A stretch of DNA of 64,000 bases from Bacteroidales bacterium UBA6192. GTDB taxonomy: Bacteria > Bacteroidota > Bacteroidia > Bacteroidales > F082. The stretch covers positions 10,957 through 74,956 of the forward strand of contig DITE01000007.1 in the NCBI GenBank assembly GCA_002422725.1, in the 5' to 3' direction. The notes below the pieces were generated by a model that did no database searches, was not told the origin of the DNA, and worked only from the letters and a program-made list of their open reading frames with translations. Positions 1 to 64,000 of this stretch are shown here, piece by piece. The position numbers and the translations under genes are program-made. Positions within the stretch are counted from its first letter, which is position 1, and every line of letters starts with the position of its first letter.

Positions 1-351
1 TTTTTTTTGCACTTGCCCTCTCTCACTCACAAGTCTTATTGCTTCAGGAAGTTCTTCTGAAAGCCAGTGGTTGAATCCGGTCATCCCAATGGTTTTGGCA
101 ACAAAGGGCTGGGCATTGACTATCAGGAAACTTCCTTTTACCTGATGCAGTTCCTTGCTGATCCGGACCAGTGACCTGATTCCCGCCGAACTCAGAAAAG
201 CCATATCTCGGGCATCGATGATGAGTTGATGGTGGCCGCTGCGGATATGATCGAGCAGGGTGTCGGCGAAATAATCAGACCAGGACGCGTCAAGCCTGCC
301 ATCAACTTTAATAATTAAATAATCGCCAATATTTTCATCTGTCAGTTGCAT
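1..351 (-). CDS. STAS-domain protein (SpoIIAA/RsbV-like anti-sigma-factor antagonist), partial, open to the window edge
   Basis: Hand translation from the ATG at 349-351 (minus) gives MQLTDENIGDYLIIKVDGRLDASWSDYFADTLLDHIRSGHHQLIIDARDMAFLSSAGIRSLVRISKELHQVKGSFLIVNAQPFVAKTIGMTGFNHWL... with no stop before position 1, which is why it is absent from the ORF track. The 'DxxxxxFLSSAGIRSLV' context is STAS-like. It starts 2 nt after the stop of the upstream gene. Confidence 0.7.
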   Translation of the reverse strand, partial: MQLTDENIGDYLIIKVDGRLDASWSDYFADTLLDHIRSGHHQLIIDARDMAFLSSAGIRSLVRISKELHQVKGSFLIVNAQPFVAKTIGMTGFNHWLSEELPEAIRLVSERGQVQKK

Positions 352-353
352 AA

Positions 354-3260
354 TTACTTTTGCTTTTCGTTGGTAAAAACAATGGCTTTTTTCAGAAAAT
401 CCTCCGTAAACAATAGATTGTGTTTTTTTGACAGTTCCGGGTTATAGATCAGTTTTTCTGACTGGGTATTACTAAATGGTATATTAGCCGGGTTTTCGCC
501 CCGAAGCACACGCACAGCTTTTTCGGCCGCTTCGAGTCCGGCATCATAGTAATCCCTCGCCAAACAAACTACTCCTCCTTCGCGCATCTGATCGCTGTCG
601 AAAACATAAACAGGCAGGTTGCTTTCAGCAGCTTTTCGTGCAATAAGTGCAAATCCAGGCCGGGTCATGTTGTCTACTATCTGACAAACCAACTGGATAT
701 CCTGACGGCAAAGCTCAGAAGTTGCCTGGGTGAGATCGGCACTGGAAGTTACCGGAATACTTACCAATCCTATTCCAAGCTTTTCAAGCTCCTGCTTAAA
801 CCAGTCTCTATACAGGACACTGTTGATTTCGGCCGGTGTAAACAATGTACCAACCTTTTTAACCTGGGGAATTGTTTCTTTAATCAGCTTTGCCATTCCA
901 TCAAAAGGCGATCGTGTGGTAATCCCGGTTACATTGGGCAAATGATCTGTTTCGCTCTTGCCGGCTCCTGCCTTAACAGCATCGCCAACACCTGTGAACA
1001 CTATTTTGGTATCCTCACCAGCTTGTCGAAGAGCCGCCTGTAAACTTGGAGTTGAAATAACCATCAGTAAATCAACCCTGTCCGATTTTACTGTTGTCAT
1101 AATGCTCGACAAGGTTGTCATATCGCCCTGGGCATTGAAAACCCTCAAATCATAATCTGTTCCCTCAGTAAGTCCGGCTTTTTTAATTCCATCTATTAAG
1201 CCTTCGTGGCACCGCTCGGCAAACTCAGTATCGCTATAATGAACTATCCTGAGTTTATGTCGTTTCTTCACCGGGCTGAAAGCATTTGATTTCGGCTCAA
1301 TGCGTTGCTGAACTTCAGTTTCCGTAATAGGTAATTGCGAAGGATGTACACCGGCAATAATTTTTGCAGCCAACTTTCCCGATTGTTTGCCCCATTCAAA
1401 AAAACTATCGCCATAAGCACCTGTAGCTCCCTGAGCAACAAGTTGAGGTTCGGTTGCAAAAATCGGAATGTTGGCTGAACTGGCAACCCTTAGGATTGAT
1501 TTGAAGCCTGTTGTAACCAGATTGTCGGCCGACACAATGATGGCTTTTGCACCTCTCTGAATAATGGCCTGAGTTGCCATCGTCAGTTCGGTGACATTGG
1601 TTGCTGTAGCCTCGATTACCTTAATGTTTTTGTATTTTCCGGCGATACGTAGTTTTTCGACAGAAAGAACAGAATTCATCTGAGCAGCATCGTAAACAAT
1701 ACCTACCGCTTTAAGGTCCGGAATATAATCCATTGCCATCTGAAGCAAATCAGCCACTGGTGGATTATCGTGAACACCGCAAACGTTTGACGGGCGGCCA
1801 TGGTTAAACATTTTCAGTTTCACCGGATCGCTGGTTACGGTAAGCACGACAGGTATATCGGTAACCCTGTTTACGACTGCCATCATCACAGGTGTAGTCA
1901 CCGTTACGATTACATCGGGTTTTTCGCGCACAACAGCATCAATAATAGACGATAACTGTCCGATTTCGCCCTGAGCACTGAATTTTTTCATTATATAGTC
2001 CGTGCCTGGCTGCAGGCCACTCCATTGCAGTCCGCTTTCGACTCCCTCAGCGGCTTCTTCAAGTGAGCTGTTCTCGACAAGTGTGATCAGGGACACTTTT
2101 GCAACACCTCCTTTGTAAAGCGCAACATGATGAAATAAATCTGCTTCCCGGATCATTGCTTCTGTTGGCTCAATTCCTTGTTGTTTAAGTTCAGCAAAGT
2201 CAATCGCAACACGATCAACCTCAGTCACTGATTGTTGATCAGCCAACCGGGCCTCAGTAAGCGGGCTCATTTTCCAGCTATTTCCGAGTGACGCCAACAA
2301 TGGCCTGTTCAGGTTCAGTTCTTCGGGGACAACATTTTCGATACGGAATTCGGATGGGCTTTTCCCTTCGAGGATAGCAATAGCGAGATCGGCTGTGTAT
2401 TGTCCAACGGTGAAATAGTTTGCTCCAAGGCCAAAAAGAGCTTCCCTTTCAACATCAGCAGGATCGTTAGTAAAAACCGGTACACCTTTGCTTTTTGCCA
2501 TATTGACGATCATTCCGGATGATGCCGTAGCCACGGTGTCGCCTCCGATCCATATGGCTTCGACCCCTTTGGAAAGCAAGGACCGTGTAGCCTCCGACAC
2601 TTCAGAAGTGTTGGTTGCGATTGCCTCGACCAGCTCTATTCCAAGTTCTTTGCAAATGATGCGGGCTTCGCCCAGGCAAGCTTCGGAGCATTGTTCGCCG
2701 GGATTCCACACAACGCCCACCCTTTTGATTGACGGGTTGAGTTCACGTAGTATTCTGAATGCATTCTGAACGGGCTGAAAAGTACCGATACCAGCCATAT
2801 ACGAAGGGTGCTGGTTCTTATCGGGGCCACTGATGCCTGCCCCGGTTCCGTAAGGATCGGTAACTGCCCCAAAAACATGTAGTTTTCCTGCACTTTGATT
2901 GGCTTTGGAAAAAACCTGCAATGCCACAGTACTCGACGTAATGGCCATTTTATACGGTCCGTTGACAATTTCACGGGCAATGGTGTTTGCCGTACTGAAA
3001 TCGCCTTGTGGATTAAATTGCCGAATGTTGGATCGGTCGGGTGCCACATAATTTTTTGACTGTAAACGGTCTATCACCCCGGCAACATGTGCATCCAGAA
3101 GGGGTGTAGACGAAATCTGCATAATGGCTATTGAAGGATAATCACGCTTTGTTTCTGTTTGCTTGCTTTGTCGCTGTTTCAAATCAGAAAGCAACAATAT
3201 CGCTGAAGTACCGAGTATAAGAACAATTGCCAGCCACAGGTCTTTGATGATGCTCTTCAT
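354..3260 (-). CDS. Membrane-anchored protein with three tandem ABC-transporter substrate-binding-like domains (ABC_sub_bind type)
   Basis: 968-aa ORF. It has one N-terminal hydrophobic helix (LWLAIVLILGTSAILLL) followed by three similar ~290-aa modules, starting near residues 40, 380 and 665. Each module has the same layout: beta-strand run, 'NAQGD/SAQGE/NPQGD', then '...KRVGVVWNP / KAVGIVYD / KKVGTLFTP'. There is no permease or ATPase gene nearby. Confidence 0.6.
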   Translation of the reverse strand: MKSIIKDLWLAIVLILGTSAILLLSDLKQRQSKQTETKRDYPSIAIMQISSTPLLDAHVAGVIDRLQSKNYVAPDRSNIRQFNPQGDFSTANTIAREIVNGPYKMAITSSTVALQVFSKANQSAGKLHVFGAVTDPYGTGAGISGPDKNQHPSYMAGIGTFQPVQNAFRILRELNPSIKRVGVVWNPGEQCSEACLGEARIICKELGIELVEAIATNTSEVSEATRSLLSKGVEAIWIGGDTVATASSGMIVNMAKSKGVPVFTNDPADVEREALFGLGANYFTVGQYTADLAIAILEGKSPSEFRIENVVPEELNLNRPLLASLGNSWKMSPLTEARLADQQSVTEVDRVAIDFAELKQQGIEPTEAMIREADLFHHVALYKGGVAKVSLITLVENSSLEEAAEGVESGLQWSGLQPGTDYIMKKFSAQGEIGQLSSIIDAVVREKPDVIVTVTTPVMMAVVNRVTDIPVVLTVTSDPVKLKMFNHGRPSNVCGVHDNPPVADLLQMAMDYIPDLKAVGIVYDAAQMNSVLSVEKLRIAGKYKNIKVIEATATNVTELTMATQAIIQRGAKAIIVSADNLVTTGFKSILRVASSANIPIFATEPQLVAQGATGAYGDSFFEWGKQSGKLAAKIIAGVHPSQLPITETEVQQRIEPKSNAFSPVKKRHKLRIVHYSDTEFAERCHEGLIDGIKKAGLTEGTDYDLRVFNAQGDMTTLSSIMTTVKSDRVDLLMVISTPSLQAALRQAGEDTKIVFTGVGDAVKAGAGKSETDHLPNVTGITTRSPFDGMAKLIKETIPQVKKVGTLFTPAEINSVLYRDWFKQELEKLGIGLVSIPVTSSADLTQATSELCRQDIQLVCQIVDNMTRPGFALIARKAAESNLPVYVFDSDQMREGGVVCLARDYYDAGLEAAEKAVRVLRGENPANIPFSNTQSEKLIYNPELSKKHNLLFTEDFLKKAIVFTNEKQK

Positions 3261-3326
3261 ACTGCTTTGTTTTATAAGGATTGACTGTTTGATATTTTTT
3301 ATTCCCTGAAAACCAATGGGAAAACA

Positions 3327-3755
3327 CTATCCCTCCAAAGATTTAGTTAATTCCAACACATTCAAATTGTTGATTCGATGATAGTTCACACCATCCATCA
3401 TTTTTCTCATGAAAAAAATGCCTAGTCCTCCAATTGACCTGTCCTCAGCAGTCAGGGTAACATCGGGATCATCCTGCAAGGTTGGATCAAACTCTTTCCC
3501 ATCATCGATGATCTTAATGATCAGATGACCTCCTGCTTTTTCGAGGGTGATTTCAATCTGATGAACAAGTGAATCGTCGTAAGCGTAATTCACCACATTC
3601 GTAAAAGCCTCTTCAATCACGAGGTTCAGCGTCATGGTGACTGCAAGGGGTATTTCCAGCTCATCGCCCATTTCCTCAAGAAAAAGGCTTATTTTTTCCA
3701 ATTCCTCCAGTTTGTTTTGTAGCCTGAGTGATTTGATATTTTTGTTTTTATCCAT
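3327..3755 (-). CDS. RsbW/SpoIIAB-like anti-sigma regulatory factor (Ser/Thr kinase, HATPase_c_2 type)
   Basis: 142 aa. N-box-like 'EEAFTNVVNYAY', 'IIDDGKEFDP' and 'GGLGIFFMRKMMDGVNY' match the small GHKL anti-sigma kinase layout. Confidence 0.7.
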   Translation of the reverse strand: MDKNKNIKSLRLQNKLEELEKISLFLEEMGDELEIPLAVTMTLNLVIEEAFTNVVNYAYDDSLVHQIEITLEKAGGHLIIKIIDDGKEFDPTLQDDPDVTLTAEDRSIGGLGIFFMRKMMDGVNYHRINNLNVLELTKSLEG

Positions 3756-3844
3756 CGTTTCAGATTGTTTTCATGAGAAAAATTGAAAATTGTTTCGTTT
3801 TATCTATCTTCAATATTGATATTAACGTCTAAAATTAAGAAATT

Positions 3845-6793
3845 TTAATTTCCTAACAACTTCACCGAAAACATCCATTGTTCCAGAGGGAGAACACTCT
3901 CTTCAAATTTACGCGCATAGCCTGCTGACCAGGTAGTTTTCAGGTATGAAAACAATACCAGTTCCAGGTCGACCTGCATACCGGCATTGAAAACATTTCG
4001 CCGGCTGATCTCATCATCCGGATTAAGCAAGGCATGGGTTCCAAACAAGGATGTTTTTATGTAAGTTGGATACAGCCAGGTAGTCCCGACATTGCGCAAG
4101 CGAATGGGTTTTAAGTTGAGTTCGCCCATGGTTTTGACAAAATTATAGGCTGACAGCGCATCGATGCCAACCCCCGGAAAAGCAAGGATCTTACGGTATT
4201 GATCCGCATGTTGCCAGTCGATATAGTTGTTTCTGAATCCCCCAAAATAGAATGAGGAAAATGAAGACCCTTTTTTGCCAAAGGATTGTCCTACACTGTT
4301 TCTTATCCAAAAACTCGTATTCCTGACAACAGGAACCAAAAATCCAATATGCTGCTCCGAAACCAACGAAGGATAAAGATTTCCATTAGCCAGATAGCTA
4401 TACGCAATCAGGTTCCACAAATATCCTTTTTCATCATCAACACCCCCCAGCGTACGCCTTAATTTTGTGACACCTATATCGGCCGACAAACTCTGAAAAT
4501 TCCTTATCGCTGTGGAAACATTTTGAAACTGAGGCAACACTTCCAGATCACCATAATGGGTTAAACTGAAACCGTAGTTTGTCTTTAACGGAGATTTGAG
4601 TGTAGATGATTTCTTGTAGCCTATGCCTACCGAATAGCCGGCTCTGCTTCGTTTGGTTGGCCCAAAAAGGTCGTAAAAATCGGTCTTGTTATAATTTGCC
4701 TGAAGATTCCATAACCAATAGTCCCATTGCAATTGTCCGTGAAATTTCTGCTTATCGGGAGAGGTACTCCAAGGTGAAGTCCCCAGGAATAAACTCAGAT
4801 TCGATATACCAACCCTGTCGCGCCAATTGAGCCGATAGCCGATCGCAATCGTTTCCTTGTATCCGGTAATATCGGGATAGGCTCCGGTGAGTGACATGTT
4901 TTTAATGGGCACATAGGCGGTTTCTTCGGTTTTTAGTGAATCAATATTCACTTTTGAGGCCGGAGGAAGCGAATAGTCGCCAATATGCGGACTTTTATCA
5001 TAAGCCAGGTTACCCAGGTAATTTATGGAATTGGCTTCGGTGATAACCTTCATGGGAATCACCCCGGGCCACATGCCATTTCGATAAAATTTGAGCACAA
5101 ACAAGGAGTCTTCACCAATTTGCTGTGGCATAAAAAGTCCGCTTTCGTCGTTAGAGAGCAATTCAAACGACTTATCTTCAAAGGAAAAACGCCAGATATT
5201 GGAAACCCCGGTATAGTATGAAATCCCCATCAGGAATCGGTCGTCTTGCGAAAAACGGAATTGTGTCAAGGTGTTGTCTTCTAACTTTATAAGCGTTTCA
5301 AATTCCTTGACGCCTATTTCCAGATCGGCCAGTTTAAAAAGAATAAGCGATTGTTCGCCACGTATACCTGTGAGGGAGGCTGTTAACTTAGTACCATCAT
5401 TGGAAATGGAAAGGTCGAGCATCGATCTGCCAAAATCGGTGGTATACATTGGAATGATTTCGGTGTAAGGTTCCGGAATCTTGACCAGCGTAGCATATCC
5501 ATTGTCATGTTTCACTCCCCAAATACTCCGGTCAACCGGGTTGAAGGTAAGATTGCCGGTGCGCGAAAGCGGAATGAGGGTTTCTTTCTTCCCGGATGAA
5601 ACATCAATTTTCACCAAACTCCGATATTTTCCATTCTGTTCGGTGATGAAAATTTGTTGATTGTGAGGATCATATGCAAGGTAAGTAACCGAATACAGCA
5701 TAGGGGAATCAAGTACGGCTATTTTTTTGAGTTTGCCCGTGCGGAGGTTCAGTTCAGCAATATGTGAAATCTGCCCCGGATGATTGATCGCGGCATACAT
5801 TTTCATCTCCTTTTTATCGAATCCGACGGTTGAAAAACTGCCAAGAGGTTCTGTAGTGAGTGGCCGGAACGATGTCAAAGGAAAATCCTTTACCTTATTG
5901 AGGTTTTGTTGTTGAAAATCTGTTTCAAAATTGATCCATTCGTCCCATGCATGCTGCACATTCTTGCCGAATACTTTCCGAAACTGGGCGGCATAAAAGG
6001 CTTTACTCCCATCGGTGCGATCATAAAGTTCCTTAATCTTCTCGTCTCCATAAGCCTGAGCCAGATAGGTTACAAAGCGTGTTCCATACAGGTAGGCATT
6101 TGCACCCACCTGAAAATCAACTGTCGATCCTTCTGTTTCCAACCCGACCACTGAATACAGCGGATAACCTTCGTTTATTATACTGCGGAAGTACATTTCG
6201 TCGTATGGACCCAATGCTCTTCCCAGTCCTCCCGACGTCCAGGTTTCGAGGTAGCAGGCAATGCCTTCGTGATACCAGCGCGGGGCATACCATCGCGGTG
6301 TGGTAAGATAGCTCCAGAAAGCGGTCGTAGGTACTTTTTCGTCCCGGGCAACTTTACCGAACAAGACTTTACGCCAAAACATATCTGATTTGTTGGGCTT
6401 GTCGGCCAGGGTAATATGGGTAAGCTCGTGGGCAAACAGCCATTGAAAACGTTCACTTGACGGAGTAATGCTAAAGGCAAAATTGAAGGGTGAAACGCCA
6501 AGAATAATCATGTTGTAAGGCATTACAATGGCTCCGCCATGACCATCGTCTTCAAAATCGGTGAGCATCACATACGTCATCTTGTGCGGATAATTCCAAT
6601 GTGCCTTATGGAAATCAAGGGCATTATGGAAGGTACGCGCCACATGAGGCATGAGATAGCTATATCGTTTCCCGAAATAGATCAGTTCCATCTCATCCGT
6701 TTTGAAACGGTTAATTTTTTGGCTAAAAAGAAAGCCTGATGTCCCTATATAAAGAAACACCAGGAATACAAAACGGGTGAAAATGTATGTCAT
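3845..6793 (-). CDS. Large envelope protein: N-terminal HExxH metallopeptidase-like domain, central beta-propeller-like region, C-terminal beta-rich (possible outer-membrane barrel) region
   Basis: 982 aa with an N-terminal signal/anchor. 'LFAHELTHITL' is a HExxH motif and 'WYHEGIACYLE' lies downstream. The middle region has TolB/WD40-like strand repeats. The C-terminal ~350 aa is rich in alternating aromatic/Gly strands and ends '...MFSVKLLGN'. Confidence 0.45.
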   Translation of the reverse strand: MTYIFTRFVFLVFLYIGTSGFLFSQKINRFKTDEMELIYFGKRYSYLMPHVARTFHNALDFHKAHWNYPHKMTYVMLTDFEDDGHGGAIVMPYNMIILGVSPFNFAFSITPSSERFQWLFAHELTHITLADKPNKSDMFWRKVLFGKVARDEKVPTTAFWSYLTTPRWYAPRWYHEGIACYLETWTSGGLGRALGPYDEMYFRSIINEGYPLYSVVGLETEGSTVDFQVGANAYLYGTRFVTYLAQAYGDEKIKELYDRTDGSKAFYAAQFRKVFGKNVQHAWDEWINFETDFQQQNLNKVKDFPLTSFRPLTTEPLGSFSTVGFDKKEMKMYAAINHPGQISHIAELNLRTGKLKKIAVLDSPMLYSVTYLAYDPHNQQIFITEQNGKYRSLVKIDVSSGKKETLIPLSRTGNLTFNPVDRSIWGVKHDNGYATLVKIPEPYTEIIPMYTTDFGRSMLDLSISNDGTKLTASLTGIRGEQSLILFKLADLEIGVKEFETLIKLEDNTLTQFRFSQDDRFLMGISYYTGVSNIWRFSFEDKSFELLSNDESGLFMPQQIGEDSLFVLKFYRNGMWPGVIPMKVITEANSINYLGNLAYDKSPHIGDYSLPPASKVNIDSLKTEETAYVPIKNMSLTGAYPDITGYKETIAIGYRLNWRDRVGISNLSLFLGTSPWSTSPDKQKFHGQLQWDYWLWNLQANYNKTDFYDLFGPTKRSRAGYSVGIGYKKSSTLKSPLKTNYGFSLTHYGDLEVLPQFQNVSTAIRNFQSLSADIGVTKLRRTLGGVDDEKGYLWNLIAYSYLANGNLYPSLVSEQHIGFLVPVVRNTSFWIRNSVGQSFGKKGSSFSSFYFGGFRNNYIDWQHADQYRKILAFPGVGIDALSAYNFVKTMGELNLKPIRLRNVGTTWLYPTYIKTSLFGTHALLNPDDEISRRNVFNAGMQVDLELVLFSYLKTTWSAGYARKFEESVLPLEQWMFSVKLLGN

Positions 6794-6900
6794 CTGCTAT
6801 GTTTTTTTACCAAGAATGCATAAAAGAAATTGTATGTTACTTTAATATTTCTTTACATAAAATTCTCAAGCGAATTCACCGGAAGGGTGTTGTCGCCTGC

Positions 6901-7920
6901 TCACCAACTTCGCAATTGCTCGCTATCGGTAAAGCCTGTTCTTAAATTCTCCATGTCACCAAAATAAAGACCTAGTCTGGCTTCATTCATAAAGTCATTT
7001 AACACTTCATGATCGCTAAGGTCTGGAATATTCAATATGGTTTCTGATCCACCCATGAACTCTGATAAAAGCCGACTATTGATTGCTTGCAGTCTTTCCA
7101 CATCCAAAAATATGACTGTATTTAGCCTTTCTGAATCAACAATTATTGGAAACTCAATTCCAAGTGTTACGGTCTCTAAGGAAAGCTGATCCCTGAAGGC
7201 TGATTTTAATTGCATTTCGGCAACCAATTCTTTCATTCCTTCTTGCTCGTTCTTGAGTTTCTTTTTGTCGAGATAACTCAATACGGGTTTGTTCTGGGAC
7301 AGAATTGCAGATTGCATGATGTTTAATGCCAGGATATCATGGGCATCTTCCAGTTCGGGATACTGAACGTCAGGGTTTGCCTCAGTGAAGGTAGCAATGG
7401 CATTCATATAACTCATGAGGATGTCATCGTGGTTGCGGATTCGGGCAATGGCATTCTGAGCCTGATTGAGATAGGTAATCACCGGAACATTTTCGTTACT
7501 GTCGAGTGAAACAACCAGGTTAAGGGCATACAACACGTCCTTTCGTGCTGTTTCGAGGTAAACCTTGAAACTGTTCAATGCATTGTAATATGGATGGTAA
7601 ATCTTATCAAACTCCTCCACTTTAATGGTTCTGCTAAGCACCATATCCACATCAGAGGCGTTTTTAATCGACAGGTAGTAATAATACAGCAGATACTTTT
7701 CATACTGAGCACGCTTCACGGTGTCTTCAACAAGTTCGTTTCGCAGCAATATGTCGTCCTCCGTGATTTTTACATTCCGGAAACGGTCAACTTTACCGAT
7801 TGATCCTGCCAGATCCTCATTGCTTGTTTTCGGAATATCAACAAATAGGGCAATAAGAACACCAATGATCAGGCTAAGTACTGCTAAGAGTACCGTCTGC
7901 AATACAGTGAATTTTTTCAT
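6901..7920 (-). CDS. Membrane-anchored protein of unknown function, paralog B
   Basis: 339 aa with an N-terminal TM helix. The first ~225 residues are near-identical to the 7977-8996 product. The C-terminal third diverges and carries SERL/VERLQ/MENLR/SEQLR motifs. Confidence 0.6.
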   Translation of the reverse strand: MKKFTVLQTVLLAVLSLIIGVLIALFVDIPKTSNEDLAGSIGKVDRFRNVKITEDDILLRNELVEDTVKRAQYEKYLLYYYYLSIKNASDVDMVLSRTIKVEEFDKIYHPYYNALNSFKVYLETARKDVLYALNLVVSLDSNENVPVITYLNQAQNAIARIRNHDDILMSYMNAIATFTEANPDVQYPELEDAHDILALNIMQSAILSQNKPVLSYLDKKKLKNEQEGMKELVAEMQLKSAFRDQLSLETVTLGIEFPIIVDSERLNTVIFLDVERLQAINSRLLSEFMGGSETILNIPDLSDHEVLNDFMNEARLGLYFGDMENLRTGFTDSEQLRSW

Positions 7921-7976
7921 TGTTTAAAGGGATAAGTTTAAAACTATATAAAGTTGTTCCTTAAAGTGAAGTGGAT

Positions 7977-8996
7977 CTACCTTAGATTCTCACTACTGTT
8001 AAAAAAAGAGCCAATTTGCTCCATGTCAGATACGAAAAAACCTAGTCCTTTGGTTTCGCTCATAAATGCCTGAAGTTGTTCCTGATTGCTAAGGTTCGAC
8101 ATGTTTTGCAAGGCTTCTGATCCCAAAAATGCAATTGAATTGAATTGCTCCATATTATTTAACACAAAACCCTGCAATTGCTCCATGTTGCGCACAATTA
8201 AACTTGCCCCCAGCAATTGTTCATTATTTACCAGGGCGAGTCTTTCAGCATCAAAGGCAAACTGATCCATCATCGCATCATTCAGATTATTTTCAGAAGC
8301 AAGCTGCTTGATTTCTTCCTTCCCGTTCATCAGTTTCTTCTTGTCCAGATAATTCAATACAGGTTTGTTCTGGGACAGAATGGCTGACTGCATGATGTTC
8401 AATGCCAGGATATCGTGGGCATCTTGCAGTGCAGGATATTGAACACCCGGGTTTGCCTCAATAAAGGTGGCAATGGCATCCATATAATTCATGAGGATGT
8501 CGTCGTGGTTGCGGATTCGGGCAATGGCATTCTGGGCCTGATTGAGATAGGCAATCACCGGAACATTTTCGTTGTCGTCAATTGAAAGAATCAGGTTAAG
8601 GGCAAATAAAATATCGGTACGGGCAGTCCCGAGATACACTTTGAAATTACTCAATGCATCATAATAGGGATGGTAAGATTTATCAAACTCCTCAACGGTA
8701 ATCGTTTTGCTCAGCACAAGTTCCACATCGGAAGTTGTTTTTAAGGACTGATAATAATAATACAGCAGATACTTCTCGTATTGAGCACGTTTGACGGTGT
8801 CATCCGCAAGTTCGTTGCGCAGCAGAATGTCGTCCTCGGTAATTTTAACATTCCGGAAACGGTCAACCTTACCAATTGTTCCGGCAAGATCTTCACCCGA
8901 AGGTGGCTCACTTTTGGTGGCAAAGCCAATGATAAATCCAACCACCAATGAGGCGAAGGCAATGATAATGATTTGGGTTAAGCTTACTTTTTTCAT
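7977..8996 (-). CDS. Membrane-anchored protein of unknown function, paralog A
   Basis: 339 aa and the same architecture as paralog B. The C-terminal third contains repeated NNEQL/NMEQL/NMEQF/NQEQL/DMEQI motifs. Confidence 0.6.
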   Translation of the reverse strand: MKKVSLTQIIIIAFASLVVGFIIGFATKSEPPSGEDLAGTIGKVDRFRNVKITEDDILLRNELADDTVKRAQYEKYLLYYYYQSLKTTSDVELVLSKTITVEEFDKSYHPYYDALSNFKVYLGTARTDILFALNLILSIDDNENVPVIAYLNQAQNAIARIRNHDDILMNYMDAIATFIEANPGVQYPALQDAHDILALNIMQSAILSQNKPVLNYLDKKKLMNGKEEIKQLASENNLNDAMMDQFAFDAERLALVNNEQLLGASLIVRNMEQLQGFVLNNMEQFNSIAFLGSEALQNMSNLSNQEQLQAFMSETKGLGFFVSDMEQIGSFFNSSENLR

Positions 8997-9070
8997 GTTT
9001 GAGAGTTTTATGGGTTTTACTTTGATTTAATTTCTTTCCTTTAATTATAGTTATGCAGACAAAAAGTTGG

Positions 9071-9829
9071 CTATTTTTCCAAAAAAAGTTGTTTCATTGT
9101 CAAAACTGATTGATTTTGTGATGCTTTTATATTTATAGCCTTTTGTTGATCCTGTTTCTTCTCGAGGACAATTTGAAAAGTGGTGATTCCCGATGCAGTA
9201 AAATAAACCGATCCGGGATCAAAACTACTTGAGCGCGCCCCATCGGCAGAAATATAGTCAGCGGTTTTCAGTAAAAAGTCTGATTCATCAAAAGTCACCT
9301 CCAGCAGCACCTCATTTTTAGCATCGATCATGAAATTCAGGTAGTTCAACTGGCCAATCTGATAAGGCACCATCGTGATCATTGCCTGGTTGTTAACATA
9401 TGATAAACCCTGCTTCGGGCTGGCAACCATGCTGCCCGAAAGCAATTCGGTGTTTGGTTTGGAGCTCTCCGCAAAAAAAATCCAGGAAAAGGTAAACCCT
9501 ATTAATATTCCAACAGTCATAATGAATGCAAAGCGCACAGGAGCCGGTCGGTAAAGGCCGCCGAAGGGGTTCTGTAAAGGAGATACTGTGCTGTTGCGCT
9601 GGCTTCCGTTAACAATTTTCTGCATTACTGAACCCGACACATCAATTGACTCTTGTGTCTGCAGCTGTGAATTCAGTTTGTTTTCGATGTCGAGCAAACG
9701 CAAAAATGCTTCGCGCTCTTTGTCGGAAGCATCGAGCATCTTGTTCAGTACTTCCTCCTCATCCGGAGTAATTAATCCGGCGATTTTTGCTCTCTTAAGC
9801 TTATTTAATTTTCTGTTTCTGAACCACAT
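9071..9829 (-). CDS. Putative single-pass anti-sigma factor (non-ZAS)
   Basis: 252 aa, 28 nt downstream of the ECF sigma gene. It has a short charged N-terminal region, one TM helix (FAFIMTVGILIGFTFSWIFF) and a ~125-aa extracytoplasmic domain. No HxxxCxxC motif is present. The call rests mainly on position and topology. Confidence 0.5.
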   Translation of the reverse strand: MWFRNRKLNKLKRAKIAGLITPDEEEVLNKMLDASDKEREAFLRLLDIENKLNSQLQTQESIDVSGSVMQKIVNGSQRNSTVSPLQNPFGGLYRPAPVRFAFIMTVGILIGFTFSWIFFAESSKPNTELLSGSMVASPKQGLSYVNNQAMITMVPYQIGQLNYLNFMIDAKNEVLLEVTFDESDFLLKTADYISADGARSSSFDPGSVYFTASGITTFQIVLEKKQDQQKAINIKASQNQSVLTMKQLFLEK

Positions 9830-9857
9830 GATACAAAATATTTATCTTTAAGGGCAA

Positions 9858-10448
9858 TCAATAATAACCCGATTCCTCCAGTTTCTCCTTCAGTTGCAAA
9901 CGTGCGTCATACAGGCGCGATCTGACTTTTTTCTCCGGAATTTCCAGTGCAAATGCTATCTCTCTGTAAGATAGTTGTTGGTAATATTTCAAAACGACCA
10001 CAGCTTTATATTGATTTTTCAGTTGGTCCACGGCTTTCTTCATCAGGGCATCCGTTTCGGACTTTTGTTCATCTGTTTCAGCCGACATATTGATTAATTG
10101 TTCCATTCCAACATACTTTTTTTTCTTCTTCAGATGATTCAATGCCATATTGATTGCAATCCGGTACAACCAACTAAAAAACCTGTGGGAAAACCGGAAA
10201 GTTGGCAGCGCTTCGTAGGCCTTTACAAAAACAGCCTGAGTCATTTCTTTCGCCTCTTCCCTATCATGCAACATCCGCAGAAAAAGATTGTAAACCGGAA
10301 CCTGATACCTGTTAACCAATATTGCGTAATCATTGACAGATCCATGAATTACCATCCTGATGATGTCATAATCCTCTTCATCCATCGGTTGATTTCTGCT
10401 CTCTTTCTGCAGGGTGTTGTATATGTTATTTTCCTCCGTTTTCACCAA
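9858..10448 (-). CDS. ECF-type RNA polymerase sigma-70 family factor
   Basis: Region-2-like 'YQVPVYNLFLRMLHDREEAKEMTQAVFVKAYEAL' and region-4-like 'LSYREIAFALEIPEKKVRSRLYDARLQLKEKL'. The track start at 10448 is TTG. An in-frame ATG at 10385 would give a more typical 175 aa. Confidence 0.8.
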   Translation of the reverse strand: MVKTEENNIYNTLQKESRNQPMDEEDYDIIRMVIHGSVNDYAILVNRYQVPVYNLFLRMLHDREEAKEMTQAVFVKAYEALPTFRFSHRFFSWLYRIAINMALNHLKKKKKYVGMEQLINMSAETDEQKSETDALMKKAVDQLKNQYKAVVVLKYYQQLSYREIAFALEIPEKKVRSRLYDARLQLKEKLEESGYY

Positions 10449-10485
10449 TTACCATTTAGGTTGTTAAAAGTTGGTTTTCTTCTGA

Positions 10486-11481
10486 TTAATTTTTTAATTG
10501 ATTTAGTTTCCAGATTTCCCGATGTTTCATTCTTACCAGCGGTTGCAATGCCAGTTCTCCAATTTTTCCAATTTGCCTGCGCAGTTGTTTCAATTCTTCG
10601 AGTTTGGCACCAATATCAGGTTCAACAATCAGCGGAAACCCATTCTCCTTTAGCATCATGTTGCGCTTGGCTTTGATGCTAAGTTCCAGATAAACACTGA
10701 TATAATTGTAGAGATCGACTATTGCCTCGGAGCTAAAGTGTTTTCGTAATGACATCAAGTAATCCCCGGCTTTCGTGTGGGCAAATTTACCCTGCTGCAT
10801 CATCCTTAGCAACTCCACTTCATGGCTGAACTCAATTTCGAGCCAATCCTGCAAACTGTTGTTGCTCTTTTGAAAAACAAGCATAAATACGAGTGGTAAC
10901 ACAATAAAAATAAGCGCTGTTTGGATATATGGGTTCAAAAAGAAATGATTGAAACCACTATGCAGTATTATGGCTGTTAAAAAACCCGGGATAACTGCCA
11001 GAATTAAATGCTTATCACGCTGTATGCCATCAATAAGAATGATAGCAAATAAAGCCGTGCAGCCGCCATGCATCAAGGCAGTGCCGAAACCACGAAGTAT
11101 CCAGACTACTAACCCTGGCTGATGACCAAGAGCAAACATATAAAAAACGTTTTCGGCCAGCGCAAAACCTGCTCCTGCGGCAAAACCATAGACAGCTGCA
11201 TCCACTGCAAAGCCAATCTTTTTCCTGCTGATCAGAAAAAATACAATGAGTATTTTGCTCAGTTCTTCGGTAATCGGAGCAAGATAACGGCTGAATGTTG
11301 CAAAACCAATTGTCAGCTGACTGTTCAGCCATGTGTTGAGGTAATATGAAATCAATGCTGAAATCACTCCCCAGAATATGCATAATCCAAGCCTGCTTTT
11401 GCTCACCAGTTTAAAACTGTCGAGCAGAAACAAACCTGTTAAAAACAGTAAAACCGGCAAAATACTGAACACGATATGCAT
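10486..11481 (-). CDS. PrsW-family intramembrane metalloprotease with a C-terminal cytoplasmic extension
   Basis: Polytopic membrane protein with 'ITEELSKILIV' (EExxK), 'GFALAENVFY' and 'ALMHGGCTALFA'. I prefer the ATG at 11481 (MHIVFSILPVLL...) because the longer track ORF (to 11574) overlaps the upstream STAS gene. The last ~130 aa are soluble and of unknown function. Confidence 0.7.
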   Translation of the reverse strand: MHIVFSILPVLLFLTGLFLLDSFKLVSKSRLGLCIFWGVISALISYYLNTWLNSQLTIGFATFSRYLAPITEELSKILIVFFLISRKKIGFAVDAAVYGFAAGAGFALAENVFYMFALGHQPGLVVWILRGFGTALMHGGCTALFAIILIDGIQRDKHLILAVIPGFLTAIILHSGFNHFFLNPYIQTALIFIVLPLVFMLVFQKSNNSLQDWLEIEFSHEVELLRMMQQGKFAHTKAGDYLMSLRKHFSSEAIVDLYNYISVYLELSIKAKRNMMLKENGFPLIVEPDIGAKLEELKQLRRQIGKIGELALQPLVRMKHREIWKLNQLKN

Positions 11482-11509
11482 GATCAGGAAGGCTTTGTGA
11501 TCATGATTG

Positions 11510-11836
11510 TTACTGGGATGCTGACTGCAGGTCAGGATAAATGGCAAATATGCTTGAAAAACCCGAAATATCAAATATTTCGCGAATGGTGGGCTGCAAA
11601 TTGCACAGCCTTAGTTTGCCTGCTGTAGCGGTTAGTTTTTTCTGAGCCATTAAAAACACCCTAAGGCCCGAACTGCTGATGTAATCGAGCTGGCTGCAAT
11701 CGACCACCAAATGGGCATGTTTTTCGGTCAATGGTAAAAGACTGGCTTCAAATTCACCAGCCGTGATGGTGTCGATGCGCCCCTGAACCCCAATAATGGC
11801 CGTGTTGCCTGAAATTGTTACGTTTACTTTCATCAT
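11510..11836 (-). CDS. STAS-domain anti-sigma-factor antagonist (SpoIIAA/RsbV-like)
   Basis: 108 aa. 'VVDCSQLDYISSSGLRVFLMAQKKL' is a typical STAS phosphorylation-loop context. Confidence 0.75.
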   Translation of the reverse strand: MMKVNVTISGNTAIIGVQGRIDTITAGEFEASLLPLTEKHAHLVVDCSQLDYISSSGLRVFLMAQKKLTATAGKLRLCNLQPTIREIFDISGFSSIFAIYPDLQSASQ

Positions 11837-12397
11837 CTTTAATTTTTGTGTTGGATATAAAGGATAGATATTAATGAATGCAATGGATTTGAATCTGGGT
11901 TACTCATAAAAATATACCAACAAATTATTTGATAATCAATTATTTGATCAGAGATAGTTTGTATATTTACAATGAATAAATCTATCATTCACAGAAATTA
12001 CACAACTCCTCTAAGCTTTTAAACTGAAAATCTGTCGAAAGTTAAGGAAAAAAATCTGGTTTCCTACTAAATACACCAATTAGTTTGAAAGAAATATTTG
12101 GCAATTGGTATGTCAGTTGATTTGTTCTTACCTGCCCAAGACGTTTTACGGATTGGTTGAGTTACAATAAGGGGGGGCAAGCTGGAGTTTATGCCGGAGG
12201 ACGAGCGGGTGAACACCTGAATTTAAGCGATAGTTCCTATTCAATTTAGTCGTAATGAAATCTGCATTTCGCAATGAATATTTCATCGTCTTTCACTTTA
12301 TATCAGTCTGTGTTCAACATCAATTCTGTTTGTCTTGTGTGCAGCACTTTTGCAGCCTATCAAAATTAAACATTATTCTCACCTCCAACATATTGCT

Positions 12398-13600
12398 TTA
12401 ATTGATTAATAATTTCTGTCTAAGTTTTGATCCATTTGTGACGAATTCTATAACATACATACCCTGTTTAACCGAGGAAATATCTATCATATTTGATTGT
12501 ATTTCTTTGTGGAGAACATTTTTCCATAGACAATCATAGATGTTTAATTCTTTAAAGGATTCGATGTCTTCTGTTTTAATAAAAAGCTTATTGGTAGCCG
12601 GGTTGGGATAAAAAACAACTTCATGTTGGGCAATATTCTCATAAATTGTTACAGGTTCTAAAGTTCTGAATAAGTCTGCATAAACGAAATATGAAACGGC
12701 ATATAGTTGACCTTCCGGGTGAAAAGCTACACCCTGAAAGTACTTTCCGGTCCAATTTGGAGTTACTTCATTCCATGTCATGCCATTATCATAAGTGCTG
12801 AAAATCCCATTTTCACTTGCTGCAGCAACTTCATCATACTCATTTATCGATAATGATAAAATATAATGGTTATACAATACAATATTCCAGGTTTGGCCAT
12901 CGTCAACTGATTTGTAAATTCTACCCGTACCCATTGTCCAGTGGCCTTTTGTTCCGGCATAAATCTCATTTTCTGAGGTTGTAACAATAGAGGAAACAAA
13001 ATGGTAATTCAAACCAGCCAAATACCAAGTTGATCCACCATCGTCTGATTTATATATACCACCAGGGCTTACATCTCCGTTATAACTAATGCTACCCGCA
13101 AAAAGACTTCCTGAGGTATTTCCAGTTATGGATTCTACAGATTCAGTGTTAGACAAATCCAGAACTTCTGTCCAGCTTACTCCTCCATCAGTTGAGCGAA
13201 ATATACCACCAAAGTTTCCAAAGAAGATATAGCCATTTTCAGATTCATATATGGAAATAATATTAGATGCTTCTTCCGTGATATAGAGCAAATCCCAACT
13301 ATTGTTGCCTTCGTATTTAAATATACCTGAACCTGTACCGGCAAACAAATTGCCTGAAGTAGAAACATGAATACTCCAAATCGGATATTGTCCAAGCCCA
13401 ATGTATTCCCAGCTTGCGCAATGATCATTTGAATGATACACCCCATTGCCTGTCGCAAGATAGATATCATTGCCATAAAAACAGATTGTCCCTGCCCCAA
13501 TTGTGTCGGGTAATGTCACCTGTTCCCAGTTGTATTGCGCATATGCGGTCAATTGAGTAATTATGATAAGGCTTAGAAATATGTATTTTACAGTTTTCAT
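12398..13600 (-). CDS. BNR/sortilin-like beta-propeller protein with T9SS C-terminal sorting domain, tandem copy 1
   Basis: Repeated SxDxGxxW-type motifs (STDGGVSW, SDDGGSTW, VDDGQTW, YDNGMTW). C-terminal 'VVFYPNPATNKLFIKTED...GMYVIEF...KLLIN'. I prefer the ATG at 13600 (MKTVKYIF..., signal peptide) over the track start at 13645. Confidence 0.75.
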   Translation of the reverse strand: MKTVKYIFLSLIIITQLTAYAQYNWEQVTLPDTIGAGTICFYGNDIYLATGNGVYHSNDHCASWEYIGLGQYPIWSIHVSTSGNLFAGTGSGIFKYEGNNSWDLLYITEEASNIISIYESENGYIFFGNFGGIFRSTDGGVSWTEVLDLSNTESVESITGNTSGSLFAGSISYNGDVSPGGIYKSDDGGSTWYLAGLNYHFVSSIVTTSENEIYAGTKGHWTMGTGRIYKSVDDGQTWNIVLYNHYILSLSINEYDEVAAASENGIFSTYDNGMTWNEVTPNWTGKYFQGVAFHPEGQLYAVSYFVYADLFRTLEPVTIYENIAQHEVVFYPNPATNKLFIKTEDIESFKELNIYDCLWKNVLHKEIQSNMIDISSVKQGMYVIEFVTNGSKLRQKLLIN

Positions 13601-13642
13601 ATCAATTCTGTTTTTCTTGTGCTCAGTACTTTTACAGCCTAT

Positions 13643-13650
13643 CAAAATTA
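13643..13650 (-). promoter_or_regulatory. Bacteroidota-type -7 promoter box TAATTTTG upstream of BNR/T9SS copy 1
   Basis: It matches the TAnnTTTG consensus and lies ~43 nt upstream of the ATG at 13600. The identical box is at 14925-14932 upstream of copy 2, with orphan copies at 12361-12368 and 15898-15905. Confidence 0.4.
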
Positions 13651-13679
13651 AACATTATACTCACCTCCAACATATTGCT

Positions 13680-14882
13680 TTAATTGATTAATAATTTTTG
13701 TCTAAGTTTTGATTCATTTGTGACGAATTCTATAACATACATTCCCTCTTTAACTGTGGAAATATCTATCATATTTGATTGTATTTCTTTGTGTAGAACC
13801 TTTTTCCCCAGACAATCATAGATATTTAATTCTTTAAAGGATTCGATGTCTTCTGTTTTTATAAATAGTTCATTTGTAGCCGGGTTGGGATAAAAAACAA
13901 CTTCATGTTGGGCAATATTCTCATTAATTGTTACAGGTTCTAAGGTTCTGAATAAGTCAGCTTCTTCGAAATGTGAAATAGCATAGAGTTGACCCTCCGG
14001 GTGAAAAACTACTTCCTTATAATAACTTCCAGCCCAATAGGGTGTAATATTGTCCCAGTTTATGCCTTTATCATATGTGCTGAATATCCCATTTTCGCTT
14101 GCTGCCGCGACTTCATCATACTCATTTATCGTTAATGATAAAATATAATGGTTATACAATACAATATTCCAGGTTTGGCCATCGTCAACTGATTTGTAAA
14201 TTCTGCCCGTACCCATCGTCCAGTGGCCTTGTGTTCCGGCATAAATCTCATTTACAGAATTTGTAACAACTGATGAAACAAAATGGTTATTTAATCCAAC
14301 TAGAGACCATGATTTTCCACCGTCATCAGATTTATAAATACCCCCCGGACTAACAGCTCCGGAATAACTTGTGCTACCCGCGAAGAGTATTCCCTCATCA
14401 TTTTCCGTTATGGATTTTACAACTTCCATGTACAACAAATCGAGAACTTCTGACCAAATTGAACCTCCATCGGTTGATCGATAAATACCCCCCCAATTAC
14501 CAAAGAAAATATAACCACTGTCAGATTCATATATGGAGATAATATTAGATGCTTCTTCTGTTATATAGAGCAAATCCCAATTATTATTGCCTTCGTATTT
14601 AAATATTCCTGAACCTGTACCGGCAAACAAATTGCCTGAAGTAGAAACATGAATACTCCAAATCGGATGTTGACCTAGCCCAATATATTCCCAGCTTGTG
14701 CAAAGATCATTTGAATGATACACCCCATTGCCCGTCGCAAGGTAAATATCATTGTCATAAAAACAGATTGATCCTGCCCCAATTGAATCGGGTAATGTTA
14801 CCTGTTCCCAGTTGTATTGCGCATTTGAGGTTAACTGGGTAATTAGTATTAGAACTATAAATATGTATTTTACAGTTTTCAT
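13680..14882 (-). CDS. BNR/sortilin-like beta-propeller protein with T9SS C-terminal sorting domain, tandem copy 2
   Basis: 400 aa and mostly identical to copy 1 by eye. It has the same signal peptide, the same BNR-type motifs and 'VVFYPNPATNELFIKTED'. Confidence 0.75.
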   Translation of the reverse strand: MKTVKYIFIVLILITQLTSNAQYNWEQVTLPDSIGAGSICFYDNDIYLATGNGVYHSNDLCTSWEYIGLGQHPIWSIHVSTSGNLFAGTGSGIFKYEGNNNWDLLYITEEASNIISIYESDSGYIFFGNWGGIYRSTDGGSIWSEVLDLLYMEVVKSITENDEGILFAGSTSYSGAVSPGGIYKSDDGGKSWSLVGLNNHFVSSVVTNSVNEIYAGTQGHWTMGTGRIYKSVDDGQTWNIVLYNHYILSLTINEYDEVAAASENGIFSTYDKGINWDNITPYWAGSYYKEVVFHPEGQLYAISHFEEADLFRTLEPVTINENIAQHEVVFYPNPATNELFIKTEDIESFKELNIYDCLGKKVLHKEIQSNMIDISTVKEGMYVIEFVTNESKLRQKLLIN

Positions 14883-14924
14883 TTCAATTCTGTTTTACTT
14901 GTGTGCAGCACTTTTGCAGCCTAT

Positions 14925-15009
14925 CAAAATTAAACATTATTCTCACCTCCAATATATTGTATTCAAATTTTTCTCCAATCGCATAGAATGTAATCTTCGA
15001 AAGGTTCAA
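14925..15009. repeat. Direct repeat, left copy, flanking the HEPN/NTase cassette
   Basis: By hand alignment, this 85-nt segment matches 15898-15982 with 4 mismatches. The first 41 nt are identical. Confidence 0.85.
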
Positions 15010-15097
15010 GATGCTCAAATGGGGGTTTGTTCAGGAGGGAATTGACAGCAGGGTAGGCGAGTGGAAAACTCCTGATTCTTGTACGTTTCTGGCTTTT

Positions 15098-15409
15098 TTA
15101 TTTTATTTCTATTCCAGTTTTCACTATTTCATAAACAAAAGGATTGTCCGAAAGAAAATCTTGTCTGGATAAAGGATGCGGTTCAATCCTAGAATCGAAC
15201 TTTGCGGCTAATAACATTAATTGAACTTGTATATCAAATTTGTCAGAATCCCTGAGATTATCAATAATCAATGCAATATCAATATCACTTTCAGGTCTTT
15301 GATTGTTTTTAGCAAATGAACCAAAAAGATACGCAGTAACAAATCCTGGTGTCTGATTTGCTACGCTTGAAATATATTGCCGAATTATTGAATCAGTTCT
15401 TTTATCCAT
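15098..15409 (-). CDS. Minimal nucleotidyltransferase (MNT-type antitoxin-like)
   Basis: 103 aa. 'YLFGSFAKNNQRPESDIDIALII' matches the GSx(n)DxD nucleotidyltransferase signature. It overlaps the upstream HEPN gene by 25 nt. Confidence 0.75.
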   Translation of the reverse strand: MDKRTDSIIRQYISSVANQTPGFVTAYLFGSFAKNNQRPESDIDIALIIDNLRDSDKFDIQVQLMLLAAKFDSRIEPHPLSRQDFLSDNPFVYEIVKTGIEIK

Positions 15410-15789
15410 TGTCTGTTAATTTTAAGGTTCTCAATCCAGATTGCTGTAAACTCTGGTGTACATTTTTGTTGAAAACTCATTTTATAATCGTCATATCTTG
15501 CATTAATATTAAATGCTGTTGTGGTCACGAAAAATAATTTTTGATCGTCAGATAATTCCAAATCACATTTTTCAGCAAGTCGCAATAAATTATGAAGAAA
15601 GGGGGGATAGTCATTTTTTGTCTTTACGTACAAAGCCTTTAATAATTTTTCAATCATTAAATGGCCTATAAATAATGCCCAATTGAATTTTTTACTTTCA
15701 AACATGGCAATCATTGTATCAAAGTCATCATCTGAACTGTCTGACCAATACCTTATCAACTTATCCTTATCAAAATCCCGTTTTTCCAT
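15385..15789 (-). CDS. HEPN-domain protein (toxin-like partner of the nucleotidyltransferase)
   Basis: 134 aa, all-helical. 'IEKLLKALYV', 'FLHNLLRLAEK' and 'FNINARYDDY' resemble HEPN (PF05168-like) proteins that pair with minimal NTases. Confidence 0.65.
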   Translation of the reverse strand: MEKRDFDKDKLIRYWSDSSDDDFDTMIAMFESKKFNWALFIGHLMIEKLLKALYVKTKNDYPPFLHNLLRLAEKCDLELSDDQKLFFVTTTAFNINARYDDYKMSFQQKCTPEFTAIWIENLKINRQWIKELIQ

Positions 15790-15897
15790 TTTTCAAATGT
15801 ACTAAATTTTCATTAAGGCCTTAACATACATGGCAGTGTCTTTTTCGCCATGACGCAAAATTACTTGCTAAACACACCCCTATATCATTTAGCTTAC

Positions 15898-15982
15898 CAA
15901 AATTAAACATTATTCTCACCTCCAATATATTGTATTCATATTATTCTCCAATCACATGGAATGTAATCTTCGAAAGGTTCAA
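15898..15982. repeat. Direct repeat, right copy, flanking the HEPN/NTase cassette
   Basis: See the left copy. It contains 'caaaatta' (TAATTTTG on the minus strand) about 110 nt upstream of the HEPN start codon. Confidence 0.85.
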
Positions 15983-16201
15983 ATGGAGGTTGAATCAGTA
16001 AATAAAGATTATTTCTTTCACAAAGCATTGATGGTTTTGCCAACCCTATCAAATAGTACGGCACAATTGATCCTCCCACCTTTTAGGTTGGGCTTAAGAA
16101 AAAAGAGAGCTTGAAGAATAGCTTATTTTCTGAAGATCAGAATAGAATGAAAAACACAGACAATGTGCTTAAATGGAATTCTTTACCGGATGCACGAAAG
16201 C

Positions 16202-16657
16202 TTAATCCCTGTAAATTTTCACATTAACAGCATTCATGCCCTTCTGGCCCCTGACCACCTCATAGGTAACTTTATTGTTTTCCTTAATGGGCTCAATAAG
16301 ACCGTTAATGTGCACGAAAACATCCTGTTGGGTGGCAGAATCCCTGATGAAACCGAAACCTTTTGAACTGTCGAAAAAAGTAACTATTCCAATCTTTATC
16401 AGATCGGCAGGATCGGCAGGGGCACTCTTTCTGACTCCAATTTCAATGTCGTCAAGATTAACTTTCGTACGCTGTAACTGATCTGGCGGAATGGAACTTA
16501 TCTGGCCGAACTCGTCTACATAGGCAATCATGCTGTCCAGATCGCCACTTCCTTTGTTTTCTTTGCGATCAGAACGCTTTTGTTCTTTCTCTTTTCGTTT
16601 TTTTTCCTTTTTGATCCGGGTTTCTTTTTTTCCAAATGTTTCGCGTGGGGCTCCCAT
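16202..16657 (-). CDS. Cold-shock-domain protein with Lys-rich N-terminal extension
   Basis: The C-terminal 65 aa, 'GIVTFFDSSKGFGFIRDSATQQDVFVHINGL...YEVVRGQKGMNAVNVKI', is a CSD with RNP1-like KGFGFI and RNP2-like VFVH. The N-terminal ~85 aa include 'KKETRIKKEKKRKEKEQKRSDRKENK'. Confidence 0.85.
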   Translation of the reverse strand: MGAPRETFGKKETRIKKEKKRKEKEQKRSDRKENKGSGDLDSMIAYVDEFGQISSIPPDQLQRTKVNLDDIEIGVRKSAPADPADLIKIGIVTFFDSSKGFGFIRDSATQQDVFVHINGLIEPIKENNKVTYEVVRGQKGMNAVNVKIYRD

Positions 16658-16981
16658 AGAGTGGTTTTAATAAGTAATTGGTTTCATTCGTATTCCCGGG
16701 TGCTGCACCGAAAAGCAGCGTTTTCAAACGCACCGGAAATGTGTGCAAATGTACGATATTATTTTGATATAATCCTTAGGTGTTCATGTTCAGTAATTTC
16801 TGATAATGTGTTTGTTTAGTCTGCGAACAGCACTCATGTGGTCACTTGTCGCTAAAATGCCTATCTTTGCAGCTCAATTAATTGAAAACGGCAAGTTGTT
16901 AGCCGCAATATTATCAATACATTTTTCGCCGGTGCAGAAAATGCAACGTCTTTTCCGGCCCTATTTTACCTAAAAAATTTC

Positions 16982-18202
16982 ATGCATTTTAAAAATCTCA
17001 ACCTGATAGAACCTATCCTGAAAGCCTTGATAGCAGAAGGATACACAATTCCAACCCCCATTCAGCAACAATCTATTCCCCATATCCTTGCAGGACGCGA
17101 CCTTCAGGGCTGCGCGCAAACCGGAACAGGAAAAACCGCCGCTTTTGCGCTTCCCATCATCCAGCATCTGTTTGAACAAAAGCAACACAGACCAGGCATC
17201 AAAGTGCTTGTGCTGACACCAACCAGAGAACTGGCCATACAAATTGACGAAAGTTTTGTTTCGTATGGAAAGTATACCAATTTGAAACATACAGTGGTTT
17301 ATGGTGGTGTGTCGCAACTTCATCAAGTGAACGCTTTGAAAAAAGGCATTGAAGTGCTGATAGCAACACCAGGGCGATTGCTTGACCTGATTGATCAGGG
17401 CTTTATCAACCTGAGCCGGCTCGAAATTTTCGTGCTCGATGAGGCCGACCGCATGCTCGACATGGGTTTCATCCACGATGTGAAAAGAGTAATTGCCTTA
17501 TTGCCGCAAAAACGACAAACCCTGTTTTTTTCGGCGACCATGCCCCCAGCAATTCAAAAACTGGCCAAATCATTGCTTGTCAATCCTGCCAAAGTTGAAG
17601 TTACCCCTCCTACCTCAACAGTCGAAAAAATTGAACAAAGCTTATATCATACCAACAAAAGTGACAAACCTGAACTCTTATTTCACTTGCTGAACGAACA
17701 ATTAATCGAAACTGCACTGGTCTTTACAAGAACCAAACATGGAGCCGACAGGGTTGTTAAGTATCTTCTGCGAATGAACGTCAAAGCGGCTGCCATACAT
17801 GGTAATAAAAGCCAGAACAACCGTCAGGCCGCTTTAAGCAATTTCAAAACCGGCCAGCTGCGGGTACTCGTGGCAACAGATATTGCAGCAAGGGGTATTG
17901 ATATCGACGAACTTACCCATGTGTTTAATTACGACTTGCCCGACGTACCCGAAACCTACATTCACCGGATTGGCCGGACAGGACGGGCAGGTAAAAGCGG
18001 AAATGCAATTGCTTTTTGCGATGTTGAAGAAAAATCGGAGTTGAACGACATCGAAAAACTAATCGGCAAGAAAATTCCGGTTGTCGATGAACATCCATTC
18101 AAGCCTCTAACGGCACATTTTGTTTCAAAACAAGCTCCCGTTTCATCAAACAGACCCCAAAAACGCCAATGGAACAGTCATCGGGTTCCATCTGGTCGTT
18201 AA
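16982..18202 (+). CDS. rhlE: DEAD-box ATP-dependent RNA helicase (RhlE-like)
   Basis: Q-motif 'TPIQQQSIP', Walker A 'AQTGTGKTAAF', 'VLDEADRMLDMGF', 'SAT', 'HRIGRTGRAG'. Confidence 0.9.
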   Translation: MHFKNLNLIEPILKALIAEGYTIPTPIQQQSIPHILAGRDLQGCAQTGTGKTAAFALPIIQHLFEQKQHRPGIKVLVLTPTRELAIQIDESFVSYGKYTNLKHTVVYGGVSQLHQVNALKKGIEVLIATPGRLLDLIDQGFINLSRLEIFVLDEADRMLDMGFIHDVKRVIALLPQKRQTLFFSATMPPAIQKLAKSLLVNPAKVEVTPPTSTVEKIEQSLYHTNKSDKPELLFHLLNEQLIETALVFTRTKHGADRVVKYLLRMNVKAAAIHGNKSQNNRQAALSNFKTGQLRVLVATDIAARGIDIDELTHVFNYDLPDVPETYIHRIGRTGRAGKSGNAIAFCDVEEKSELNDIEKLIGKKIPVVDEHPFKPLTAHFVSKQAPVSSNRPQKRQWNSHRVPSGR

Positions 18203-18293
18203 CATCCTTTTGAAAAGCCCGGCGGCTTTGAATGCAGAAAAATCTGCGCATCAAGGTCTCTTATATGTATATTTGTGAAGCAATCCTGCAAAG

Positions 18294-21269
18294 ATGTCCG
18301 CTCTACGTTTTACATCAATCCTATTCCTTGTATTTGTGTCTGTAATATTGAAATCACAGACCCCGGTTTACAGGGTATATAACACAGACCATGGGCTTCC
18401 ATCCTCCGAGGTGTACGATATTATACAGGACAGCCTGGGTTATTTGTGGTTTACAACCGATCATGGGCTTTCGCGATTCGATGGGTATCAGTTTAAACTG
18501 TTTGACATCATCGACGGAATGCCTGAGAATGCAGCGTTTTATTTCAGAAAGGATTCCAATGGCCGAATCTGGTTCAATACGATGGTTGGGATGTTTGGCT
18601 TTATTGAACATAACAAGGTGTACTCCTATCAACACAATGATAAACTGTTATCATTCATTCAAAACAATCACATCAGATCTATCAAGTATCATAGCTATTT
18701 TATCGAAAGTGATGGTAGTATTTTGCTTAACATCAACAATTTAGGAGTATACAGAATTGATACAACAGGCTTAATAACCAAAACTGAAACTCAGGAACAA
18801 GGAGCAAGACAACGCATTCAGCTGACTGACAATGGTGGTACTTTTTTTGTCAATTCAATCAGCAGTTTGATTTCGGAAGTCGAAATCAGCTATGACAACC
18901 AGATATTTATTAATTTAATCAATCCGGCATTCGCTGAGAAACAGAGCCAATCATTTTATGTTGCACGACATAATAATGATGGTCTGGTGTATTTTAGTAT
19001 GCAGAAATCCCTCTTTTTGTTTGACAAAGGAAAATTGAAAGGTTCGGTTGAACTTGAAAATGTTGTTGTGAATTTTAACTTCGATCGCGACGGAAATGTC
19101 TGGGTAGGAACACTTTCGGGTGGAGTTTATATTTATGACCAGAATCTCAACTTATTGAAAAGACTTTTCACAAATGAGTCCATTACCTGCATGTTTCAGG
19201 ATCATGAAGGAGGGGTCTGGTTGGGCTCACTTAACAACGGCGTTTATTATGTTCCTGATGTGAAGCAAATGAACTTTACCAGCGCAGATGGTTTAGACGC
19301 TGAAAGGATTACCGATATTGTTGTTGATAAGCAGGGAGCACTTTGGTACGCCAGCAGACCCAATATGCTTGGAAAAATTACCCCGCAAGGCATTGAAAAA
19401 TACCCATTAAACCTGAATAGCGAGACTTTTATACAAAAACTGTTGACAGACAAGTTTAAGGATAAGCTATGGATAGCAACAAACATGGATCTTTATGCCC
19501 TCGAAAACGGCAACATTAATAAAGTTAAAAGGGTGTTTATCAACAAGGATGCCTCCGCTCCGGAAATCTTTTCGGTGAAAACCATGGAACAAAACCTGAA
19601 AACCGGTGATATATGGCTCGGCCATTTCCAAGGCGTTTCCAATCTCAGGCCCGATGGAATCACCACCCATATCAGTTATTTCGATAACTCCTTTCACAAC
19701 AGGGTAGAAAGCCTTGCACTTGATGACCATGGAAGATTGTATATTGGTTCATCACTCGGTCTTTATTCGCGCGAAGATGAACGCTACCATTATCTGGGCG
19801 ACAAATTTCCCCAACTCGGAAACAGGATAACTGCCCTGCTACACTGTAATGATACACTTTGGATTGGAACAAGAGGAAACGGATTATTCTTTATAGTAAA
19901 TGATAGCCTGAAAATATTTACCACTGCCCAGGGTCTGTTAAGCAATTCAATCAGTGCAGTGCATTTAACCGGGAACAATATATTAATTGGAACCAACAAG
20001 GGGCTCTCAGTTACGAACCGAAAATTAAACATTGATCATCCTGTTGTTTACAACTTTACTAAATCAACAGGATTACCAGGCAATGAAATTATCAGTCTGG
20101 CGAGCTACGGCAAAACGATTTATGTGGCAACAACAAAAGGAATTGCAGTTATGCAGGATAATTTTAATCTGCCTCATTTTTCCCTGCCTTTGTACTTTAC
20201 GTCAATGCAGGTTAATTACAAACAGGCTGATTTTACGAAACACCTGAATATTCCGTTAAGCGAAAACAATATCTCTATCGACTATTTTGCGATTTCTTTT
20301 CTCAAACAAGGCAAGCACACTTACAGGCATCGACTGACTGGCCTTGAAAAAGAATGGGTAGTTAACCAAAAAACCAATGCAACCTATCCCTATCTGCCAC
20401 CCGGAAATTATACTTTTGAATTGAGCGTGGCAGATCTGTCAGGTGATTGGAATCCCGATCCAGTGCGTTTAAGTTTTACCATTCTGAAACCATACTGGCA
20501 AAACTGGTGGTTCTATGTGCTTATTTTTGTGTTAATTGCAGGTATTATAATGTTCCTGATCAACCATCGTATTCAAACAATTCAATCCAGAAACAAGCTT
20601 ATCAATGAAATTAACCGCTACCGGCAGGAGATCCTCATCAGACAGATGAATCCACATTTTCTGTTTAACGCCTTAAATACCTTGCAACGCTTTATTCTGG
20701 AGAATGACCGGTTGGCATCAAGCCGCTATCTATCCAAGTTCGCCCGGTTGATGCGTAAATTTCTTGATGGATCACAAAAACAAACAATTAGTTTGAAAGA
20801 GGAGATTTCCACACTTTCACTTTATTTGGAACTGGAATCGGCCCGGTTTCGCAATAAGTTTACGTATGCCTTTTATACAAGTGCTGAAATTGATCCGGAC
20901 AAGGTGGGGCTTCCGGTTTACATGATACAGCCTTTGGTCGAAAATGCTATTTGGCATGGGTTCATGACCAGTAACAAAGACGGTATACTCGAAATTTCAT
21001 TCGTTGCAGACCATCAAAACGGGCTTGTTTGCAAAGTGAAAGACAATGGAATTGGTCGCGAACAGGCAAAAAATAACAAATCGATCAACGACAAAAAATC
21101 CTATGGCCTATCCATTATCCAAAAACGAATTTCACTGATCAATTTGCAGAAAAAATCACACATAACCCTATCTATCAGCGATCTTAAGGATACAACGGGC
21201 TTGGCATTGGGTACCGAAGTCACCATTACCTTCCCCGATTGGATTGATAAAAACGTGTATCAATTATGA
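18294..21269 (+). CDS. Sensor histidine kinase: periplasmic two-component-regulator propeller repeats, Y_Y_Y domain, TM helix, LytS-type kinase core
   Basis: 991 aa. It has repeats of the 'GLPSSEVYDIIQDSLGYLWFTTDHGLSRFDG' type, a Y_Y_Y-like 'HTYRHRLTGLEKEWV...YPYLPPGNYTFEL', the TM helix 'WWFYVLIFVLIAGIIMFLI', then 'MNPHFLFNALNTL' and a GHKL C-terminus. Confidence 0.85.
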   Translation: MSALRFTSILFLVFVSVILKSQTPVYRVYNTDHGLPSSEVYDIIQDSLGYLWFTTDHGLSRFDGYQFKLFDIIDGMPENAAFYFRKDSNGRIWFNTMVGMFGFIEHNKVYSYQHNDKLLSFIQNNHIRSIKYHSYFIESDGSILLNINNLGVYRIDTTGLITKTETQEQGARQRIQLTDNGGTFFVNSISSLISEVEISYDNQIFINLINPAFAEKQSQSFYVARHNNDGLVYFSMQKSLFLFDKGKLKGSVELENVVVNFNFDRDGNVWVGTLSGGVYIYDQNLNLLKRLFTNESITCMFQDHEGGVWLGSLNNGVYYVPDVKQMNFTSADGLDAERITDIVVDKQGALWYASRPNMLGKITPQGIEKYPLNLNSETFIQKLLTDKFKDKLWIATNMDLYALENGNINKVKRVFINKDASAPEIFSVKTMEQNLKTGDIWLGHFQGVSNLRPDGITTHISYFDNSFHNRVESLALDDHGRLYIGSSLGLYSREDERYHYLGDKFPQLGNRITALLHCNDTLWIGTRGNGLFFIVNDSLKIFTTAQGLLSNSISAVHLTGNNILIGTNKGLSVTNRKLNIDHPVVYNFTKSTGLPGNEIISLASYGKTIYVATTKGIAVMQDNFNLPHFSLPLYFTSMQVNYKQADFTKHLNIPLSENNISIDYFAISFLKQGKHTYRHRLTGLEKEWVVNQKTNATYPYLPPGNYTFELSVADLSGDWNPDPVRLSFTILKPYWQNWWFYVLIFVLIAGIIMFLINHRIQTIQSRNKLINEINRYRQEILIRQMNPHFLFNALNTLQRFILENDRLASSRYLSKFARLMRKFLDGSQKQTISLKEEISTLSLYLELESARFRNKFTYAFYTSAEIDPDKVGLPVYMIQPLVENAIWHGFMTSNKDGILEISFVADHQNGLVCKVKDNGIGREQAKNNKSINDKKSYGLSIIQKRISLINLQKKSHITLSISDLKDTTGLALGTEVTITFPDWIDKNVYQL

Positions 21270-21670
21270 AACTAAAAACTATTATTATTGATGATGAGCC
21301 CGATGCAATCATATCAATCGAGCTGTTAATTAAGGAATTCTGCCCCGATCTGACAGTCGTTGGCAAAGCTAACCTGATTGACGATGCCTGGGACCTCATC
21401 AAAAGTCTTCAGCCAGACCTGGTTTTTCTGGATATTGAGATGCCTCGTGGTGATGGATTCGACCTGCTCGAAAGATTCCCCATTCGCAAATTCGATGTGA
21501 TCTTTATTACTGCCCATTCCAACTTAAGAGATAAAGCAGCAAAATATGAATCGTTTTGCATTCTTGAGAAACCTGTTGATATTGATGTTTTTCAACAAAT
21601 CGTCAGAAATCTGGTAGAATATAGAAAAAACAATCCCGGAAAGCTTTACAAAAGATTATCTGGAGTGTAA
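21266..21670 (+). CDS. Response regulator, receiver domain only (no LytTR output domain)
   Basis: 134 aa. 'KTIIIDDEPD...LVFLDIEMPRGDGFDLL...VIFITAH'. An ATGA start/stop overlap couples it to the kinase gene. Confidence 0.8.
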   Translation: MKLKTIIIDDEPDAIISIELLIKEFCPDLTVVGKANLIDDAWDLIKSLQPDLVFLDIEMPRGDGFDLLERFPIRKFDVIFITAHSNLRDKAAKYESFCILEKPVDIDVFQQIVRNLVEYRKNNPGKLYKRLSGV

Positions 21671-21681
21671 ATTCATCATCA

Positions 21682-21963
21682 CTATTTGTAGAGGCACAAA
21701 TAAGCTGATTCCCGGGGAATTTTCAACTTGAAAGTAATGCCTTTGGGAACAATAAATGTTTCAAAAGGCAAATAGCTTTTCCAAACATTGTCTTCAGGTT
21801 GCATCACTTCCATTTTGCCTGAAACAACAGTCATATGCTCAATGCTTGATGTTCCAAACTCGTATTCACCAGCTGCCATAACGCCAACAGTTGCCGGACC
21901 ATCAGGGGTTTCAAAAGAGATAGATTTAACTTTGCCGTCGAAGTATTCGTTTGTTTTAAACAT
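21682..21963 (-). CDS. ppnP: Pyrimidine/purine nucleoside phosphorylase PpnP (YaiE/DUF1255 family)
   Basis: 93 aa. 'NEYFDGKVKSISF...GVMAAGEYEFGTS..EHMTVVSG...YLCLYK' is collinear with E. coli PpnP as I remember it. Confidence 0.8.
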   Translation of the reverse strand: MFKTNEYFDGKVKSISFETPDGPATVGVMAAGEYEFGTSSIEHMTVVSGKMEVMQPEDNVWKSYLPFETFIVPKGITFKLKIPRESAYLCLYK

Positions 21964-21992
21964 GGTATTTTTTTTAGGTTGATAATCTGCTT

Positions 21993-23417
21993 TTAGTTGG
22001 ATTCATTTTTATACCCGAACAATTTTCTTTCTTTGATACGTTGTGCGATGTATTTGGGCACAAGCTTTTCCCAATCAGGATTCTGATCCTGGATGCGATC
22101 AAGCACCATATGTGAGTATATGTTCAGAAACTTTTGATTGACATTGGGTATATCCAGTATCTTACGACTCCCGATCAGGTAACGCAATAAATGATCCGTT
22201 TGGTCTTTCAGTCTGAGTTGAGAAAGAGTGAGCATCTTATTACCATTTTCAACCCATGAAGGATAAATGTACATTTTCATGTTGGCAGGAAAAAGTTTGC
22301 CAAGTGCAAAAACCAATCCACCTTTCAGGTCAGTGTAATAGGATTCGTCCATCACCTTTTCAAAAGTCTGGATTCCAATAATCACCCTAAGTTTTATTAT
22401 TCTGAATTGCGACATATAATCCACAAGTTTATAAAACTCGCGGAAATTGGAAACCATTACATTTTGCCCTATTTCGTTAAGCAGGTCAACGCGGTCGAGA
22501 AAATCATGCTCATCAAACTCGCCCGATTCAAGCAAATTATTCAGCGTTATTTCGCATAAAGGCAATGTATTGTGCTTATCGTAATCCTCATCGTTTTTAA
22601 AAAGGGAGTAACTCGATTTCAGAATATCGATGCCAGCGTAAGTTATTGGCCTGAAGCTTCCCCTGAAAACCAGAACATTTTTCTTGTAAAACATATCATC
22701 GGGCTCCTGCACATCACCATAACGGTCGAACATAATGGCTTTTGTCATATCGTTTTTCACAAGCTGAACACCAAGCAGGCGGTTATCGACATAAGATAAA
22801 TCGGGGCCACTCATATGAATCATGGTAATTCCTACGCGGTCAATATTCAGGTTGTCGAGCAGGCTTTGCAAAAAAGCATTGGGCCGGTCCCAAAAATAAA
22901 AGCAGGCATAAAGCAAATTGACCCCAAGTATACCCAGGGTATTTTGTTGAAGCAAATTATCATTTTCATACAGCCTCACGTGCACAATCACCTGATTGGG
23001 TGCTGCATTCTCGTTCAGCTGAAATTTAACTCCCATCCAGCCATGACAGTTGTTGTCTTTACGGAAATTCAATGTTGAAACAGTGTCAGCAAAGGCAAAA
23101 AAACGTGTTCCGGAAAGTTTTGATTCATCGAGCAAAGCAATAAGCTCATTAAACTCAGTATTTAACATCATTTCAAGCCTTTCGCGCGAAACATAACGTT
23201 TCGAACTCTTGTCCTTACAATAAAGGGCATCGCTATAGCGCTTGTCGTAGGCTGATATCGACTTGGCAATCGTGCCGGATGCACCACCTGACTGGAAAAA
23301 CCTGCGTACAACCTCCTGCCCTCCGCCAATCTCTGCAAAACTTCCAAAGATGCTGTTATCGAGGTTTATGGTTAATGCCTTGCGGCTAACGGGAAGGACT
23401 TCGCGAATGGGGATCAT
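21993..23417 (-). CDS. Conserved-looking hypothetical protein (function unknown)
   Basis: 474-aa uninterrupted ORF with no signal peptide. 'FAEIGGGQEVVRRFFQSGGASGTIAKSISAYDKRYSD' sits near the N-terminus. I cannot assign a family. Confidence 0.5.
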   Translation of the reverse strand: MIPIREVLPVSRKALTINLDNSIFGSFAEIGGGQEVVRRFFQSGGASGTIAKSISAYDKRYSDALYCKDKSSKRYVSRERLEMMLNTEFNELIALLDESKLSGTRFFAFADTVSTLNFRKDNNCHGWMGVKFQLNENAAPNQVIVHVRLYENDNLLQQNTLGILGVNLLYACFYFWDRPNAFLQSLLDNLNIDRVGITMIHMSGPDLSYVDNRLLGVQLVKNDMTKAIMFDRYGDVQEPDDMFYKKNVLVFRGSFRPITYAGIDILKSSYSLFKNDEDYDKHNTLPLCEITLNNLLESGEFDEHDFLDRVDLLNEIGQNVMVSNFREFYKLVDYMSQFRIIKLRVIIGIQTFEKVMDESYYTDLKGGLVFALGKLFPANMKMYIYPSWVENGNKMLTLSQLRLKDQTDHLLRYLIGSRKILDIPNVNQKFLNIYSHMVLDRIQDQNPDWEKLVPKYIAQRIKERKLFGYKNESN

Positions 23418-23506
23418 GCAAAACCAGGTATTGCTTTGTGGGGCAAAGATACATGATTTAGGTTGTAATTTGAAGCCTGCCTGTCAGCAGCCCGAAAAAG
23501 TCATTG

Positions 23507-24760
23507 TCAGTTTATAACAACACTTTGCCTATACACACCATGCTTTGTAATCATTTCGAAAATATACACAGCAGGTGGAAAAGGCACATGAATCGTCAAT
23601 AATTCACCTTGGTGTTCAACTCTACAATTCCACAAACGGCCATCCATGCCTATCAAACGCACGGCAAGCGGCGCAGTTTTTGTATTGTAATACAGGTAAT
23701 CTCCATGCGATGGGTTGGGAAACAATCCAGTTAACGAACCGGATAAATCAACCTCAGGCAAGTTTAGAAAGATTCCACAAGCCTCCAGTTTCAACTTGCT
23801 TTGCTGGCGGTATTCCCCAAGGCTTTGAAATACTGCATCGCCCGGGCAGAGTGTGGAGCAGCCATCGCGGTGGCCGGCCAGCACACCAAGGTGCTCATTG
23901 AGTGGATGTTGGTGCGTGGCTAAAGGAGGCAATGAATCCTTGGCCATTTTCCAGACAAGAAGTTCTGTGAGCGATTGAATCGCATCCGTTGTTGGTGGCT
24001 GATCCATAAAGGTACCTAACAGACAAATTCCCATGGTTCCCGTGTTCGATGCACAAAAATGCGCCCCAAGCACCTCATCCGTTTCCATGCCAGTGCCGGG
24101 ATCACGACCTGCATAAATAGTTCCGTCGGGAGCTACCAGATAATTATAGCCGATGTCGGACCAACCATTCACCTGTGTGTGATATGTGTAGATGCTCCTG
24201 ACCAGGTTCGTGTAATCAGTGATTGTGTTTGACGTAGCTGAATGGTGCAGAATAATATTGTTTACGGTGTTGAATATCCGATCATAAACAGGTTCGGGCA
24301 ACCCGCTTCTCCAGTCTTCCTGACTGATCATTTCCGGTTGACCGCAGTCGGTACGGAGGCTAACTGCAGCTTTATGTTTTAGGGTTTCGGGCAGTGATAT
24401 CAAAAAGATTTCAACTTTTATTCCCCGCTTCAATCCATTCATCTCGATGCGGTACACCGGCTTATCAAATACGATCAAATTGCTTTGAACAACTGTACCT
24501 GTTTGCAAAACATGTTCGTCTCTACTAAGTGAATAAGACCCATTAGATGTTATAATTTCTATCTGACCCAAGCTACTCTCATCAGCTTTAATTGACATGG
24601 CATTTACAGCCAGCTCTGACCGATGGATCCAGGCGTTTCCATCCGCATCAATCGCCAGACTTTTTACATGCTGGGCAAATGTCATGGTTGGTATCAGGAG
24701 CATACCTAACAGTGAAATAAACCATTTACTCGCTTGAAAAAATTGTATATAATTCATCAT
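23507..24760 (-). CDS. N-acetylmuramoyl-L-alanine amidase (Amidase_2/PGRP type) with T9SS C-terminal sorting domain
   Basis: 'IILHHSATSN', 'GWSDIGYNYLVAPDGTIYAGRD', 'GAHFCASNTGTMGICLLGTF', 'LAGHRD...CPG'. C-terminal 'LFPNPSHGDYLYY...VYIFEM'. I prefer the ATG at 24760 (MMNYIQFF..., signal peptide). Confidence 0.75.
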   Translation of the reverse strand: MMNYIQFFQASKWFISLLGMLLIPTMTFAQHVKSLAIDADGNAWIHRSELAVNAMSIKADESSLGQIEIITSNGSYSLSRDEHVLQTGTVVQSNLIVFDKPVYRIEMNGLKRGIKVEIFLISLPETLKHKAAVSLRTDCGQPEMISQEDWRSGLPEPVYDRIFNTVNNIILHHSATSNTITDYTNLVRSIYTYHTQVNGWSDIGYNYLVAPDGTIYAGRDPGTGMETDEVLGAHFCASNTGTMGICLLGTFMDQPPTTDAIQSLTELLVWKMAKDSLPPLATHQHPLNEHLGVLAGHRDGCSTLCPGDAVFQSLGEYRQQSKLKLEACGIFLNLPEVDLSGSLTGLFPNPSHGDYLYYNTKTAPLAVRLIGMDGRLWNCRVEHQGELLTIHVPFPPAVYIFEMITKHGVYRQSVVIN

Positions 24761-25026
24761 TTGCTGCTTTTTCCGATGGTAAAAGTAGTCATAAGGCAGC
24801 TTCAACCTCAAAAAGACAATTTACCTTGACAATTAACGCTATCGGATTTGCCCCATACCGGAATTCATTCTCATGCTTATTTTTATTGTTTCATTGTTGA
24901 CAGTAAGTATAATGTCAGAAATACGTAAGATGAACGTTTGGGATAAAATCGGGAGGCGGCAAAAAGTGGTCTTCGTTGGCAATTCGATTTTTCGTTTCTT
25001 TGCAGTGTTTTTCAGTCTTTTGAATT

Positions 25027-26511
25027 ATGACAAGCCTCTACACCGACCAGAAACTGTTTGTTTATAATACGCTCAGCCGTAGCAAAGAAGTTTTTCAACC
25101 GCTTAATCCACCCCTTATCGGAATGTATGTTTGCGGTCCGACAGTTTATGGCGATGCACACCTGGGTCATGCCCGCCCGGCAATAACATTCGATCTGGTT
25201 TATCGCTACCTTGTTCATCTGGGCTATAAGGTGCGTTATGTGCGTAACATTACTGATGTTGGGCATCTGGAAAACGATTCCGATGAAGGCGAAGATAAGA
25301 TTGCACAGAAAGCAAGGCTGGAGCAAGTTGAACCAATGGAAATTGTTCAACAGTACACCGTGCGATATCACCGAAATATGGATCAGCTGAATGTGTTGCG
25401 CCCCTCTATTGAGCCGCACGCCTCCGGACATATTATCGAACAGATCGAAATGATCAAAAAAATTCTTGAATCTGGTTTCGCTTATGAGGTGAACGGTTCA
25501 GTTTATTTTGATGTGGAAAAGTATAATAGTAACCATCATTATGGTGTGCTATCGGGCCGGAAAATAGAGGATTTACTCAGCAACACACGTGTTTTGGCAG
25601 CTCAGGTTGAAAAGCGCAGCGGACTGGATTTTGCTCTCTGGAAAAAAGCGGAGGCATCACATATCATGCGCTGGCCATCGCCCTGGAGCGACGGATTCCC
25701 CGGCTGGCATATGGAATGCTCGGCAATGGGTTGCAAATATCTGGGCGATCAGTTCGACATTCACGGAGGTGGCATGGATTTGCTCTTCCCACACCACGAA
25801 TCAGAAATCGCCCAGTCGACCATTGTCAATGGAAAAGCTCCTGTGCGTTATTGGATGCACAATAACATGATAACCATCAACGGGCAAAAAATGGGCAAGT
25901 CGCTTGGTAATGCCATGTCGCTCGACGACTTGTTTACCGGCAACCATCCTCTGCTCGAAAAGGCATACAGCCCGATGACCATACGCTTTTTCATCCTTCA
26001 GGCACAATACCGAAGCACCCTCGACTTTTCGAACGAAGCCCTGCAGGCTGCCGAAAAAGGCATGAAGAAACTCCTTGTTGCCGCTGAAAGTTTGCAACAA
26101 TTAAAAGCCGTAACAGATACCCAATCGCTCGGCATAAACAGCATTTTTACAGCCTGTTACGAAGCCATGAACGACGATTTCAACAGTCCGGTTGTTATAG
26201 CCAACCTGTTCGAGGCTGTTCGCATTATCAATTCAGCAAAAGATGGCCTGGCAGCAATAAACCAGCAAGATCTGGATCAGTTACAACAATTGTTCAAGGT
26301 GTTTGTATTTGACATTCTTGGGCTGATTGCCGAAGGAAGTAGCAGCAACCATGCCATTGTCGACGGACTGATGCAAACCATTATTCAACTCAGGCAGGAT
26401 GCCCGTGCGAGAAAAGACTACGCCACCAGCGACATCATCCGCGATAAACTCAACAATCTCAGCATTGTGCTCAAAGACGGAAAAGAAGGAACAAGTTGGG
26501 AACTGAAATAA
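25027..26511 (+). CDS. cysS: Cysteine--tRNA ligase
   Basis: 494 aa. Class I signatures 'GDAHLGHAR' (HIGH) and 'KMGKSLGN' (KMSKS), plus 'GWHMECSAM'. Confidence 0.92.
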
Positions 26512-26697
26512 GATTGGGTTTAGAATTAATTTTACACCACTAATTTTTCCAATTCCCTCTACCACTTTTCGCCTGTAGTTTCGCCACTGTCATGAGCATC
26601 TTCCAATAAATTATTGTTATCTGATCATTGGCGCACCATATTGCACTCATTGTCCGAACTTTTTACATGGCCGCTTGTTTAAAACCAAAGACCGGAT

Positions 26698-27399
26698 ATG
26701 AAACAAATACTAATCGTTGGTGCTGGTTCTGGAATCGGATTCGCACTAGTTAACCACTTGCATAAAGAAAATCACAGACTTTTCGTAATCACCCGCCAAG
26801 CCGAAAAACTTAGCCACTTGAGTGGTATCAGTTTTGTTGACCCTGATTTTATGAACGAAAACTGGTTCGCCGACGGTTTGCCCGACAGGCTTGACGGGCT
26901 GGTGTATTGTCCGGGTACAATCAACCTGAAGCCGATCCGTGGTCTAAAACTGGCCGACTTCCGAAACGATTTTGAAGTAAACGTTGTAGGTGCAGTAAAA
27001 GTCGTTCAGGCTGCTTACAAAGCACTTAAAGCATCTGATTCGGCCTCTGTTGTGCTTTTTAGTACGGTCGCCGTGTCGCAGGGAATGCCATTTCACAGTT
27101 CGGTTGCAGCAGCAAAAGGGGCAGTTGAGGGTCTTGCCCGGTCGTTGGCTGCCGAACTTGCTCCCACAATCAGGGTGAATGTTGTGGCCCCCTCACTTAC
27201 CAATACACCATTGGCAGTCAGGTTGTTGTCGTCAGACGAAAAAATTGAAGCTTCTGCCAAAAAACATCCCTTACAGCGTATCGGCATGCCGGATGACATA
27301 GCAAATGCTGTTGTCTTTTTACTTGGTGACGGTTCATCATGGGTCACTGGTCAGGTTTTGGCGGTAGATGGCGGATTGTCGACTCTGAAAATTGGATGA
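26698..27399 (+). CDS. SDR-family oxidoreductase
   Basis: 233 aa. 'IVGAGSGIGFAL' is a TGxxxGxG-like motif, followed by 'SSVAAAKGAVEGLARSLA' (YxxxK position altered) and 'VNVVAPSLTNTPL'. Confidence 0.75.
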   Translation: MKQILIVGAGSGIGFALVNHLHKENHRLFVITRQAEKLSHLSGISFVDPDFMNENWFADGLPDRLDGLVYCPGTINLKPIRGLKLADFRNDFEVNVVGAVKVVQAAYKALKASDSASVVLFSTVAVSQGMPFHSSVAAAKGAVEGLARSLAAELAPTIRVNVVAPSLTNTPLAVRLLSSDEKIEASAKKHPLQRIGMPDDIANAVVFLLGDGSSWVTGQVLAVDGGLSTLKIG

Positions 27400-27644
27400 T
27401 GACATCTCTCAGACATATTGATCGTGATGCGATTGCCACCATGGAGAAGGGATACCGGACCAACTTCATCAATTCCCTTTCCGGTTTTAAAAGCCTGAAC
27501 ATGGTTGGCACGATCAATCCGGAAGGAAAAACCAATCTTGCTGTTTTTTCACAGGTTTTTCACCTGGGCGCCAATCCTGCACTCATGGGAATGATCGTAA
27601 GGCCCGACTCAGTGCCCAGGCATACACTAACCAACATGTTGTAA
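27396..27644 (+). pseudogene. N-terminal fragment of a flavin-reductase-like protein (apparently truncated)
   Basis: The ATG at 27396 overlaps the SDR stop (ATGA). The 82-aa product 'MMTSLRHIDRDAIATMEKGYRTNFINSLSGFKSLNMVGT...' resembles the start of flavin reductase family proteins, which are usually several-fold longer. It stops at 27644, just before the AT-rich block. Confidence 0.45.
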
Positions 27645-27686
27645 ACAGGGCAGATTGAAAATATGCATGCAGACATGAAATCATAA

Positions 27687-29963
27687 CTAATTTTTGTTTG
27701 AAAGTATCAGCGTTGAAGGCATGTCGGACAGCCATACACTCTTTGTTTCAATTAGCTTTTTCCAACTGTCAGTGCTAACAAACATTAAATCATTTTTAAT
27801 GAAAAAATCTTTTTCCAGATTTCGTTTATTGACAAGGTTGATATGATTTGGTGCGAACTGTTCAATTGCTCTAATGAGTTCCTTTATTTCAGAATTAGAT
27901 TTTATATGCCCGACTGCATCCAAAACAGTGATTTGTGAGCCTGAATTTTTGATCAATTTCTGGGCAAACAGAATCAGGTAAATATCCTTTTCGCTAAAAA
28001 CCGGAATAAATACACGGTCTATCTTTCCAAAACCTTTATCTATCAATACACCAACTGAAGTTTCACATTTATCAATTATCGTTCGGGTTCTATCATCAAA
28101 AGGAGCGTTTTCAAACAAATTCTCTTTTCCAGTAACTTGATTAATCAATTTTTCGGGATTTATGATTTTGGTGGTGAACCCTAAAATTTTCCCCAAGAGG
28201 CTTCCTTCATAAATAGATTGGCCTATGCCAATTAAAAGCAAGTCATATTTTCCTCTGTTCGCAACTTCGACAATATCAGCATCTATATCATTTGTTGCTT
28301 TATAAAGAGTTGTGATCTTTTGATTCAGGGTTACTGATTCCTGAATGATAGGGGCAAAGCTATTCGCTTCGTATTCAGGTGTTTTAAAACGATCCAGCTT
28401 ATTATTCGATGTTAAGTGCATTGCTGTAATGGCTGCATTATCCTTCAAGTTTTTTGTCAATCCGTTGGCTAATCGTAGCAGCGATTTTCCACTTTCAGGA
28501 TTACCAAATGACACAAGTATTTTGTACTTGCTTATTTCATTAATTTCCTGAAAGACTTCGTCAGATTTTGATTTGAACGCCCAGTTTATGAATGCCAAAG
28601 CCGGCCCTGTCATAAAGGTTGTGACCAAAGCCATAATCACCATCATAGCAAAAATTTCGGGAGTCAGCACACCCAAATCATATCCTATGTTCAAAATCAC
28701 CAATTCCATTAGGCCACGGGTATTCATCAAGGCCCCAATTGTTAAGCTATCTTTCCAGCTTTGACCAACATATTTTGCAGCCAGAGCACTTCCAATGAAT
28801 TTACCTGTAACAGCTACAACAATTATCAGACCTGTAACTTTCCAAAGATATGGATCGTCAAGTAATCCAATTTGAGTACGTAAACCTGTATATACAAAAA
28901 ACAAAGGCAATAATAGAACCAAAGCAACATCTTCAACTTTTTCAATAAAAATACTTCTGAATTTCGCATTGTCGGGCATTATAGCGCCAGCCATAAAAGC
29001 ACCAAACAGTGCATGAATACCAATGACTTCTGAAGCATAAGCCGAAAGAATTAGTGTTAGGAAAAAGATTGCGACAATTGGTTTGCTCAAGTTTTCTCTG
29101 GAAGCATGCAGATGTCCAACGCGCCACAAAAACGGCCGAACTACCTTTATCATAAAAAACACATACCCTGCTGCCAACAAAATGGTGTAAATGGAACTTA
29201 CAAAAGAACCCGCTTTAACAATAGCAATAATTACTGCCAATAACGACCAGGCTGTAATATCATCGGCAGCTGCACAAGTAATAACAATTGTTCCTATTCG
29301 GGTTTTATGGATTCCGCGCTCTTGCATAATCCGGGCAAGAACAGGAAATGCGGTTATACTCATTGAAATGCCCATAAACAATCCGAAGGAAAAGAATTGA
29401 ACACCATCAGGTGCAAATGACCGATAAATAAAATATGCCAAACCCATGCCCAGTGCAAACGGAATAATGATACTTGCATGACTGATGACTATCGCATCAT
29501 GGGCTTTATTTCTAAGCACCTTTAAATCTAACTCCATGCCGATAATAAACATAAACAAGATCAGTCCGATTTGGCTGATAAACTGTAGGTTTCCTAAGGA
29601 ATGATCTGGAAATAATGCTGTTGAAAATTCCGGAAAGTAAAAACCAATTAAAGATGGTCCAAGAATTATTCCTGCGACAATCTCTCCTATGACTATAGGT
29701 TGGCCTATTTTTTTACAAATCCAACCCAAAAGACGCGCTACAAAAATAATGGTGACAATTTGTGCCAAAAGTACGGCCAACGGATGTTCCAAATTGTAAA
29801 GCAAAGAATCAATAAACTGGTCCCAATAACTAATTTCAGATTTTGAAATTACTATGTCTCGTCCATTTTCCAATTTTGAACCCACCAAAACAATCCAATA
29901 CATTAAGGCAGAAAATCCGCCTATAATTCCTACATAGAAAATAATGTTTTTAAATTTTTTCAT
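27687..29963 (-). CDS. CPA2-family cation:proton antiporter (Kef/NapA-like) with large C-terminal soluble domain
   Basis: 758 aa with ~12 predicted TM helices. It carries '[16 protein letters not shown]' and '[17 protein letters not shown]', followed by a ~330-aa non-membrane domain with a USP-like tandem alpha/beta pattern. Confidence 0.8.
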
Positions 29964-30142
29964 TGATCTAAAAATACAAATGCATTTAATAGTACATATG
30001 ATTACTCTTGTTCAAACCACATAACAATTCAACTCTTTCGACCTTCTAAATCTGTTTATAAGCGCAAAATAACACTACATTATCATTTACTGACTAACGA
30101 TTCTCACTCATAAACCTTGGTTTTTTTCTTATAAAGACTTGG

Positions 30143-30610
30143 TTAATTAATTCTATGGGCATAAAAATATACTTTCGGGCAATAATCACATGTTGTGGCT
30201 CGCCAAGTGCCCTCTATTTTGCTTTGGTCGCTACTTTTCAGGTTGAAATAGATGCTGATTTCCGTTTGAAAATTACAGAATCTGCCAGCCACAGAAGATT
30301 TTAACAGTTGGCTGGAATAAAAGTATTTTTTGTCAGCCGGTGCTATCCAAACGTGGTGCTGCCCATTAAACTGCAATATCAGGTCCTCACCTTTTCTTTC
30401 TAAAGTAAAAGTAGCCGGTACGTCTGCGAAATTGGTTTCCACACAATGATTGACAATAGCCTGATGTGATTTTTCATCCAATTGCCACGTACTGTGTAAT
30501 TGATTCTCATTCTCCTTTTCTCCTCCGGGTCTTGCGCATGCACTTAGCAACATAGCCAGACCTGCCACACTGTTTGTAATAATCCTGAGTCTCATTTGTG
30601 AATTCTCCAT
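30143..30610 (-). CDS. Putative lipoprotein, unknown function
   Basis: 155 aa with the lipobox-like 'GLAMLLSAC'. The mature part contains four further Cys residues. Confidence 0.5.
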   Translation of the reverse strand: MENSQMRLRIITNSVAGLAMLLSACARPGGEKENENQLHSTWQLDEKSHQAIVNHCVETNFADVPATFTLERKGEDLILQFNGQHHVWIAPADKKYFYSSQLLKSSVAGRFCNFQTEISIYFNLKSSDQSKIEGTWRATTCDYCPKVYFYAHRIN

Positions 30611-30640
30611 CTATTTTCTTAACAATTGTATCCTCCAGAT

Positions 30641-31420
30641 TCAATTAAATTGATTCAAACTATTTTTCAGCTTATTGTATCCTGTCCTGTATTGTTTCAT
30701 TATTGATTTAAATAATTCACCACTTGAAGGTGGTGTAAGCACAATGGCATCGGCTCCTGAATGAATAGATGATTGGATATTCACAATGGTTTTGCCGCCG
30801 GTGGCAATTATGGGATAACAAGGTGCGGCATACTTTATATGCTCAACAATGGAAGCCGTGTTAGAGCCTCCCGTTACGTGAAAAACATCTACCCCCGCAT
30901 TAACTCTGTCACGGAAAGAGAATTCCTTAATGGATACACTTGAAATGATTGGGATATTTACTTTGCGCTTTATCGCTTCAATATCCTTATTCTTAAAGGG
31001 CTGATTAACAATGACTGCTGCTGCACCCATACTTTCAGCAGCAATTGCCATTTCTAAAGAAACTTTACCTTGTGTCAATCCTCCGCCTACACCACATATT
31101 ACAGGCTTATCTGCGAAATCAATTAAGGATTTCATTATTTTAGATGAAGGAGTGAAAGGATATACGGCTAAAACGGCATCAGAATCATTGTTTTCGATCA
31201 ACGCCATATCTGTTGAAAATATCAATGATTTAATATTGAATTTTCCGAGCAATATTCCATTACATTTTTCTGCAATAATATGGGGGGTAGCAATCTTTTT
31301 CGATTGTTTTTTCGATGTTGTAAAGAGGTTTAAAAAAAAGGGTCTTTTCACACTTTCTGATTCCCAAATAGACCCGTTAGTAATACTTGCATCCATTTTA
31401 ATGCGAATTAGCATTGACAA
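30641..31420 (-). CDS. Phosphate-binding TIM-barrel-like protein (NanE/GlpP-like fold; family uncertain)
   Basis: The alternating beta/alpha pattern includes 'PVICGVGGG', 'AAAVIVNQPF', 'DVFHVTGG' and 'PIIATGGK...GADAIVLTPP'. The start codon is uncertain. Confidence 0.4.
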   Translation of the reverse strand: MSMLIRIKMDASITNGSIWESESVKRPFFLNLFTTSKKQSKKIATPHIIAEKCNGILLGKFNIKSLIFSTDMALIENNDSDAVLAVYPFTPSSKIMKSLIDFADKPVICGVGGGLTQGKVSLEMAIAAESMGAAAVIVNQPFKNKDIEAIKRKVNIPIISSVSIKEFSFRDRVNAGVDVFHVTGGSNTASIVEHIKYAAPCYPIIATGGKTIVNIQSSIHSGADAIVLTPPSSGELFKSIMKQYRTGYNKLKNSLNQFN

Positions 31421-31505
31421 AATTGCTGATAAATTCAGGGGGGAAATTCAGAGTCGGATTGAAAGGCAGATGAAATGTAACAAGAATGAAAAAATATGTA
31501 ATGAA

Positions 31506-32231
31506 TCAGATTTTGACCTTTTGCAGAAAATCGTTTCGGTATGTATCGCTCAACGTGAGAATGATTTTTTTGCCTTTCTCTGAAATTAAATTTGTGGTGA
31601 TTTCATCAAATGAAAAGACCTGAACTGCCTTGATTGAAATAATTTCTTTTTTGTTTACTCTGCAAAAATCAGAGGATGGTAGCAATTCAGTCAATTTTTC
31701 AAAAGCTATATTTTTCAATACAAATTCTTCATCGTTAAAAAGCCGGGCAACCTTGTCTCTGCTATCGTTTTCTGATGTTTTTATGTAAGCAATTTTGTCA
31801 AAAAAAAGTATAGCTTTTCCTTTGTTGGTATTAAGTTGAATAAATGTTTTGTTGTTTTGGTATGTCGAATTGCCTATATGCTTTATAGCTTTTTCAATGG
31901 CTTGTTTAAGACGATCAATCTTGATGGGTTTTTTTATGTAGTCCAGTGCGTTTAGATCAAAGGCATCTGCTGCATATTCTTTATAAGCTGTTGTGAAAAT
32001 AACTGGTTTCCCATTTAACAAGTTTGCAACTTGTAGGCCATTCATTACTGGCATTTCAATATCGAGAATACACAGATCGAAATCAAGGTTTGGCAGTTCA
32101 GCTAAAAATAATGTAGGATTGTTAAATGCCTTTACAACCTCCAACTCAGGAAGCTGGTCACAGAGCATTTTAAGGTAAGTTAAACCCGGCAACTCGTCAT
32201 CTAGCAGCAAGCATTTTAGCCTTGTGTTCAA
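31506..32231 (-). CDS. LytTR-family DNA-binding response regulator
   Basis: REC domain ('KCLLLDDE...LCILDIEMPVMNG...VIFTTAY') plus a C-terminal LytTR-like domain ('IAYIKTSENDSRDKVARLF...CRVNKKEIISI'). It has a TTG start and overlaps the kinase gene by 35 nt. Confidence 0.85.
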   Translation of the reverse strand: MNTRLKCLLLDDELPGLTYLKMLCDQLPELEVVKAFNNPTLFLAELPNLDFDLCILDIEMPVMNGLQVANLLNGKPVIFTTAYKEYAADAFDLNALDYIKKPIKIDRLKQAIEKAIKHIGNSTYQNNKTFIQLNTNKGKAILFFDKIAYIKTSENDSRDKVARLFNDEEFVLKNIAFEKLTELLPSSDFCRVNKKEIISIKAVQVFSFDEITTNLISEKGKKIILTLSDTYRNDFLQKVKI

Positions 32232-32964
32232 GCAAATTAATTTTTAAATGTGTTGTATATACTTCACCTTCAGCATATTTATCCAGTTTGAAACTTTCTT
32301 TGTAGATAATTTGTAGACGTTGTTTCAAGGTATCGATACCTATTCCGCCTTTTTCCTTTCTCATTGGGCTTCGCCCTGAAATTTTATTAGAAACGGTCAG
32401 ACAAAATGTATTGTCTTTGAATTCGAACACTATTGAGATAAACGAATCTGCACTTTGCAAGTCTGCGTGCTTAAAAGCGTTTTCAATCAGGTCAATCGAA
32501 ATCAAAGGAGCTAATACCTTTTGCTCATATAAGGGTTCAGCTTCATTGACTAAGGATTTTACTTTTAAGTCAAAAAGCGGACTGACCTTTATTTTATTGA
32601 TTTCAATCAGATTTAAGGCAAATTCGATTTCTTCTTTTGGAGTAACATATTTGCTTCTACTATCATAAAGTATGTAATCCAATACGTTAGCTAATTTGTC
32701 AAGAGCAAAATATGTTTGGTAAGCGTGTGATTGTATTGAATTAAGAATGTTCTTGAAAAGATGAGGATTGAGTTTCGATTCAAGTGTTTGCAATTCAAGA
32801 CTATTGATTTTACTTTCCAATAATTGAAATTTGTCGTCAATTTCTTTTCTTTTTTCCTCTGATTTGGTTAGCCTAAGATACAGATAAACAATAATCAACA
32901 GAAGAATAATTCCTATTACTATTGAGATTAAAACTTGATTTGATATAACTGTTAATCCTGTCAT
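32197..32964 (-). CDS. Small LytS-type sensor histidine kinase (single TM helix)
   Basis: 255 aa. It has one TM helix, a coiled segment, 'LNPHLFKNILNSI' (His_kinase PF06580-like) and a GHKL C-terminus 'IENAFKHA...GGIGIDTLKQRL'. Confidence 0.8.
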   Translation of the reverse strand: MTGLTVISNQVLISIVIGIILLLIIVYLYLRLTKSEEKRKEIDDKFQLLESKINSLELQTLESKLNPHLFKNILNSIQSHAYQTYFALDKLANVLDYILYDSRSKYVTPKEEIEFALNLIEINKIKVSPLFDLKVKSLVNEAEPLYEQKVLAPLISIDLIENAFKHADLQSADSFISIVFEFKDNTFCLTVSNKISGRSPMRKEKGGIGIDTLKQRLQIIYKESFKLDKYAEGEVYTTHLKINLLEHKAKMLAAR

Positions 32965-33046
32965 TTAATCGCAAAGTTAAATAATTTGGCCGTCTTTCTC
33001 TTTATGCGTTGGCAAAAAAGTGTCCAGAATGGTTTAAAAATAGTCA

Positions 33047-36000
33047 TTAATTGTGACAATACTGATTGATGACCTCAAGCACTTTCTTCAATGAAAGTGG
33101 CTTAATGAGATAATCATTACAGCCGGCTTGAAGTATCCTTTTGATTTCATCCTGCTGGGCATAGGCAGTTTGTGCAATAACGGTTAATTCATGGTCGAAC
33201 TCCCTGATTTTCTTCACTGTTTCAATCCCATCCATCAATGGCATTTTGATGTCCATGAGCACAATATGATATGAATGATTTCGGATCATATCAAGGGCTT
33301 CGATTCCGTTGGTTGTCTGATCAATTTGTTTCACATAGGGTTCGAGCATGGAAACCAAAAGATCTGCATTGTCTTTTTCATCTTCAACAAGAAGTACCCT
33401 GATGTTTCTAATGGCCGAATGCTCTTTGATATCCATATCTTTCCTATCTGACAAAGGTGTACTACCTGGTAGGTCGATCGGCAGGTCAAAATAGAAAGTG
33501 CTTCCTTTATCCTCGGCGGAAAGCAGTCCAATTTTTCCTCCCATCAGGTCAATAAGACCTTTGGCAATACTTAACCCTAGTCCATTACCCCTTATGGCAT
33601 TCAACTGGGCTTTCGCGCTCCTGAAAAACCTGTTGAAAACATAAGGTTGCTCATAGGCTGGAATACCCATTCCTGTATCAGAAACATAAAAATGGAGCCA
33701 ATCGCTCCGGTCGGGCATAACAAGGCGGCTGCAACCGATACCAATTTCGCCACTTTGGGTATATTTAATTGCGTTGCCGACAAATCCGGCCAATACCTGT
33801 CTGATTTTTGCCCTGTCAGCTGTAATCAACTTTGGAACACCCGCTTCAACAACGGCTTTTTTCAGCACTAATCCAACTTTTTCGGCTTCCGGTCTAAAGG
33901 TCATGACCACATCTTCGAGCAATTGTTGAATATCGATCAGGTTCTTTTCAAGAGGTATTTTTTCCGAATCGAGACGCGAAACCACCAGCACATCATCAAT
34001 GATTCTGAGAAGCTGATCGGCATTGCTGTTGATAGTTTCAACAAATTGTTTCTTCTGTTGCCCGGTGTAGTCCTCAAACAACAAGTCAGAGAAGCCTACA
34101 ATGGCATTGAGTGGAGTGCGGATTTCATGCGAAAGATTGTTGAGAAACGAAGTTTTAAGTTTGTCACTTTCCTCAGCCCGTTCCTTGGCATCAAGCAGTT
34201 CTTTTTCCATGACTTTGCGACTGGTAATATCGATCAAAAGCCCGATCAATCCGCCTATCTGATCGTTGCTATCGGGAAAAGGCGATTTTGTGATGATGGT
34301 GTTTCGGGTATTGCCGTCGGGCAGGTTGATCACCCTTTCGATTACTTGCTGCTTATCGATGCCCTGAAGTATCCGGCGATCAGCCTCGTAATTACGTTTA
34401 GCTGTTTCGGGGGCTTCAAAATCGAAGATCGTCTTCCCCACAATATCATCTGCCATCTTTCCGTAAAACTCTCGGAACGCTCTGTTGATACCGAGATAAG
34501 TTCCGTTAACATCCATATAAAATAAAGGGTTAGGAATCGAATCAAGAAGTGTTTCGATGAACCTGTTTTTCTGAACAAGTTCAATCTCCGATTCCTTCCT
34601 TTCGGTAATGTCCCTTACCATGAGCAGCACTTCGTCGAGTCCGCTCTGTACCATTCGGGCATCAAACCACTTTAGTTTGCCATCAACTTCAATATCATAT
34701 TCAAATTGAACGAGTTGTCCTGTTTCGAATGCCTCTTTAATTTTTTGATGTGTCAGTTGCGCCAAGGATAAGGGTAAAATTTCTTCAACAGCTTTTCCCA
34801 AAAACTGGTCTGCTGGCATAAGCAGTTGTTCTGGTGATTTCGCAACACAGTCAATAAACTGGTAGTGTCGGTTAAATCTGAACAGGATATCGGGAATGGC
34901 AGAAATGATGGCTTTGTTGCGCTCTTCGGTAATGGCCAGTGATTCTTCGGTTTTCCTCTGTTCTGTAATGTCTTGCGAAATAGAAAGGACACCGGGTTTA
35001 CCGTTCTCCAGCTTGATTCTGGTTTCGATCAGATTGATGACAATGGGGGTTCCATTTTTTTGAAACCCCGTTAGAATAGTTTCCAAAGCACCATGTTCAA
35101 TAATTTTATGTATGTTATTTTTGACCAGAGAGCGGGATTCAGACGAACTGAAGATTTCAACGGATTGACCAATCAATTCATGTGTTTCATAACCATATTG
35201 TTTACACAGGGTTTTGTTGACTTCGAGTATGATTCCATTTTCGTCTTCCAGCAAAATGCCAACCGGTGATGAGTCGAAAAGAAGGCGATAGCGGGCTTCA
35301 CTTTCTTTAAGTGCGTCGTCGGCCTTGCGGCGTTCGGTGATATCCTGCGCTATGGCTATTACTGCATCCTGACCGAAGTAATTGGTTTTAAAAAGGTTGA
35401 CTTCCTTTGGAAATTCCTCACCATTTTTTCTGATTCCCCAGAATTCAAATCGTTGTGTGTACCCTTTAAATGCTTCTTCAATATGATGTTTTATTTTTGA
35501 AAGATCGTTCTTTCCCGGGGCTGAAAGGAAATCCGGAGTTTTTCCGACAAAATAATCTCTTGAATAACCATACATGGTTACAGCACCTTCATTCACTTCA
35601 AGGAATAAGCCATTAGCATCTTGAATATAAATGGCATTGGTAATACTATTGAATAACCCCTGAAAACTATCAAGACTTCTCGATAGTTCTACTCTTGATT
35701 GATACTCCAGTCGTTGATCCCTGAAAACCAAAACAACACCATTGATTTTGCCATCTTCGTCAACAATGGGAGCGCCTGAATCGGAAATGGGAATGCGGTC
35801 TCCTCTTTTTGTTATCAGTAAAGTGTGGTTTGCCAATGCAACAATCTGACCCTTTTCGAGCACCAGTTTCACCGGATTGTCTGCTTTCAAACCGGTGTTT
35901 TCATTCACAATATTGAAAATCTCGCTCAAAGGCTTATTTCGGGCTTCAGCTTCTTCAAAGCCCGTAAGATTCTCAGCCATGTGGTTCATTTGCATTACAT

Positions 36001-36667
36001 TTCCATAACTGTCCGTCGTTATTACTGCATCGCCAATACTGTAAAAGGTTGTCCGGAACAATTTCTCATTTTTTGTTGTCTGCCTGAGAAAAGCCTGATT
36101 GAGTTCCTGATCCTGCAAAATTTTGCCAATTAAGACCGTCACAATTGGATAGACCCCAATAATAGTTAATCCTAAAACACTGAATGTTTCAGACCTGTAA
36201 CCTGATGGGAGGGTAAAAATTAGGAAAAGCATAGCCGCATGAACCACGAAACCCAAAAGATAAAGCTGCAGAACATGAAGTTTACGAGCTGATTTATGGT
36301 GTTTCCATGTATAATAAAATGCTGTTCCGATTAGATAGGAAGCCCCGATGACCGATATGCCCATAACAGCCCCCGCACCACCTATCCAAAACCGGTAAAC
36401 AGCTGCCATAAACGCCGCAATCAAACCGGTAACCGGACCAAAAAACAATGCCGAAAGGCTGATGACCATCGAACGTCCATCAAAGATGATGCCCTCAGCA
36501 AAATGCATGGGATAAAGCATACCAACGATCGTGGCAAATCCAAACAACAAGCCCTGTGCGGTTTTCCCAAACCATTGGTCGCGTTTCCAGCGGTTGTCGA
36601 TAAAACCAGATAACACACTGATGGCAACCAGAACTGCTAAGTTATATACCAGATCGATCCGAATCAT
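33047..36667 (-). CDS. Hybrid sensor histidine kinase/response regulator with 5TMR-LYT-like membrane domain and five PAS domains
   Basis: N-terminal multi-TM region, then five PAS-like modules (for example 'FYSIGDAVITTDSYGNV', 'ITNAIYIQDANGLF', 'SSPVGILLEDENGII', 'AIPDILFRFNRHYQ', 'SIPNPLFYMDVNGTY'). These are followed by HisKA 'LSHEIRTPLNAI', HATPase 'GNGLGLSIAKGL' and REC 'VLLVEDEKDN...MDIKMPLMDG'. I prefer the ATG at 36667. Confidence 0.85.
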   Translation of the reverse strand: MIRIDLVYNLAVLVAISVLSGFIDNRWKRDQWFGKTAQGLLFGFATIVGMLYPMHFAEGIIFDGRSMVISLSALFFGPVTGLIAAFMAAVYRFWIGGAGAVMGISVIGASYLIGTAFYYTWKHHKSARKLHVLQLYLLGFVVHAAMLFLIFTLPSGYRSETFSVLGLTIIGVYPIVTVLIGKILQDQELNQAFLRQTTKNEKLFRTTFYSIGDAVITTDSYGNVMQMNHMAENLTGFEEAEARNKPLSEIFNIVNENTGLKADNPVKLVLEKGQIVALANHTLLITKRGDRIPISDSGAPIVDEDGKINGVVLVFRDQRLEYQSRVELSRSLDSFQGLFNSITNAIYIQDANGLFLEVNEGAVTMYGYSRDYFVGKTPDFLSAPGKNDLSKIKHHIEEAFKGYTQRFEFWGIRKNGEEFPKEVNLFKTNYFGQDAVIAIAQDITERRKADDALKESEARYRLLFDSSPVGILLEDENGIILEVNKTLCKQYGYETHELIGQSVEIFSSSESRSLVKNNIHKIIEHGALETILTGFQKNGTPIVINLIETRIKLENGKPGVLSISQDITEQRKTEESLAITEERNKAIISAIPDILFRFNRHYQFIDCVAKSPEQLLMPADQFLGKAVEEILPLSLAQLTHQKIKEAFETGQLVQFEYDIEVDGKLKWFDARMVQSGLDEVLLMVRDITERKESEIELVQKNRFIETLLDSIPNPLFYMDVNGTYLGINRAFREFYGKMADDIVGKTIFDFEAPETAKRNYEADRRILQGIDKQQVIERVINLPDGNTRNTIITKSPFPDSNDQIGGLIGLLIDITSRKVMEKELLDAKERAEESDKLKTSFLNNLSHEIRTPLNAIVGFSDLLFEDYTGQQKKQFVETINSNADQLLRIIDDVLVVSRLDSEKIPLEKNLIDIQQLLEDVVMTFRPEAEKVGLVLKKAVVEAGVPKLITADRAKIRQVLAGFVGNAIKYTQSGEIGIGCSRLVMPDRSDWLHFYVSDTGMGIPAYEQPYVFNRFFRSAKAQLNAIRGNGLGLSIAKGLIDLMGGKIGLLSAEDKGSTFYFDLPIDLPGSTPLSDRKDMDIKEHSAIRNIRVLLVEDEKDNADLLVSMLEPYVKQIDQTTNGIEALDMIRNHSYHIVLMDIKMPLMDGIETVKKIREFDHELTVIAQTAYAQQDEIKRILQAGCNDYLIKPLSLKKVLEVINQYCHN

Positions 36668-36765
36668 GCACAAATATAGTGACACGAAATGAATAATAAA
36701 CCGTTTGAAGAGAAAAAGATGCCTGAAAGATTCATCTCCGGGCTTCCGGATTAAGGATACCTGGG

Positions 36766-37446
36766 CTAAAAATAAATCTCCGACATGATATTTTCGATGC
36801 CAATGCCTCTGCTGATAAGAATATCGCGTACTTCAACAACCATCTCTGCACTGCCACACAGGTAATAACGCAAAGACGGAGGAATAAGGGATTGTCCGCG
36901 CAACCATTGTGTTAGACGGCCCGGATAAACTCCATCTTTTGTTTCCTGTGAACAACAGCGTACATAGCGGTCACCAAAAAATGGCATGAACTCGCTTTCG
37001 AAGAAAAATCCGTCTGTTGTCCGGCTGCCATGGATCAACATATTGTGTTTGCCCAGACCTGAGCGGATCATTGAGCGGTAGGGGGCAATGCCGGTTCCGG
37101 CAGCAATCCACCAGGCAGGTTGATTATCGCCCAGAAAAGAGCCAAAAGGATTCGAAACAAGCAGTTCGTCGCCCGGTTTCAACTTCGACAGGGCCGGTGT
37201 AAGCATCCCTCCCGCTTTGATGTTGAATAAAATACTCAACTGGTTTTCCTGATTACCACTGCAAATACTATAAAGTCTGGGTGAAACGGACTTGTCGGTG
37301 GTAATTGCTAATACTTGTCCGGGCAAAAAGTCATGCTTGTGCTCGATGGTCAACACAAAAGCATCATCAGCCAGTCTCTCAATATTGCTCAGACATCGTT
37401 TTTGAAGTTTCAGGTTTTTGATATATCCGGTAAGTCCGTTGTCCAT
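36766..37446 (-). CDS. Ferredoxin-NADP reductase-like FAD/NAD(P)-binding oxidoreductase
   Basis: 'PRLYSICS' (RxYS FAD motif), 'WIAAGTGIAPYRSM' and 'YYLCGSAEMV'. I prefer the ATG at 37446, because the track start at 37509 is TTG. Confidence 0.7.
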   Translation of the reverse strand: MDNGLTGYIKNLKLQKRCLSNIERLADDAFVLTIEHKHDFLPGQVLAITTDKSVSPRLYSICSGNQENQLSILFNIKAGGMLTPALSKLKPGDELLVSNPFGSFLGDNQPAWWIAAGTGIAPYRSMIRSGLGKHNMLIHGSRTTDGFFFESEFMPFFGDRYVRCCSQETKDGVYPGRLTQWLRGQSLIPPSLRYYLCGSAEMVVEVRDILISRGIGIENIMSEIYF

Positions 37447-37609
37447 AAATATTGAAGGATTACCCTCGCAAAAATAGGGTTTTTGTCTGTTAATAATTCT
37501 TTTCGACAACTTTATGAGGAGTATCTTTGCAGCAAATTCATTTGTTCTCGTTTATACGGCAAACAATTGTCCATGAATCTTGTTTAACAAGAAACCAAAT
37601 CGCAACATC

Positions 37610-38224
37610 ATGATTAACAAAACAGCTGAAACTACCTACGCGATCCATTCATTATTAAAAAAACGGTGGAGTCCACGTGCTTTTAGCAACAAAGTAGTTG
37701 AGTCCGAAAAATTACTCAGTATGCTTGAAGCCGCCCGCTGGTCACCCTCCTCTTCCAACGAACAGCCATGGGCGTTTATAGTAGGTCTGAAAGGCGATGA
37801 AACATATCAAAAGATTTTCGATACACTTGTCGAGTTTAATCAGTTGTGGGCCATCACAGCACCTGTCCTGATACTCAGCATTGGCAACAGCATGAGCGCA
37901 AAAAACCCGACCAAGCCAAATGCTTCGTACCGCTATGACCTGGGGCAGTCTGTGGCTCATCTCACATTTCAGGCCATGAGCGACGGATTGTTTGTGCACC
38001 AGATGGGTGGGTTTGACACGAATAAAGCTGCCGAACTGTTTGAGATACCCCAAGGGTTTCATGTGGTTACTGCCATAGCTGTCGGATACATCGGCGATCC
38101 GGAAGTGTTACACCCCAATCTGAAAAAAATGGAATATGCTGATCGTGAGCGGAAACCCATCGAAAGCATGGTTTTTTCAGGTCAATTTGGTGAAACTACC
38201 ACTTTATTGAAAAGCAATCAATAA
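37610..38224 (+). CDS. Nitroreductase-family protein
   Basis: 'LLKKRWSPRAF', 'AARWSPSSSNEQPW', 'GFDT..AAELFEIP'. I prefer the ATG at 37610. Confidence 0.75.
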   Translation: MINKTAETTYAIHSLLKKRWSPRAFSNKVVESEKLLSMLEAARWSPSSSNEQPWAFIVGLKGDETYQKIFDTLVEFNQLWAITAPVLILSIGNSMSAKNPTKPNASYRYDLGQSVAHLTFQAMSDGLFVHQMGGFDTNKAAELFEIPQGFHVVTAIAVGYIGDPEVLHPNLKKMEYADRERKPIESMVFSGQFGETTTLLKSNQ

Positions 38225-39504
38225 ACCTTGACGAGTTTTAACAATTCGCGTTTCCCTTTTCCATTGCTGACCTGCAGCATATAAAACCCTGATTTCAGAT
38301 TGCTCAGCGAAATTCCGACTGAATACTGGCCTTTGCCGGTTTCGGCGGGAATTTCCAGTATAGATTTTCCGGCTGCATCAAACAAATTGACTAAAACAGA
38401 TTGTGGCTCATCAGTATAAAACTTCAGCAACACATCATCTCCGGCCGGATTAGGAAATACACTGGCCTGAAATGGATTCATCTCAAAACCTTGTATATCG
38501 AGCACCTTGTCCACCTTCAGTTTAAGGGTTATGGGCAAATGATCCGACATATTATACAAAGCATTGGCTACCGACTGCGGCACATCGGTGTTGGCAGGAG
38601 AACTGTTGATGGTGCTGTTGAACCTCAAACCATCCTGCCCAACAGCCCTGTAAGATTCCTGAACATATCGAACTTTTTTCGTGCCAAACCTCACCTCATC
38701 CGAAATCAGGATAAAATCGAAGCGGTCGTCCATGCCTCCTCCGGCTTTGCAGTCGTTTGAGCTCACATTGGTGGATTGCGTGTGGATGCCGGCATAAAGA
38801 CTGTTGTTGTTCCAATCGCCGATCTGCCCGATTGGATCAATTAATCTGGTATTGGCATTGGGGTAGTTGATCATTTGCTGAAACGCCGGCTCATTGCCTG
38901 AGTAAAGGTTAAAGTCGCCCATAAACAGCACGTTGTCAAAGTTATGGTTCTGTTCAAGATATTTCATGGTATTCTCGGCCATCACTTTTCGCAAGTTTTC
39001 GTTTGAGGAACCATCACCGGCTTTAAGGTGTCCTACCGCACAAATGATGAAAGCGGTGTCGCCCAAAGGCAGATCATTTGCGTAGTAGTAAAGTTCATAT
39101 ACATCAATATCCCGTAAATAGGTCTGGGCTATACTTTGCTTCTTCAGCCGTAACTTCCGTGAATCATAATAAAGCATATTGACAATATTGCTACTGGCAA
39201 CCGGACTAAAAGCGGCTTTGCGGTAGTAATTAATTCCTGCAATATTCAGGTTTTCATCTAGCAGATGCTGATGGATAGCTTCAGAATCGGCAATTTCGTT
39301 AACCGTAAAAATGTCGGGTTTCACATGGTTGAGAACGGCACGTAAATGCGGGTCCTTCATTGCCAGGCTGTTGTTGCTGTTGTTGCAGAAGCTGGTTATC
39401 TGGCCGTAATACAACAAATTGTAATGCATCACGGTAAGTGTATCCTGCGAATATACTTTTAACGAAAATAAAAGGGAAATCAATATCAGTAAAAACAGTG
39501 GCAT
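38218..39504 (-). CDS. Endonuclease/exonuclease/phosphatase-family protein with T9SS C-terminal sorting domain
   Basis: 'LTVMHYNLLYYG', 'DIFTVNEI', 'LFMGDFNLY', 'DFILISDE', 'SDHLPI'. C-terminal 'VFPNPAGDDVLLKFY...GFYMLQV'. The ATG at 39504 gives a clean signal peptide. Confidence 0.75.
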   Translation of the reverse strand: MPLFLLILISLLFSLKVYSQDTLTVMHYNLLYYGQITSFCNNSNNSLAMKDPHLRAVLNHVKPDIFTVNEIADSEAIHQHLLDENLNIAGINYYRKAAFSPVASSNIVNMLYYDSRKLRLKKQSIAQTYLRDIDVYELYYYANDLPLGDTAFIICAVGHLKAGDGSSNENLRKVMAENTMKYLEQNHNFDNVLFMGDFNLYSGNEPAFQQMINYPNANTRLIDPIGQIGDWNNNSLYAGIHTQSTNVSSNDCKAGGGMDDRFDFILISDEVRFGTKKVRYVQESYRAVGQDGLRFNSTINSSPANTDVPQSVANALYNMSDHLPITLKLKVDKVLDIQGFEMNPFQASVFPNPAGDDVLLKFYTDEPQSVLVNLFDAAGKSILEIPAETGKGQYSVGISLSNLKSGFYMLQVSNGKGKRELLKLVKVY

Positions 39505-39565
39505 GAATAAGTAATTGGACGTCAAAAGTAACTAAAATTGGTATAGCTTACAGTTGCTGTACTCT

Positions 39566-40642
39566 TCAGGTGGCAATCGGGTCGTGTCCGATCACGCCGC
39601 TTCCAAAACAAACAGCTTCGGTAGGATGATACAACACTCCAAACTGTCCTGGTGCCACACCCGAAACAGGCTCGTCGGAAATTATGGCAACCCTATTGTC
39701 ACGTATTGAAAGTCTGCCAGAGTTAAAGTTGGGCTGGTGCCTGATCTTGAACCGTATAAATTGCCCGTCGGTAAAACCCGTTTCCGGATGAATAGACTGA
39801 AGATCGTCGAGCACAATCTTCATTTGATATTGGCTCAGGGGATCATAGCCGTTGGAAACATACACAATGTTTTCATTCGTGTCCTTTTTCACCACAAACC
39901 AGGGTCCGTGACTCAAACCCAGTCCTTTACGCTGACCAATGGTGTGAAACCAAAAACCCTTGTGTTTACCCAGAATTTTACCTGTTTCCAGTTCTATGAT
40001 GATTCCCTCTTTTTCGCCGGCATAGCGGCGTATGAAATCGTTGTAATTGATTTTACCCAGAAAACAAATTCCCTGACTGTCGGGTCGGTGCGCGCTGGGC
40101 AGACGCATATTCTCTGCAATACTGCGCACCTCGCTTTTAACGAGTCCTCCAACAGGAAACATTAGCTTGCTCAATTGTGGATAGGTAATACGCGCCAGAA
40201 AATACGTCTGATCTTTTACAGGGTCAGCAGCGGTGCCAAGAAAAAATCCTTTATCGTTTTCAATAACGCGGGCATAGTGCCCGGTGCTGACTTTATCAAA
40301 CTGTTTCCCGAAACGATCCTCAAAACTTCCAAATTTGATCAGTCGGTTGCACATCACATCCGGATTGGGTGTCAGCCCCTTTTTCACGGCATCAATGGTA
40401 TAAGCCACCACCCTGTCCCAGTATTCTTTCTGTAGATCGACAATCTCCATGCGGCAGCCATATTTCCTGGCAATGTAAGTCGTAATTTCTATGTCCTCCT
40501 CTGCAGGACAATCAACATAACCCGGTTCGTCTTCCATTCCGATACGAATATAAAAGATCACCGGATTGTAACCTTGTTCTCTGAGCAAGGGAATGGTTAC
40601 CGAACTATCAACGCCTCCCGAAACCAGGGCAGCTATTTGCAT
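39566..40642 (-). CDS. mnmA: tRNA-specific 2-thiouridylase MnmA
   Basis: 358 aa. PP-loop '[11 protein letters not shown]', '[11 protein letters not shown]', 'ATGHYAR-like STGHYAR' and 'KDQTYFL'. Confidence 0.9.
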
Positions 40643-40748
40643 GGACTATATAATTTTTTGCAAATGTCGGAAAATTCATCCAATGGCCACTTTAGCGTAA
40701 AATGATTCTAAATAGCGTTGCCCGGTGCAATCGTCTGCACAGAATTTC

Positions 40749-40756
40749 TATTTTTG
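40749..40756 (+). promoter_or_regulatory. Candidate -7 promoter box TATTTTTG upstream of the ligase-carrier-AOS operon
   Basis: It matches TAnnTTTG and lies ~70 nt upstream of the ATG at 40826, in the 183-bp divergent region shared with mnmA. Confidence 0.3.
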
Positions 40757-40825
40757 ATAACTTAAAAACATGGGGCATCTAACCCATTGAATCATCATCA
40801 AATATTTTAAAAAAAACCAAATTCT

Positions 40826-42529
40826 ATGTCGAACATTGGATCGTATGAAGAAAGGGTAAAAAATTTCGAATGGAGCATTGCCGAAAAAGAACTCGGTTAT
40901 GAACCGGGAGGAGACATCAACATTGGCTGGTATTGCACCGACCGAATCTGCCAGATGGGCAAAGCCAGTAAAATGGCTATTTTATGGGAAGGACTTGGTG
41001 GCGTTGAAAAGAAATACACTTACAACGACCTTCGGCTCAGGACCAATACCATGGCCAGTTTTCTGATTGGATTGGGTGTTAACCAGGGAGACAGGGTTTG
41101 TCTGTTCATGGACAAGGTTCCGGAATTGTACATTGGTGTGCTTTCGGTACTCAAAATGGGTGCCGTAGCTCAACCGTTGTTCTCTGCTTTTGGCGACGAA
41201 TCACTATTCATCCGACTCGAAAATGCCGGAACCAGCGCCATCATCACCCAACGTAAACATGTTGGCAAGGTGCGACAAATTCTAGATAAACTTCCCGGAC
41301 TTAAAAACATCATCATCATCGATCACGATGGAAAAAAAGAGCTGAAGGAAAGGGAAACTGTTTTTGCTATGGATTCGGCTGTTCAGGTTGAACATTTCGA
41401 CGTGGCAAAAACCAAAGCTGAATCCCCCTCTGTACTTCATTACACTTCGGGAACAACTGGCCAGCCCAAAGGCGTGAAACATGTGCATTATTCCCTCATT
41501 TCGCAATACCTGACTACAAAGTGGGTTCTCGACATGCAGGAGGATGATATTTACTGGTGCACCGCCGATCCGGGCTGGGTCACAGGCACCTCCTACGGCA
41601 TCATTGGCGGTTTTGCTACCGGTGCAACCAACTGCATACTCGACACAGGCTTCTCGGCCGAGAGCTGGTATCGTTTTATCCAAAAATATAAGGTGACGAT
41701 GTGGTATTCGGCTCCAACAGCTATCCGATCGCTGATGAAAGCCGGCGATGAACTGGTGAAACAATTCGACTTATCGTCGCTGCGTCACCTTGCCAGTGTG
41801 GGCGAACCCCTGAATGCTGAGGCTGTTATCTGGAGTGAAAAAGTATTCGGAAAAGCTTTTCACGACACTTATTGGCAAACAGAAACCGGCTCGATGATGA
41901 TTGTCAATGTACCAGGATTGAAAATAAAACCCGGATCAATGGGCAAACCATTTCCCGGAATCACGGCTACTGTGCTCGACGAAAACACCTACGAACCCGT
42001 TTCGGGTCCCAACAAGCCCGGTTTGATCGCTTTCAGGCCCGGCTGGCCTGCCATGATGCGCACCTATTGGAACAATGAAGAAACCTATCAGAAGAAATTT
42101 AAAAACGGCTGGTATCTCTCCGGTGATAAAGCCTTTCTTGATCAGGACAATTACTTCTGGTTTATCGGTCGCGACGACGATGTGATCAACACCGGTGGTC
42201 ACCTGGTGAGCCCATTTGAAGTTGAATCGGCTTTGTTGGAACACGAAGCTGTTGCCGAGTCGGCTGTGGTGGCCAAGCCCGATGAAGTAAATATGGAAGT
42301 TGTCAAAGCATTCGTTGTGCTCAACGAAGGATTTGAGCCAGGCGATATGCTCGAACTTCAAATAATGAACTTCATCCGTAAAAAACTCAGCCCACTTGCC
42401 ATGCCACAGGAAATTGAATACCTCGATAAGCTTCCCAAAACCCGCAGCGGAAAAATCATGCGTCGGCTGCTACACGCCAAGGAATGGGGCCATGATATCG
42501 GGGATGTTTCTACCCTTGAAGATGATTGA
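40826..42529 (+). CDS. Adenylate-forming ligase, Bacillus AcsA-like (acetyl/short-chain acyl-CoA synthetase type)
   Basis: 567 aa. 'LHYTSGTTGQPKGV', 'YWCTADPGWVTG', 'YWQTETG', 'GWYLSGD' and 'KLPKTRSGKIMRR'. Its overall collinearity with short AcsA-type synthetases is judged from memory. Confidence 0.8.
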   Translation: MSNIGSYEERVKNFEWSIAEKELGYEPGGDINIGWYCTDRICQMGKASKMAILWEGLGGVEKKYTYNDLRLRTNTMASFLIGLGVNQGDRVCLFMDKVPELYIGVLSVLKMGAVAQPLFSAFGDESLFIRLENAGTSAIITQRKHVGKVRQILDKLPGLKNIIIIDHDGKKELKERETVFAMDSAVQVEHFDVAKTKAESPSVLHYTSGTTGQPKGVKHVHYSLISQYLTTKWVLDMQEDDIYWCTADPGWVTGTSYGIIGGFATGATNCILDTGFSAESWYRFIQKYKVTMWYSAPTAIRSLMKAGDELVKQFDLSSLRHLASVGEPLNAEAVIWSEKVFGKAFHDTYWQTETGSMMIVNVPGLKIKPGSMGKPFPGITATVLDENTYEPVSGPNKPGLIAFRPGWPAMMRTYWNNEETYQKKFKNGWYLSGDKAFLDQDNYFWFIGRDDDVINTGGHLVSPFEVESALLEHEAVAESAVVAKPDEVNMEVVKAFVVLNEGFEPGDMLELQIMNFIRKKLSPLAMPQEIEYLDKLPKTRSGKIMRRLLHAKEWGHDIGDVSTLEDD

Positions 42530-42608
42530 TTGGCATTGCCCGCAAAGATCGATTTTAAACCACTTAAAATGAATAATCATATTAATAAACCCTAAAATTC
42601 AAATAAAC

Positions 42609-42863
42609 ATGAACAACATGAAAGACATCGTTCTAAAGTATGTAATTGACGAATATCTCGACGACCCGGATGAAGAACTAACCTACGACAGCCCGCTGAT
42701 TTCGGGTGGCATCGTTGATTCATTCTCTATGGTATCGCTGAAACGTTTCCTCGAAGCTACCTATAAAATTTCGCTTCCCGATGACAGGGCAACACCCGAG
42801 GCTTTCGATACCGTGAACAGCATTGTTACCCTGGTTGAAGAATTTATAAGTAAAAAATCATAA
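42609..42863 (+). CDS. Small acyl/peptidyl carrier protein
   Basis: 84 aa and acidic. 'GGIVDSFSMVSL' fits the phosphopantetheine attachment motif G-x-x-DS. It lies 13 nt upstream of the alpha-oxoamine synthase gene. Confidence 0.7.
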   Translation: MNNMKDIVLKYVIDEYLDDPDEELTYDSPLISGGIVDSFSMVSLKRFLEATYKISLPDDRATPEAFDTVNSIVTLVEEFISKKS

Positions 42864-42876
42864 ATACAGGGGAAAA

Positions 42877-44124
42877 ATGGGATATAGTGATAAAGTTAGG
42901 GGCGTATATCAGGAAACCCTAAAGAAAATTGAAGATGCCGGCCTGTTCAAGACCGAAAGGACAATTTTTTCGTCGCAGGCTGCCGAAATTGAGGTTGAAT
43001 TTCCTGTTGGTGCCCCGCGAAAAAGGGTTATCAATATGTGCGCCAACAATTACCTTGGCTTGTCGAGCCATCCCGATGTGGTTCAGGCTGCACACAAAGG
43101 ACTCGATACCCATGGTTACGGCATGTCGTCCGTAAGATTTATCTGCGGCACACAGGACATCCACAAGGAACTCGAAAAGAAAATCACCGAGTTTCTCGGA
43201 ACCGAGGACACCATTCTTTTCCCTTCATGCATGGATGCCAATGCCGGCGTGTTTGAGGCCATACTCACCGAAGAAGACGTGATGATCAGCGACAGGCTGG
43301 TGCATGCTTCCATCATCGATGGTATAAGGCTCTCGCCCGCCATGCGCGACACCTTCAAGCACCAGAACATGGAACACCTGGAGCAGAAATTGCAGGAGTT
43401 TGAAAACAAAAGGATCAAGGTTGTCATCACCGACGGCGTTTTCTCGATGGACGGTGATACGGCCAGATTGGACGAAATGGTTGCACTTTGCGAAAAATAC
43501 GACGCCTTGCTGTTTGTCGATGATTCTCACTCAAGTGGATTTATTGGCAAAACAGGCCGCGGAACCCATGAAAAATATGGTGTGATGGGCAAAATCGATA
43601 TCATCACCACTACCTTTGGCAAAGCCCTGGGCGGTGCTTCCGGCGGATGTGTGTCGGGCCGCAGGGAGATAGTTGAGATGTGCCGTCAAAAAGCCCGTCC
43701 TTACCTGTTTTCCAACACCATTGCCCCGGTAGTTGTTTCGGGAGTGCTCAACGTGCTCGAAACCTTGTCGAAAAGCACCGAAAGGCGCGACAAGCTCGAA
43801 ACAAACAGCGATTACTGGCGCAAAGGATTGCTCGATGCAGGCTTTGTACTCCAGCCCGGCGACACACCTATCATCCCGGTGATGCTGTTCAATGCCAAGC
43901 TGGCGCAAAACTTCTCGCGCGACCTTTATGAAGAAGGTATCTATGCTATCGGATTTTTCTTCCCGGTGGTGCCAAACGGTGCTGCCCGCATCCGTACCCA
44001 GATATCAGCTGCACACGAAATACACCATCTCGATAAAGCCCTTGCCGCTTTTATTAAGGTGGGTAAAAAATACAATATTCTTGGCAAGACCAAAAAGGAA
44101 ATTGTTGAGATGTACGGCCTTTAA
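42877..44124 (+). CDS. PLP-dependent alpha-oxoamine synthase (Kbl/BioF/Spt family), operon copy
   Basis: 415 aa. 'CANNYLGLS', 'GMSSVRFICGT', 'HASIIDG', 'DGVFSMDGD', 'DDSHSSG' and 'TTFGKALGG' (PLP lysine). It has short N- and C-terminal extensions relative to the second copy. Confidence 0.85.
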   Translation: MGYSDKVRGVYQETLKKIEDAGLFKTERTIFSSQAAEIEVEFPVGAPRKRVINMCANNYLGLSSHPDVVQAAHKGLDTHGYGMSSVRFICGTQDIHKELEKKITEFLGTEDTILFPSCMDANAGVFEAILTEEDVMISDRLVHASIIDGIRLSPAMRDTFKHQNMEHLEQKLQEFENKRIKVVITDGVFSMDGDTARLDEMVALCEKYDALLFVDDSHSSGFIGKTGRGTHEKYGVMGKIDIITTTFGKALGGASGGCVSGRREIVEMCRQKARPYLFSNTIAPVVVSGVLNVLETLSKSTERRDKLETNSDYWRKGLLDAGFVLQPGDTPIIPVMLFNAKLAQNFSRDLYEEGIYAIGFFFPVVPNGAARIRTQISAAHEIHHLDKALAAFIKVGKKYNILGKTKKEIVEMYGL

Positions 44125-44151
44125 TGGCTGAAGCAATTTAACAGCAGATTA

Positions 44152-44189
44152 CAGCCGGCACTTCAACAAAATTGCCGGCTGTTATTTTT
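44152..44189 (+). terminator. Rho-independent terminator after the ligase-carrier-AOS operon
   Basis: Stem CAGCCGGCA (44152-44160) pairs with TGCCGGCTG (44173-44181) across a 12-nt loop, followed by TTATTTTT. Confidence 0.7.
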
Positions 44190-44430
44190 GAAAAATAAGC
44201 TAAGGTTCAATATTTTCAACATTTTCCTTAATTTTCACCGAATTGAGCAAGTCTATTCGTAAAACTTTTGAATTTTGATTGTCTCGAAAAAGTGGGAAGT
44301 GTATCTTTGAACAGACAGGCATTGCACTCTGTCAGTACAATAATGTTCTTAACCAGAGCAAGACGGCTTCCGGCCTGGCATTTTTGCTATTTTTGCAACT
44401 ATATCATTGCCACCATAAATCGTAAATATC

Positions 44431-45444
44431 ATGACCAACAATTGCTTAATGAATAAATCGGCATTTCTAATCTTCATGCTGTTGCTGGCTTTGACAGCCT
44501 GCAATCCAAACCAGCCAACCAACCTGGCACAAGTGCTGCGGGCCGACACCGCTATCAATGCCCTGGTGCCACAAAAAGCTGTTCTTGAGATTCTCGACAC
44601 CAATTTTGTGTTTGTCGAAGGTCCGGTTTGGAAGTCCGATGGATCTCTGTTGTTTTCAGATATCCCGGCCGACAGAATTATTCGCTGGCATCCTGTTGAA
44701 GCTTTCAGCGATTATCTGAATCCGTCGCAGCAAACCAACGGACTTGCCTACGACAAGGATAACAACCTCATCATGTGTTCGCATGGTGCCAGAGCAGTAA
44801 TTCGACAACAGGCCGATGGAACCCTCACCTATCTGGCCCATAAGTATCAGGGCAAACGCCTCAATAGCCCCAACGACCTGGTGATTGCCTCCAGTGGTGC
44901 CCTGTATTTTACCGACCCTTCATGGGGATTGAAGGATCTGGAACAATCGGCAGACAAAGAGCTGTCGTTCAATGGGGTATATGTGCTCCTGAACGACAGT
45001 TTAATATTGATCGACAGCACACTGTGGCGTCCAAATGGCATCACCCTGTCGCCCGATCAGCGCACTTTGTATGTTTCGGATATGTTTGTGAACAATGTCG
45101 GAAATATAAAAACCCTCTATCAATACACTTTGGATGAAAACGGAATGCCCATCTCCAAAAAACTGAATACCGTTACTGGTGCATCCGACGAAATTTTGCG
45201 TCAGGAAGGTGGTTTTGATGGGATTAAGACAGATATACACGGCAATTTGTATTGCACCGGACCCCATGGTATTGTGGTGCTGAATGCCTCCGGAAATTAC
45301 CTTGGTACAATACGCACGCCCCTAAGCCCTGCGAATTGTGGCTGGGGCGACGAAGATTTTAAAACACTTTACATCACTGCACGCCGACATGTTTACCGTA
45401 TCAGACTTAATGTACAGGGGTTTATGCCACTTCGGGAAATATAA
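44431..45444 (+). CDS. SMP-30/gluconolactonase/LRE-family lipoprotein
   Basis: Lipobox 'LLLALTAC', 'VEGPVWKSDGSLLFSDIPADRIIRW', 'PNDLVIASSGALYFTDP', 'RPNGITLSPDQRTLYVSD' and 'FKTLYITA'. Confidence 0.8.
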   Translation: MTNNCLMNKSAFLIFMLLLALTACNPNQPTNLAQVLRADTAINALVPQKAVLEILDTNFVFVEGPVWKSDGSLLFSDIPADRIIRWHPVEAFSDYLNPSQQTNGLAYDKDNNLIMCSHGARAVIRQQADGTLTYLAHKYQGKRLNSPNDLVIASSGALYFTDPSWGLKDLEQSADKELSFNGVYVLLNDSLILIDSTLWRPNGITLSPDQRTLYVSDMFVNNVGNIKTLYQYTLDENGMPISKKLNTVTGASDEILRQEGGFDGIKTDIHGNLYCTGPHGIVVLNASGNYLGTIRTPLSPANCGWGDEDFKTLYITARRHVYRIRLNVQGFMPLREI

Positions 45445-45550
45445 TGTGTGTTTGGCATCCCTCCTCCGGTGAATTATTCCTGTAGCTTCACGCTTTGATC
45501 AGTGCGAAAGCAGTACTTTTGCCAAATATTTCAATCAAAGCATTTGCCCT

Positions 45551-46741
45551 ATGTACGACAGGATGAAAGAAAGTTTAAAGGCTGATCTTCTGCAGATTAA
45601 AGAAGCCGGCCTGTACAAAGAAGAACGCACACTCGTGTCGCCACAGTCGGCTGAGATAACGCTCGACAGTGGAAAGAAAGTACTGAATTTTTGTGCCAAC
45701 AATTACCTTGGTCTTTCGGATCATCCCAGATTGATCAGGGCAGCGAAAAAAGCCCTTGACACGCACGGATATGGAATGTCGTCGGTTAGGTTTATATGCG
45801 GCACTACTGATCTTCATAAGATTCTGGAAAAGAAAATTGCTGATTTTTTTGGCACAGAGGATACCATCCTATATGCTGCAGCATTTGATGCCAATGGTGG
45901 CGTTTTCGAACCCTTGCTGGGGCCAAAAGATGCCATCATATCCGATACGCTCAACCATGCTTCCATCATCGATGGGGTGAGGTTGTGTAAAGCTGAGCTT
46001 TACCGTTTTGCCAACGCCAATATGACACAGTTGGAAGAGCGGCTGATTCTGGCACAGGAGCACAACTTCCGGATTATTGTGACTGATGGTGTTTTTTCAA
46101 TGGATGGCAATGTCGCTCCTTTGAATGAAATTGTGCGTCTGGCCAATAAATATGATGCTATGGTAATGGTAGATGAATGCCATTCAGCTGGTGTTGTCGG
46201 AGAAACAGGTCGCGGTGTAACCGAGTTGTTTAATCTGCGGGGCCAGGTTGAAATAATTACCGGAACACTTGGCAAAGCTTTTGGCGGAGCTATCGGTGGC
46301 TTCACAACCGGAAAAAAAGAAATTATCGAATACCTGCGACAAAGGTCAAGGCCTTATTTGTTTTCTAATTCTTTACCTCCTGCAGTAGTCAATGCCGGAA
46401 TCGAGATGTTCGATATGATGAACGAGACACACGAACTCCAGGACAGGCTGCACGAAAACACAAGCTATTTCGTAGAAGAGATGAAGACAGCTGGCTTCGA
46501 TCTTAAACCAACAAAATCAGCTATTTGCGCGGTAATGTTGTACGATGCACCACTGGCCAAAAAATTCGCCGACACCCTGCTCGATGAAGGCATTTATGTG
46601 ATCGGCTTCTCGTTTCCAGTGGTGCCCCGTGGCGAAGCCCGCATCAGGGTGCAACTTTCGGCCGCCCACACCAGAGAACATCTGGATAAGGCCATTAAGG
46701 CATTCATCAAAGTGGGTAAACTTCTTGATGTGCTCAAATAA
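45551..46741 (+). CDS. kbl: Glycine C-acetyltransferase-like alpha-oxoamine synthase (2-amino-3-ketobutyrate CoA ligase-like)
   Basis: 396 aa and collinear with E. coli Kbl as I remember it. 'GLYKEER', 'NFCANNYLGLS', 'GMSSVRFICGT', 'LNHASIIDGVRLCKA', 'DECHSAG', 'GTLGKAFGG', 'RPYLFSNS' and 'ARIRVQLSAAHT'. Confidence 0.75.
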   Translation: MYDRMKESLKADLLQIKEAGLYKEERTLVSPQSAEITLDSGKKVLNFCANNYLGLSDHPRLIRAAKKALDTHGYGMSSVRFICGTTDLHKILEKKIADFFGTEDTILYAAAFDANGGVFEPLLGPKDAIISDTLNHASIIDGVRLCKAELYRFANANMTQLEERLILAQEHNFRIIVTDGVFSMDGNVAPLNEIVRLANKYDAMVMVDECHSAGVVGETGRGVTELFNLRGQVEIITGTLGKAFGGAIGGFTTGKKEIIEYLRQRSRPYLFSNSLPPAVVNAGIEMFDMMNETHELQDRLHENTSYFVEEMKTAGFDLKPTKSAICAVMLYDAPLAKKFADTLLDEGIYVIGFSFPVVPRGEARIRVQLSAAHTREHLDKAIKAFIKVGKLLDVLK

Positions 46742-46913
46742 TATACTTTAGACAAGGTTTAACTGATCAGCACGGCAGTGGATTAAAAGATGATTTTGTA
46801 TCATCTTGATGCAAGGCAGTTATTTGATCTGAATGCCGGATCTGTTAAAAGTTCCGGCTGATTTCACTTTTTCTATCTGAAAATCCTTTATTTTGCATCA
46901 AATTAAGCAGACT

Positions 46914-47288
46914 ATGATCATAGGAATTGGCACCGACATCATCGAAGTCATCCGCATGGAGAAACATCTGAAGAACAGCAATGGGCTCAAGGAAAAGCTA
47001 TTTACCGAAACAGAACAAGCCTATGCTGAGCCTAAAGCCTCACGATACCAGCATTATGCGGCTCGTTTTGCTGCCAAAGAAGCATTCTTTAAGGCCCTGG
47101 GAACCGGATATCGTTTTGGAATGGCTTTTCTTGAAATTGAAATCGTTAATGATGAGCTTGGCAAACCAGTGATTACTGCACACGGAAAAGTGAAAGAATA
47201 CCTCGAAAAGCTTGGAGTAAAACACATCCATTTATCCATTTCCCATGTGAAGGAAATGGCCAATGCCTTTGTAATACTGGAAAAATAG
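46914..47288 (+). CDS. acpS: Holo-[acyl-carrier-protein] synthase
   Basis: 'MIIGIGTDIIEV', 'FAAKEAFFKALG' and 'HLSISH'. I prefer the ATG at 46914 over the track start at 46893. Confidence 0.85.
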   Translation: MIIGIGTDIIEVIRMEKHLKNSNGLKEKLFTETEQAYAEPKASRYQHYAARFAAKEAFFKALGTGYRFGMAFLEIEIVNDELGKPVITAHGKVKEYLEKLGVKHIHLSISHVKEMANAFVILEK

Positions 47289-47301
47289 GATACAACAATT
47301 T

Positions 47302-47616
47302 CTACAGAATCTGCCCCCAGTATCCCTTACCCTTTTCGACCCGGATATCTCCCAAAACTTTTATCTGACACGACAAGCGCAGTCCTCTTACATGATTGTG
47401 AGGTGGCAGGCTAAGCCGTAGCCTCTCCTTTGAATGCATCGGGCTGACATCACCGGTAATTTTCATTGCACAAGTGCCACAACTACCCAATCCCCTGCAA
47501 TTAATAAAATTGGAATTACCATTATGAGGGCTAATTCCATGTTTGATTAAAACTTCGCGGAGCTGGCTGCCTATCGGGCAATGTATTTTTTTATTTTCGA
47601 ACTCAATTACAGGCAT
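47302..47616 (-). CDS. 2Fe-2S ferredoxin-like protein
   Basis: 104 aa. 'CRGLGSCGTCAMKI' (C-x5-C-x2-C) plus a distal 'LSCQ' cysteine. Confidence 0.65.
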   Translation of the reverse strand: MPVIEFENKKIHCPIGSQLREVLIKHGISPHNGNSNFINCRGLGSCGTCAMKITGDVSPMHSKERLRLSLPPHNHVRGLRLSCQIKVLGDIRVEKGKGYWGQIL

Positions 47617-47857
47617 GTTAATGAACTTAATGCCGTTAAACAGTCTTTTGTGAAAAATGTTCTTTGATAGATGCGTTTTGTATACATTTCAACCTCCGAA
47701 TCGAAATAATGAAGATTTTACAGCATCATTCTACAGCCAATTTGTCGCCGTTTACCGACTTATTTCTCCTTCTTACCTAATTTTCGTTTACAAACCTTTA
47801 GCATTGCCTTAGTTTTGCTTCATGAATAAAAAATCATTAACCCAATAATTTTATCAA

Positions 47858-48586
47858 ATGGAAACTAAACCCACTTATCCCGACCGCAGAATAGTAGCTG
47901 GATTGCTGCTTATCGTTGCCGGAGGTCTTTTATTGCTCGACCGGATGGACATGATTCCTTTCAACCTGAGCCATTATATCATTTCATGGAAAACACTCTT
48001 AATCGGAATTGGCCTGATTATTCTGGCAAGCCGCGAAAACAGAACCACAGGCTGGATCTTTGTCGGTCTTGGTGTCATATTCTGGTTACCCGAACTGTTT
48101 CAGTATCAAATTCGTCTGAGCACCATTTTTTGGCCGGCTTTGCTCATTGGCATCGGCTTAATCATTATCAGCCGTCGTTCCGACAAAACGGTTTCAGGCA
48201 ACCATGCTCACGTTTTCAGCAGTAAGAAAACAATTGATGACAATGCAGATGAATATATTGATGAAACGGCCATTTTTGGAGGAGGAAACTCTAGGGTTAT
48301 TTCATCCAATCTGAGAGGAGGCAAGATCACCGCAATTTTTGGAGGAACAGACATTGATATGAAGCATGCTGTTCCTGCCGCTGATGGCTGTTCCATCGAC
48401 ATTCTGGTAATTTTCGGTGGAACCAACCTCATCGTCCCTGAGGATTGGCAGGTGAAGTCAGAAATAGTGTCAATCTTTGGTGGTTTCTCCGACAAACGCA
48501 TTGTGCCTGCATCGGTAAACACATCGAAACTGGTCATCATAAAAGGCGTTGCCATCTTTGGTGGCGTCGAACTGAAAAGTTATTAA
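47858..48586 (+). CDS. LiaF-like (DUF2154-type) membrane protein
   Basis: Four N-terminal TM helices, then five '(A/V/S)IFGG' repeat units (AIFGGGNS, AIFGGTDI, VIFGGTNL, SIFGGFSD, AIFGGVEL), as in the LiaF C-terminal domain. Confidence 0.65.
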   Translation: METKPTYPDRRIVAGLLLIVAGGLLLLDRMDMIPFNLSHYIISWKTLLIGIGLIILASRENRTTGWIFVGLGVIFWLPELFQYQIRLSTIFWPALLIGIGLIIISRRSDKTVSGNHAHVFSSKKTIDDNADEYIDETAIFGGGNSRVISSNLRGGKITAIFGGTDIDMKHAVPAADGCSIDILVIFGGTNLIVPEDWQVKSEIVSIFGGFSDKRIVPASVNTSKLVIIKGVAIFGGVELKSY

Positions 48587-48594
48587 ACTGTAAC

Positions 48595-48632
48595 TTCCGG
48601 GCCTGGTTTATCGTCATAAACCAGGCCCGGAA
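48595..48632 (+). other. Perfect 17-bp stem-loop between the liaF-like gene and the kinase gene
   Basis: TTCCGGGCCTGGTTTAT (48595-48611), loop CGTC, ATAAACCAGGCCCGGAA (48616-48632). No U-tract follows. Confidence 0.6.
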
Positions 48633-48665
48633 ACGAACTGTTCTCAACCAACACAAGCAACATCT

Positions 48666-49730
48666 ATGATTAATCCATTTGCAAGAAATCGTTCCTATGT
48701 GTTTTTGTATGTGGCTGTCTGGATATTGATAATCCTTGTCCAGACGGCAACCCTTAATTATTATCAGGATATCGATCTGCTGGCTGCCTTTAGCGATTCC
48801 GTTGTATTCAATACCATCCTGGCCATAATCGGATTCAATATGTGGTATGTGCTCCGATTTAGTGTGAGGGAAAAACTGAGTACGCTCGATCTGATTATCA
48901 ACCACCTGCTTACTGCAGCATTTATGATTGCCATCTGGATTGCTTCAGGATATTTCATTGTTTCGGCCATTGAAAGCGAACAAGCCGAATACCTTGAATT
49001 CCTGAATTCGTCATTACCCTGGAGAGCCATCATTGGTGTGTTTTTCTATCTGCTATTTATCCTTCTTTATTATATAAGCCTTTACTACGAAGATCTTCAG
49101 CAAAAACTTAAAATTGAAGCGCGACTGAACAATTTGGTTAAGGAAGCCGAACTGAATGCTCTGAAATCGCAGATAAACCCACATTTTTTGTTCAACAGTC
49201 TGAACTCTATCAGCTCACTTACCATGACCGACTCGGAAAAAGCACAGGAAATGGTGATCAAACTTTCTGATTTTCTAAGGTATTCACTGAGTCATAACCG
49301 AAACGAAACCACCACACTACGCAGAGAACTCGAAAATACAGAACGTTATCTCGATATCGAAAAAGTGAGGTTTGGGAAGCGATTAAAGTATATTTCGCAT
49401 GTCTCAGACTTGTGTCTTGAAGCGCCTATCCCAAACATGATACTACAGCCTCTTTTTGAAAACGCCATCAAGCATGGGGTTTACAACAGCATCGATGAAG
49501 TTCAGGTTGAGCTTTCATGCGAAGCAAAAGATGGTTTTATGATTATCAGGCTTCTGAATGATTTTGATCCTGAAGCAACCCGCCCAAAAGGTGAAGGCAT
49601 CGGGTTGCAGAATATCCGCAACAGGCTGCAATTGCTTTATCAGCGAAACGATCTGTTGGAGATAAATATGGGCAAAATTGAATTCGAAGCTGTTTTACGT
49701 ATTCCAATTCATTCAATCAATGAACAATAA
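48666..49730 (+). CDS. LytS-type membrane sensor histidine kinase
   Basis: 354 aa with ~5 TM helices, then 'INPHFLFNSLNSI' and a GHKL C-terminus 'LQPLFENAIKHG...GEGIGLQNIRNRL'. Confidence 0.85.
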   Translation: MINPFARNRSYVFLYVAVWILIILVQTATLNYYQDIDLLAAFSDSVVFNTILAIIGFNMWYVLRFSVREKLSTLDLIINHLLTAAFMIAIWIASGYFIVSAIESEQAEYLEFLNSSLPWRAIIGVFFYLLFILLYYISLYYEDLQQKLKIEARLNNLVKEAELNALKSQINPHFLFNSLNSISSLTMTDSEKAQEMVIKLSDFLRYSLSHNRNETTTLRRELENTERYLDIEKVRFGKRLKYISHVSDLCLEAPIPNMILQPLFENAIKHGVYNSIDEVQVELSCEAKDGFMIIRLLNDFDPEATRPKGEGIGLQNIRNRLQLLYQRNDLLEINMGKIEFEAVLRIPIHSINEQ

Positions 49731-50475
49731 AATAAGAACCTTAATTATTGAAGATGAGGAGCCTGCCCGCCAGTTGCTCCGGTCATTCCTTTCAGGCTTC
49801 GAAGAAATTGACCTTATTGGTGAATGCTCCGATGGTTTCAGCGGACTAAAGACCATCAATGAAACCAAACCTGACTTGATTTTTTTGGATATTCAAATGC
49901 CCAAATTGACTGGATTTGAGTTGCTGGAACTCCTTGATGAACTTCCCGAAGTAATTTTCACAACAGCCTATGACCAGTTTGCGATTCAGGCTTTTGAAAT
50001 GAATGCGGTTGATTACCTGATGAAACCATTTGCCCGCAACAGGCTGCGTCAAGCTGTCGACAAAGTGATTGAGCGGTTCAGCCTTAAATCGAGTGGTAAA
50101 GAAGCATTGCAGATGCTAACAAACCATATCCATGAAAAGCCGCCACTTATTGATCGGGTGGTGGTAAAATCGGGCTCAAAGATTCAGGTGATAGCCGTTG
50201 ATGATATTGAACAACTTGAAGCACAGGACGATTATGTGATGATTTATACTACCTCGGGTCGGTTTATGAAAAAAGAAACAATGGCCTATTATGAACAAGC
50301 TTTGCCTGAGGATCGTTTTTTACGCATTCACCGCAGCCACATTATCAATATCAACCAGATCGGTCAAATTGAACAATACGGCAAAGAAAGCTATCTGATC
50401 ATGCTGAAAAACGGCAATCAGGTAAATGTGAGCAAAAGCAGGATCAAAGACCTGAAGCGTGAACTTGGTTTCTGA
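49720..50475 (+). CDS. LytTR-family DNA-binding response regulator
   Basis: 'IRTLIIEDEEPAR...LIFLDIQMPKLTGFELL...VIFTTAY', then LytTR 'IEQLEAQDDYVMIYT...FLRIHRSHIINI'. The ATG at 49720 overlaps the kinase stop. Confidence 0.85.
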   Translation: MNNKIRTLIIEDEEPARQLLRSFLSGFEEIDLIGECSDGFSGLKTINETKPDLIFLDIQMPKLTGFELLELLDELPEVIFTTAYDQFAIQAFEMNAVDYLMKPFARNRLRQAVDKVIERFSLKSSGKEALQMLTNHIHEKPPLIDRVVVKSGSKIQVIAVDDIEQLEAQDDYVMIYTTSGRFMKKETMAYYEQALPEDRFLRIHRSHIININQIGQIEQYGKESYLIMLKNGNQVNVSKSRIKDLKRELGF

Positions 50476-50481
50476 TCCGGT

Positions 50482-51819
50482 TCACAACAAATCATTTGCC
50501 AGATTGGCCAGCTCCGAACGTTCGCCTTTTTCGAGGCGTACGTGGGCATATATCCCATGATGCTTGATTTTATCAATCAAAAATGAAAGTCCGTTCGACT
50601 GTGCATCAAGATATGGTGTGTCTATCTGAAAAATATCACCTGTAAAAACAATCTTGGTGTTTTCACCAGCACGGGTAATGATGGTTTTTACCTCATGCGG
50701 GGTGAGATTTTGTGCCTCATCCACAATAAAAAACACATTCGAAATGCTTCTTCCCCTGATATAGGCCAGCGGGGTAATCACAAGTTTTTCGTGTTCAACA
50801 GCTTCTGCAATCCGTTTGTACTCTTTGTCCTCTTCACCATATTGATTCTGAATGAATTTGAGGTTGTCCCAAAGCGGTTCCATATACGGGTTTAGCTTGG
50901 ACTTTATGTCGCCGGGCAGAAAACCAATATCCTTGTTGCTCAGCGGCACAATTGGCCTGGCCAGATAAACCTGCTTGAAATTGCGCCTTTGCTCCCAGGC
51001 AGCAGCTAACGCCAGCAGGGTTTTTCCTGTTCCGGCTACTCCCTGAAGGGTAACAAGTTTTACCTCGGGATTGAGCAATGCGTGCAGGGCAAACACCTGT
51101 TCGGCATTACGCGGCATAATACGTGAAACAGCTTGTTTTTCGATACGCTCGATTCGGCTTGTTACCGGATTGTAAAATGTGAGGGCTGATGTTTTGGCGC
51201 TTTTAAGGATAAAATAATGATTGGGCAAAGCGTTGCTGACTCCAATGTCGGAAAGCTGGCAAAATCCCTCATGGTAAATCTTATCAATCACTTCTGGACT
51301 TACGTCTTCAATAGTCGATTTGCCTGTGTAAAGCGACTCAAGATCCTTCACTTTTCCGGTTTCGTAATCTTCGGCTTGCAGGCTTAATGACTTCGCTTTC
51401 AACCTCAGATTCACGTCTTTTGTAACCAGAATAACCTTTTTCTCAGGATAATCTTCCGAAAGTTTGAGTGCAGCATTTAATATACGGTGATCTGGCTTGT
51501 CACCTCCAAAAATCTGACGGGCATCAGTTTTACTCTTTTCGTTCATCAACACCTTGAAACGCCCTTTTGAAGGTCCGTTTATTTTTCGCCAGTTTTTCAT
51601 GGTATACTTTCCCGAAATCTTATCCATGAACCGGATAAACTCGCGGGCTTCGAAATTTTTGGTGTCGTTTCCTTTTTTGAAATTGTCGAGTTCTTCAAAA
51701 ACAGTAATCGGGATCGCTACATCATTTTCTTCAAAAGTATTGATCGCATTGTGATTGTAAAGAATAACAGAGGTGTCGAGTACAAATATCTTTCCTGGTT
51801 TGGGTTTCACTGTTGCCAT
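50482..51819 (-). CDS. PhoH2-type protein (N-terminal PIN domain fused to PhoH-like ATPase)
   Basis: 445 aa. PIN-like 'IFVLDTSVILYN...DVAIPITVFEELD', Walker A 'GVAGTGKTLLALA' and 'FFIVDEAQNLTPHE'. Confidence 0.85.
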   Translation of the reverse strand: MATVKPKPGKIFVLDTSVILYNHNAINTFEENDVAIPITVFEELDNFKKGNDTKNFEAREFIRFMDKISGKYTMKNWRKINGPSKGRFKVLMNEKSKTDARQIFGGDKPDHRILNAALKLSEDYPEKKVILVTKDVNLRLKAKSLSLQAEDYETGKVKDLESLYTGKSTIEDVSPEVIDKIYHEGFCQLSDIGVSNALPNHYFILKSAKTSALTFYNPVTSRIERIEKQAVSRIMPRNAEQVFALHALLNPEVKLVTLQGVAGTGKTLLALAAAWEQRRNFKQVYLARPIVPLSNKDIGFLPGDIKSKLNPYMEPLWDNLKFIQNQYGEEDKEYKRIAEAVEHEKLVITPLAYIRGRSISNVFFIVDEAQNLTPHEVKTIITRAGENTKIVFTGDIFQIDTPYLDAQSNGLSFLIDKIKHHGIYAHVRLEKGERSELANLANDLL

Positions 51820-52082
51820 AGTAGTGATGGTTATCGGCTTTTAATTGTTGCTAATTTTCGATATAAAGGTAAAACGCTAATTCGTGTGTTTTCGGCACAT
51901 GCAGAGACTGAGTTATCAACAAGCCGGTGTTGAAGGTCTGCTATCAGTTAAAAATCAGTTGTTAAGCTTTCCACAATTAAACACCCGAATTCTTGATTTT
52001 AAAATCCATGTAATAAAATCTATCGGGAAGGACCAACGATTGTCAGGAAAGCCCGATTCACAATGGCTTCAGCAAAAGCAAT

Positions 52083-54677
52083 TTATCTTGTTGCAACGAC
52101 AACTGCTTTTTTGAAGCGTTCAACATTTCCTGACAAATCAAAAACTTCGGCAAACACAAGATAGATTCCCACACCAACCCGATTGCCCGACTCATTCAAT
52201 CCGTCCCAGCTCACTGAGCCTGACTGTTCAACAAGCTTGCTTTTTACCAAATGACGGATTGCCTGACCCGAAGCATCAAAAATGGTCATATTCAGCACAT
52301 AGCCGGGCTGATCAAACCGAAAAGCAATGGATGTGAGGTCTGCCTTTCCGTCGCCATCGGGAGAGAATATTTCAGGGTCAATTGTTAATTCACCTGTGGA
52401 TTCCGCAACTTTTGTGAAAATCGAATTCACATACCCTGGGGTTCCAAAGCCGGCCGTTTCTGATGCCGAATGCCAATTGGTAGGGTCGTCAGATGGCCTA
52501 TCGAAAGCAACCCTTTCGAGCGATACCCCTTTTACAGAACTCAACAACGGGAAATGCATTTTTTCATTATAGGTCATGACATCAATAACTATCCCGGCTT
52601 TTGATTTCAGCATAGCCGTTCCTTCCGCATTTGAATAGGTTGGAAAAGAGGGAAGTTCAACAAAGCTTGCCGGGTCTGGTGTAAAATATTGCTGTTTCAC
52701 TTTTGTTGCCGAAGTTGTTAATAATCTGTACTGCTCCGGAAGCATGAACAGGCTATTCTCCGTAATCATTTTTAATGTCGTATCAGGTTGATTCGGAGGA
52801 CTGTTTCTGATGGCTGCCAGCCAGATCTGTTCAAGATCAATTATCTTGCCGGAGCGGTTATAAATCTCCACATAATCTACTCCATTGTCCAATGGATTAA
52901 AGAGTATTTCATTTATAACCAAATCATTCATGTCGGCTTGCTCAGGAATTCCAAAGGAAATTTGTGTTCCGGCGGCCACTGCTTTTCCGGCGCAGTTCAA
53001 CACAGTTGTGGCAATATTCAGCTGATAAACAATTCCCGGCTGAAAATCCTGTTCAAAAATCAACTCAATAAAACGCTGATCAGCAGGATTAACAAATGCC
53101 TGAACTGCTTTGATTGAACCGGGTTGAACCAGATAGGCATTAACATCTGACATAGAAACAACATCCATCAACTGATCGAACCACAACTGCAAAATATTGT
53201 TGCCCTGAAGCTTGATTCTTTCAGGCTTTGGGAGTTGGCTAAGTGTATCATAAACTGAATTGACTAATCCTGGCGTGCCTCCGGACATATCTTTTGATGA
53301 AGTCCAGTTGCCACTCCCACCGCATGGATTTTCAGGATTAATCTGCTCGAGCGACCAGCCCCCTTCGGCTTTTGCCTGATCACCATACCAGCTGTCGTGG
53401 TAACTCACATACGATATATTCTGACCCTGATTGCTCACCAACTTCAATTCCTGGCCACTGTTTGTAAGCTGAAACGTAGAAAACCCATAAAACAATCCAA
53501 GGTTCTCAAAAGATGATCGTGCTTCTTCATTGGCTAAAATCAGATATTGTTTGGGTGGAATAACCACCTGATTAAACAATCTCTCAGTCGTTCCGGAAAA
53601 CAAAACCCATCCACTCAGATCAACCGAAAGATCCGTTGTGTTATAAAGCTCCACATATTCCCAATCAGGCAAGCCAACAACAGGGCTTGGGTCGGCCATA
53701 ATTTCATTGATGACAATATCATTGGGCTGAGCCTCATAATAACTGAATAACATGGATTGTGACGGAAGAATATTCCCTTCAAGGTCCTCAATATCCTGAA
53801 CTGTCAATTCATACACTTTCGCCAGCTCAAATGCCAGCTCAAATGAAAGCAACACTTTGGTTGCATTTGGCCCAAAAGCAGCCAGCTGCGGAAAGCCAAC
53901 CCCCTCATTAACCTGATAATTGCCTGTGTTGGTGGCTGATGCAGATGAAATGGCCTCATTAAAAGTGAGCATCAGGTTAAATGGATCTGTTGCAGTGGTG
54001 CTCATTAATACCGGTGGTTGATTATCAACTTCTTCGATTCCAATAACTATGTTGTCAAAATACACTTTTGTGGCATTTGAAACCGTGTATTGACAAAGTA
54101 TACCGAAAAAGCCACCGGCTTGAAACGAATTGTCGAAGCCACTGGTTTCGAGCTGATAAACTCCTGAATTTGACGGATCAGCATACACTTTCCAGTTTCC
54201 ATCAGCCTTTTTTACAACCTTTACCTGTAAGGCAAATGAATTGGCAAGTAAGCCTTCGGTACCCCTGCAAATACTCGTGGAAATGCCATTTTGAATTTTA
54301 AAAAGTTCAATTGCATCAAGGCTTCCGGCTTCACCAAACCTCAAATAATATCCATTCAATTCCTCTGTCAGATTCTCTTTGTCGCTTACTAAAAATACAT
54401 TGCTATAATTACTTCCCGAAGGACTAAAAGCCAGTTTAATCCAGAATTTCCACTCAATGTCGCCCGAAATTGAATAGGGAGAGCTTAGCCATGCAGTGGA
54501 TGCTTCGGTATCGTTCAGTTGAAGCTGAAAACTGGTGTTTACAATAAATTTATTCGTTGTACCGCTCCATACAGGGTTCTGACTGAAATCACCATCATTG
54601 AAATCATCCGAAAACTGAGCTGATAAAACCACCGGAATAAGCAATAATACGATGAATAACTGCTTCATAACTGACAT
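52083..54677 (-). CDS. Secreted protein with two lamin-tail-domain (LTD)-like modules
   Basis: 864 aa with a signal peptide. LTD-like 'IVINEIMADPSP...WEYVELYNTTDLSVDLSGW' and 'LVINEILFNPLDNGVDYVEIYNRSGKIIDL'. The C-terminal beta-sandwich-like tail ends 'FKKAVVVATR'. Confidence 0.65.
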   Translation of the reverse strand: MSVMKQLFIVLLLIPVVLSAQFSDDFNDGDFSQNPVWSGTTNKFIVNTSFQLQLNDTEASTAWLSSPYSISGDIEWKFWIKLAFSPSGSNYSNVFLVSDKENLTEELNGYYLRFGEAGSLDAIELFKIQNGISTSICRGTEGLLANSFALQVKVVKKADGNWKVYADPSNSGVYQLETSGFDNSFQAGGFFGILCQYTVSNATKVYFDNIVIGIEEVDNQPPVLMSTTATDPFNLMLTFNEAISSASATNTGNYQVNEGVGFPQLAAFGPNATKVLLSFELAFELAKVYELTVQDIEDLEGNILPSQSMLFSYYEAQPNDIVINEIMADPSPVVGLPDWEYVELYNTTDLSVDLSGWVLFSGTTERLFNQVVIPPKQYLILANEEARSSFENLGLFYGFSTFQLTNSGQELKLVSNQGQNISYVSYHDSWYGDQAKAEGGWSLEQINPENPCGGSGNWTSSKDMSGGTPGLVNSVYDTLSQLPKPERIKLQGNNILQLWFDQLMDVVSMSDVNAYLVQPGSIKAVQAFVNPADQRFIELIFEQDFQPGIVYQLNIATTVLNCAGKAVAAGTQISFGIPEQADMNDLVINEILFNPLDNGVDYVEIYNRSGKIIDLEQIWLAAIRNSPPNQPDTTLKMITENSLFMLPEQYRLLTTSATKVKQQYFTPDPASFVELPSFPTYSNAEGTAMLKSKAGIVIDVMTYNEKMHFPLLSSVKGVSLERVAFDRPSDDPTNWHSASETAGFGTPGYVNSIFTKVAESTGELTIDPEIFSPDGDGKADLTSIAFRFDQPGYVLNMTIFDASGQAIRHLVKSKLVEQSGSVSWDGLNESGNRVGVGIYLVFAEVFDLSGNVERFKKAVVVATR

Positions 54678-54798
54678 CTTATTTTGTTGTAAACATACAA
54701 AAAACTTAACAGATCAAGATTACCGAATCCTGAAATTCTCGGGAATTAATCGCGATCATCCTAAACTGCTTATTTATGACGCCCTGAACCCAATTTTT

Positions 54799-54806
54799 AT
54801 AATTTT
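54799..54806 (+). promoter_or_regulatory. Candidate -7 promoter box TAATTTTG upstream of asd
   Basis: It matches TAnnTTTG and lies ~59 nt upstream of the ATG at 54865. Confidence 0.3.
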
Positions 54807-54864
54807 GCAGCACTTAAGCCATTGGCTTATGCTCAATTCAAAAAACAATCTATTCTGATACCCT

Positions 54865-55866
54865 ATGAAGGTTGCGGTAATTGGTGCTACAGGTCTTGTT
54901 GGTCAAAACATGATCGATGTTCTGAACAAGGAAAACTTCCCTGTTACAGATTTCATCCCTGTGGCTTCTTCGGCTTCGTTTGGCAAAACAATTCCTTTCA
55001 GAGGTAATGAATACACCATAATCAGCCATGAAGAGGCGCTGGCAAAAAAGCCTCATTTGGCATTATTTTCGGCCGGTGGCGATGTGTCGCGCAAATGGGC
55101 TCCGCAATATGCTGCACAGCAGTGCGTTGTGATCGACAACAGTTCTGCCTGGCGGACAAATCCCGATGTGCCTCTTGTTGTCCCCGAGATTAACATCACT
55201 TCCATAAAGGATATCCACACCATTATTGCTAATCCGAACTGCTCAACAATACAGATGGTTGTTGCCATTGCTCCCATTCACAGGCAGTATGGAATAAAAC
55301 GGCTCGTTATTTCAACCTATCAATCGGTAACAGGGAGTGGTGTAAAAGGAATGCGCCAGCTGAAAGAGGAACAGGAGGGACGCCGGGCTTCCCTGCCGGC
55401 CTACCCCCATCCGATTCATGAGAACATCATCCCACATGCAGGCGAGTTTGATATGGAAGGATACACATCAGAAGAACGAAAACTTGAATTTGAAACCAGA
55501 AAAATACTGGATGACTACGAAATTGGCATAACTGCTACTGTTGTCAGGGTTCCTGTTTTGGGTGGTCATTCTGTTTCGGTAAATATTCAAACCGAACAAG
55601 CATTTCAAACCGATGATATCCGGCGTTTGCTTAAAGCATTTCAGGGTATAATTGTGCAAGACGATCCGCAAAACAATCAATACCCCATGCCCCTCTTTGC
55701 GCAAGGCCTCGATCAGGTGCTCGTTGGTCGGATACGTCGCGATTCGAGCATGCCCAATGCGCTCAATCTGTGGATTGTTTCGGATAACCTTCGTAAAGGT
55801 GCCGCCACCAATGCAGTACAAATTGCTATGGGTATGCTGAAAATGAGATTATTACCAAAATTCTGA
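54865..55866 (+). CDS. asd: Aspartate-semialdehyde dehydrogenase
   Basis: 333 aa. 'VAVIGATGLVGQ', active-site 'IANPNCSTIQMV', 'STYQSVSG-like STYQSVTGSG' and 'DNLRKGAA'. Confidence 0.9.
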   Translation: MKVAVIGATGLVGQNMIDVLNKENFPVTDFIPVASSASFGKTIPFRGNEYTIISHEEALAKKPHLALFSAGGDVSRKWAPQYAAQQCVVIDNSSAWRTNPDVPLVVPEINITSIKDIHTIIANPNCSTIQMVVAIAPIHRQYGIKRLVISTYQSVTGSGVKGMRQLKEEQEGRRASLPAYPHPIHENIIPHAGEFDMEGYTSEERKLEFETRKILDDYEIGITATVVRVPVLGGHSVSVNIQTEQAFQTDDIRRLLKAFQGIIVQDDPQNNQYPMPLFAQGLDQVLVGRIRRDSSMPNALNLWIVSDNLRKGAATNAVQIAMGMLKMRLLPKF

Positions 55867-55868
55867 AT

Positions 55869-56807
55869 GTGAATATTTATCATCATATAGACGAATTTGT
55901 TCAGGTACCAAACCCGGTTGTTACGGTTGGAACTTTCGATGGCGTGCATCTTGGGCATCAGGCCATTTTCAGGAGAATGCTTGAAGAAGCCAGCAATATC
56001 AATGGAGAAACTGTTGTCATTACTTTTCACCCTCACCCACGTATAGTGCTTCAGATTGAAAGCAGTAATCTGAAATTTATCAATACACAGGAGGTGAAAA
56101 TTAAGCGATTGGCTAATGCCGGCATACATAATCTGATAATCATTCCCTTTACCCGCGAGTTTTCGCGAACAACTTCCGAAGCCTTTGTTAAAGATTATAT
56201 CGTGGACAAAATCAAACCGGCTCGCCTGGTTATTGGCTACGACCATCATTTTGGCAAAAACAGAATGGGTGACTTTCGCAAGCTCTACGATATGGGTCAC
56301 CGATACGGATTCAAGGTTGATCGTATCCCGGCTCAGGATGTCGAGAACATTGCCATCAGTTCGACCAAGATACGCAAAGCACTCGAATCGGGCGACGTGC
56401 AAAAAGCCAACCGTTTGCTGGGTTATCAATATTCAATCACCGGAACAGTAGTTCATGGTAACGAGCTTGGCCGTACCATTGGTTTTCCTACAGCCAATAT
56501 TCTGGTTGATGATCAGTATAAACTCATTACGGCCACCGGCGTTTATGCCTGTCTTGTTGAATGGAATGGTAAACTTTTGCCCGGCATGAGCAATATTGGT
56601 TACAGGCCAACAATCAACGAGGGCAAGCTAACGATCGAAGCACACATTTTTGATTTCGATGAAGTTATTTACGATCAAACAATTAGCATTCGCTTTATCA
56701 AACGTATCAGGGATGAACAACGTTTCGACACCATCCATGATCTTCGCGACCAATTGCAGCGCGATCAGGTAAAATGTCTTGAAATTCTGAATTTACCCAG
56801 TGAATAG
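55869..56807 (+). CDS. ribF: Bifunctional riboflavin kinase/FMN adenylyltransferase
   Basis: 312 aa with a GTG start 2 nt after the asd stop. 'VTVGTFDGVHLGHQ', 'ISSTKIR', 'GRTIGFPTANI' and 'IEAHIFDF'. Confidence 0.88.
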   Translation: MNIYHHIDEFVQVPNPVVTVGTFDGVHLGHQAIFRRMLEEASNINGETVVITFHPHPRIVLQIESSNLKFINTQEVKIKRLANAGIHNLIIIPFTREFSRTTSEAFVKDYIVDKIKPARLVIGYDHHFGKNRMGDFRKLYDMGHRYGFKVDRIPAQDVENIAISSTKIRKALESGDVQKANRLLGYQYSITGTVVHGNELGRTIGFPTANILVDDQYKLITATGVYACLVEWNGKLLPGMSNIGYRPTINEGKLTIEAHIFDFDEVIYDQTISIRFIKRIRDEQRFDTIHDLRDQLQRDQVKCLEILNLPSE

Positions 56808-56938
56808 AATCCACTCGGTGATTTGCCTCACGGCTTAGTTTCGCGGCAGAACAGGCATAGGCTAAATAGTGGCCGCATTTTGCAGAAAAGTACTATTTTT
56901 GTAAAGTAAAAATTAATTATCCACCTAACTTGCAGATT

Positions 56939-58669
56939 ATGAAGAAAAATCTAATCCTATGTGCTGCTGTCCTGCTGGTTCTTGCCACACCGGCAATCAG
57001 TTTGGCCTGCACCAATTACCTGGTTACAAAAGGCGCTTCTGTCGATGGCTCCACCATGATTACCTATGCCGCTGATTCACACGTGCTGTATGGCGAATTG
57101 TATCACTGGAATGCTGGTGAACACCCTGAAGGAACCATGATCGATGTGTATGAATGGGACACAGGAAAATATCTTGGTAAGATCAAGCAAGCTCCCCGCA
57201 CCTACAATGTTGTTGGAAACATGAATGAATATCAGGTTGCCATTGGCGAAACTACCTATGGCGGAAGAGGAGAACTTGTTGACACCACCGGTATAATTGA
57301 TTATGGAAGTCTGATTTACCTTACCCTACAACGCAGTCGCTCGGCACGTGAAGCGATCAAGGTGATGGCCGAACTCGTTTCCGAATATGGTTATTACAGT
57401 TCAGGTGAATCGTTTAGTATTGCCGACAAGGATGAAGTCTGGTTTATGGAACTCATTGGCAAAGGCGTCGGAAACAAGGGCGCAGTCTGGGTTGCCTTGC
57501 GCATTCCTGATGGATATGTTTCAGGACATGCTAACCAGGCACGTATTACAACTTTTCCGCTGGAAAACAAAAAAACATCCATTTCGTCAAAACATCTCGA
57601 CAAAATTTTTGAACCTGCCATTGAGGTTGTCTATGCTGCAGATGTTATCAGTTTTGCACGCGAAAAAGGATGGTACGAAGGAAAAGACAAAAACTTCAGT
57701 TTTTCCGACACCTATGCTCCGGTCTCTTTCGGTGGTGCCCGTTTCTGTGAAATCAGGGTTTGGACCATGTTTAACCAGGTGAGCTCAGGAATGGAAAACT
57801 ATTGGGAATATGTAAAAGGCAATATTGCACACGCCGATAAGTTTGAGGATGGAACAGAAAATCCGAACAAATACGCTACCAATAGAATGCCACTCTGGAT
57901 TAAGCCCGAGAAGAAAGTATCAAATCACGATTTAATGATGTATATGCGCGACTACCTTCAGGGAACCGAGCTGGATATGAGCAAGGATTTCGGAGCCGGC
58001 CCTCATGGCCTTCCATACCGCTGGCGTCCGCTGACCTGGAAAGTAGATGGGATAACCTATGTAAACGAAAGAGCAACAGCAACCCAGCAAACCGGTTTTT
58101 CATTTGTTACCCAGTCGCGTAACTGGTTACCCGATGCCATTGGCGGAATAATCTGGTGGGGTGTCGATGACGCCAACACATCTGTTTATATGCCAATGTA
58201 TTCAAGCATTACCAAAGTTCCGCATAACTTCGAAAGAGGGAATGGCGCCATGATGAAATGGTCAGAAACTTCCGGGTTCTGGATTTTCAATCTGGTTTCC
58301 AACCTGTCCTACACACGATACAACATGATTCAACCCGATGTTGAAAAAGTGCGGAATCAACTTGAGGCTGATTTCATCGAACGTACTGCTTCGGTTGATG
58401 CAGCAGCCCTTAAACTGTTTCAGGAAGACAAAGCGAAAGCCCTTGCTTTTTTAACCGACTACAGCTGCGATCAGGGTGCACGCACCTTTAATGCATACAA
58501 AACCCTCCATCAGGAATTATTCATGAAATACATGGATGGAAACGTGAAGACCAGGGTTGAAGGCCAGCAAAACCCCGATGTTAAACAACCCGGGTATAGC
58601 GAACAGTTTTTGAGAAAAATCGTTGAAGAAACCGGTGAAAAACTCAAGGCAGGATCGGCTGATCATTGA
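56939..58669 (+). CDS. C69-family dipeptidase
   Basis: A signal peptide ends '...AISLACTNYLVTKGASVDGSTMITYAADS', which gives the Cys nucleophile at the mature N-terminus typical of peptidase C69. I prefer the ATG at 56939. Confidence 0.8.
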   Translation: MKKNLILCAAVLLVLATPAISLACTNYLVTKGASVDGSTMITYAADSHVLYGELYHWNAGEHPEGTMIDVYEWDTGKYLGKIKQAPRTYNVVGNMNEYQVAIGETTYGGRGELVDTTGIIDYGSLIYLTLQRSRSAREAIKVMAELVSEYGYYSSGESFSIADKDEVWFMELIGKGVGNKGAVWVALRIPDGYVSGHANQARITTFPLENKKTSISSKHLDKIFEPAIEVVYAADVISFAREKGWYEGKDKNFSFSDTYAPVSFGGARFCEIRVWTMFNQVSSGMENYWEYVKGNIAHADKFEDGTENPNKYATNRMPLWIKPEKKVSNHDLMMYMRDYLQGTELDMSKDFGAGPHGLPYRWRPLTWKVDGITYVNERATATQQTGFSFVTQSRNWLPDAIGGIIWWGVDDANTSVYMPMYSSITKVPHNFERGNGAMMKWSETSGFWIFNLVSNLSYTRYNMIQPDVEKVRNQLEADFIERTASVDAAALKLFQEDKAKALAFLTDYSCDQGARTFNAYKTLHQELFMKYMDGNVKTRVEGQQNPDVKQPGYSEQFLRKIVEETGEKLKAGSADH

Positions 58670-58700
58670 TTTGCCTGTTTTTCATTTGAATAGTTTAAAT

Positions 58701-58735
58701 AAAGGCTGCCTGATTTTTGGCAGCCTTTACATTTT
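58701..58735. terminator. Bidirectional stem-loop terminator between convergent genes
   Basis: AAAGGCTGCC (58701-58710), loop TGATTTTT, GGCAGCCTTT (58719-58728). It is flanked by T/A-rich runs on both sides. Confidence 0.65.
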
Positions 58736-58745
58736 TGTGATTTCT

Positions 58746-58860
58746 CTTATTGAACTGGTCTTTCTCCGTCCAAAAGGCCTGATGAACCTCGAAATGGATA
58801 AAAATATGTTCCTCAGGCAAATCTATTCCTGACGAAGTTGTTATGCAAGCAGAGCCCGGC
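58746..58860 (-). pseudogene. Remnant of a T9SS C-terminal sorting domain (orphan 3' end of a paralog)
   Basis: It translates to '...DLPEEHIFIHFEVHQAFWTEKDQFNK'. The end of the adjacent intact gene reads 'ELPSGTYFIHFEGNQAFWTEKVVIK'. The matching DNA strings 'tccaaaaggcctgat..cctcgaaatggataaaa' occur at about 58768 and 58883. Confidence 0.6.
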
Positions 58861-58861
58861 C

Positions 58862-60034
58862 TTATTTGATTACAACCTTCTCTGTCCAAAAGGCCTGATT
58901 GCCCTCGAAATGGATAAAATATGTCCCTGAAGGCAATTCCCGGGTATCCACTATAGTAACAACATGAACCAAACCGGCTTTTTTGACCAGATTACCCCGG
59001 GTGTCGAGTATCGAATAACTGGTATAATTGCTTAAGTCGTCCAGGGAGCAGGTGAATTGAATGTAACCATCAGCAGGATTGGGATGAACTTTAATCCCAG
59101 ATTTAGTCTCGTTCTTACTGTTCGAAACACTTGTTGTCAGGCAATCAGGCAGCAGCACAAACTCAAGTTGCCCCTGGTTGTTGACCCGTCCGCGCCAGCA
59201 ATTTCCGTCGGGCGATTTCATGATGATTCCATGGTTGATGTCCTCAATATAAACATCACCATCTGCAACATGCAGTTTTGCTAAGGGTTCGGAGCTACCT
59301 ATCCCAACGTTCCCGTTCTGAAACACAAAATGCTTGCTACTTTGGGTGCTGAAAGTGAAGTTTTGGTTGTTGGCTGCCTGTATGCTGTGGTTGGGTGTAA
59401 ACAGCATGCGCGAGTAGATGTTGTCGCCTGATGTGCCGGTGGCTTCAAGCTGTAGCGTGGCCGGCTCATTGGCATCGGCCCGGATGTGCAGCTTGGCCTC
59501 ATGATCGGTGACGTTGCCGATGCCAACGCGGCCTGATTGGAAACCCAATTCCGTTCTGCTTACAAACATCGTGGGAAATGCGCTGTTGAAGCCAACCATC
59601 AGACTTTCCTGATTATTGTTAGTTAGTTTGGCATCTACATTCCCTTTACCAATTACGAAAGCACCATTACGAGAGATTAAATTATGGCCCAAAACTAGGG
59701 AAAAGTCAGATTCTGAAGTGCTATTGCCACCAAAGGCGTAGGAAAAATTGCCTAATGCGAAAGTAGTACTTCCAATCACATAGGAATGTCCGCCAGAAGC
59801 TCTTGAATCGCTACCGATTACAACTGCATTAGATTGATCTGCAATAGAATTTCGACCAGCAACAAAGCTATAATTTCCACTCGCACTGTTAGATTCTCCA
59901 AAAGCTGAAGCTTTGATCCCTGAAACAGTATTTCCTGGACAAGTTGAACAAATTTGTCCAAAACAATCGTTGTAAAGTGCTAAAATGATAAACAAAGCAA
60001 CAATAGTTCCAATAAATGTAGGTTTGATTTTCAT
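58862..60034 (-). CDS. T9SS-sorted surface protein with YadA-head-like Ser/Gly/Asn repeats
   Basis: 390 aa with a signal peptide. It has repeats 'SASGNYSFVAGRNS / SRASGGHSYVIGST / FALGNFSYAFGGNS', 'GNVGIGSSEPLAKLHV' and a C-terminal 'VHPNPADGYIQF...GTYFIHF'. Confidence 0.65.
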   Translation of the reverse strand: MKIKPTFIGTIVALFIILALYNDCFGQICSTCPGNTVSGIKASAFGESNSASGNYSFVAGRNSIADQSNAVVIGSDSRASGGHSYVIGSTTFALGNFSYAFGGNSTSESDFSLVLGHNLISRNGAFVIGKGNVDAKLTNNNQESLMVGFNSAFPTMFVSRTELGFQSGRVGIGNVTDHEAKLHIRADANEPATLQLEATGTSGDNIYSRMLFTPNHSIQAANNQNFTFSTQSSKHFVFQNGNVGIGSSEPLAKLHVADGDVYIEDINHGIIMKSPDGNCWRGRVNNQGQLEFVLLPDCLTTSVSNSKNETKSGIKVHPNPADGYIQFTCSLDDLSNYTSYSILDTRGNLVKKAGLVHVVTIVDTRELPSGTYFIHFEGNQAFWTEKVVIK

Positions 60035-60040
60035 TGTTAT

Positions 60041-61498
60041 TTAGTATTTAGTAAATTTTTGGGTTTCAATAATCTTTTTATCAATTGTAAAAGAAATCAC
60101 ATATGCTCCGGCCGGATAAAGCGATATATCAATCATGCTATTTTTATCACCTGAATACCCCTCATACAAAACCCTGTTTTGCATATCACGTAAAGCAAAG
60201 GTATATTGTGGCAGTGTGGTCTCAACATGAAGCTGTGTAGTAGCCGGGTTAGGATATATCCGAAAACTGTACAAAGGTTCTTCAGACCCAACTATGTAGA
60301 CTAGTTCGCCATCCTTATCAAGCTTTAAAAACAACACATTAAAAACCTTGGTTGTGTGGTTAAACTTGCGTGCGCTTAAAAAGCATCCACCATCGCTAGT
60401 TGCCTTTATATATCTTGTATCATAGTAGCCATCACCGCCAATATAGCGCCTGTATCGTTCCTGTAGCTGTTCATTGGTTTGGCCCATCATAATATAGTTG
60501 GTATATTGCTCCGGAGGATAACCGATATATACGTCAATGGTGCCTGCATAAAAAATACTGTCGTAATTTTGAAAGCTGATGGGAGAATCCCATGCGGGAT
60601 AATCAAACGAATCATATTCGCCAAACTGATTGAAGTGGATCGGGTTCATCAAGGTGTCGTACAAACCAATACACAGCTCATCATCCTGGAACTGAGCACC
60701 AATACGTCTGCATTCATAAGCCAGGTAAAAGCTTGTATCGTCTTTCCACCTGAGTGTCATTGTCCTCATTTCATAAGGATCAAGGGCCTCGCTGTACAAA
60801 TGGTTGAAAGTAGTATCGAACACCGCCCTTGACGCCTGGTTGATAGGATCAAGGCCCCCTTTCGAAAACAACCAAATCCTGTTTCCAGCAGGGTTAAATG
60901 TGTATTCAAAAAGATCCATAGTACCATCATGATATATATGGTACCTGACAATATTTCCCTGGTTATCTAACCTAATGAAAAAGGGGCGCAAACTACCTGA
61001 TATGGTAAAAGTGATATATCCAAATGCATAATAGCCATAATTATCAGGGTAAATGTTGCTTATGAACATATCATATATTTCAGGAAGAAAATGATGTTTT
61101 GACCACATTTTATTAAACTGGTCATCAACCTCCATGAACATTAACGAAAGTGAATCACTGTCAGGGTATCGGGAAAAACCGGCTATAAGATATCCACCAT
61201 TATTGTTTTCAGCAATGGAAGAAAATCCAAACACGGTATCCCCCATTACCGGATACAATGTACTGGTATCGCCCAATGGACTAAATTTCAAAAATCCAGC
61301 CCTATATAATTCTACACCAGGGGCATAGTCATGGCCTATATACTCGGTTACCAGTGCAACCAGATTACCATTAGCTTCCTCAACCACTTCATTTGGGTAT
61401 TTTATATACTCCGATTCCAGAAAAAAGCTAAAAGTGTTTTGTGCTAAAGTCTGGTTGCAAAAAAGAAAAAGAGCTACTATAACTGAATATCTAGTCAT
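60041..61498 (-). CDS. T9SS-sorted secreted protein, unknown function
   Basis: C-terminal 'RIYPNPATTQLHVETT...GAYVISF'. It shows recurrent 'L(K/R)(F/L)(D/S)xxG(D/N/E)' strand motifs. I prefer the ATG at 61498 (MTRYSVIVALFLF..., signal peptide) over the track start at 61600. Confidence 0.6.
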   Translation of the reverse strand: MTRYSVIVALFLFCNQTLAQNTFSFFLESEYIKYPNEVVEEANGNLVALVTEYIGHDYAPGVELYRAGFLKFSPLGDTSTLYPVMGDTVFGFSSIAENNNGGYLIAGFSRYPDSDSLSLMFMEVDDQFNKMWSKHHFLPEIYDMFISNIYPDNYGYYAFGYITFTISGSLRPFFIRLDNQGNIVRYHIYHDGTMDLFEYTFNPAGNRIWLFSKGGLDPINQASRAVFDTTFNHLYSEALDPYEMRTMTLRWKDDTSFYLAYECRRIGAQFQDDELCIGLYDTLMNPIHFNQFGEYDSFDYPAWDSPISFQNYDSIFYAGTIDVYIGYPPEQYTNYIMMGQTNEQLQERYRRYIGGDGYYDTRYIKATSDGGCFLSARKFNHTTKVFNVLFLKLDKDGELVYIVGSEEPLYSFRIYPNPATTQLHVETTLPQYTFALRDMQNRVLYEGYSGDKNSMIDISLYPAGAYVISFTIDKKIIETQKFTKY

Positions 61499-61662
61499 AA
61501 CTAATCTATTGGAGGTACTAGGCCATAAATTACTTGAAATTACTTGCGCCATTACCAACAGGTTCCTGTGGGCAATAGACACATTCCTGACTCTTGACAT
61601 TGTTAAGGCAGAGTATTGCTATTACTAAAACAAATACATGCTTTTTCATTTTGATTAGATTG

Positions 61663-63171
61663 TTAATGTATTACTATTTTTCCTTTCTCGATTAGGCCGG
61701 TTTCATTTCTGATAGCCCACATATAAATTCCTTTGGGGAAATGCCTTACTTTAATTCTGGATTCCAAAGCACTCAATGCTTGAGAAGAAACTAATGAGCC
61801 AGTTAAGTTATATAAATCAAATATTGCATGTTGATACTCAGCTGTTCGCACAATCATATCCTCGCTGGCCGGGTTTGGAAAGACTATGGCCCTTTTCAAT
61901 CCAAAATATGGATTGTTCGGGCTTGCCTCTTCATGTATCCCAACCGTAAGTTCCAGACTATCATACTTCACTATGTAAGCATCACGCTCTTTGTATTGAG
62001 TAAGATGGTCAAACCTAGTTGTACAAAAAATAAGCCCTCCATCTTTGGTAGCTGCCATATGCGAGAACCAATAATAAGCATCTCCCCCGAAGTACTTCTC
62101 GGTCAGCAGATTCAAGTCCTGATCAAATTTGCCAATGGCAACCCAGGAAGGATGGCCTACCCACAAATCCGGTTCATAGTCAAAAGTGCATATGCTGTAA
62201 ATGGCATCCGGGTAATGGTAGTCCAAATGCTTAAACCCTGTATGTTTATTAATTAGTCGGTCAGGATTGGTAAATGAGGCTGAATCAGTCACCTGGAGCA
62301 ACGTATCAAAGGAATAGAGATTAATTTGCTGTTTTCCATTAGTAAAAGGAAACCAAAACAGCCCGGATACAATGAGTCTTCCATCAGGCAAAAGACAGGA
62401 CGAAACACGATCAAAAAATCTTCGATGTGGCAGTGCCCTGATTTGTTCCAAATTAAGATCAAGTTCAATCATTTCACTCTCGGCCCAAAAAACATCATCG
62501 TATGCCCCGGATGTTTGGAGTACAAACCCGCTTGAATCATGGTTATAGGTAACATCATACACGTATCTTCCCGCACTGTCACCATGATAGGTTCTTGCGG
62601 CAAGGCTGTCTCCAAAATCCGAAAACTTAAACAACACCAGGGTTTTTTGATCATTATTAAAATTTGCTGCAAAAAGGTTCTCCTGTGCGTCAAGTTTAAG
62701 GTATTGAGGAAAATAAATCGTGTATCCCCAAACTGATAGAGGACGCAATTGGAACACCTTTTTCCAAATAATATTGAAATCCTCATCAAGTTTGGTGAAT
62801 ATCTGAAACGTTTGTGAATGATGGTTTCCGGCTAAATAGGCATTCTCAAAGAGTACATACCCCACAGGATCATTTTCTAGATTCCAAACACCCTTTTCAA
62901 CGATAATAGTGTCCTGATGTGAAGCGAGTACTTTTGCCGCTATGGAATCGCCTTGGGGATTTAGTTTAAGCAAATACCTTGTTATTATCTCTGTATTCAA
63001 GTCTTGTTTACCATATATGCCAACAAAGTTTCCCGCACCATCCTCAAAAATACTTCCTGCACCTTCATCTGCAAGCTCTGCCTTAATATAGACAAAGCTA
63101 TGTTGAGCAAACAGTACAATACATTGAAAATGAATAAATATTGTCAGTATAATTCTCATTAAAACTTTCAT
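61663..63171 (-). CDS. T9SS-sorted secreted protein, unknown function (distant paralog of the preceding gene)
   Basis: 502 aa with a signal peptide. 'LLKLNPQGDS' and 'HMAATKDGGLIFCTTRFDH' compare with 'IKATSDGGCFLSARKFNH' in its neighbour. C-terminal 'VFPNPASEDMIVRT...GIYMWAI'. Confidence 0.6.
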   Translation of the reverse strand: MKVLMRIILTIFIHFQCIVLFAQHSFVYIKAELADEGAGSIFEDGAGNFVGIYGKQDLNTEIITRYLLKLNPQGDSIAAKVLASHQDTIIVEKGVWNLENDPVGYVLFENAYLAGNHHSQTFQIFTKLDEDFNIIWKKVFQLRPLSVWGYTIYFPQYLKLDAQENLFAANFNNDQKTLVLFKFSDFGDSLAARTYHGDSAGRYVYDVTYNHDSSGFVLQTSGAYDDVFWAESEMIELDLNLEQIRALPHRRFFDRVSSCLLPDGRLIVSGLFWFPFTNGKQQINLYSFDTLLQVTDSASFTNPDRLINKHTGFKHLDYHYPDAIYSICTFDYEPDLWVGHPSWVAIGKFDQDLNLLTEKYFGGDAYYWFSHMAATKDGGLIFCTTRFDHLTQYKERDAYIVKYDSLELTVGIHEEASPNNPYFGLKRAIVFPNPASEDMIVRTAEYQHAIFDLYNLTGSLVSSQALSALESRIKVRHFPKGIYMWAIRNETGLIEKGKIVIH

Positions 63172-63297
63172 TATTAGGCCTATGTTTTTAATTGCTCATT
63201 CAAAATGTCTGTTTTATATACTGTTACTACAGATTAACTTGCACTGACCCTGCCAAGGTGCAGTGGAGTTTGCCTAATTATTTTTCATGCTTCCATT

Positions 63298-64000
63298 CTA
63301 ATGTCTTACGAACAAGGCTCCTTTATAAAACTGTTTGTTCTTTTCAATTTGAAGGTAATAAACAGCAGGGGATAGTCCTGACAAATCTAGTCGCATTGAT
63401 GCATAAAGGGCTTCCCCTTCCTTTATCGTTTTTCCATTCATGTCGGTAATCTTGTATCTGTAAGTACTATTCATATCAAACCCTGACAAATCGAAATGCA
63501 ACGATTCTGTTACTGGATTTGGATAAACCTTAAGTCTTATTTCGGAAGGTATGAAAAAATCGTGCTGATGTACGAAGAGATCGTTTCTGAGAATTTCAAC
63601 ACCCTGATATACGGGTAAATATAATAATCCTGATCGAACTTCGAAATCTCGGACAGGTAATCTGCGAGGGTAATAACCACATAATTGCGGTGAATGTAAT
63701 TCTGACATGTCATACACAGATATTCCATATGCCCAGTCAGTGAGATATAAGTAATTGTTTTCAGAGGTAATTGAACCACGAATTATTCCGCACGAGAAAT
63801 TCTTTACGAAGGAAATGTTGTTCATGTTTTCTGTATTATAAACCTCGATGCAGTAATCGGTTAATTGCCCGGAACTTCCTTTTAATACATAAAAACAGTT
63901 TGTTCCCCATGCAACAGAAATAGTGCTGAAAGTTTGTTTGTCAAACACTTTCTGAGAATTTGCCGGATCGGTGATGTCATAGATTTCAAAACCCAAAAAG
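63298..64000 (-). CDS. T9SS-sorted protein with LVIVD-like beta-propeller repeats, partial (N-terminus outside the window)
   Basis: The ORF is open to the window end. 'FEIYDITDPANSQKV' and 'GISVYDMSELHSPQL' are LVIVD-like. C-terminal 'VYPNPVTESLHFDL...AVYYLQI'. Confidence 0.6.
   Translation of the reverse strand, partial: FLGFEIYDITDPANSQKVFDKQTFSTISVAWGTNCFYVLKGSSGQLTDYCIEVYNTENMNNISFVKNFSCGIIRGSITSENNYLYLTDWAYGISVYDMSELHSPQLCGYYPRRLPVRDFEVRSGLLYLPVYQGVEILRNDLFVHQHDFFIPSEIRLKVYPNPVTESLHFDLSGFDMNSTYRYKITDMNGKTIKEGEALYASMRLDLSGLSPAVYYLQIEKNKQFYKGALFVRH

Follow-up and report, generated by a model that had tools for sequence, protein, structure and literature searches.

Three linked, conserved Bacteroidales modules, rather than a single circuit around one ECF sigma factor, make up a 12-gene string

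Several described systems resemble parts of the gene string considered here. In the sigmaE (RpoE) system of Escherichia coli, an envelope signal leads to degradation of the anti-sigma factor, the site-1 protease is DegS, and the genes controlled encode quality-control factors of the outer membrane and periplasm; the sigmaE promoter consensus is GGAACTT-N16-TCAAA. Bacillus subtilis has the sigmaW/RsiW/PrsW/RasP system of regulated intramembrane proteolysis. Cytoplasmic STAS domains that serve transporters are represented by the C-terminal STAS domain of SulP/SLC26 proteins and by MlaB, the STAS accessory of the MlaFEDB ABC system. In the RsbU-RsbV-RsbW partner switch, RsbW-family proteins act as anti-sigma factors in Firmicutes (PMC8256260); in Chlamydia trachomatis the set comprises an RsbU with a periplasmic sensor, RsbW, RsbV1 and RsbV2, and a sigmaB-type target is absent (PMC8256260). 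A search of the accessible literature brought up no account of a composite cluster such as the present one, and the initial annotation had likewise been unable to match it to a described system.

Within the 64-kb window (the whole stretch of DNA that was analysed), ten ORFs lie on the minus strand, taken from the ORF list except for the tenth, which comes from translating positions 1-351. The gaps computed from their coordinates are 28, 37, 28, 74, 56, 107, 89, 66 and 2 nt, the first of which presupposes that PrsW starts at ATG 11481 and not at the upstream TTG 11574. This arrangement agrees with the initial annotation, and every domain assignment stands. The initial annotation had suggested that a PP2C phosphatase may lie past the left edge. 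The string is longer than the window shows: contig L001, identical to window positions 1-7456 (0 mismatches over 7,456 nt), completes the tenth gene truncated by the window edge (full product 408 aa) and carries, co-directionally past it, a BPD_transp_2 permease gene (313 aa) and an ABC ATPase gene (270 aa), bringing the string therefore to 12 genes; the rest of the tenth gene and these two lie at L001:7106-10075. The phosphatase is not among them. L002 and L003 share this 12-gene order, as does L014 apart from two additional genes.

Comparison of 160 related loci, in which the modules recur in shuffled order with adjacency kept, establishes that the string is made of three linked modules conserved in many Bacteroidales and is not a single circuit around one sigma factor. 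Module 1 contains PrsW, an optional ECF sigma/anti-sigma pair, one to four par genes and the gene of a 982-aa envelope protein; module 2 an optional NMT1-type binding protein and dCache-PP2C phosphatase, followed by RsbW and STAS; and module 3 a binding protein, a STAS fusion, a permease and an ATPase.

The switch of module 1 consists of a PrsW-family intramembrane protease (331 aa; 10486..11481, minus strand; Pfam PrsW-protease, 78 bits), an ECF sigma factor (9858..10448, minus strand; Pfam Sigma70_r2 and Sigma70_r4_2) and a single-pass anti-sigma factor (252 aa; 9071..9829, minus strand), whose gene invariably comes after the sigma gene at the loci compared. PrsW combines a membrane core of ~200 aa with a ~125-aa subfamily-specific C-terminal domain, and both this domain and the EExxK, FxxxEN, MHGG and HxxxN motifs are conserved among 57 homologs. 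The C-terminal domain is found only as a PrsW fusion (349 clusters), is confined to this PrsW subfamily and is predicted by the positive-inside rule to be cytoplasmic. SigW (3e-31) and RpoE (1e-30) are the top NCBIfam matches of the sigma factor, both under the equivalog cutoffs; the scores of the sigma factor and of PrsW lie far under the SigW and PrsW cutoffs, respectively. The sigma ORF is listed as 196 aa from TTG 10448, a codon that falls within a conserved promoter-like -10 element, and ATG 10385 (175 aa) is more likely to be the true start.

The anti-sigma factor has an RsiW-like N-terminal anti-sigma domain, crosses the membrane once at about residues 98-120 and continues into a ~130-aa periplasmic domain. 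Despite zero Pfam support, its assignment is confirmed by the match of a profile of 22 homologs to the anti-sigma-W factor RsiW (PDB 5wuq_C; E 9.1e-8, profile positions 8-79). The NCBIfam matches, the RsiW profile and the intact catalytic motifs of PrsW thus bear out a sigmaW/RsiW/PrsW-like switch. Unlike in B. subtilis, prsW here adjoins the sigma/anti-sigma genes and carries the extra C-terminal domain, the anti-sigma factor is devoid of the HxxxCxxC zinc motif, the window shows no site-2 protease gene, and the host is a didermic member of the Bacteroidales in which the predicted regulon is an outer-membrane protease set. The logic recalls that of sigmaE, but the site-1 protease would be PrsW instead of DegS, RseB is absent, and the effector joins predicted gluzincin, propeller and barrel in a combination not previously described.

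The predicted regulon follows from an ECF-type promoter-like motif of the form CCAACTTTT-N13-TAnTT. The window holds exactly two perfect matches, both on the coding strand: P1 (CCAACTTTTAACAACCTAAATGGTAATT; 10447..10474, minus strand) in the gap between PrsW and sigma, a predicted autoregulatory promoter, and P2 (CCAACTTTTTGTCTGCATAACTATAATT; 9043..9070, minus strand) in the gap between anti-sigma and parA, which begins immediately past the anti-sigma stop codon, 74 nt ahead of the parA ATG. The AAC-containing -35 of the predicted autoregulatory promoter is shared with the sigmaW system, from which the TAnTT -10 differs (CGTA there); the geometry also resembles that of sigmaE, with AAC followed by TT and 18 nt from AAC to the -10. 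Upstream of the sigma gene the motif is present at 31 of 32 sigma-containing loci, as a conserved block visible in the alignment. Upstream of the first par gene it was found at 27/31 sigma-containing loci and 0/25 sigma-less ones (Fisher p 4e-12, a value that overstates independence because the loci compared share phylogeny). About 57 of 73 bipartite motif matches in 2.3 Mb sit at P1 or P2 positions. Given this placement and the strict co-occurrence of the motif with the sigma gene, the sigma factor probably autoregulates and drives the par genes and the 982-aa gene. With two such conserved motifs within the string, it is unlikely that all ten genes are transcribed as a single unit. Intergenic terminator-like sites are absent from the minus strand.

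Downstream of P2 lie parA (339 aa; 7977..8996, minus strand), whose product starts with a signal anchor, followed by a conserved ~220-aa domain and a tail that is variable and repeat-like, and parB (6901..7920, minus strand). At 60% identity (E 1e-136) the two are the paralogs they had been taken for. ParA has no match in Pfam or NCBIfam, and each of its 88 homologs carries the annotation hypothetical. At the loci compared, one to four par copies stand in tandem, always directly 5' of the 982-aa gene (3845..6793, minus strand). The product of the latter combines a signal peptide with a predicted clan-MA-like gluzincin domain (HELTH at 122-126, E176), a TolB-like propeller at about 310-580 and a predicted ~16-strand beta-barrel at about 620-982. 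All of 22 homologs keep H122, E123, H126 and E176 unchanged, and sub-threshold Pfam matches were obtained to Peptidase_MA_2 (10/22) and Omp85_2 (8/22). An AF2 model of medium confidence (pLDDT 73.9) gave a Foldseek match to TolB (E 2e-9), the protein that the central six-bladed propeller resembles most. The HExxH, propeller and barrel reading made from the sequence is consistent with all of this. The barrel and its weak Omp85_2 matches point to the Omp85/BamA-TamA superfamily, from which the protein differs in having no POTRA domains and a zinc peptidase-like domain at its N-terminus. Its homologs number over 3,100, every one of them hypothetical, and occur in 233 species-level genomes; no solved structure exists among its sequence-level relatives.

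Module 2 is represented in the window by a GHKL serine kinase of the RsbW/SpoIIAB type (142 aa; 3327..3755, minus strand; Pfam HATPase_c_2, 84 bits), whose N, G1 and G2 ATP-binding boxes are conserved in 47 homologs, and by STAS1 (108 aa; 11510..11836, minus strand), a single-domain STAS protein of the anti-sigma-factor-antagonist type (Pfam STAS, 83 bits; NCBIfam ant_ant_sig, 85 bits with a cutoff of 53.45). The phosphorylatable serine motif of STAS1, YISSSGL, is conserved in 46 homologs. STAS1 is found directly 3' of RsbW at 22 loci, directly 5' of PrsW at 10, and directly 3' of the 982-aa gene at 4 loci without a nearby RsbW. In relatives a PP2C gene is the upstream neighbour of RsbW in 38 of 54 cases, and the downstream neighbour is STAS1 (21 cases) or a binding protein (21 cases). 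The 982-aa gene on one side and RsbW on the other enclose this PP2C, a membrane phosphatase of dCache-HAMP-PP2C architecture, along with an NMT1-type binding protein; it is not found past the left edge, as had been thought possible, and no PP2C gene is present at the window locus, elsewhere in the 64 kb or to the left in L001. A reversible switch in the window lineage would therefore need a phosphatase encoded elsewhere. The kinase, the two STAS proteins with phospho-serine kept, the relatives' periplasmic Cache-type sensor with HAMP-like linker and the lack of a sigmaB-type target are all reminiscent of Chlamydia. Departures from RsbU-RsbV-RsbW are the fusion of one STAS to an acetolactate-decarboxylase-like domain within an ABC-importer operon, the NMT1-type binding protein beside the relatives' phosphatase and the absence of that phosphatase here.

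The initial annotation placed partner switching around the ECF sigma factor. On such a reading RsbW would be a second, cytoplasmic anti-sigma factor, and partner switching and PrsW proteolysis would converge on one sigma factor. The anti-sigma role of the family in Firmicutes (PMC8256260), the single co-directional string of the window and the lack of a nearby group-3 sigma as alternative target at the Bacteroidales loci compared would fit such wiring, but we regard it as highly improbable. The sigma factor has its own dedicated RsiW-like anti-sigma factor; RsbW never adjoins the sigma gene in the neighbourhoods of related loci; the sigma/anti-sigma pair is absent at 17 of 37 well-flanked loci; and RsbW/STAS1 are kept at at least 12 loci without the pair, among them L018, L019, L021, L022, L036, L056, L057 and L059. 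RsbW moreover accompanies the importer with no 982-aa or sigma gene nearby at L082, L092 and L097; at the first of these RsbW stands with the genes for binding protein, STAS fusion, permease and ATPase, and a 982-aa gene is absent from the 10 kb around. It is the ABC importer that the partner-switch genes follow, and not the sigma factor.

The importer of module 3 begins with a membrane-anchored binding protein of three tandem PF04392 substrate-binding domains (968 aa; 354..3260, minus strand; Pfam ABC_sub_bind, 447 bits in 3 stretches), the gene of which directly precedes that of the STAS fusion, STASX, in 78 of 96 cases. STASX (first 117 codons at 1..351, minus strand; Pfam STAS, 63 bits) is not the second stand-alone STAS protein it first seemed but a 408-aa fusion subunit, encoded within the importer operon, of STAS and an acetolactate-decarboxylase-like domain. 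In Foldseek searches with its AF2 model (pLDDT 85.7), the N-terminal part corresponds to SpoIIAA/RsbV and the C-terminal part to ALDC (1xv2, 6j3d, 5xne, 4bt3), a fold-level likeness (TM 0.5-0.58, about 9% identity) in which only the HxH motif of the metal triad remains. The FLSSAGIR motif is invariant and keeps the phospho-serine. STASX recalls the STAS accessories of transporters in being a cytoplasmic STAS protein encoded alongside a transporter to which it presumably binds, and the STAS profile weakly matches SLC26 STAS domains; in contrast to these and to MlaB, STASX is of the SpoIIAA/RsbV type with a kinase-target serine, is linked to an RsbW kinase and a PP2C phosphatase, and belongs to a PF04392/BPD_transp_2-type binding-protein-dependent importer.

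These properties also bear on a nutritional reading, which we find very doubtful, whereby the 982-aa protease breaks down proteins at the surface or in the periplasm, the importer brings in the aromatic amino acids or peptides so released, STAS/RsbW do no more than adjust transport and the ECF switch has only to turn on the set. The predicted catalytic residues of the 982-aa protein are invariant, a binding-protein or NMT1-type gene directly follows the 982-aa gene at 22 loci, and P2 would co-induce protease and importer in the window. The family of the binding protein includes the tryptophan binding protein TrpX, but the TrpX score sums three domains and is therefore not an equivalog call. 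The importer is, moreover, absent within 10 kb at most 982-aa-centred loci, and PrsW and par are left without a role.

How tightly the modules are linked was assessed at 37 loci that have the 982-aa gene at their centre and no less than 9 kb of flank to either side: PrsW occurs at 33, par at 36, the sigma gene at 20, STAS1 (within 10 kb) at 20, and RsbW and the STAS fusion at 14 each, while a partner-switch gene is absent within 10 kb at about 45%. Around the STAS fusion, 12 of 16 loci have a partner-switch gene and 5 a 982-aa gene. Dozens of species carry the components together. It is conceivable, if fairly unlikely, that ECF stress switch, partner switch and amino-acid-type importer are unrelated neighbours with at most co-transcription between them, given that every module also occurs without the others, that inter-module order and orientation vary and that importer and STAS fusion together form a self-contained unit in 80/80 metagenome loci. 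The linkage of STAS1 to the 982-aa gene is nevertheless far over chance for the few STAS/RsbW genes of a genome of about 4 Mb, and the ECF-type motif stands ahead of partner-switch genes at three loci (L029, L064 and L075). Adjacencies persist through many different rearrangements in the various families (RsbW-STAS1-PrsW, 982-STAS1, 982-SBP323-PP2C-RsbW and a divergent RsbW-STAS1-PrsW beside par-982), a classic signature of functional coupling. The co-occurrence noted at the outset is kept among Bacteroidales families despite rearrangement.

On balance, we lean towards the view that in this string three conserved Bacteroidales modules, all acting on one envelope process, have become fused in a lineage-specific manner. 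Gene content, homologies, conserved catalytic and phospho-site motifs, conserved neighbourhoods and the promoter motif with its tie to the sigma gene are observed here, whereas all protein-protein contacts and cleavage events, the way the signal runs and the ligand are inferred. PrsW would make the site-1 cut on the RsiW-like anti-sigma factor, releasing the SigW/RpoE-like sigma factor, which would fire P1 for its own gene and P2 for parA-parB and the 982-aa gene, probably with read-through in the window into the RsbW and ABC importer genes. The main output would be the outer-membrane-anchored zinc protease/TolB-like propeller protein and its inner-membrane-anchored par partners, both seen as effectors and not as sensors. 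In module 2, the RsbW-like kinase and its antagonist STAS1 would form the partner switch, to which relatives add the ligand-sensing dCache-HAMP-PP2C and the NMT1-type binding protein that the window lineage does not have here. The STAS fusion is a candidate second RsbW substrate, and its acetolactate-decarboxylase-like domain may bind a small molecule. We propose that RsbW toggles between STAS1 and the STAS fusion, which would make the phosphorylation state of STAS1 depend on transporter or ligand status, and that STAS1 in turn acts on module 1, where the subfamily-specific, predicted cytoplasmic C-terminal domain of PrsW would be its most likely target.

The minus-strand gene string at the left end of the window (1-11836) consists of ten co-directional open reading frames, the tenth of which is cut by the left edge. 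They encode, in order, a 108-aa single-domain STAS protein (STAS1), a PrsW-like protease, an ECF sigma factor, its anti-sigma, two transmembrane proteins (parA and parB, together par), a 982-aa protein, an RsbW-like kinase, a 968-aa binding protein and a STAS fusion. Intergenic gaps recomputed from the ORF coordinates reproduced those of the initial annotation (28, 37, 28, 74, 56, 107, 89, 66 and 2 nt), the first gap of 28 nt requiring that PrsW starts at ATG 11481 and not at the upstream TTG. Its domain calls were upheld by Pfam, with two STAS proteins, a PrsW protease, Sigma70_r2 plus Sigma70_r4_2, HATPase_c_2 and three tandem ABC_sub_bind domains, and NCBIfam results agree with these calls; the two transmembrane proteins are true paralogs with 60% identity, as had been proposed. 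To the left, a Logan contig (L001) that is identical to window positions 1-7456 (0 mismatches) runs 9.3 kb further. There, the gene for the 408-aa STAS fusion, which starts 2 nt past the binding-protein gene, is followed by genes for a BPD_transp_2 permease (313 aa) and an ABC ATPase (270 aa); its stop overlaps the permease start, and the permease gene overlaps the ATPase gene. With these two genes beyond the left edge, the string comprises 12 genes, the last four of which form a PF04392-type ABC importer. Beyond the left edge lies also a convergent cluster (L001:10238-16629) encoding an HlyD-like protein, a Peptidase_C39 ABC exporter, a 421-aa unknown protein and a radical SAM/Fer4_12 enzyme, which looks like a RiPP/bacteriocin maturation and export set. 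Immediately upstream of the string are two tandem paralogs of 415 and 400 aa (12398-13645 and 13680-14882, both minus strand), each with a BNR/Sortilin-type propeller and a Por_Secre_tail, the sorting domain of type IX secretion. They are followed by overlapping Polbeta/NTP_transf_2 nucleotidyltransferase and HEPN genes resembling an MNT/HEPN toxin-antitoxin pair (15098-15409 and 15385-15789, minus strand) and by a 991-aa sensor kinase unrelated to the string (18294-21269, plus strand), whose Reg_prop, Y_Y_Y and His_kinase domains are typically seen in polysaccharide sensors of Bacteroidota.

More than 3,100 proteins are homologous to the 982-aa protein; every one carries a hypothetical annotation, and almost all belong to Bacteroidales. 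The protein is present in 233 species-level genomes. All twelve products and two genes found in relatives were mapped onto two sets of 80 loci each, one from genomes with the 982-aa gene at the centre and one from metagenomes with the STAS fusion at the centre; the components sorted into three modules. Module 1 runs from PrsW through an optional sigma/anti-sigma pair and one to four par copies to the 982-aa gene. Module 2 consists of RsbW, preceded optionally by an NMT1-type binding protein and a dCache-HAMP-PP2C phosphatase and followed optionally by STAS1; module 3 consists of the binding protein (one to three domains), STAS fusion, permease and ATPase, in this order. Among the 37 well-flanked 982-centred loci (at least 9 kb of flank on either side), par occurs in 36, PrsW in 33, sigma in 20, STAS1 in 20, RsbW in 14 and the STAS fusion in 14, while 12 of the 16 well-flanked STAS-fusion-centred loci carry a partner-switch gene and 5 of the 16 the 982-aa gene. 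The modules remain adjacent despite many orders and orientations (RsbW-STAS1-PrsW; 982-STAS1; 982-NMT1-PP2C-RsbW; RsbW directly followed by the binding protein), and this shuffling of order with retained adjacency argues for functional coupling rather than accident. The gene order of the window, for which a conservation check had been suggested, was found again in two related loci (L002 and L003) and likewise in a third (L014), there with an added NMT1-PP2C pair. Full-text literature searches on PrsW, STAS, partner switching, Bacteroidetes and PF04392 returned no description of the cluster, and a STAS/RsbW context is likewise missing from the ECF reclassification paper. The string is a genuine, conserved composite, undescribed in the literature searched, several members of which belong to generic families (ECF sigma, PrsW, STAS, RsbW and PF04392 importer). 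Prolixibacteraceae relatives carry two extra genes between the 982-aa gene and the NMT1-PP2C-RsbW-STAS1 set, encoding a 284-aa unknown and a 1010-aa ABC_tran/ABC2_membrane protein (L067:11369-15357; also L020, L023, L026, L034, L043 and L058). One 982-aa homolog (L015, PWMP01000093.1; 68% identity) comes from a 3.4-kb contig assigned to an Elusimicrobia bin; misbinning is the most likely reason, rather than a true occurrence outside Bacteroidota.

The sigma factor has the ECF layout, with Sigma70_r2 (54.5 bits) and Sigma70_r4_2 (49.2 bits) found by Pfam and region 3 absent. It is not a SigW equivalog, as its best NCBIfam match, the SigW model NF007223, has a cutoff of 209 bits and scores 108.6; RpoE models give similar scores, also sub-threshold. 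Pfam searches with single anti-sigma sequences gave only noise. When 22 orthologs were combined into a profile, positions 8-79 matched RsiW of B. subtilis in its cytoplasmic domain (PDB 5wuq_C, E 9.1e-8); one hydrophobic segment follows. The zinc motif HxxxCxxC is absent from the aligned anti-sigma N-termini, which show (L/I)..S..A where H..C..C is expected. PrsW matches PF13367 with 78 bits (cutoff 23.5) and conserves the EExxK, FxxxEN, MHGG and HxxxN motifs; with 27.6 bits where the cutoff is 225, it is no equivalog of the B. subtilis protein. Members of this PrsW subfamily carry a strongly conserved C-terminal domain of ~125 aa without counterpart outside the subfamily: searching 1.84 billion representative proteins recovered only PrsW-fused copies and no other architecture, and a sequence search of solved structures gave no match. 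By the positive-inside rule this domain should be cytoplasmic. Its presence fits the observation of Zhang et al. that fusion to cytoplasmic signalling domains is common among PrsW domains (PMC3482391).

We derived a bipartite motif, CCAACTTTT-N13-TAnTT, from a conserved block in the aligned regions upstream of the sigma gene. Exactly two perfect matches occur in the window, both on the coding (minus) strand, one before the sigma gene (P1, 10447-10474) and one before parA (P2, 9043-9070). Across the genome loci the motif lies upstream of the sigma gene in 31 of 32 cases, and it precedes the first par gene in 27 of 31 sigma-containing loci versus 0 of 25 sigma-less loci (Fisher p 4e-12, with kinship of the loci ignored). 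About 57 of the 73 matches in 2.3 Mb fall at these sigma/par positions. In this motif the -35 contains AAC and the -10 follows at a distance of 18 nt, features that we take to match RpoE-type promoters. We read P1 as the predicted promoter of the sigma factor itself and P2 as its predicted main target promoter, in which case the string would comprise at least three transcription units: STAS1-PrsW, sigma with anti-sigma, and parA onwards. No terminator-like site was found in the intergenic gaps of the string by a scan that itself performed at chance level, so P2 transcripts may reach the RsbW and importer genes. The listed TTG start of the sigma gene (10385-10448, minus strand) falls inside the conserved -10-like element of P1; translation probably begins at ATG 10385, which corresponds to residue 22 of that ORF and leaves a leader of ~55 nt. 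None of the generic scans, for sigma-70 promoters, for terminators or for the Bacteroidetes -7 motif TAnnTTTG, exceeded chance level, and they were uninformative. An AAC-N17-CGT site upstream of STAS1 (~12135-12165, minus strand) is conserved in no relative and was taken as chance. The same bipartite motif precedes partner-switch genes in three related loci (L029, L064 and L075). In two of these, L029 and L075, the PrsW-par-982 core is present twice in diverged form (~60% and 44% identity to the window protein); partner-switch genes and a CCAAC-N18-TAnTT motif stand in front of the second copy, which suggests that the sigma factor of copy 1 drives core copy 2.

The par proteins, encoded downstream of P2, begin with an anchor at the N-terminus, continue with a conserved domain of ~220 aa and end in a variable tail; they could be assigned to no known family. 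The possibility that they are truncated anti-sigmas was ruled out by sequence, as anti-sigma and par proteins share no similarity. In the AF2 model of the 982-aa protein (pLDDT 73.9, pTM 0.71), a signal peptide is followed by an alpha/beta domain, a TolB-like propeller and a barrel of ~16 strands. Within the alpha/beta domain, a candidate clan MA gluzincin domain, H122, E123, H126 and E176 (YHEGIACY) are invariant among homologs, an HExxH with a downstream Glu; Peptidase_MA_2 scores 20.4 bits, below its threshold of 32.4, and matches 10 of 22 homologs, likewise sub-threshold. The propeller matches TolB in Foldseek (E 2e-9); propeller matches dominate the search with the whole model, so that the peptidase and barrel domains are not separately matchable. 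On the barrel, Omp85_2 scores 17.2 bits (cutoff 23.1) and matches 8 of 22 homologs (best E 6.9e-5), again sub-threshold. POTRA domains are absent from the N-terminus, where the peptidase-like alpha/beta domain is followed by the TolB-like propeller, and a sequence search of solved structures with the family gave no match.

In the partner switch, the motifs YISSSGL of STAS1 (conserved) and FLSSAGIR of the STAS fusion (invariant) keep the phosphorylatable serine, and RsbW (HATPase_c_2, 83.7 bits) conserves its N, G1 and G2 boxes across 47 homologs. A PP2C phosphatase had been suggested to lie beyond the left edge; none is present in the 9.3 kb past the edge or in the 64-kb window, and tblastn with the phosphatase of a relative (L019) gave no match in the window or L001. 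In relatives, PP2C is directly upstream of RsbW in 38 of 54 cases, and L014 combines the window order with NMT1-PP2C between the 982-aa gene and RsbW, indicating that the window lineage lost or moved its phosphatase. The initial annotation placed both partner switching and PrsW proteolysis on one sigma factor. Only the second half of this is likely to hold: the putative PrsW proteolysis belongs to the sigma factor, and partner switching goes with the ABC importer. In 21 loci the binding-protein gene directly follows RsbW, and in one locus (L082) RsbW, binding protein, STAS fusion, permease and ATPase form a free-standing five-gene set; together with the neighbouring PP2C, this assigns the partner switch to the importer, not to the sigma factor. 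Judged by neighbourhood, the ECF sigma is unlikely to be the RsbW target, and no group-3 sigma is found nearby in the loci compared. Partner switching is instead tied by neighbourhood to the PrsW/982 core, with STAS1 being the component that most often adjoins PrsW or the 982-aa gene. Within the importer, the order binding protein, STAS fusion, permease, ATPase is kept in essentially all 80 metagenome loci. The TrpX model NF041285 scores 450 bits on the binding protein against a cutoff of 390, with three tandem domains adding up to this score. For the STAS fusion, the AF2 model (pLDDT 85.7) predicts a SpoIIAA/RsbV-like STAS domain and a 290-aa domain that structurally resembles only alpha-acetolactate decarboxylases (E 7e-5 to 6e-4, TM 0.51-0.58). 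By sequence it is not an acetolactate decarboxylase: there is no Pfam match, and HxH is kept with the third His position not conserved. Sequence comparison with solved structures matched through the STAS part only.

The homologies, conserved motifs, neighbourhoods and the link between motif and sigma gene established here can be assembled into a putative mechanism. PrsW would cut the RsiW-like anti-sigma, and the freed sigma would induce itself and par-982, plus the downstream genes in the window lineage. RsbW would switch partners between STAS1 and the STAS fusion, depending on the status of ligand or transport; where PP2C is present, RsbW would respond to periplasmic ligands too. Module 1 would receive feedback from STAS1, for which the C-terminal domain of PrsW is a possible route. 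A more specific proposal, which we consider rather improbable, is that the partner switch gates the intramembrane protease PrsW, with the STAS fusion reporting importer ligand status to the same kinase. Unphosphorylated STAS1 (or RsbW) would then bind the cytoplasmic PrsW C-terminal domain, and binding would control whether the RsiW-like anti-sigma, the par proteins or both are cut at site 1. If such gating were true, cytoplasmic metabolite or transport information would set the level of an outer-membrane protease via regulated proteolysis, representing a novel input to regulated intramembrane proteolysis and a novel non-sigma output of partner switching.

To our knowledge, Bacteroidota have no sigmaB- or sigmaF-type sigma factors that could be targets of their RsbW and STAS proteins. 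The systems closest to the cluster are the sigmaW/RsiW/PrsW pathway, the Chlamydia-type Rsb module, transporter STAS accessories and the RpoE envelope response. The Chlamydia-type module has a sensor PP2C and two STAS proteins and lacks sigmaB (PMC8256260). The cluster offers a conserved, testable context for RsbW and STAS proteins of Bacteroidota, namely an importer with a STAS subunit next to a PrsW-centred envelope module. Furthermore, for an ECF sigma outside Firmicutes that PrsW would control, it predicts a promoter and a regulon, which would be the second for this type of control. It also brings to light three widespread uncharacterised families (more than 200 species): the predicted outer-membrane protein with gluzincin-like domain, TolB-like propeller and barrel, its tandem par partners and the STAS-acetolactate-decarboxylase-like fusion.

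Follow-up and report, generated by a model that had tools for sequence, protein, structure and literature searches.

The 968-residue open reading frame (ORF) studied here encodes a receptor subunit that is anchored in the membrane and belongs to an ABC importer with four components, of the PF04392/BPD_transp_2 (TrpXYZ-like) type. The genes at this locus run in the order kinase, three-module binding protein, STAS-domain fusion protein (hereafter STAS-X), permease and ATPase. We regard it as close to certain that the locus specifies a complete ABC importer in which STAS-X is a conserved component. The explanation that best accounts for the system as a whole, to which we assign a probability of about 0.6, is an amino-acid-type ABC importer whose receptor is multivalent and whose cytoplasmic STAS subunit can be switched by phosphorylation.

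An importer operon across the window edge

The window, by which we mean the whole 64,000-nucleotide stretch that was analysed, starts at position 10957 of its contig (C89), and a window coordinate is the contig coordinate minus 10956. Its left edge cuts the STAS-X gene at codon 117 of 408, leaving the last two and a half genes of the operon outside. The genes are as follows, with positions beyond the edge given as contig coordinates:

3327..3755, minus strand: RsbW/SpoIIAB-type serine kinase, 142 aa, ending 66 nt upstream of the receptor ORF
354..3260, minus strand: receptor subunit, 968 aa, a probable N-terminal signal-anchor helix followed by three PF04392 substrate-binding modules
1..351, minus strand: first 117 codons (STAS domain) of STAS-X, a 408-aa gene that runs off the window to C89:10081
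C89:9143-10084, minus strand: BPD_transp_2 permease (Pfam), overlapping the end of STAS-X by 4 nt, off the window
C89:8338-9150, minus strand: ABC ATPase (Pfam), overlapping the permease gene by 8 nt, off the window

The ATG found 2 nt past the TAA stop codon of the receptor ORF begins the next gene, STAS-X, and the 4-nt overlap between STAS-X and the permease gene recurs at related loci L002, L003, L086 and L088. A preliminary description of the window had correctly reported the receptor ORF with one N-terminal helix, together with the RsbW-like gene 66 nt upstream of it and the STAS start 2 nt past its stop, both of which are seen in the sequence. It had also held that the receptor has no transporter partner. 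This was an artefact of the window edge: the permease and ATPase genes come next on the contig, on the same strand, and are absent from the window because of where on the contig it starts.

Conservation of the arrangement was followed at 80 related loci, spread over five phyla or more, that were retrieved through STAS-X, with each count limited to the loci that have enough flanking DNA. A permease gene lies downstream of STAS-X at all 77 loci with room for it, and an ATPase gene downstream at 72 of 72. On the upstream side, a PF04392 gene is present at 71 of 72 loci, the lone exception being an ORF-calling overlap. A set of six multi-module proteins, picked by binding-protein similarity alone, likewise has STAS-X, permease and ATPase genes downstream in every case (6/6). 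The conserved order is therefore a binding protein with one to five modules, then STAS-X, permease and ATPase, and at all loci examined STAS-X sits between the binding-protein and permease genes. These counts contradict the preliminary view of the receptor as an orphan array, which is refuted by the very condition that the preliminary description had set, a regular occurrence of orthologues beside permease and ATPase genes.

The cassette is carried by roughly 250 species-level genomes, belonging to anaerobic Bacteroidota, Desulfobacterota, the PVC group and Marinimicrobia. When 120 genomes sampled evenly from the same class were searched, no other STAS-X turned up; the system is rare and patchy. 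In the literature searched, the operon is nowhere described, and no paper pairs 'STAS domain' with 'acetolactate decarboxylase'. STAS-X is a new element, and a fixed member of this transporter subfamily.

The three-module receptor

Within the receptor ORF the following parts can be distinguished:

3186..3239, minus strand: hydrophobic N-terminal helix, residues ~8-25, the only Kyte-Doolittle peak above 1.6
2232..3137, minus strand: module M1, residues ~42-343, membrane-proximal, delimited by module alignment; matches 3LKV residues 116-289
1296..2105, minus strand: module M2, residues ~386-655, containing the best Pfam stretch (388-651); matches 3LKV residues 8-224
381..1262, minus strand: module M3, residues ~667-960, distal; matches 6HNI residues 20-299 and 3LFT residues 14-291

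The Pfam model PF04392 matches the receptor in three stretches (E 4.6e-134, 446.7 bits against a cut-off of 25.9 bits). In the genome search it gave three separate matches of 129-167 bits on this gene, which by the genome inventory encodes the sole PF04392 protein of the genome. In the AF2 model (pLDDT 85.9), linkers of low confidence at 344-349 and 659-665 connect three alpha/beta modules, and the Foldseek matches of the model are 3LKV, 6HNI and 3LFT (E ~1e-20, target TM 0.88-0.90). The modules are thus predicted to have the class I two-lobe fold of substrate-binding proteins (SBPs). Both the domain search and the comparison of the predicted structure with SBP folds in the PDB bear out the earlier proposal of three tandem SBP-like modules. 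The modules share ~25% identity with one another (E 1e-24 to 1e-35 in pairwise BLAST of the cut modules); a self-BLAST of the whole 968-aa receptor returned the identity match only, and the likeness emerged once the modules were cut.

At the N-terminus, the AF2 model places a helix at residues 2-31, followed by a disordered linker at 29-37. Residues L14, I15, L22, L23, S25, D26 and R30 of the helix are invariant among 24 orthologues, and a lipobox cysteine, sought at the receptor N-terminus, was not found there. Judged from its sequence and the predicted structure, the helix is probably an uncleaved signal anchor. The receptor protein itself has no cytoplasmic domain.

The importer shares its binding-protein family and fold, its BPD_transp_2 permease and its ABC ATPase with the TrpXYZ-type importers, whose PF04392 members include SP1069 of S. 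pneumoniae (3LFT), VC_1101 of V. cholerae (3LKV) and CD0873 of C. difficile (6HNI). The solved TrpX-like proteins of this family bind Trp, Phe and Tyr (PMC10443332, PMC6816091). Although the NCBIfam TrpX model NF041285 scores 450 bits on the receptor against a cut-off of 390 bits, this cut-off is exceeded only by summing the three modules. The Gln that is specific for Trp in SP1069 is replaced by Tyr, Phe and Tyr in M1, M2 and M3, respectively. In the same order, the position of Glu-263 of CD0873 is occupied by Asp, Glu and Asp, and that of Tyr-279 by Tyr, Phe and Tyr. The corresponding specificity residues are D266 and Y282 in M1 (invariant in 24/24 orthologues), E604 and F620 in M2, and D888 and Y904 in M3.

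Unlike in TrpXYZ, three modules here, and between one and five in relatives, are strung along a single polypeptide that has a transmembrane anchor. A fourth gene, STAS-X, is inserted between the binding-protein and permease genes, and kinase and phosphatase genes are attached. Several binding domains of different specificities, tethered to the membrane beside one translocator, are also known from GlnPQ-like importers (PMC8025302). In GlnPQ, however, two PF00497-type domains are fused to the permease, whereas the two to five PF04392 domains seen here make up a polypeptide that is distinct from the permease and separately anchored. The host is a diderm, a type of cell in which periplasmic binding proteins are normally free.

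STAS-X and its partner-switching neighbours

The N-terminal part of STAS-X is a STAS domain of the SpoIIAA/RsbV type (PF01740, E 4e-16), and on the full 408-aa protein TIGR00377 scores 56.8 bits against a cut-off of 53.45 bits. In the AF2 model (pLDDT 84.7), the Foldseek matches of this domain are likewise SpoIIAA/RsbV. Ser55 aligns with the phosphorylated Ser58 of SpoIIAA, and is conserved in 127 of 127 STAS-X sequences which had been retrieved by the C-terminal domain alone.

The C-terminal domain, of roughly 290 aa, occurs only fused to STAS, and its family comprises 616 clusters at 50% identity and is unnamed. A Pfam scan of the domain gave nothing at E <= 10, and Foldseek returned acetolactate decarboxylases (ALDCs) only (6J3D, 1XV2, 4BT2 and 5XNE; E ~5e-5, target TM ~0.6). 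An hhalign comparison of STAS-X with six canonical ALDCs gave a probability of 0.8%, with the match falling on the STAS part. Since neither search detects a relation at the sequence level, the link to ALDC is one of fold. The domain resembles ALDC (PF03306; 4BT2, 5XNE, 6J3D) in the position of the HxH pair as well, H338/H340 being kept on a beta strand at ~76% of the domain length, and it is ~50 residues longer.

Across the 127 sequences, whose median identity is 30%, D200, D378 and R380 are conserved in all, H340 and H374 in 125, and H338 and E264 in 124. STAS-X does not keep the HxH-(10)-H spacing of ALDC: Lys, Arg or Asn occupies the +11 position, and it is at +34 that a third His is conserved. 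Asn351, which fits the +11 spacing, was considered as a substitute third zinc ligand and rejected on the variability of this column across the family; on the pattern of conservation, His374 is the better candidate. Six PVC-group and Desulfuromonas loci have canonical ALDC genes as neighbours, in one case between the binding-protein and STAS-X genes.

The 142-aa kinase gene upstream of the receptor matches PF13581 (E 1.4e-23, 83.7 bits against a cut-off of 27.4 bits) and, weakly, the NCBIfam RsbW/SpoIIAB models. Its N, G1 and G2 boxes can be read from the translation as EEAFTN (N-box), DDGKEFD and GGLGIFF. It is the only stand-alone RsbW-type kinase of the genome, the inventory of which also contains one SpoIIE-type phosphatase, at C118:7092-8273, and three STAS proteins. 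One further STAS gene lies in the same co-directional gene string; the kinase may have its product as a second substrate or partner:

11510..11836, minus strand: small single-domain STAS protein, 108 aa, at the head of the gene string

The Bacteroidota operon also holds an upstream ECF sigma factor, an anti-sigma-like protein and PrsW. Over the related loci, a kinase-domain gene stands directly upstream of the first binding-protein gene at 18 of 67, the present locus among them, in two phylum-level groups. Where both flanks are complete, small STAS genes occur near 14 of 32 loci, and 19 of 32 have one or more partner-switching genes within 10 kb, so that ~40% have none inside that distance; five of five genomes checked among those lacking such neighbours have RsbW-type kinases elsewhere. 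At PVC-group and Thermodesulfobacteriota loci the neighbouring phosphatase carries a periplasmic dCache sensor of its own. The conserved RsbW/STAS neighbourhood of the receptor is not accidental.

The system thus draws on the parts familiar from RsbV/RsbW/RsbU and SpoIIAA/SpoIIAB/SpoIIE, with an RsbW-type kinase, a PP2C phosphatase of the SpoIIE type and a phosphorylatable STAS domain. As in RsbR and YtvA, the STAS domain shares its polypeptide with a putative sensing domain, to which in STAS-X it lies N-terminal. Unlike in these partner-switching modules, no group-3 sigma factor is in evidence here and the fusion is embedded in a transporter operon, which suggests that its output may be transport rather than transcription.

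We know of no cognate kinase of MlaB, a STAS protein which, like the predicted cytoplasmic STAS-X, is encoded inside an ABC transporter operon; RsbW-type kinases and SpoIIE-type phosphatases, in contrast, often accompany STAS-X. MlaFEDB depends on MlaB for its assembly and its ATPase activity, and mutation of Thr52 of MlaB, the equivalent of the phospho-site, abolishes activity (PMC5016091; see also PMC7367683). MlaB is a single domain of roughly 10 kDa serving an MCE-type lipid transporter, whereas STAS-X has 408 residues, an extra ALDC-fold domain and a binding-protein-dependent importer as its setting. No MlaB chain is among the PDB sequence matches of STAS-X at E <= 1 or its top 50 Foldseek matches. 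Thus, whilst STAS-X may by analogy work like MlaB, sequence and fold do not class it as an MlaB member.

Proposed mechanism and meaning

In the mechanism that we favour, the three diverged modules would catch periplasmic solutes resembling amino acids and hand them on to the permease dimer. STAS-X would be a cytoplasmic regulatory subunit, stoichiometric with the permease, and probably docks on the cytoplasmic face of the transporter, as MlaB does on MlaF. Its C-terminal domain would bind a metal and/or a small molecule, perhaps the solute brought in or something made from it. The adjacent RsbW-type kinase would add a phosphate to Ser55 and a SpoIIE-type phosphatase would remove it, and through this cycle the partner-switching module would switch uptake, instead of or besides a sigma factor. 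That STAS-X mainly regulates transport through such a phospho-switch we put at slightly below even odds. We are more tentative about the specific proposal that phosphorylation of Ser55 on the transporter-bound STAS domain gates the importer, so that the output is the transporter and not a sigma factor, with the ALDC-fold domain as an unrecognised cytoplasmic ligand or metal sensor reporting the imported solute; or that the reverse applies, the importer being a transceptor that feeds the switch. Several observations count against the overall explanation: the STAS domain resembles anti-sigma antagonists and not MlaB, the invariant His, Glu, Asp and Arg residues could mean that the C-terminal domain is an enzyme and not a sensor, and a sizeable share of fully flanked loci have no partner-switching gene nearby.

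The resemblance of the STAS domain to anti-sigma antagonists, with TIGR00377 above its cut-off, counts in favour of a transceptor, in which information would flow outward. Here a signal molecule caught by the modules and imported would bind the ALDC-like domain in the cytoplasm, and unphosphorylated STAS-X would sequester the RsbW-type kinase/anti-sigma protein, freeing a sigma factor or other target, such as the upstream ECF sigma factor of Bacteroidota. RsbR and YtvA are established examples of a sensor fused to STAS, and this precedent, the ECF sigma factor, anti-sigma-like protein and PrsW within the Bacteroidota operon, and the location of the genome's only RsbW-type kinase at the receptor locus all speak for it. 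Nevertheless, ECF sigma factors are not known RsbW targets and normally have their own membrane anti-sigma factor, which is present here, and most loci outside the Bacteroidota have no sigma gene nearby. The dCache-bearing phosphatases fit the transporter better as a target than as a sensor, and the tight coupling of the STAS-X and permease genes suggests a structural subunit. On balance we consider this alternative unlikely. It is the closest surviving form of the idea in the preliminary description that the receptor feeds the adjacent signalling genes. Of that idea, the membrane-anchored multivalent receptor of diverged SBP modules and the conserved RsbW/STAS link have held up; what has changed is that the link runs through a transporter-embedded 408-aa STAS fusion.

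Less probable still is that the C-terminal domain is a metal-dependent, decarboxylase-like enzyme which converts the incoming solute and is tethered or regulated by the STAS domain. The similarity of fold is to a zinc enzyme, three His together with Glu, Asp and Arg persist in at least 124 of the 127 sequences despite their low identity, and canonical ALDC genes adjoin some of the loci, but the lost metal-ligand spacing and the lack of a detectable sequence relation to ALDC argue against such an activity. Finally, the original notion of an orphan triple SBP array, a purely periplasmic receptor with no transporter that serves the signalling genes next to it, agrees with the kinase and STAS genes on its flanks and the want of a cytoplasmic domain, but can scarcely be maintained with permease and ATPase genes on the same strand just off the window and the same arrangement at all related loci whose sequence extends far enough.

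What is known of the post-translational control of ABC importers comes mostly from regulatory domains carried by their ATPases, for example MalK, MetN, ModC and OpuA. To our knowledge, MlaB is the sole case in which a STAS domain controls an ABC transporter. The importer described here has a dedicated STAS protein with an intact phospho-site, repeatedly paired with RsbW-type kinases and sensor phosphatases, and would make a link between partner switching and transport directly testable. STAS-X also defines an unnamed domain family. The modular evolution of the receptor is unusual in that its chained modules, from one to five, follow fixed order types, and this chaining bears on how multivalent receptors widen or tune the capture of substrates.

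An importer operon extending past the window edge

The three-module binding protein is the multivalent anchored receptor of a complete ABC importer, whose operon also encodes a conserved fourth component and is recurrently associated with kinase and phosphatase genes. The features within the window are:

354-3260, minus strand: ORF of the 968-aa three-module binding protein
3327-3755: RsbW-like gene (PF13581, 83.7 bits), ending 66 nt upstream of the binding-protein ORF
11510-11836: 108-aa STAS protein

The preliminary description had the gene layout right, including the RsbW-like neighbour and an ATG 2 nt beyond the TAA stop of the binding-protein gene. Its statement that there was no transporter partner is an artefact of the window edge, since the contig (C89) measures 81.9 kb, the window starts only at its position 10957, and the permease and ATPase genes follow 0.9–2.6 kb outside it. 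The downstream STAS gene, of which the window holds the first 117 codons only, encodes a 408-aa protein in full (hereafter STAS-X). The next gene, for a 313-aa BPD_transp_2 permease, shares 4 nt with the end of the STAS-X gene; the one after it, for a 270-aa ABC ATPase, shares 8 nt with the permease gene, and a convergent HlyD-type gene bounds the operon. The genome inventory lists the binding protein as the sole PF04392 protein of the host, and the permease as the only one of its type. A RiPP-like export cluster converges on the operon end to the left of the window (C89:1784-8175, locus L001), comprising a HlyD-type protein, a C39-peptidase ABC exporter and a radical-SAM/SPASM enzyme.

The arrangement was followed across genomes from two directions. 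Scanning a STAS-X alignment against one genome per species gave 246 genomes encoding a relative, from which 80 loci were retrieved with two STAS-X peptides as patterns, so that the counts describe the neighbours of STAS-X. A permease gene lay downstream in 77/77 loci and an ATPase gene in 72/72, in each case counting loci with sufficient contig; a PF04392 gene lay upstream in 71 of 72, the single exception being an ORF-calling overlap in which the gene is actually there. Conversely, all six multi-module proteins picked by binding-protein similarity alone had a ∼400–418-aa STAS protein, a ∼313-aa BPD_transp_2 permease and a 270-aa ATPase encoded downstream, with one or two additional genes separating the binding-protein and STAS genes in two cases. 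An orphan receptor is thus refuted by the transporter genes, both on this contig and in related loci. The 80 loci come from Bacteroidota (Bacteroidales, Prolixibacteraceae, Lentimicrobiaceae), Desulfobacterales (including Desulfobacter vibrioformis DSM 8776), Syntrophales, Desulfuromonas, Verrucomicrobiae, Lentisphaerae/Victivallales, Kiritimatiellae and Marinimicrobia. Occurrence of the system is rare and patchy; no further STAS-X was found among 120 evenly sampled genomes of the host's class.

The anchored binding-protein array

The 968-aa protein has a single hydrophobic N-terminal helix (residues ∼8–25), no lipobox cysteine, and three matches to PF04392 (ABC_sub_bind; E 4.6e-134). The AlphaFold2 model, with 24 orthologues as input (mean pLDDT 85.9), consists of an N-terminal helix (2–31) and three alpha/beta/alpha modules, M1 (nearest the membrane) to M3 (distal), joined by low-confidence linkers at 344–349 and 659–665; the pTM of 0.40 is consistent with beads on a string. 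As first proposed, the modules adopt a substrate-binding-protein fold, superposing in Foldseek on the solved PF04392 proteins 3LKV, 6HNI and 3LFT (target TM 0.88–0.90, E about 1e-20). Their mutual identity is only about 25%, and each is conserved between orthologues (mean column identity 67%).

The ligands of the solved PF04392 proteins are Trp, Tyr or Phe (PMC10443332), and in CD0873 the side-chain preference is governed by Glu-263 and Tyr-279 (PMC6816091). The equivalent residues, read from HMMER alignments, are listed below.

Residues at the CD0873 specificity positions, with conservation in 24 orthologues
M1: Glu-263 position D266; Tyr-279 position Y282; invariant
M2: Glu-263 position E604; Tyr-279 position F620; mostly kept
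M3: Glu-263 position D888; Tyr-279 position Y904; D invariant, Y in 23/24

Given these acidic and aromatic residues, all three pockets look amino-acid-type, with an acidic residue toward the distal end of the ligand, as judged from two positions.

The triple architecture itself recurs in Bacteroidales-type MAGs, where a protein search found many ∼965-aa orthologues, and is one form in a family that ranges from one to five modules; ∼1240-aa four-module and ∼1555-aa five-module relatives occur in Desulfobacterota, Marinimicrobia and Verrucomicrobiota. Module types hold a fixed order throughout: M1-M3 (20 loci), M1-M2-M3 (29), M1-M3-M2-M3 (9) and M1-M3-M2-M3-M3 (1). Counted per locus where 5 kb or more of upstream DNA was available (63 loci, one being the ORF-calling case, L062), there were one module in 3 loci, two in 19, three in 28, four in 10 and five in 2. 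In two Desulfuromonas loci the array is divided over two adjoining genes, with 2+3 (L067:5097-10001) and 2+2 modules (L068:5934-10017).

The STAS fusion protein

The AlphaFold2 model of STAS-X (pLDDT 84.7) has two domains. Residues 1–100 form a SpoIIAA/RsbV-type STAS domain (Foldseek target TM 0.72–0.89; TIGR00377 score over the cut-off), in which Ser55 occupies the aligned position of Ser58, the residue phosphorylated in SpoIIAA. Residues ∼118–405 form a beta-rich domain with no Pfam match at E ≤ 10, whose sole structural relatives in Foldseek are alpha-acetolactate decarboxylases (ALDCs; 6J3D, 1XV2, 4BT2/4BT3, 5XNE) at E 5e-5 to 1.5e-4 and target TM 0.56–0.62. There is no relation at the sequence level, hhalign against six canonical ALDCs giving 0.8% probability. 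When this domain alone was searched against 1.84 billion cluster representatives, nearly all of the 616 matches at E ≤ 1e-3 were 400–430 aa long with the domain at ∼120–410, and the STAS domain was present in 8/8 full-length representatives tested; the C-terminal domain therefore appears to occur only fused to STAS.

Conservation was scored in 127 sequences with a median identity of 30%. All of them have Ser55, an independent observation because the search that retrieved them used the C-terminal domain. D200, D378, R380 and W396 are likewise conserved in 127/127, H340 and H374 in 125, H338 and E264 in 124; this near-invariant set suggests a site for a metal or ligand. The HxH pair of ALDC is retained at the same relative position; its third His (+11) is absent.

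Alternatively, the C-terminal domain may have enzymatic activity towards the solute that is taken up. Beside six STAS-X loci of the PVC group and Desulfuromonas lie canonical ALDC genes, which carry the HxH...H motif and hint at related chemistry (L068:16849-17625, L071:15107-15886, L072:9098-9913, L079:7004-7705, L083:2057-2818, L084:2046-2816). Three of the six ALDCs have hydrophobic N-terminal leaders resembling signal peptides, and in L072 the gene lies between a five-module binding-protein gene and STAS-X. An Opitutaceae locus carries alpha/beta-hydrolase and Acetyltransf_18 acetyltransferase genes between the binding-protein and STAS-X genes (L087:10790-12525), and a similar acetyltransferase lies just past the downstream end of the cassette in Bacteroidetes HGW-1 (L003:14320-15180).

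Partner-switching genes and the proposed role of STAS-X

In 18/67 loci, the same-strand gene immediately preceding the first binding-protein gene encodes an RsbW-type kinase domain. This domain makes up a stand-alone kinase of 140–170 aa in Bacteroidota and Thermodesulfobacteriota, and belongs to ∼806-aa dCache-HAMP-SpoIIE-HATPase_c_2 fusions in the PVC group. Of 32 fully flanked loci, 19 have one or more of a kinase, a SpoIIE-type phosphatase and a small STAS encoded no more than 10 kb away, and RsbW-size kinases were found elsewhere in 5/5 checked genomes whose STAS-X locus is without adjoining switch genes. The host encodes one RsbW-type kinase, at the binding-protein locus, one SpoIIE-type phosphatase, on another contig (C118:7092-8273), and three STAS proteins: the 108-aa protein, STAS-X and a 741-aa protein on C118.

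Several further genes recur nearby. In Bacteroidota (window 3845-11836, minus strand; L007, L031, L060, L066) the cassette is preceded by genes for a small STAS, a PrsW-like protease, an ECF sigma factor, a ∼250-aa anti-sigma-like protein, one to three ∼339-aa paralogues and a 982-aa protein with weak Peptidase_MA and Omp85 matches. Outside this phylum, L036 and L073 have a homologue of the 982-aa protein and PrsW downstream of the cassette, with SpoIIE and small STAS, so the association is wider than one phylum. Eight Bacteroidota loci (L007, L008, L020, L025, L047, L050, L051, L060) encode a 730–758-aa protein (STAS, APH-like region, TCAD9) just past the downstream end of the ABC cassette, on the other strand; its host counterpart (C118:12584-14809) lies a few kb from the sole SpoIIE-type phosphatase gene. 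In Verrucomicrobiota and Thermodesulfobacteriota, an NMT1-family (PF09084) binding-protein gene (L005:4447-5496, L087:3571-4626, L088:2283-3293) sits downstream of a small STAS gene and immediately upstream of a dCache-HAMP-SpoIIE sensor phosphatase, with an RsbW-type kinase gene between small STAS and NMT1 in L088; its product may provide the same switch with a second periplasmic input.

In one rival reading, information would run from the importer to the switch, the importer and STAS-X together serving as a cytoplasmic sensor and titrating the kinase/anti-sigma protein; the dCache sensor phosphatases beside many loci argue mildly against this. We favour STAS-X as a cytoplasmic regulatory subunit of the importer, for which MlaB offers a precedent: this STAS protein is needed for MlaFEDB assembly and ATPase activity, and its phospho-site-equivalent residue is essential (PMC5016091; PMC7367683).

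PF04392 importers are of a known kind, tandem binding domains occur in GlnPQ (PMC8025302), a STAS accessory protein in Mla, and the kinase and phosphatase genes have their counterpart in RsbW/RsbU-type switches. The combination of these appears to be undescribed: in the literature searched, no paper pairing 'STAS domain' with 'acetolactate decarboxylase' and no description of a binding-protein/STAS-X/permease/ATPase operon was found. New features are the chaining of as many as five PF04392 modules in a separate, anchored polypeptide, the obligatory STAS fusion protein within a binding-protein-dependent importer, its C-terminal domain without family assignment, and the dedicated kinases. As a regulatory subunit, STAS-X would be made in step with the permease, because of the conserved 4-nt gene overlap; phosphorylation of Ser55 would switch its STAS domain, and a metal or small molecule would be the ligand of its C-terminal domain, placing uptake under partner-switching control.

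What the first reader, a model, noticed from the sequence alone, without database searches (positions are those of the whole stretch)
6901..8996. Tandem 339-aa paralogs just downstream of the anti-sigma gene: conserved N-terminal two-thirds, diverged repeat-bearing C-termini
Both proteins are exactly 339 aa with one N-terminal TM helix. Residues ~35-225 are almost identical (for example 'GKVDRFRNVKITEDDILLRNEL', 'NAIARIRNHDDILM', 'QSAILSQNKPVL'). The last ~110 residues have diverged into different sets of short (N/D/S)(M/x)E(Q/R/N)(L/F/I) repeats: five or six 'MEQL/NEQL'-type motifs in one copy and 'SERL/VERL/MENL/SEQL' in the other. This mosaic pattern suggests diversification of a C-terminal interaction surface on a conserved scaffold. 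I cannot name a known family.
Basis: seen in the sequence. Interest (0 to 1): 0.6.

Follow-up and report, generated by a model that had tools for sequence, protein, structure and literature searches.

The report
Repeat-tailed partners of an envelope protease module
Two neighbouring genes encode membrane-anchored periplasmic proteins of an unnamed Bacteroidota family. It always travels with an outer-membrane zinc-protease/propeller/barrel protein and a PrsW protease, and in other bacteria it is fused to an anti-sigma factor, so it is probably the sensing arm of an undescribed envelope stress-signalling pathway.

Summary
Two 339-aa minus-strand genes (7977-8996, 6901-7920) are tandem paralogs: 83% identical in the core, about 35% in the anchor and the tail. 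The tails are degenerate arrays of about 11 residues, h-x-[DNS]-x-E-x-L-[GNQ]-x-h-h.

No Pfam, NCBIfam, PDB sequence or fold match exists.

In a 301-genome order sample, the same 20 genomes carry this family and the neighbouring 982-aa protein (zinc peptidase, TolB-like propeller, Omp85-like barrel). All 20 also carry the PrsW orthologue. The ECF sigma/anti-sigma pair is present in only about half of the order-level loci.

Across other Bacteroidota classes, the gene upstream of the 982-aa protein has the same design: anchor, G-T-I-G-K..Y-R motif, then crisp 8-16-residue repeats. In three lineages this module is fused to an anti-sigma N-terminal domain.

My best reading is a detached periplasmic sensor half of an anti-sigma factor. 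It would link the outer-membrane protease to PrsW-dependent sigma activation.

The three modules (anchor, core, tail) have separate histories, and a natural A/B chimera exists.

The searchable literature does not describe this module. This scan has met it before on other genomes, and those notes agree with mine. I saw them only after finishing my own analysis.

The parts
7977..8996 (-). parX-A, 339 aa: first tandem copy, with a 'type 1' anchor
   Evidence: ORF. Family hit E 1e-148. Its anchor is 57% identical to the first copy of L001.
6901..7920 (-). parX-B, 339 aa: second tandem copy, with a 'type 2' anchor
   Evidence: ORF. Family hit E 2.5e-144. Its anchor is 57% identical to copy 2 of L001.
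8913..8981 (-). A: N-terminal membrane anchor (residues 6-28), with invariant G20 and near-invariant G24 (GxxxG)
   Evidence: AF2 helix 6-28. Invariant columns. Some distant members have a lipobox here instead.
8808..8888 (-). A: juxtamembrane motif L-A-G-T-I-G-K-V-D-R-F-R-N-V-K-I-T-E-D-D-I-L-L-R-N-E-L (residues 37-63), the most conserved stretch of the family
   Evidence: Highest information content among 135 members. Residues 29-53 have pLDDT about 41. The motif recurs in fused anti-sigma/repeat proteins.
8337..8837 (-). A: helical-bundle core (residues 54-220). No structural neighbour found, and it is specific to the Bacteroidales-type members.
   Evidence: AF2 pLDDT 83-95. Best Foldseek PDB hit E 0.08, TM below 0.25. 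The core is absent from relatives in other classes.
7980..8321 (-). A: C-terminal tail of about 9 degenerate units of about 11 residues, h-x-[DNS]-x-E-x-L-[GNQ]-x-h-h
   Evidence: Motifs at residues 249, 257, 270, 281, 292, 304, 324 and 334. Family-wide periodicity and unit consensus. Low-confidence short helices.
6904..7245 (-). B: C-terminal repeat tail, 36% identical to the tail of A
3845..6793 (-). OM982: signal peptide, HExxH zinc peptidase, TolB-like six-blade propeller and an Omp85-like barrel of about 16 strands. It is the obligate partner of the family.
   Evidence: AF2 pTM 0.78. TolB hits at E 1e-8. Invariant H122/E123/H126/E176/E183. The same 20 of 301 genomes as parX. Adjacent in every order-level locus with flanks.
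9071..9829 (-). Anti-sigma-like protein, 252 aa: cytoplasmic N-domain, TM helix with GxxxG, juxtamembrane L-S-G-S-M, then a periplasmic domain of about 120 aa
   Evidence: No Pfam hit. Homologues sit between the sigma gene and parX in other loci. Invariant G's. The N-domain is homologous to that of the fused proteins.
9858..10448 (-). ECF sigma factor
   Evidence: Sigma70_r2 1e-14, Sigma70_r4_2 4e-13. Best matches are SigW/RpoE-like models, all below their equivalog cut-offs.
10486..11481 (-). PrsW-family membrane protease. The likely start is M32 of the listed ORF, because homologues align from residue about 31.
   Evidence: PF13367 1e-21. The orthologue is present in all 20 parX-positive genomes. 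Alignment starts.
11510..11836 (-). STAS anti-anti-sigma-type protein, the first gene of the co-directional cluster
   Evidence: PF01740 1e-23. The only TAATTTTG -7-type box nearby is at 12361-12368, minus strand.
3327..3755 (-). RsbW-like serine kinase/anti-sigma (HATPase_c_2)
   Evidence: PF13581 1e-23. Conserved in the cluster.
354..3260 (-). Membrane-anchored protein with repeated ABC_sub_bind domains
   Evidence: ORF. PF04392 in orthologues.

Best explanation
A and B are tandem paralogs of an unnamed family that I call parX. Each is held in the inner membrane by an N-terminal anchor, and the rest of the protein lies in the periplasm. The order of parts is a strongly conserved juxtamembrane motif (A-G-T-I-G-K-x-x-[KR]-Y-R...T-E-x-D-I-x-L-R), a helical bundle found only in the Bacteroidales-type members, and a C-terminal array of short acidic/Leu repeats.

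Shown here: the family is an obligate genomic partner of a 982-aa outer-membrane protein (zinc peptidase, TolB-like propeller, Omp85-like barrel). It belongs to a conserved module of RsbW, STAS, ECF sigma, anti-sigma, one to four parX copies, OM982 and PrsW. In three other lineages the same anchor, motif and repeat module is the extracytoplasmic half of the anti-sigma factor itself.

Inferred: parX is the detached sensor half of the anti-sigma factor. Its repeat tail reaches across the periplasm to the propeller or peptidase of OM982. The state of that contact, or trimming of the tail, controls whether PrsW cuts at the G-[TS]-[IM] juxtamembrane site that parX shares with the anti-sigma factor. 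That cut starts the proteolytic release of the ECF sigma factor.

Extra copies with different tails arise by duplication and by recombination inside the conserved core.
For: The genes are real and under purifying selection in the core (dN/dS 0.14).

Topology: only 5 residues precede the anchor. Distant members replace the helix with a lipobox (FSC).

Partnership: the same 20 of 301 genomes carry parX and OM982, and all 20 carry the PrsW orthologue. parX is adjacent to OM982 in every order-level locus with flanks.

In other Bacteroidota classes the gene directly upstream of OM982 has an anchor, a G-T-I-G..K-Y-R motif and crisp repeats of 8, 9, 12 or 16 residues.

Fusions: L049, L050 and L052 encode an anti-sigma N-domain followed by TM, motif and repeats. 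Their N-termini match stand-alone anti-sigmas at E 1e-7 to 8e-17. An HMM of parX residues 1-70 hits them exactly at the TM plus motif. An ECF sigma gene lies upstream.

The motif is the family's most conserved stretch, yet AF2 models much of it (residues 29-53) as unstructured, as expected of a docking or cleavage site.

Stand-alone anti-sigmas keep an invariant GxxxG and a juxtamembrane x-G-[ST]-[IM].

OM982 has a TolB-like propeller (E 1e-8), a fold that in TolB binds disordered peptides, and an invariant HExxH...E site.

No terminator-like site falls in the gaps between the cluster's genes, which is consistent with one operon.

Precedents: the PrsW/RsiW pathway (my own knowledge) and the Dma anti-sigmas of Bacteroides, which cross the periplasm on a disordered region to an outer-membrane barrel (PMC10927553).
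Against: No direct evidence exists for any contact or cleavage.

About half of the order-level loci lack a nearby ECF sigma/anti-sigma pair, so signalling to that sigma factor cannot be the family's only role.

In one genome (G571) the two parX genes lie 333 kb from OM982.

The similarity between parX and the stand-alone anti-sigma is weak (hhalign probability 3.8%; HMM E 540 at Z = 1e6). It rests on a short motif noticed after the fact.

B. subtilis PrsW cuts RsiW far from the membrane (my own knowledge), unlike the site proposed here.

Whether the peptidase and propeller of OM982 face the periplasm is inferred only from the Omp85 analogy.

Lipoprotein-anchored members do not fit a model that depends on the TM helix.
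Confidence: 0.5

Rival explanations
1. parX is an effector of the module, not a sensor: a periplasmic holdase, chaperone or tether. Its arrays of short amphipathic helices would bind unfolded or hydrophobic clients, such as outer-membrane protein precursors, and hand them to the Omp85-like barrel or peptidase of OM982. The sigma factor would only control its expression.
For: parX and OM982 travel together even where no sigma/anti-sigma pair is nearby. Relatives in other classes pass the Pfam cut-off for the STI1/HOP DP client-binding motif (68 and 33.5 bits). OM982 has an Omp85-type barrel, and Heinz and Lithgow liken WD40-Omp85 proteins to a BamA-BamB fusion (PMC4104836).
Against: The STI1 scores are inflated by repetition, and the window proteins give no hit. 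Other repeat-driven hits in the same search are plainly spurious. A holdase does not explain fusion of the same module to an anti-sigma N-domain. It also does not explain the ultra-conserved juxtamembrane motif.
Confidence: 0.2
2. parX is a pro-protein substrate. PrsW would release it from its anchor at the conserved motif. OM982 would then export or cut the repeat array into units, such as a fibre, a matrix protein or peptides. Tail variation would reflect diversifying selection at the cell surface.
For: Two proteases and a 16-strand barrel are always encoded alongside. The tails are hypervariable in sequence and in copy number. Some relatives have a cleavable-looking signal peptide followed by perfect 16-mers. 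Several family members end in an aromatic residue.
Against: No secretion signal or known export motif was found. Omp85 barrels without POTRA domains are not known translocases. The fused anti-sigma forms argue for a regulatory role. Core dN/dS of 0.14 indicates a folded, retained domain.
Confidence: 0.12
3. The tails are drift-prone spacers with no specific function. Only the anchor, the motif and the core matter, and the paralogs are redundant copies kept by recent duplication.
For: The tails are modelled with low confidence (pLDDT 39-66). They are poorly alignable, and their dS is saturated.
Against: The repeat period and the acidic/Leu unit are kept across the family and across classes, even where the core is missing. 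Motif density is twice that of shuffles. Anchor types are conserved by gene position between genomes.
Confidence: 0.08

Closest known systems
Bacillus subtilis sigma-W / RsiW / PrsW / RasP regulated intramembrane proteolysis
   Same: A PrsW-family protease is encoded beside a SigW/RpoE-like ECF sigma factor and a single-pass anti-sigma factor. parX has the same N-in single-pass topology as the anti-sigma factor and shares its G-[ST]-[IM] juxtamembrane motif.
   Different: parX has no cytoplasmic sigma-binding domain. The module adds an outer-membrane peptidase/propeller/barrel protein, a partner-switch set and repeat tails. About half of the Bacteroidales loci lack the sigma pair. The cleavage site is proposed, not shown.
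[quoted passage not shown] 2024, PMC10927553)
   Same: Both occur in Bacteroidota. In both, an inner-membrane-anchored regulator crosses the periplasm on a long unstructured region to reach an outer-membrane beta-barrel, and it is proposed to sense outer-membrane perturbation and to be proteolysed.
   Different: Dma is one polypeptide with an anti-sigma domain and its own 8-strand barrel. Here the barrel has about 16 strands, carries a peptidase and a propeller, and is a separate protein. parX lacks both the anti-sigma domain and a barrel.
Cell-surface signalling (FecA-FecR-FecI type)
   Same: Both combine an outer-membrane barrel protein, an inner-membrane single-pass protein with a periplasmic reach, and an ECF sigma factor activated by proteolysis.
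   Different: There is no TonB-dependent transducer, no FecR domain and no signalling domain. The outer-membrane partner is a WD40-Omp85-type protease.
TolA / TonB periplasm-spanning proteins
   Same: Both have an N-terminal TM anchor and a repetitive periplasm-spanning segment that reaches an outer-membrane-associated partner. TolA's partner, TolB, has the propeller fold seen in OM982.
   Different: parX has no C-terminal globular domain, no TolQR/ExbBD genes nearby and no S-H-L-S type TM motif. This is an analogy only.
WD40-Omp85 subfamily (Heinz and Lithgow 2014, PMC4104836), for the partner protein OM982
   Same: A TolB-like propeller lies N-terminal to an Omp85 barrel, and the subfamily is expanded in Bacteroidetes/Chlorobi.
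   Different: The paper does not mention the peptidase domain ('peptidase' occurs 0 times). In the passages I read it does not describe the PrsW or repeat-protein neighbours either. I did not test sequence membership.

Membership tests
Class I anti-sigma factor (RsiW-like) | Cytoplasmic N-terminal anti-sigma domain that binds the sigma factor | tested here: not met
   Only 5 residues precede the anchor in A and B. The domain is present in the neighbouring 252-aa protein and in the fused relatives.
Class I anti-sigma factor (RsiW-like) | Single-pass N-in/C-out membrane topology, encoded next to an ECF sigma gene | tested here: met
   MKK plus helix 6-28. The sigma gene lies 2 genes upstream.
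PrsW substrate | Cleaved by PrsW on the extracytoplasmic side | not testable with these tools
   The evidence is indirect only: PrsW co-occurs in 20 of 20 genomes, and a conserved, unstructured juxtamembrane motif is shared with the anti-sigmas.
Dma dual membrane-spanning anti-sigma | Anti-sigma domain, TM, disordered linker and C-terminal 8-strand outer-membrane barrel in one chain | tested here: not met
   A and B have no anti-sigma domain and no beta-strands. The architecture is taken from PMC10927553.
STI1/HOP DP domain (PF17830) | Pfam hit above the gathering score | tested here: not met
   A and B give no hit at E <= 0.1. Two relatives in other classes pass (68 and 33.5 bits), but repetition inflates their scores.
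TolA/TonB | C-terminal globular domain and TolQR/ExbBD partners | tested here: not met
   The tail runs to the C-terminus with no globular domain. No such genes are present in the cluster.
Unnamed repeat-tailed envelope protein of the PrsW / WD40-Omp85 cassette (this scan's family) | N-terminal anchor followed by the G-T-I-G-K..Y-R juxtamembrane motif | tested here: met
Unnamed repeat-tailed envelope protein of the PrsW / WD40-Omp85 cassette (this scan's family) | C-terminal short-period acidic/Leu tandem repeats | tested here: met
Unnamed repeat-tailed envelope protein of the PrsW / WD40-Omp85 cassette (this scan's family) | Encoded beside the peptidase/propeller/barrel protein, with PrsW in the genome | tested here: met

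The most novel reading that the evidence does not exclude
parX tails are length-tunable, periplasm-spanning tethers. They physically couple the inner-membrane PrsW/anti-sigma machinery to an outer-membrane WD40-Omp85 zinc protease. The protease trims the repeat array as a read-out of outer-membrane state or envelope spacing, so the module would be an in-trans, multi-input equivalent of dual-membrane anti-sigma factors. Tandem copies with different tails would give one pathway several inputs.
Probability: 0.2. Interest if true: 0.8.

Novelty: new variant of a known kind. Interest (0 to 1): 0.58.

Why it matters
Envelope stress signalling in Bacteroidota is poorly understood. This module joins two proteases, a partner switch, an ECF sigma factor and a fast-evolving repeat protein, and it recurs across the phylum without any description I could find.

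The paralog pair gives a concrete handle on it. The pair offers a conserved candidate cleavage or docking motif, a repeat tail whose length and sequence vary naturally, and natural fusions that say which pathway it belongs to.

If the tail does bridge to the outer-membrane protease, that would be a new way of reporting outer-membrane state to the cytoplasm. It would also assign a function to the WD40-Omp85 subfamily.

Tried and rejected
- **Family and structure searches.** Pfam and NCBIfam scans of A and B gave nothing except a noise hit to SU10_adaptor (E 0.055). Pfam scans of five diverse relatives also gave nothing. A PDB profile search gave 0 hits at E <= 10. Foldseek of the A model against the PDB gave only generic helical bundles, best E 0.08.
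- **Comparison with the neighbouring anti-sigma.** hhalign of the family against it aligned only a TM/juxtamembrane segment at 3.8% probability. I keep this as a lead only.
- **Repeat-driven matches I discount.** The STI1/HOP DP hits in relatives are probably repeat-pattern similarity. The 9-mer SPDFSRLMA matches the 9-mers of the factor V B-domain (E 4.5e-29), which I read as convergence. The motif resembles the histone H3 N-terminal region (E 0.02), which I read as chance.
- **DNA-level checks.** A tandem-repeat search of the two genes found nothing relevant. The sigma-70 promoter and terminator scans were not above the shuffle expectation. No Bacteroidetes -7 box lies in the internal gaps.
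- **Enzyme reading rejected.** The candidate polar residues (the D-A-H-D and N-A-I-A-R motifs) are not kept in distant members.
Full report
**Observation.** The window carries two minus-strand ORFs of exactly 339 aa: A at 7977-8996 and B at 6901-7920. They lie 56 nt apart, and A starts 74 nt after the stop of a 252-aa anti-sigma-like gene. Identity is 83% over residues 36-222, 30% over the first 30 residues and 36% over the last 110 or so. The tail of A has eight xxE-x-[LFIM] motifs at residues 249, 257, 270, 281, 292, 304, 324 and 334. The tail of B has seven.

**The repeat pattern is more than chance.** Across 85 family tails, E-x-[LIMF] occurs 5.9 times per tail against 2.8 in shuffled tails. 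48% of successive spacings fall at 9-13 residues (mode 11) against 13% in shuffles. The unit consensus is h-x-[D/N/S]-x-E-x-L-[G/N/Q]-x-h-h. The tails are acidic and rich in L, N, S and Q. More distant members show the unit crisply, for example ...F-D-A-E-K-L-G-V-I... repeated about ten times. The most distant members have S/G/A/N/Q/V-rich tails. No repeat is detectable at the DNA level.

**No known family or fold matches.** Pfam-A and NCBIfam give nothing for A or B. Pfam also gives nothing for five diverse relatives. A family profile finds no PDB sequence at E <= 10. AlphaFold2 on a 36-sequence alignment (mean pLDDT 72.8) predicts the following:
- an N-terminal helix at residues 6-28;
- an unstructured stretch at residues 29-53;
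- a confident helical bundle at residues 54-220 (pLDDT 83-95);
- low-confidence short helices in the tail.

Foldseek against the PDB returns only generic helical proteins, best E 0.08 with TM below 0.25. The family is small. It has 88 clusters at 90% identity, all 'hypothetical' from Bacteroidales/Bacteroidota assemblies. It has 266 representatives at 50% identity among 1.84 billion proteins. The window's genome holds only these two copies.

**Context in the window.** Nine co-directional genes run as follows:
- STAS;
- a PrsW-family protease;
- an ECF sigma factor;
- an anti-sigma-like protein;
- A;
- B;
- a 982-aa protein I call OM982;
- an RsbW-like kinase;
- a membrane protein with repeated ABC_sub_bind domains.

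No terminator-like site falls in the gaps between these genes. The only Bacteroidetes-type -7 box nearby lies upstream of STAS. This is consistent with, but does not prove, one operon.

**The invariant partner is OM982, not the sigma pair.** In an evenly drawn sample of 301 genomes of the order, 20 carry the family. Exactly the same 20 carry OM982. All 20 also carry the PrsW orthologue, as do four further genomes. I used tblastn with the window's proteins on 19 loci, and read five annotated contexts. The family lies next to OM982 in every order-level locus with enough flank, and usually near PrsW. An ECF sigma gene is present in only 12 of 23 loci, and PrsW often abuts parX directly. Two genomes of one genus differ by presence or absence of the sigma/anti-sigma pair between PrsW and parX (L019 against L020). 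Copy number ranges from one to four. In one locus an IS91-type transposase and an integrase sit between two copies.

**What OM982 is.** AlphaFold2 (pTM 0.78) gives these parts:
- a signal peptide;
- an alpha/beta-plus-helical domain carrying HExxH (residues 27-302);
- a six-blade propeller (residues 310-580);
- a barrel of about 16 strands (residues 623-978).

H122, E123, H126, E176 and E183 are invariant in 35 homologues. The propeller's best structural neighbours are TolB structures at E 1e-8. Pfam gives weak Peptidase_MA_2 and Omp85_2 hits. The architecture fits the 'WD40-Omp85' subfamily of Heinz and Lithgow (PMC4104836), whose function is unknown. The family is large, with more than 3,000 clusters, all unnamed. 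It occurs in 30 of 350 sampled genomes of the phylum, including other classes.

**The wider family.** In those other classes I read the gene directly upstream of OM982. It almost always encodes an N-terminally anchored protein with a G-T-I-G-x-x-x-K-Y-R-type motif about 10-15 residues past the anchor. Crisp tandem repeats follow:
- 9-mers such as ARFAELAKD (about 38 copies), LANADLRAM, EAFREALAS, SPDFSRLMA and F-x-ELAKNAQ;
- 8-mers and 12-mers;
- in a signal-peptide variant, perfect 16-mers (SNSQLEELGGRFGWTR).

Most of these proteins lack the helical core. The universal design is therefore anchor, motif and repeats, and the core is a Bacteroidales-type insert. Among 135 diverse members the motif region (residues 39-62 of A) is the most conserved stretch, even though AlphaFold2 leaves much of it unstructured. 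Two distant members replace the TM helix with a lipoprotein signal (FSC). This fixes the topology as periplasmic and shows that the anchor is interchangeable.

**Fusions.** Three upstream genes (L049, 427 aa; L050, 536 aa; L052, 389 aa) begin with a cytoplasmic domain of about 100-125 aa. That domain is homologous to the stand-alone anti-sigma factors of sister loci (BLASTP E 1e-7 to 8e-17). The proteins continue through a TM helix into S-G-T-I-G...K-Y-[RN] and repeats. An HMM of parX residues 1-70 aligns to them exactly at the TM plus motif. At a deliberately large Z of 1e6 the E-values are 0.0085, 0.038 and 0.17. The unfused relatives L044 and L045 score 2e-9 and 8e-9. An ECF sigma gene lies upstream in 13 of 13 TM-type loci of these classes, usually preceded by RsbW and STAS, with PrsW found after OM982 in the loci whose downstream flank I read (L038, L040, L044). 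The stand-alone anti-sigmas keep an invariant GxxxG in the TM helix and an x-G-[ST]-[IM] motif 8-14 residues beyond it. Direct similarity between parX and the stand-alone anti-sigma is weak, and I treat it as a lead only.

**Interpretation.** Three things are shown: co-occurrence, adjacency, and fusion to an anti-sigma domain. Together they place parX in the sensory, extracytoplasmic part of an ECF/PrsW proteolytic signalling module whose outer-membrane component is OM982. The rest is inference. The tail would reach the OM982 propeller or peptidase. The conserved juxtamembrane motif would be the docking or cleavage site for PrsW. The detached parX would gate or share the fate of the anti-sigma factor. 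The closest precedents are:
- the sigma-W/RsiW/PrsW pathway (my own knowledge);
- cell-surface signalling;
- the Dma anti-sigma factors of Bacteroides, which cross the periplasm on a disordered region to their own outer-membrane barrel (PMC10927553).

Several facts count against a purely sigma-centred role. Many Bacteroidales loci lack the sigma pair. One genome has parX far from OM982. Some members are lipoprotein-anchored. Rival readings (holdase or tether effector, exported or processed pro-protein, functionless spacer) are scored separately in this report.

**Evolution of the pair.** The core is under purifying selection (dS 0.77, dN/dS 0.14). The anchor and the tail are far more diverged, with dS 1.9 or saturated. 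In a core-only tree, A and B group together with two close relatives (97 SH-aLRT), and three of the four copies of locus L001 form their own tight clade. In other lineages the paralogs are old and separate. The anchors tell a different story. A's anchor resembles that of L001 copy 1 (57%), and B's resembles that of copy 2 (57%). L001 copies 2-4 share one anchor (87-93% identity, dS 0.17-0.43) although the core of copy 4 is only 67% identical to theirs. Protein P0003, from another sample, is 91-98% identical to A up to about residue 160 and 97% then 82% identical to B after it. It is a natural recombinant. The conserved core is thus both a functional domain and a recombination substrate that reshuffles anchors and tails and changes copy number.

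**Novelty and earlier scan notes.** I found no paper describing the family or the module. After finishing my own analysis I queried the scan's notes. The same module and repeat-tailed family had been noted on several other genomes, with the same closest-known system. Those notes agree with my independent results. One of them supplied the WD40-Omp85 reference, which I then read. I did not test the claim in those notes that the module spans more than ten phyla.

Noticed in passing
window 3845-6793 (-): OM982 is a highly conserved (40-80% identity across the order), unnamed outer-membrane protein. It combines an HExxH peptidase with an invariant active site, a TolB-like propeller and an Omp85-like barrel of about 16 strands. 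It occurs in 30 of 350 sampled genomes of the phylum.
   Followed up: partly
L049, L050, L052 (other Bacteroidota classes): These loci encode anti-sigma factors whose whole extracytoplasmic part is the G-T-I-G..K-Y-R motif followed by tens of 8- or 9-residue tandem repeats. Each gene lies directly upstream of an OM982 homologue and downstream of RsbW, STAS and an ECF sigma gene.
   Followed up: yes
L041, L056-L059: This is a variant cassette. A small secreted protein (signal peptide, then V-E-x-A-[VI]-R-[YF]-R, then perfect 16-residue repeats SNSQLEELGGRFGWTR) sits upstream of a longer OM982 homologue (about 1220-1250 aa). Further upstream, in L041, L056 and L057, lies what reads like a sigma-54-type AAA+ activator (E-S-E-L-F-G-Y-E-x-G-A-F-T). 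No ECF sigma gene is present.
   Followed up: no
L035 6743-8619: An IS91-family transposase and a phage-integrase-type gene are inserted between two parX copies.
   Followed up: no
P0003 (JGI contig, 2 kb): This is a natural chimera. Residues 1-160 are 91-98% identical to A, and residues 161 to the end are 97% then 82% identical to B. It implies unequal crossing-over inside the conserved core.
   Followed up: yes
window 10486-11574 (-): The listed PrsW ORF starts at a TTG that overlaps the STAS gene by 65 nt. Homologues are about 332 aa and align from residue about 31, so the true start is probably the ATG at 11481, 28 nt after the STAS stop.
   Followed up: partly
L019 vs L020 (same genus): The sigma/anti-sigma pair is present between PrsW and parX in one genome and absent in the other, where the gap is only 344 nt. 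The pair is therefore gained or lost as a unit.
   Followed up: partly
L026, L029: These distant family members carry a lipoprotein signal (..F-S-C) in place of the TM helix and keep the G-T-[IV]-G-K..K-Y-R-K motif.
   Followed up: partly
L050 repeats; L048 motif: The 9-mer SPDFSRLMA array matches the 9-residue repeats of the human factor V B-domain (E 4.5e-29). The juxtamembrane motif resembles the histone H3 N-terminal region (E 0.02). I read both as convergence or chance.
   Followed up: no
L040 5849-6541: Part of the repeat-protein gene reads as X because bases are withheld or masked in the source. The visible part is a run of near-perfect ALANADVLA 9-mers.
   Followed up: no
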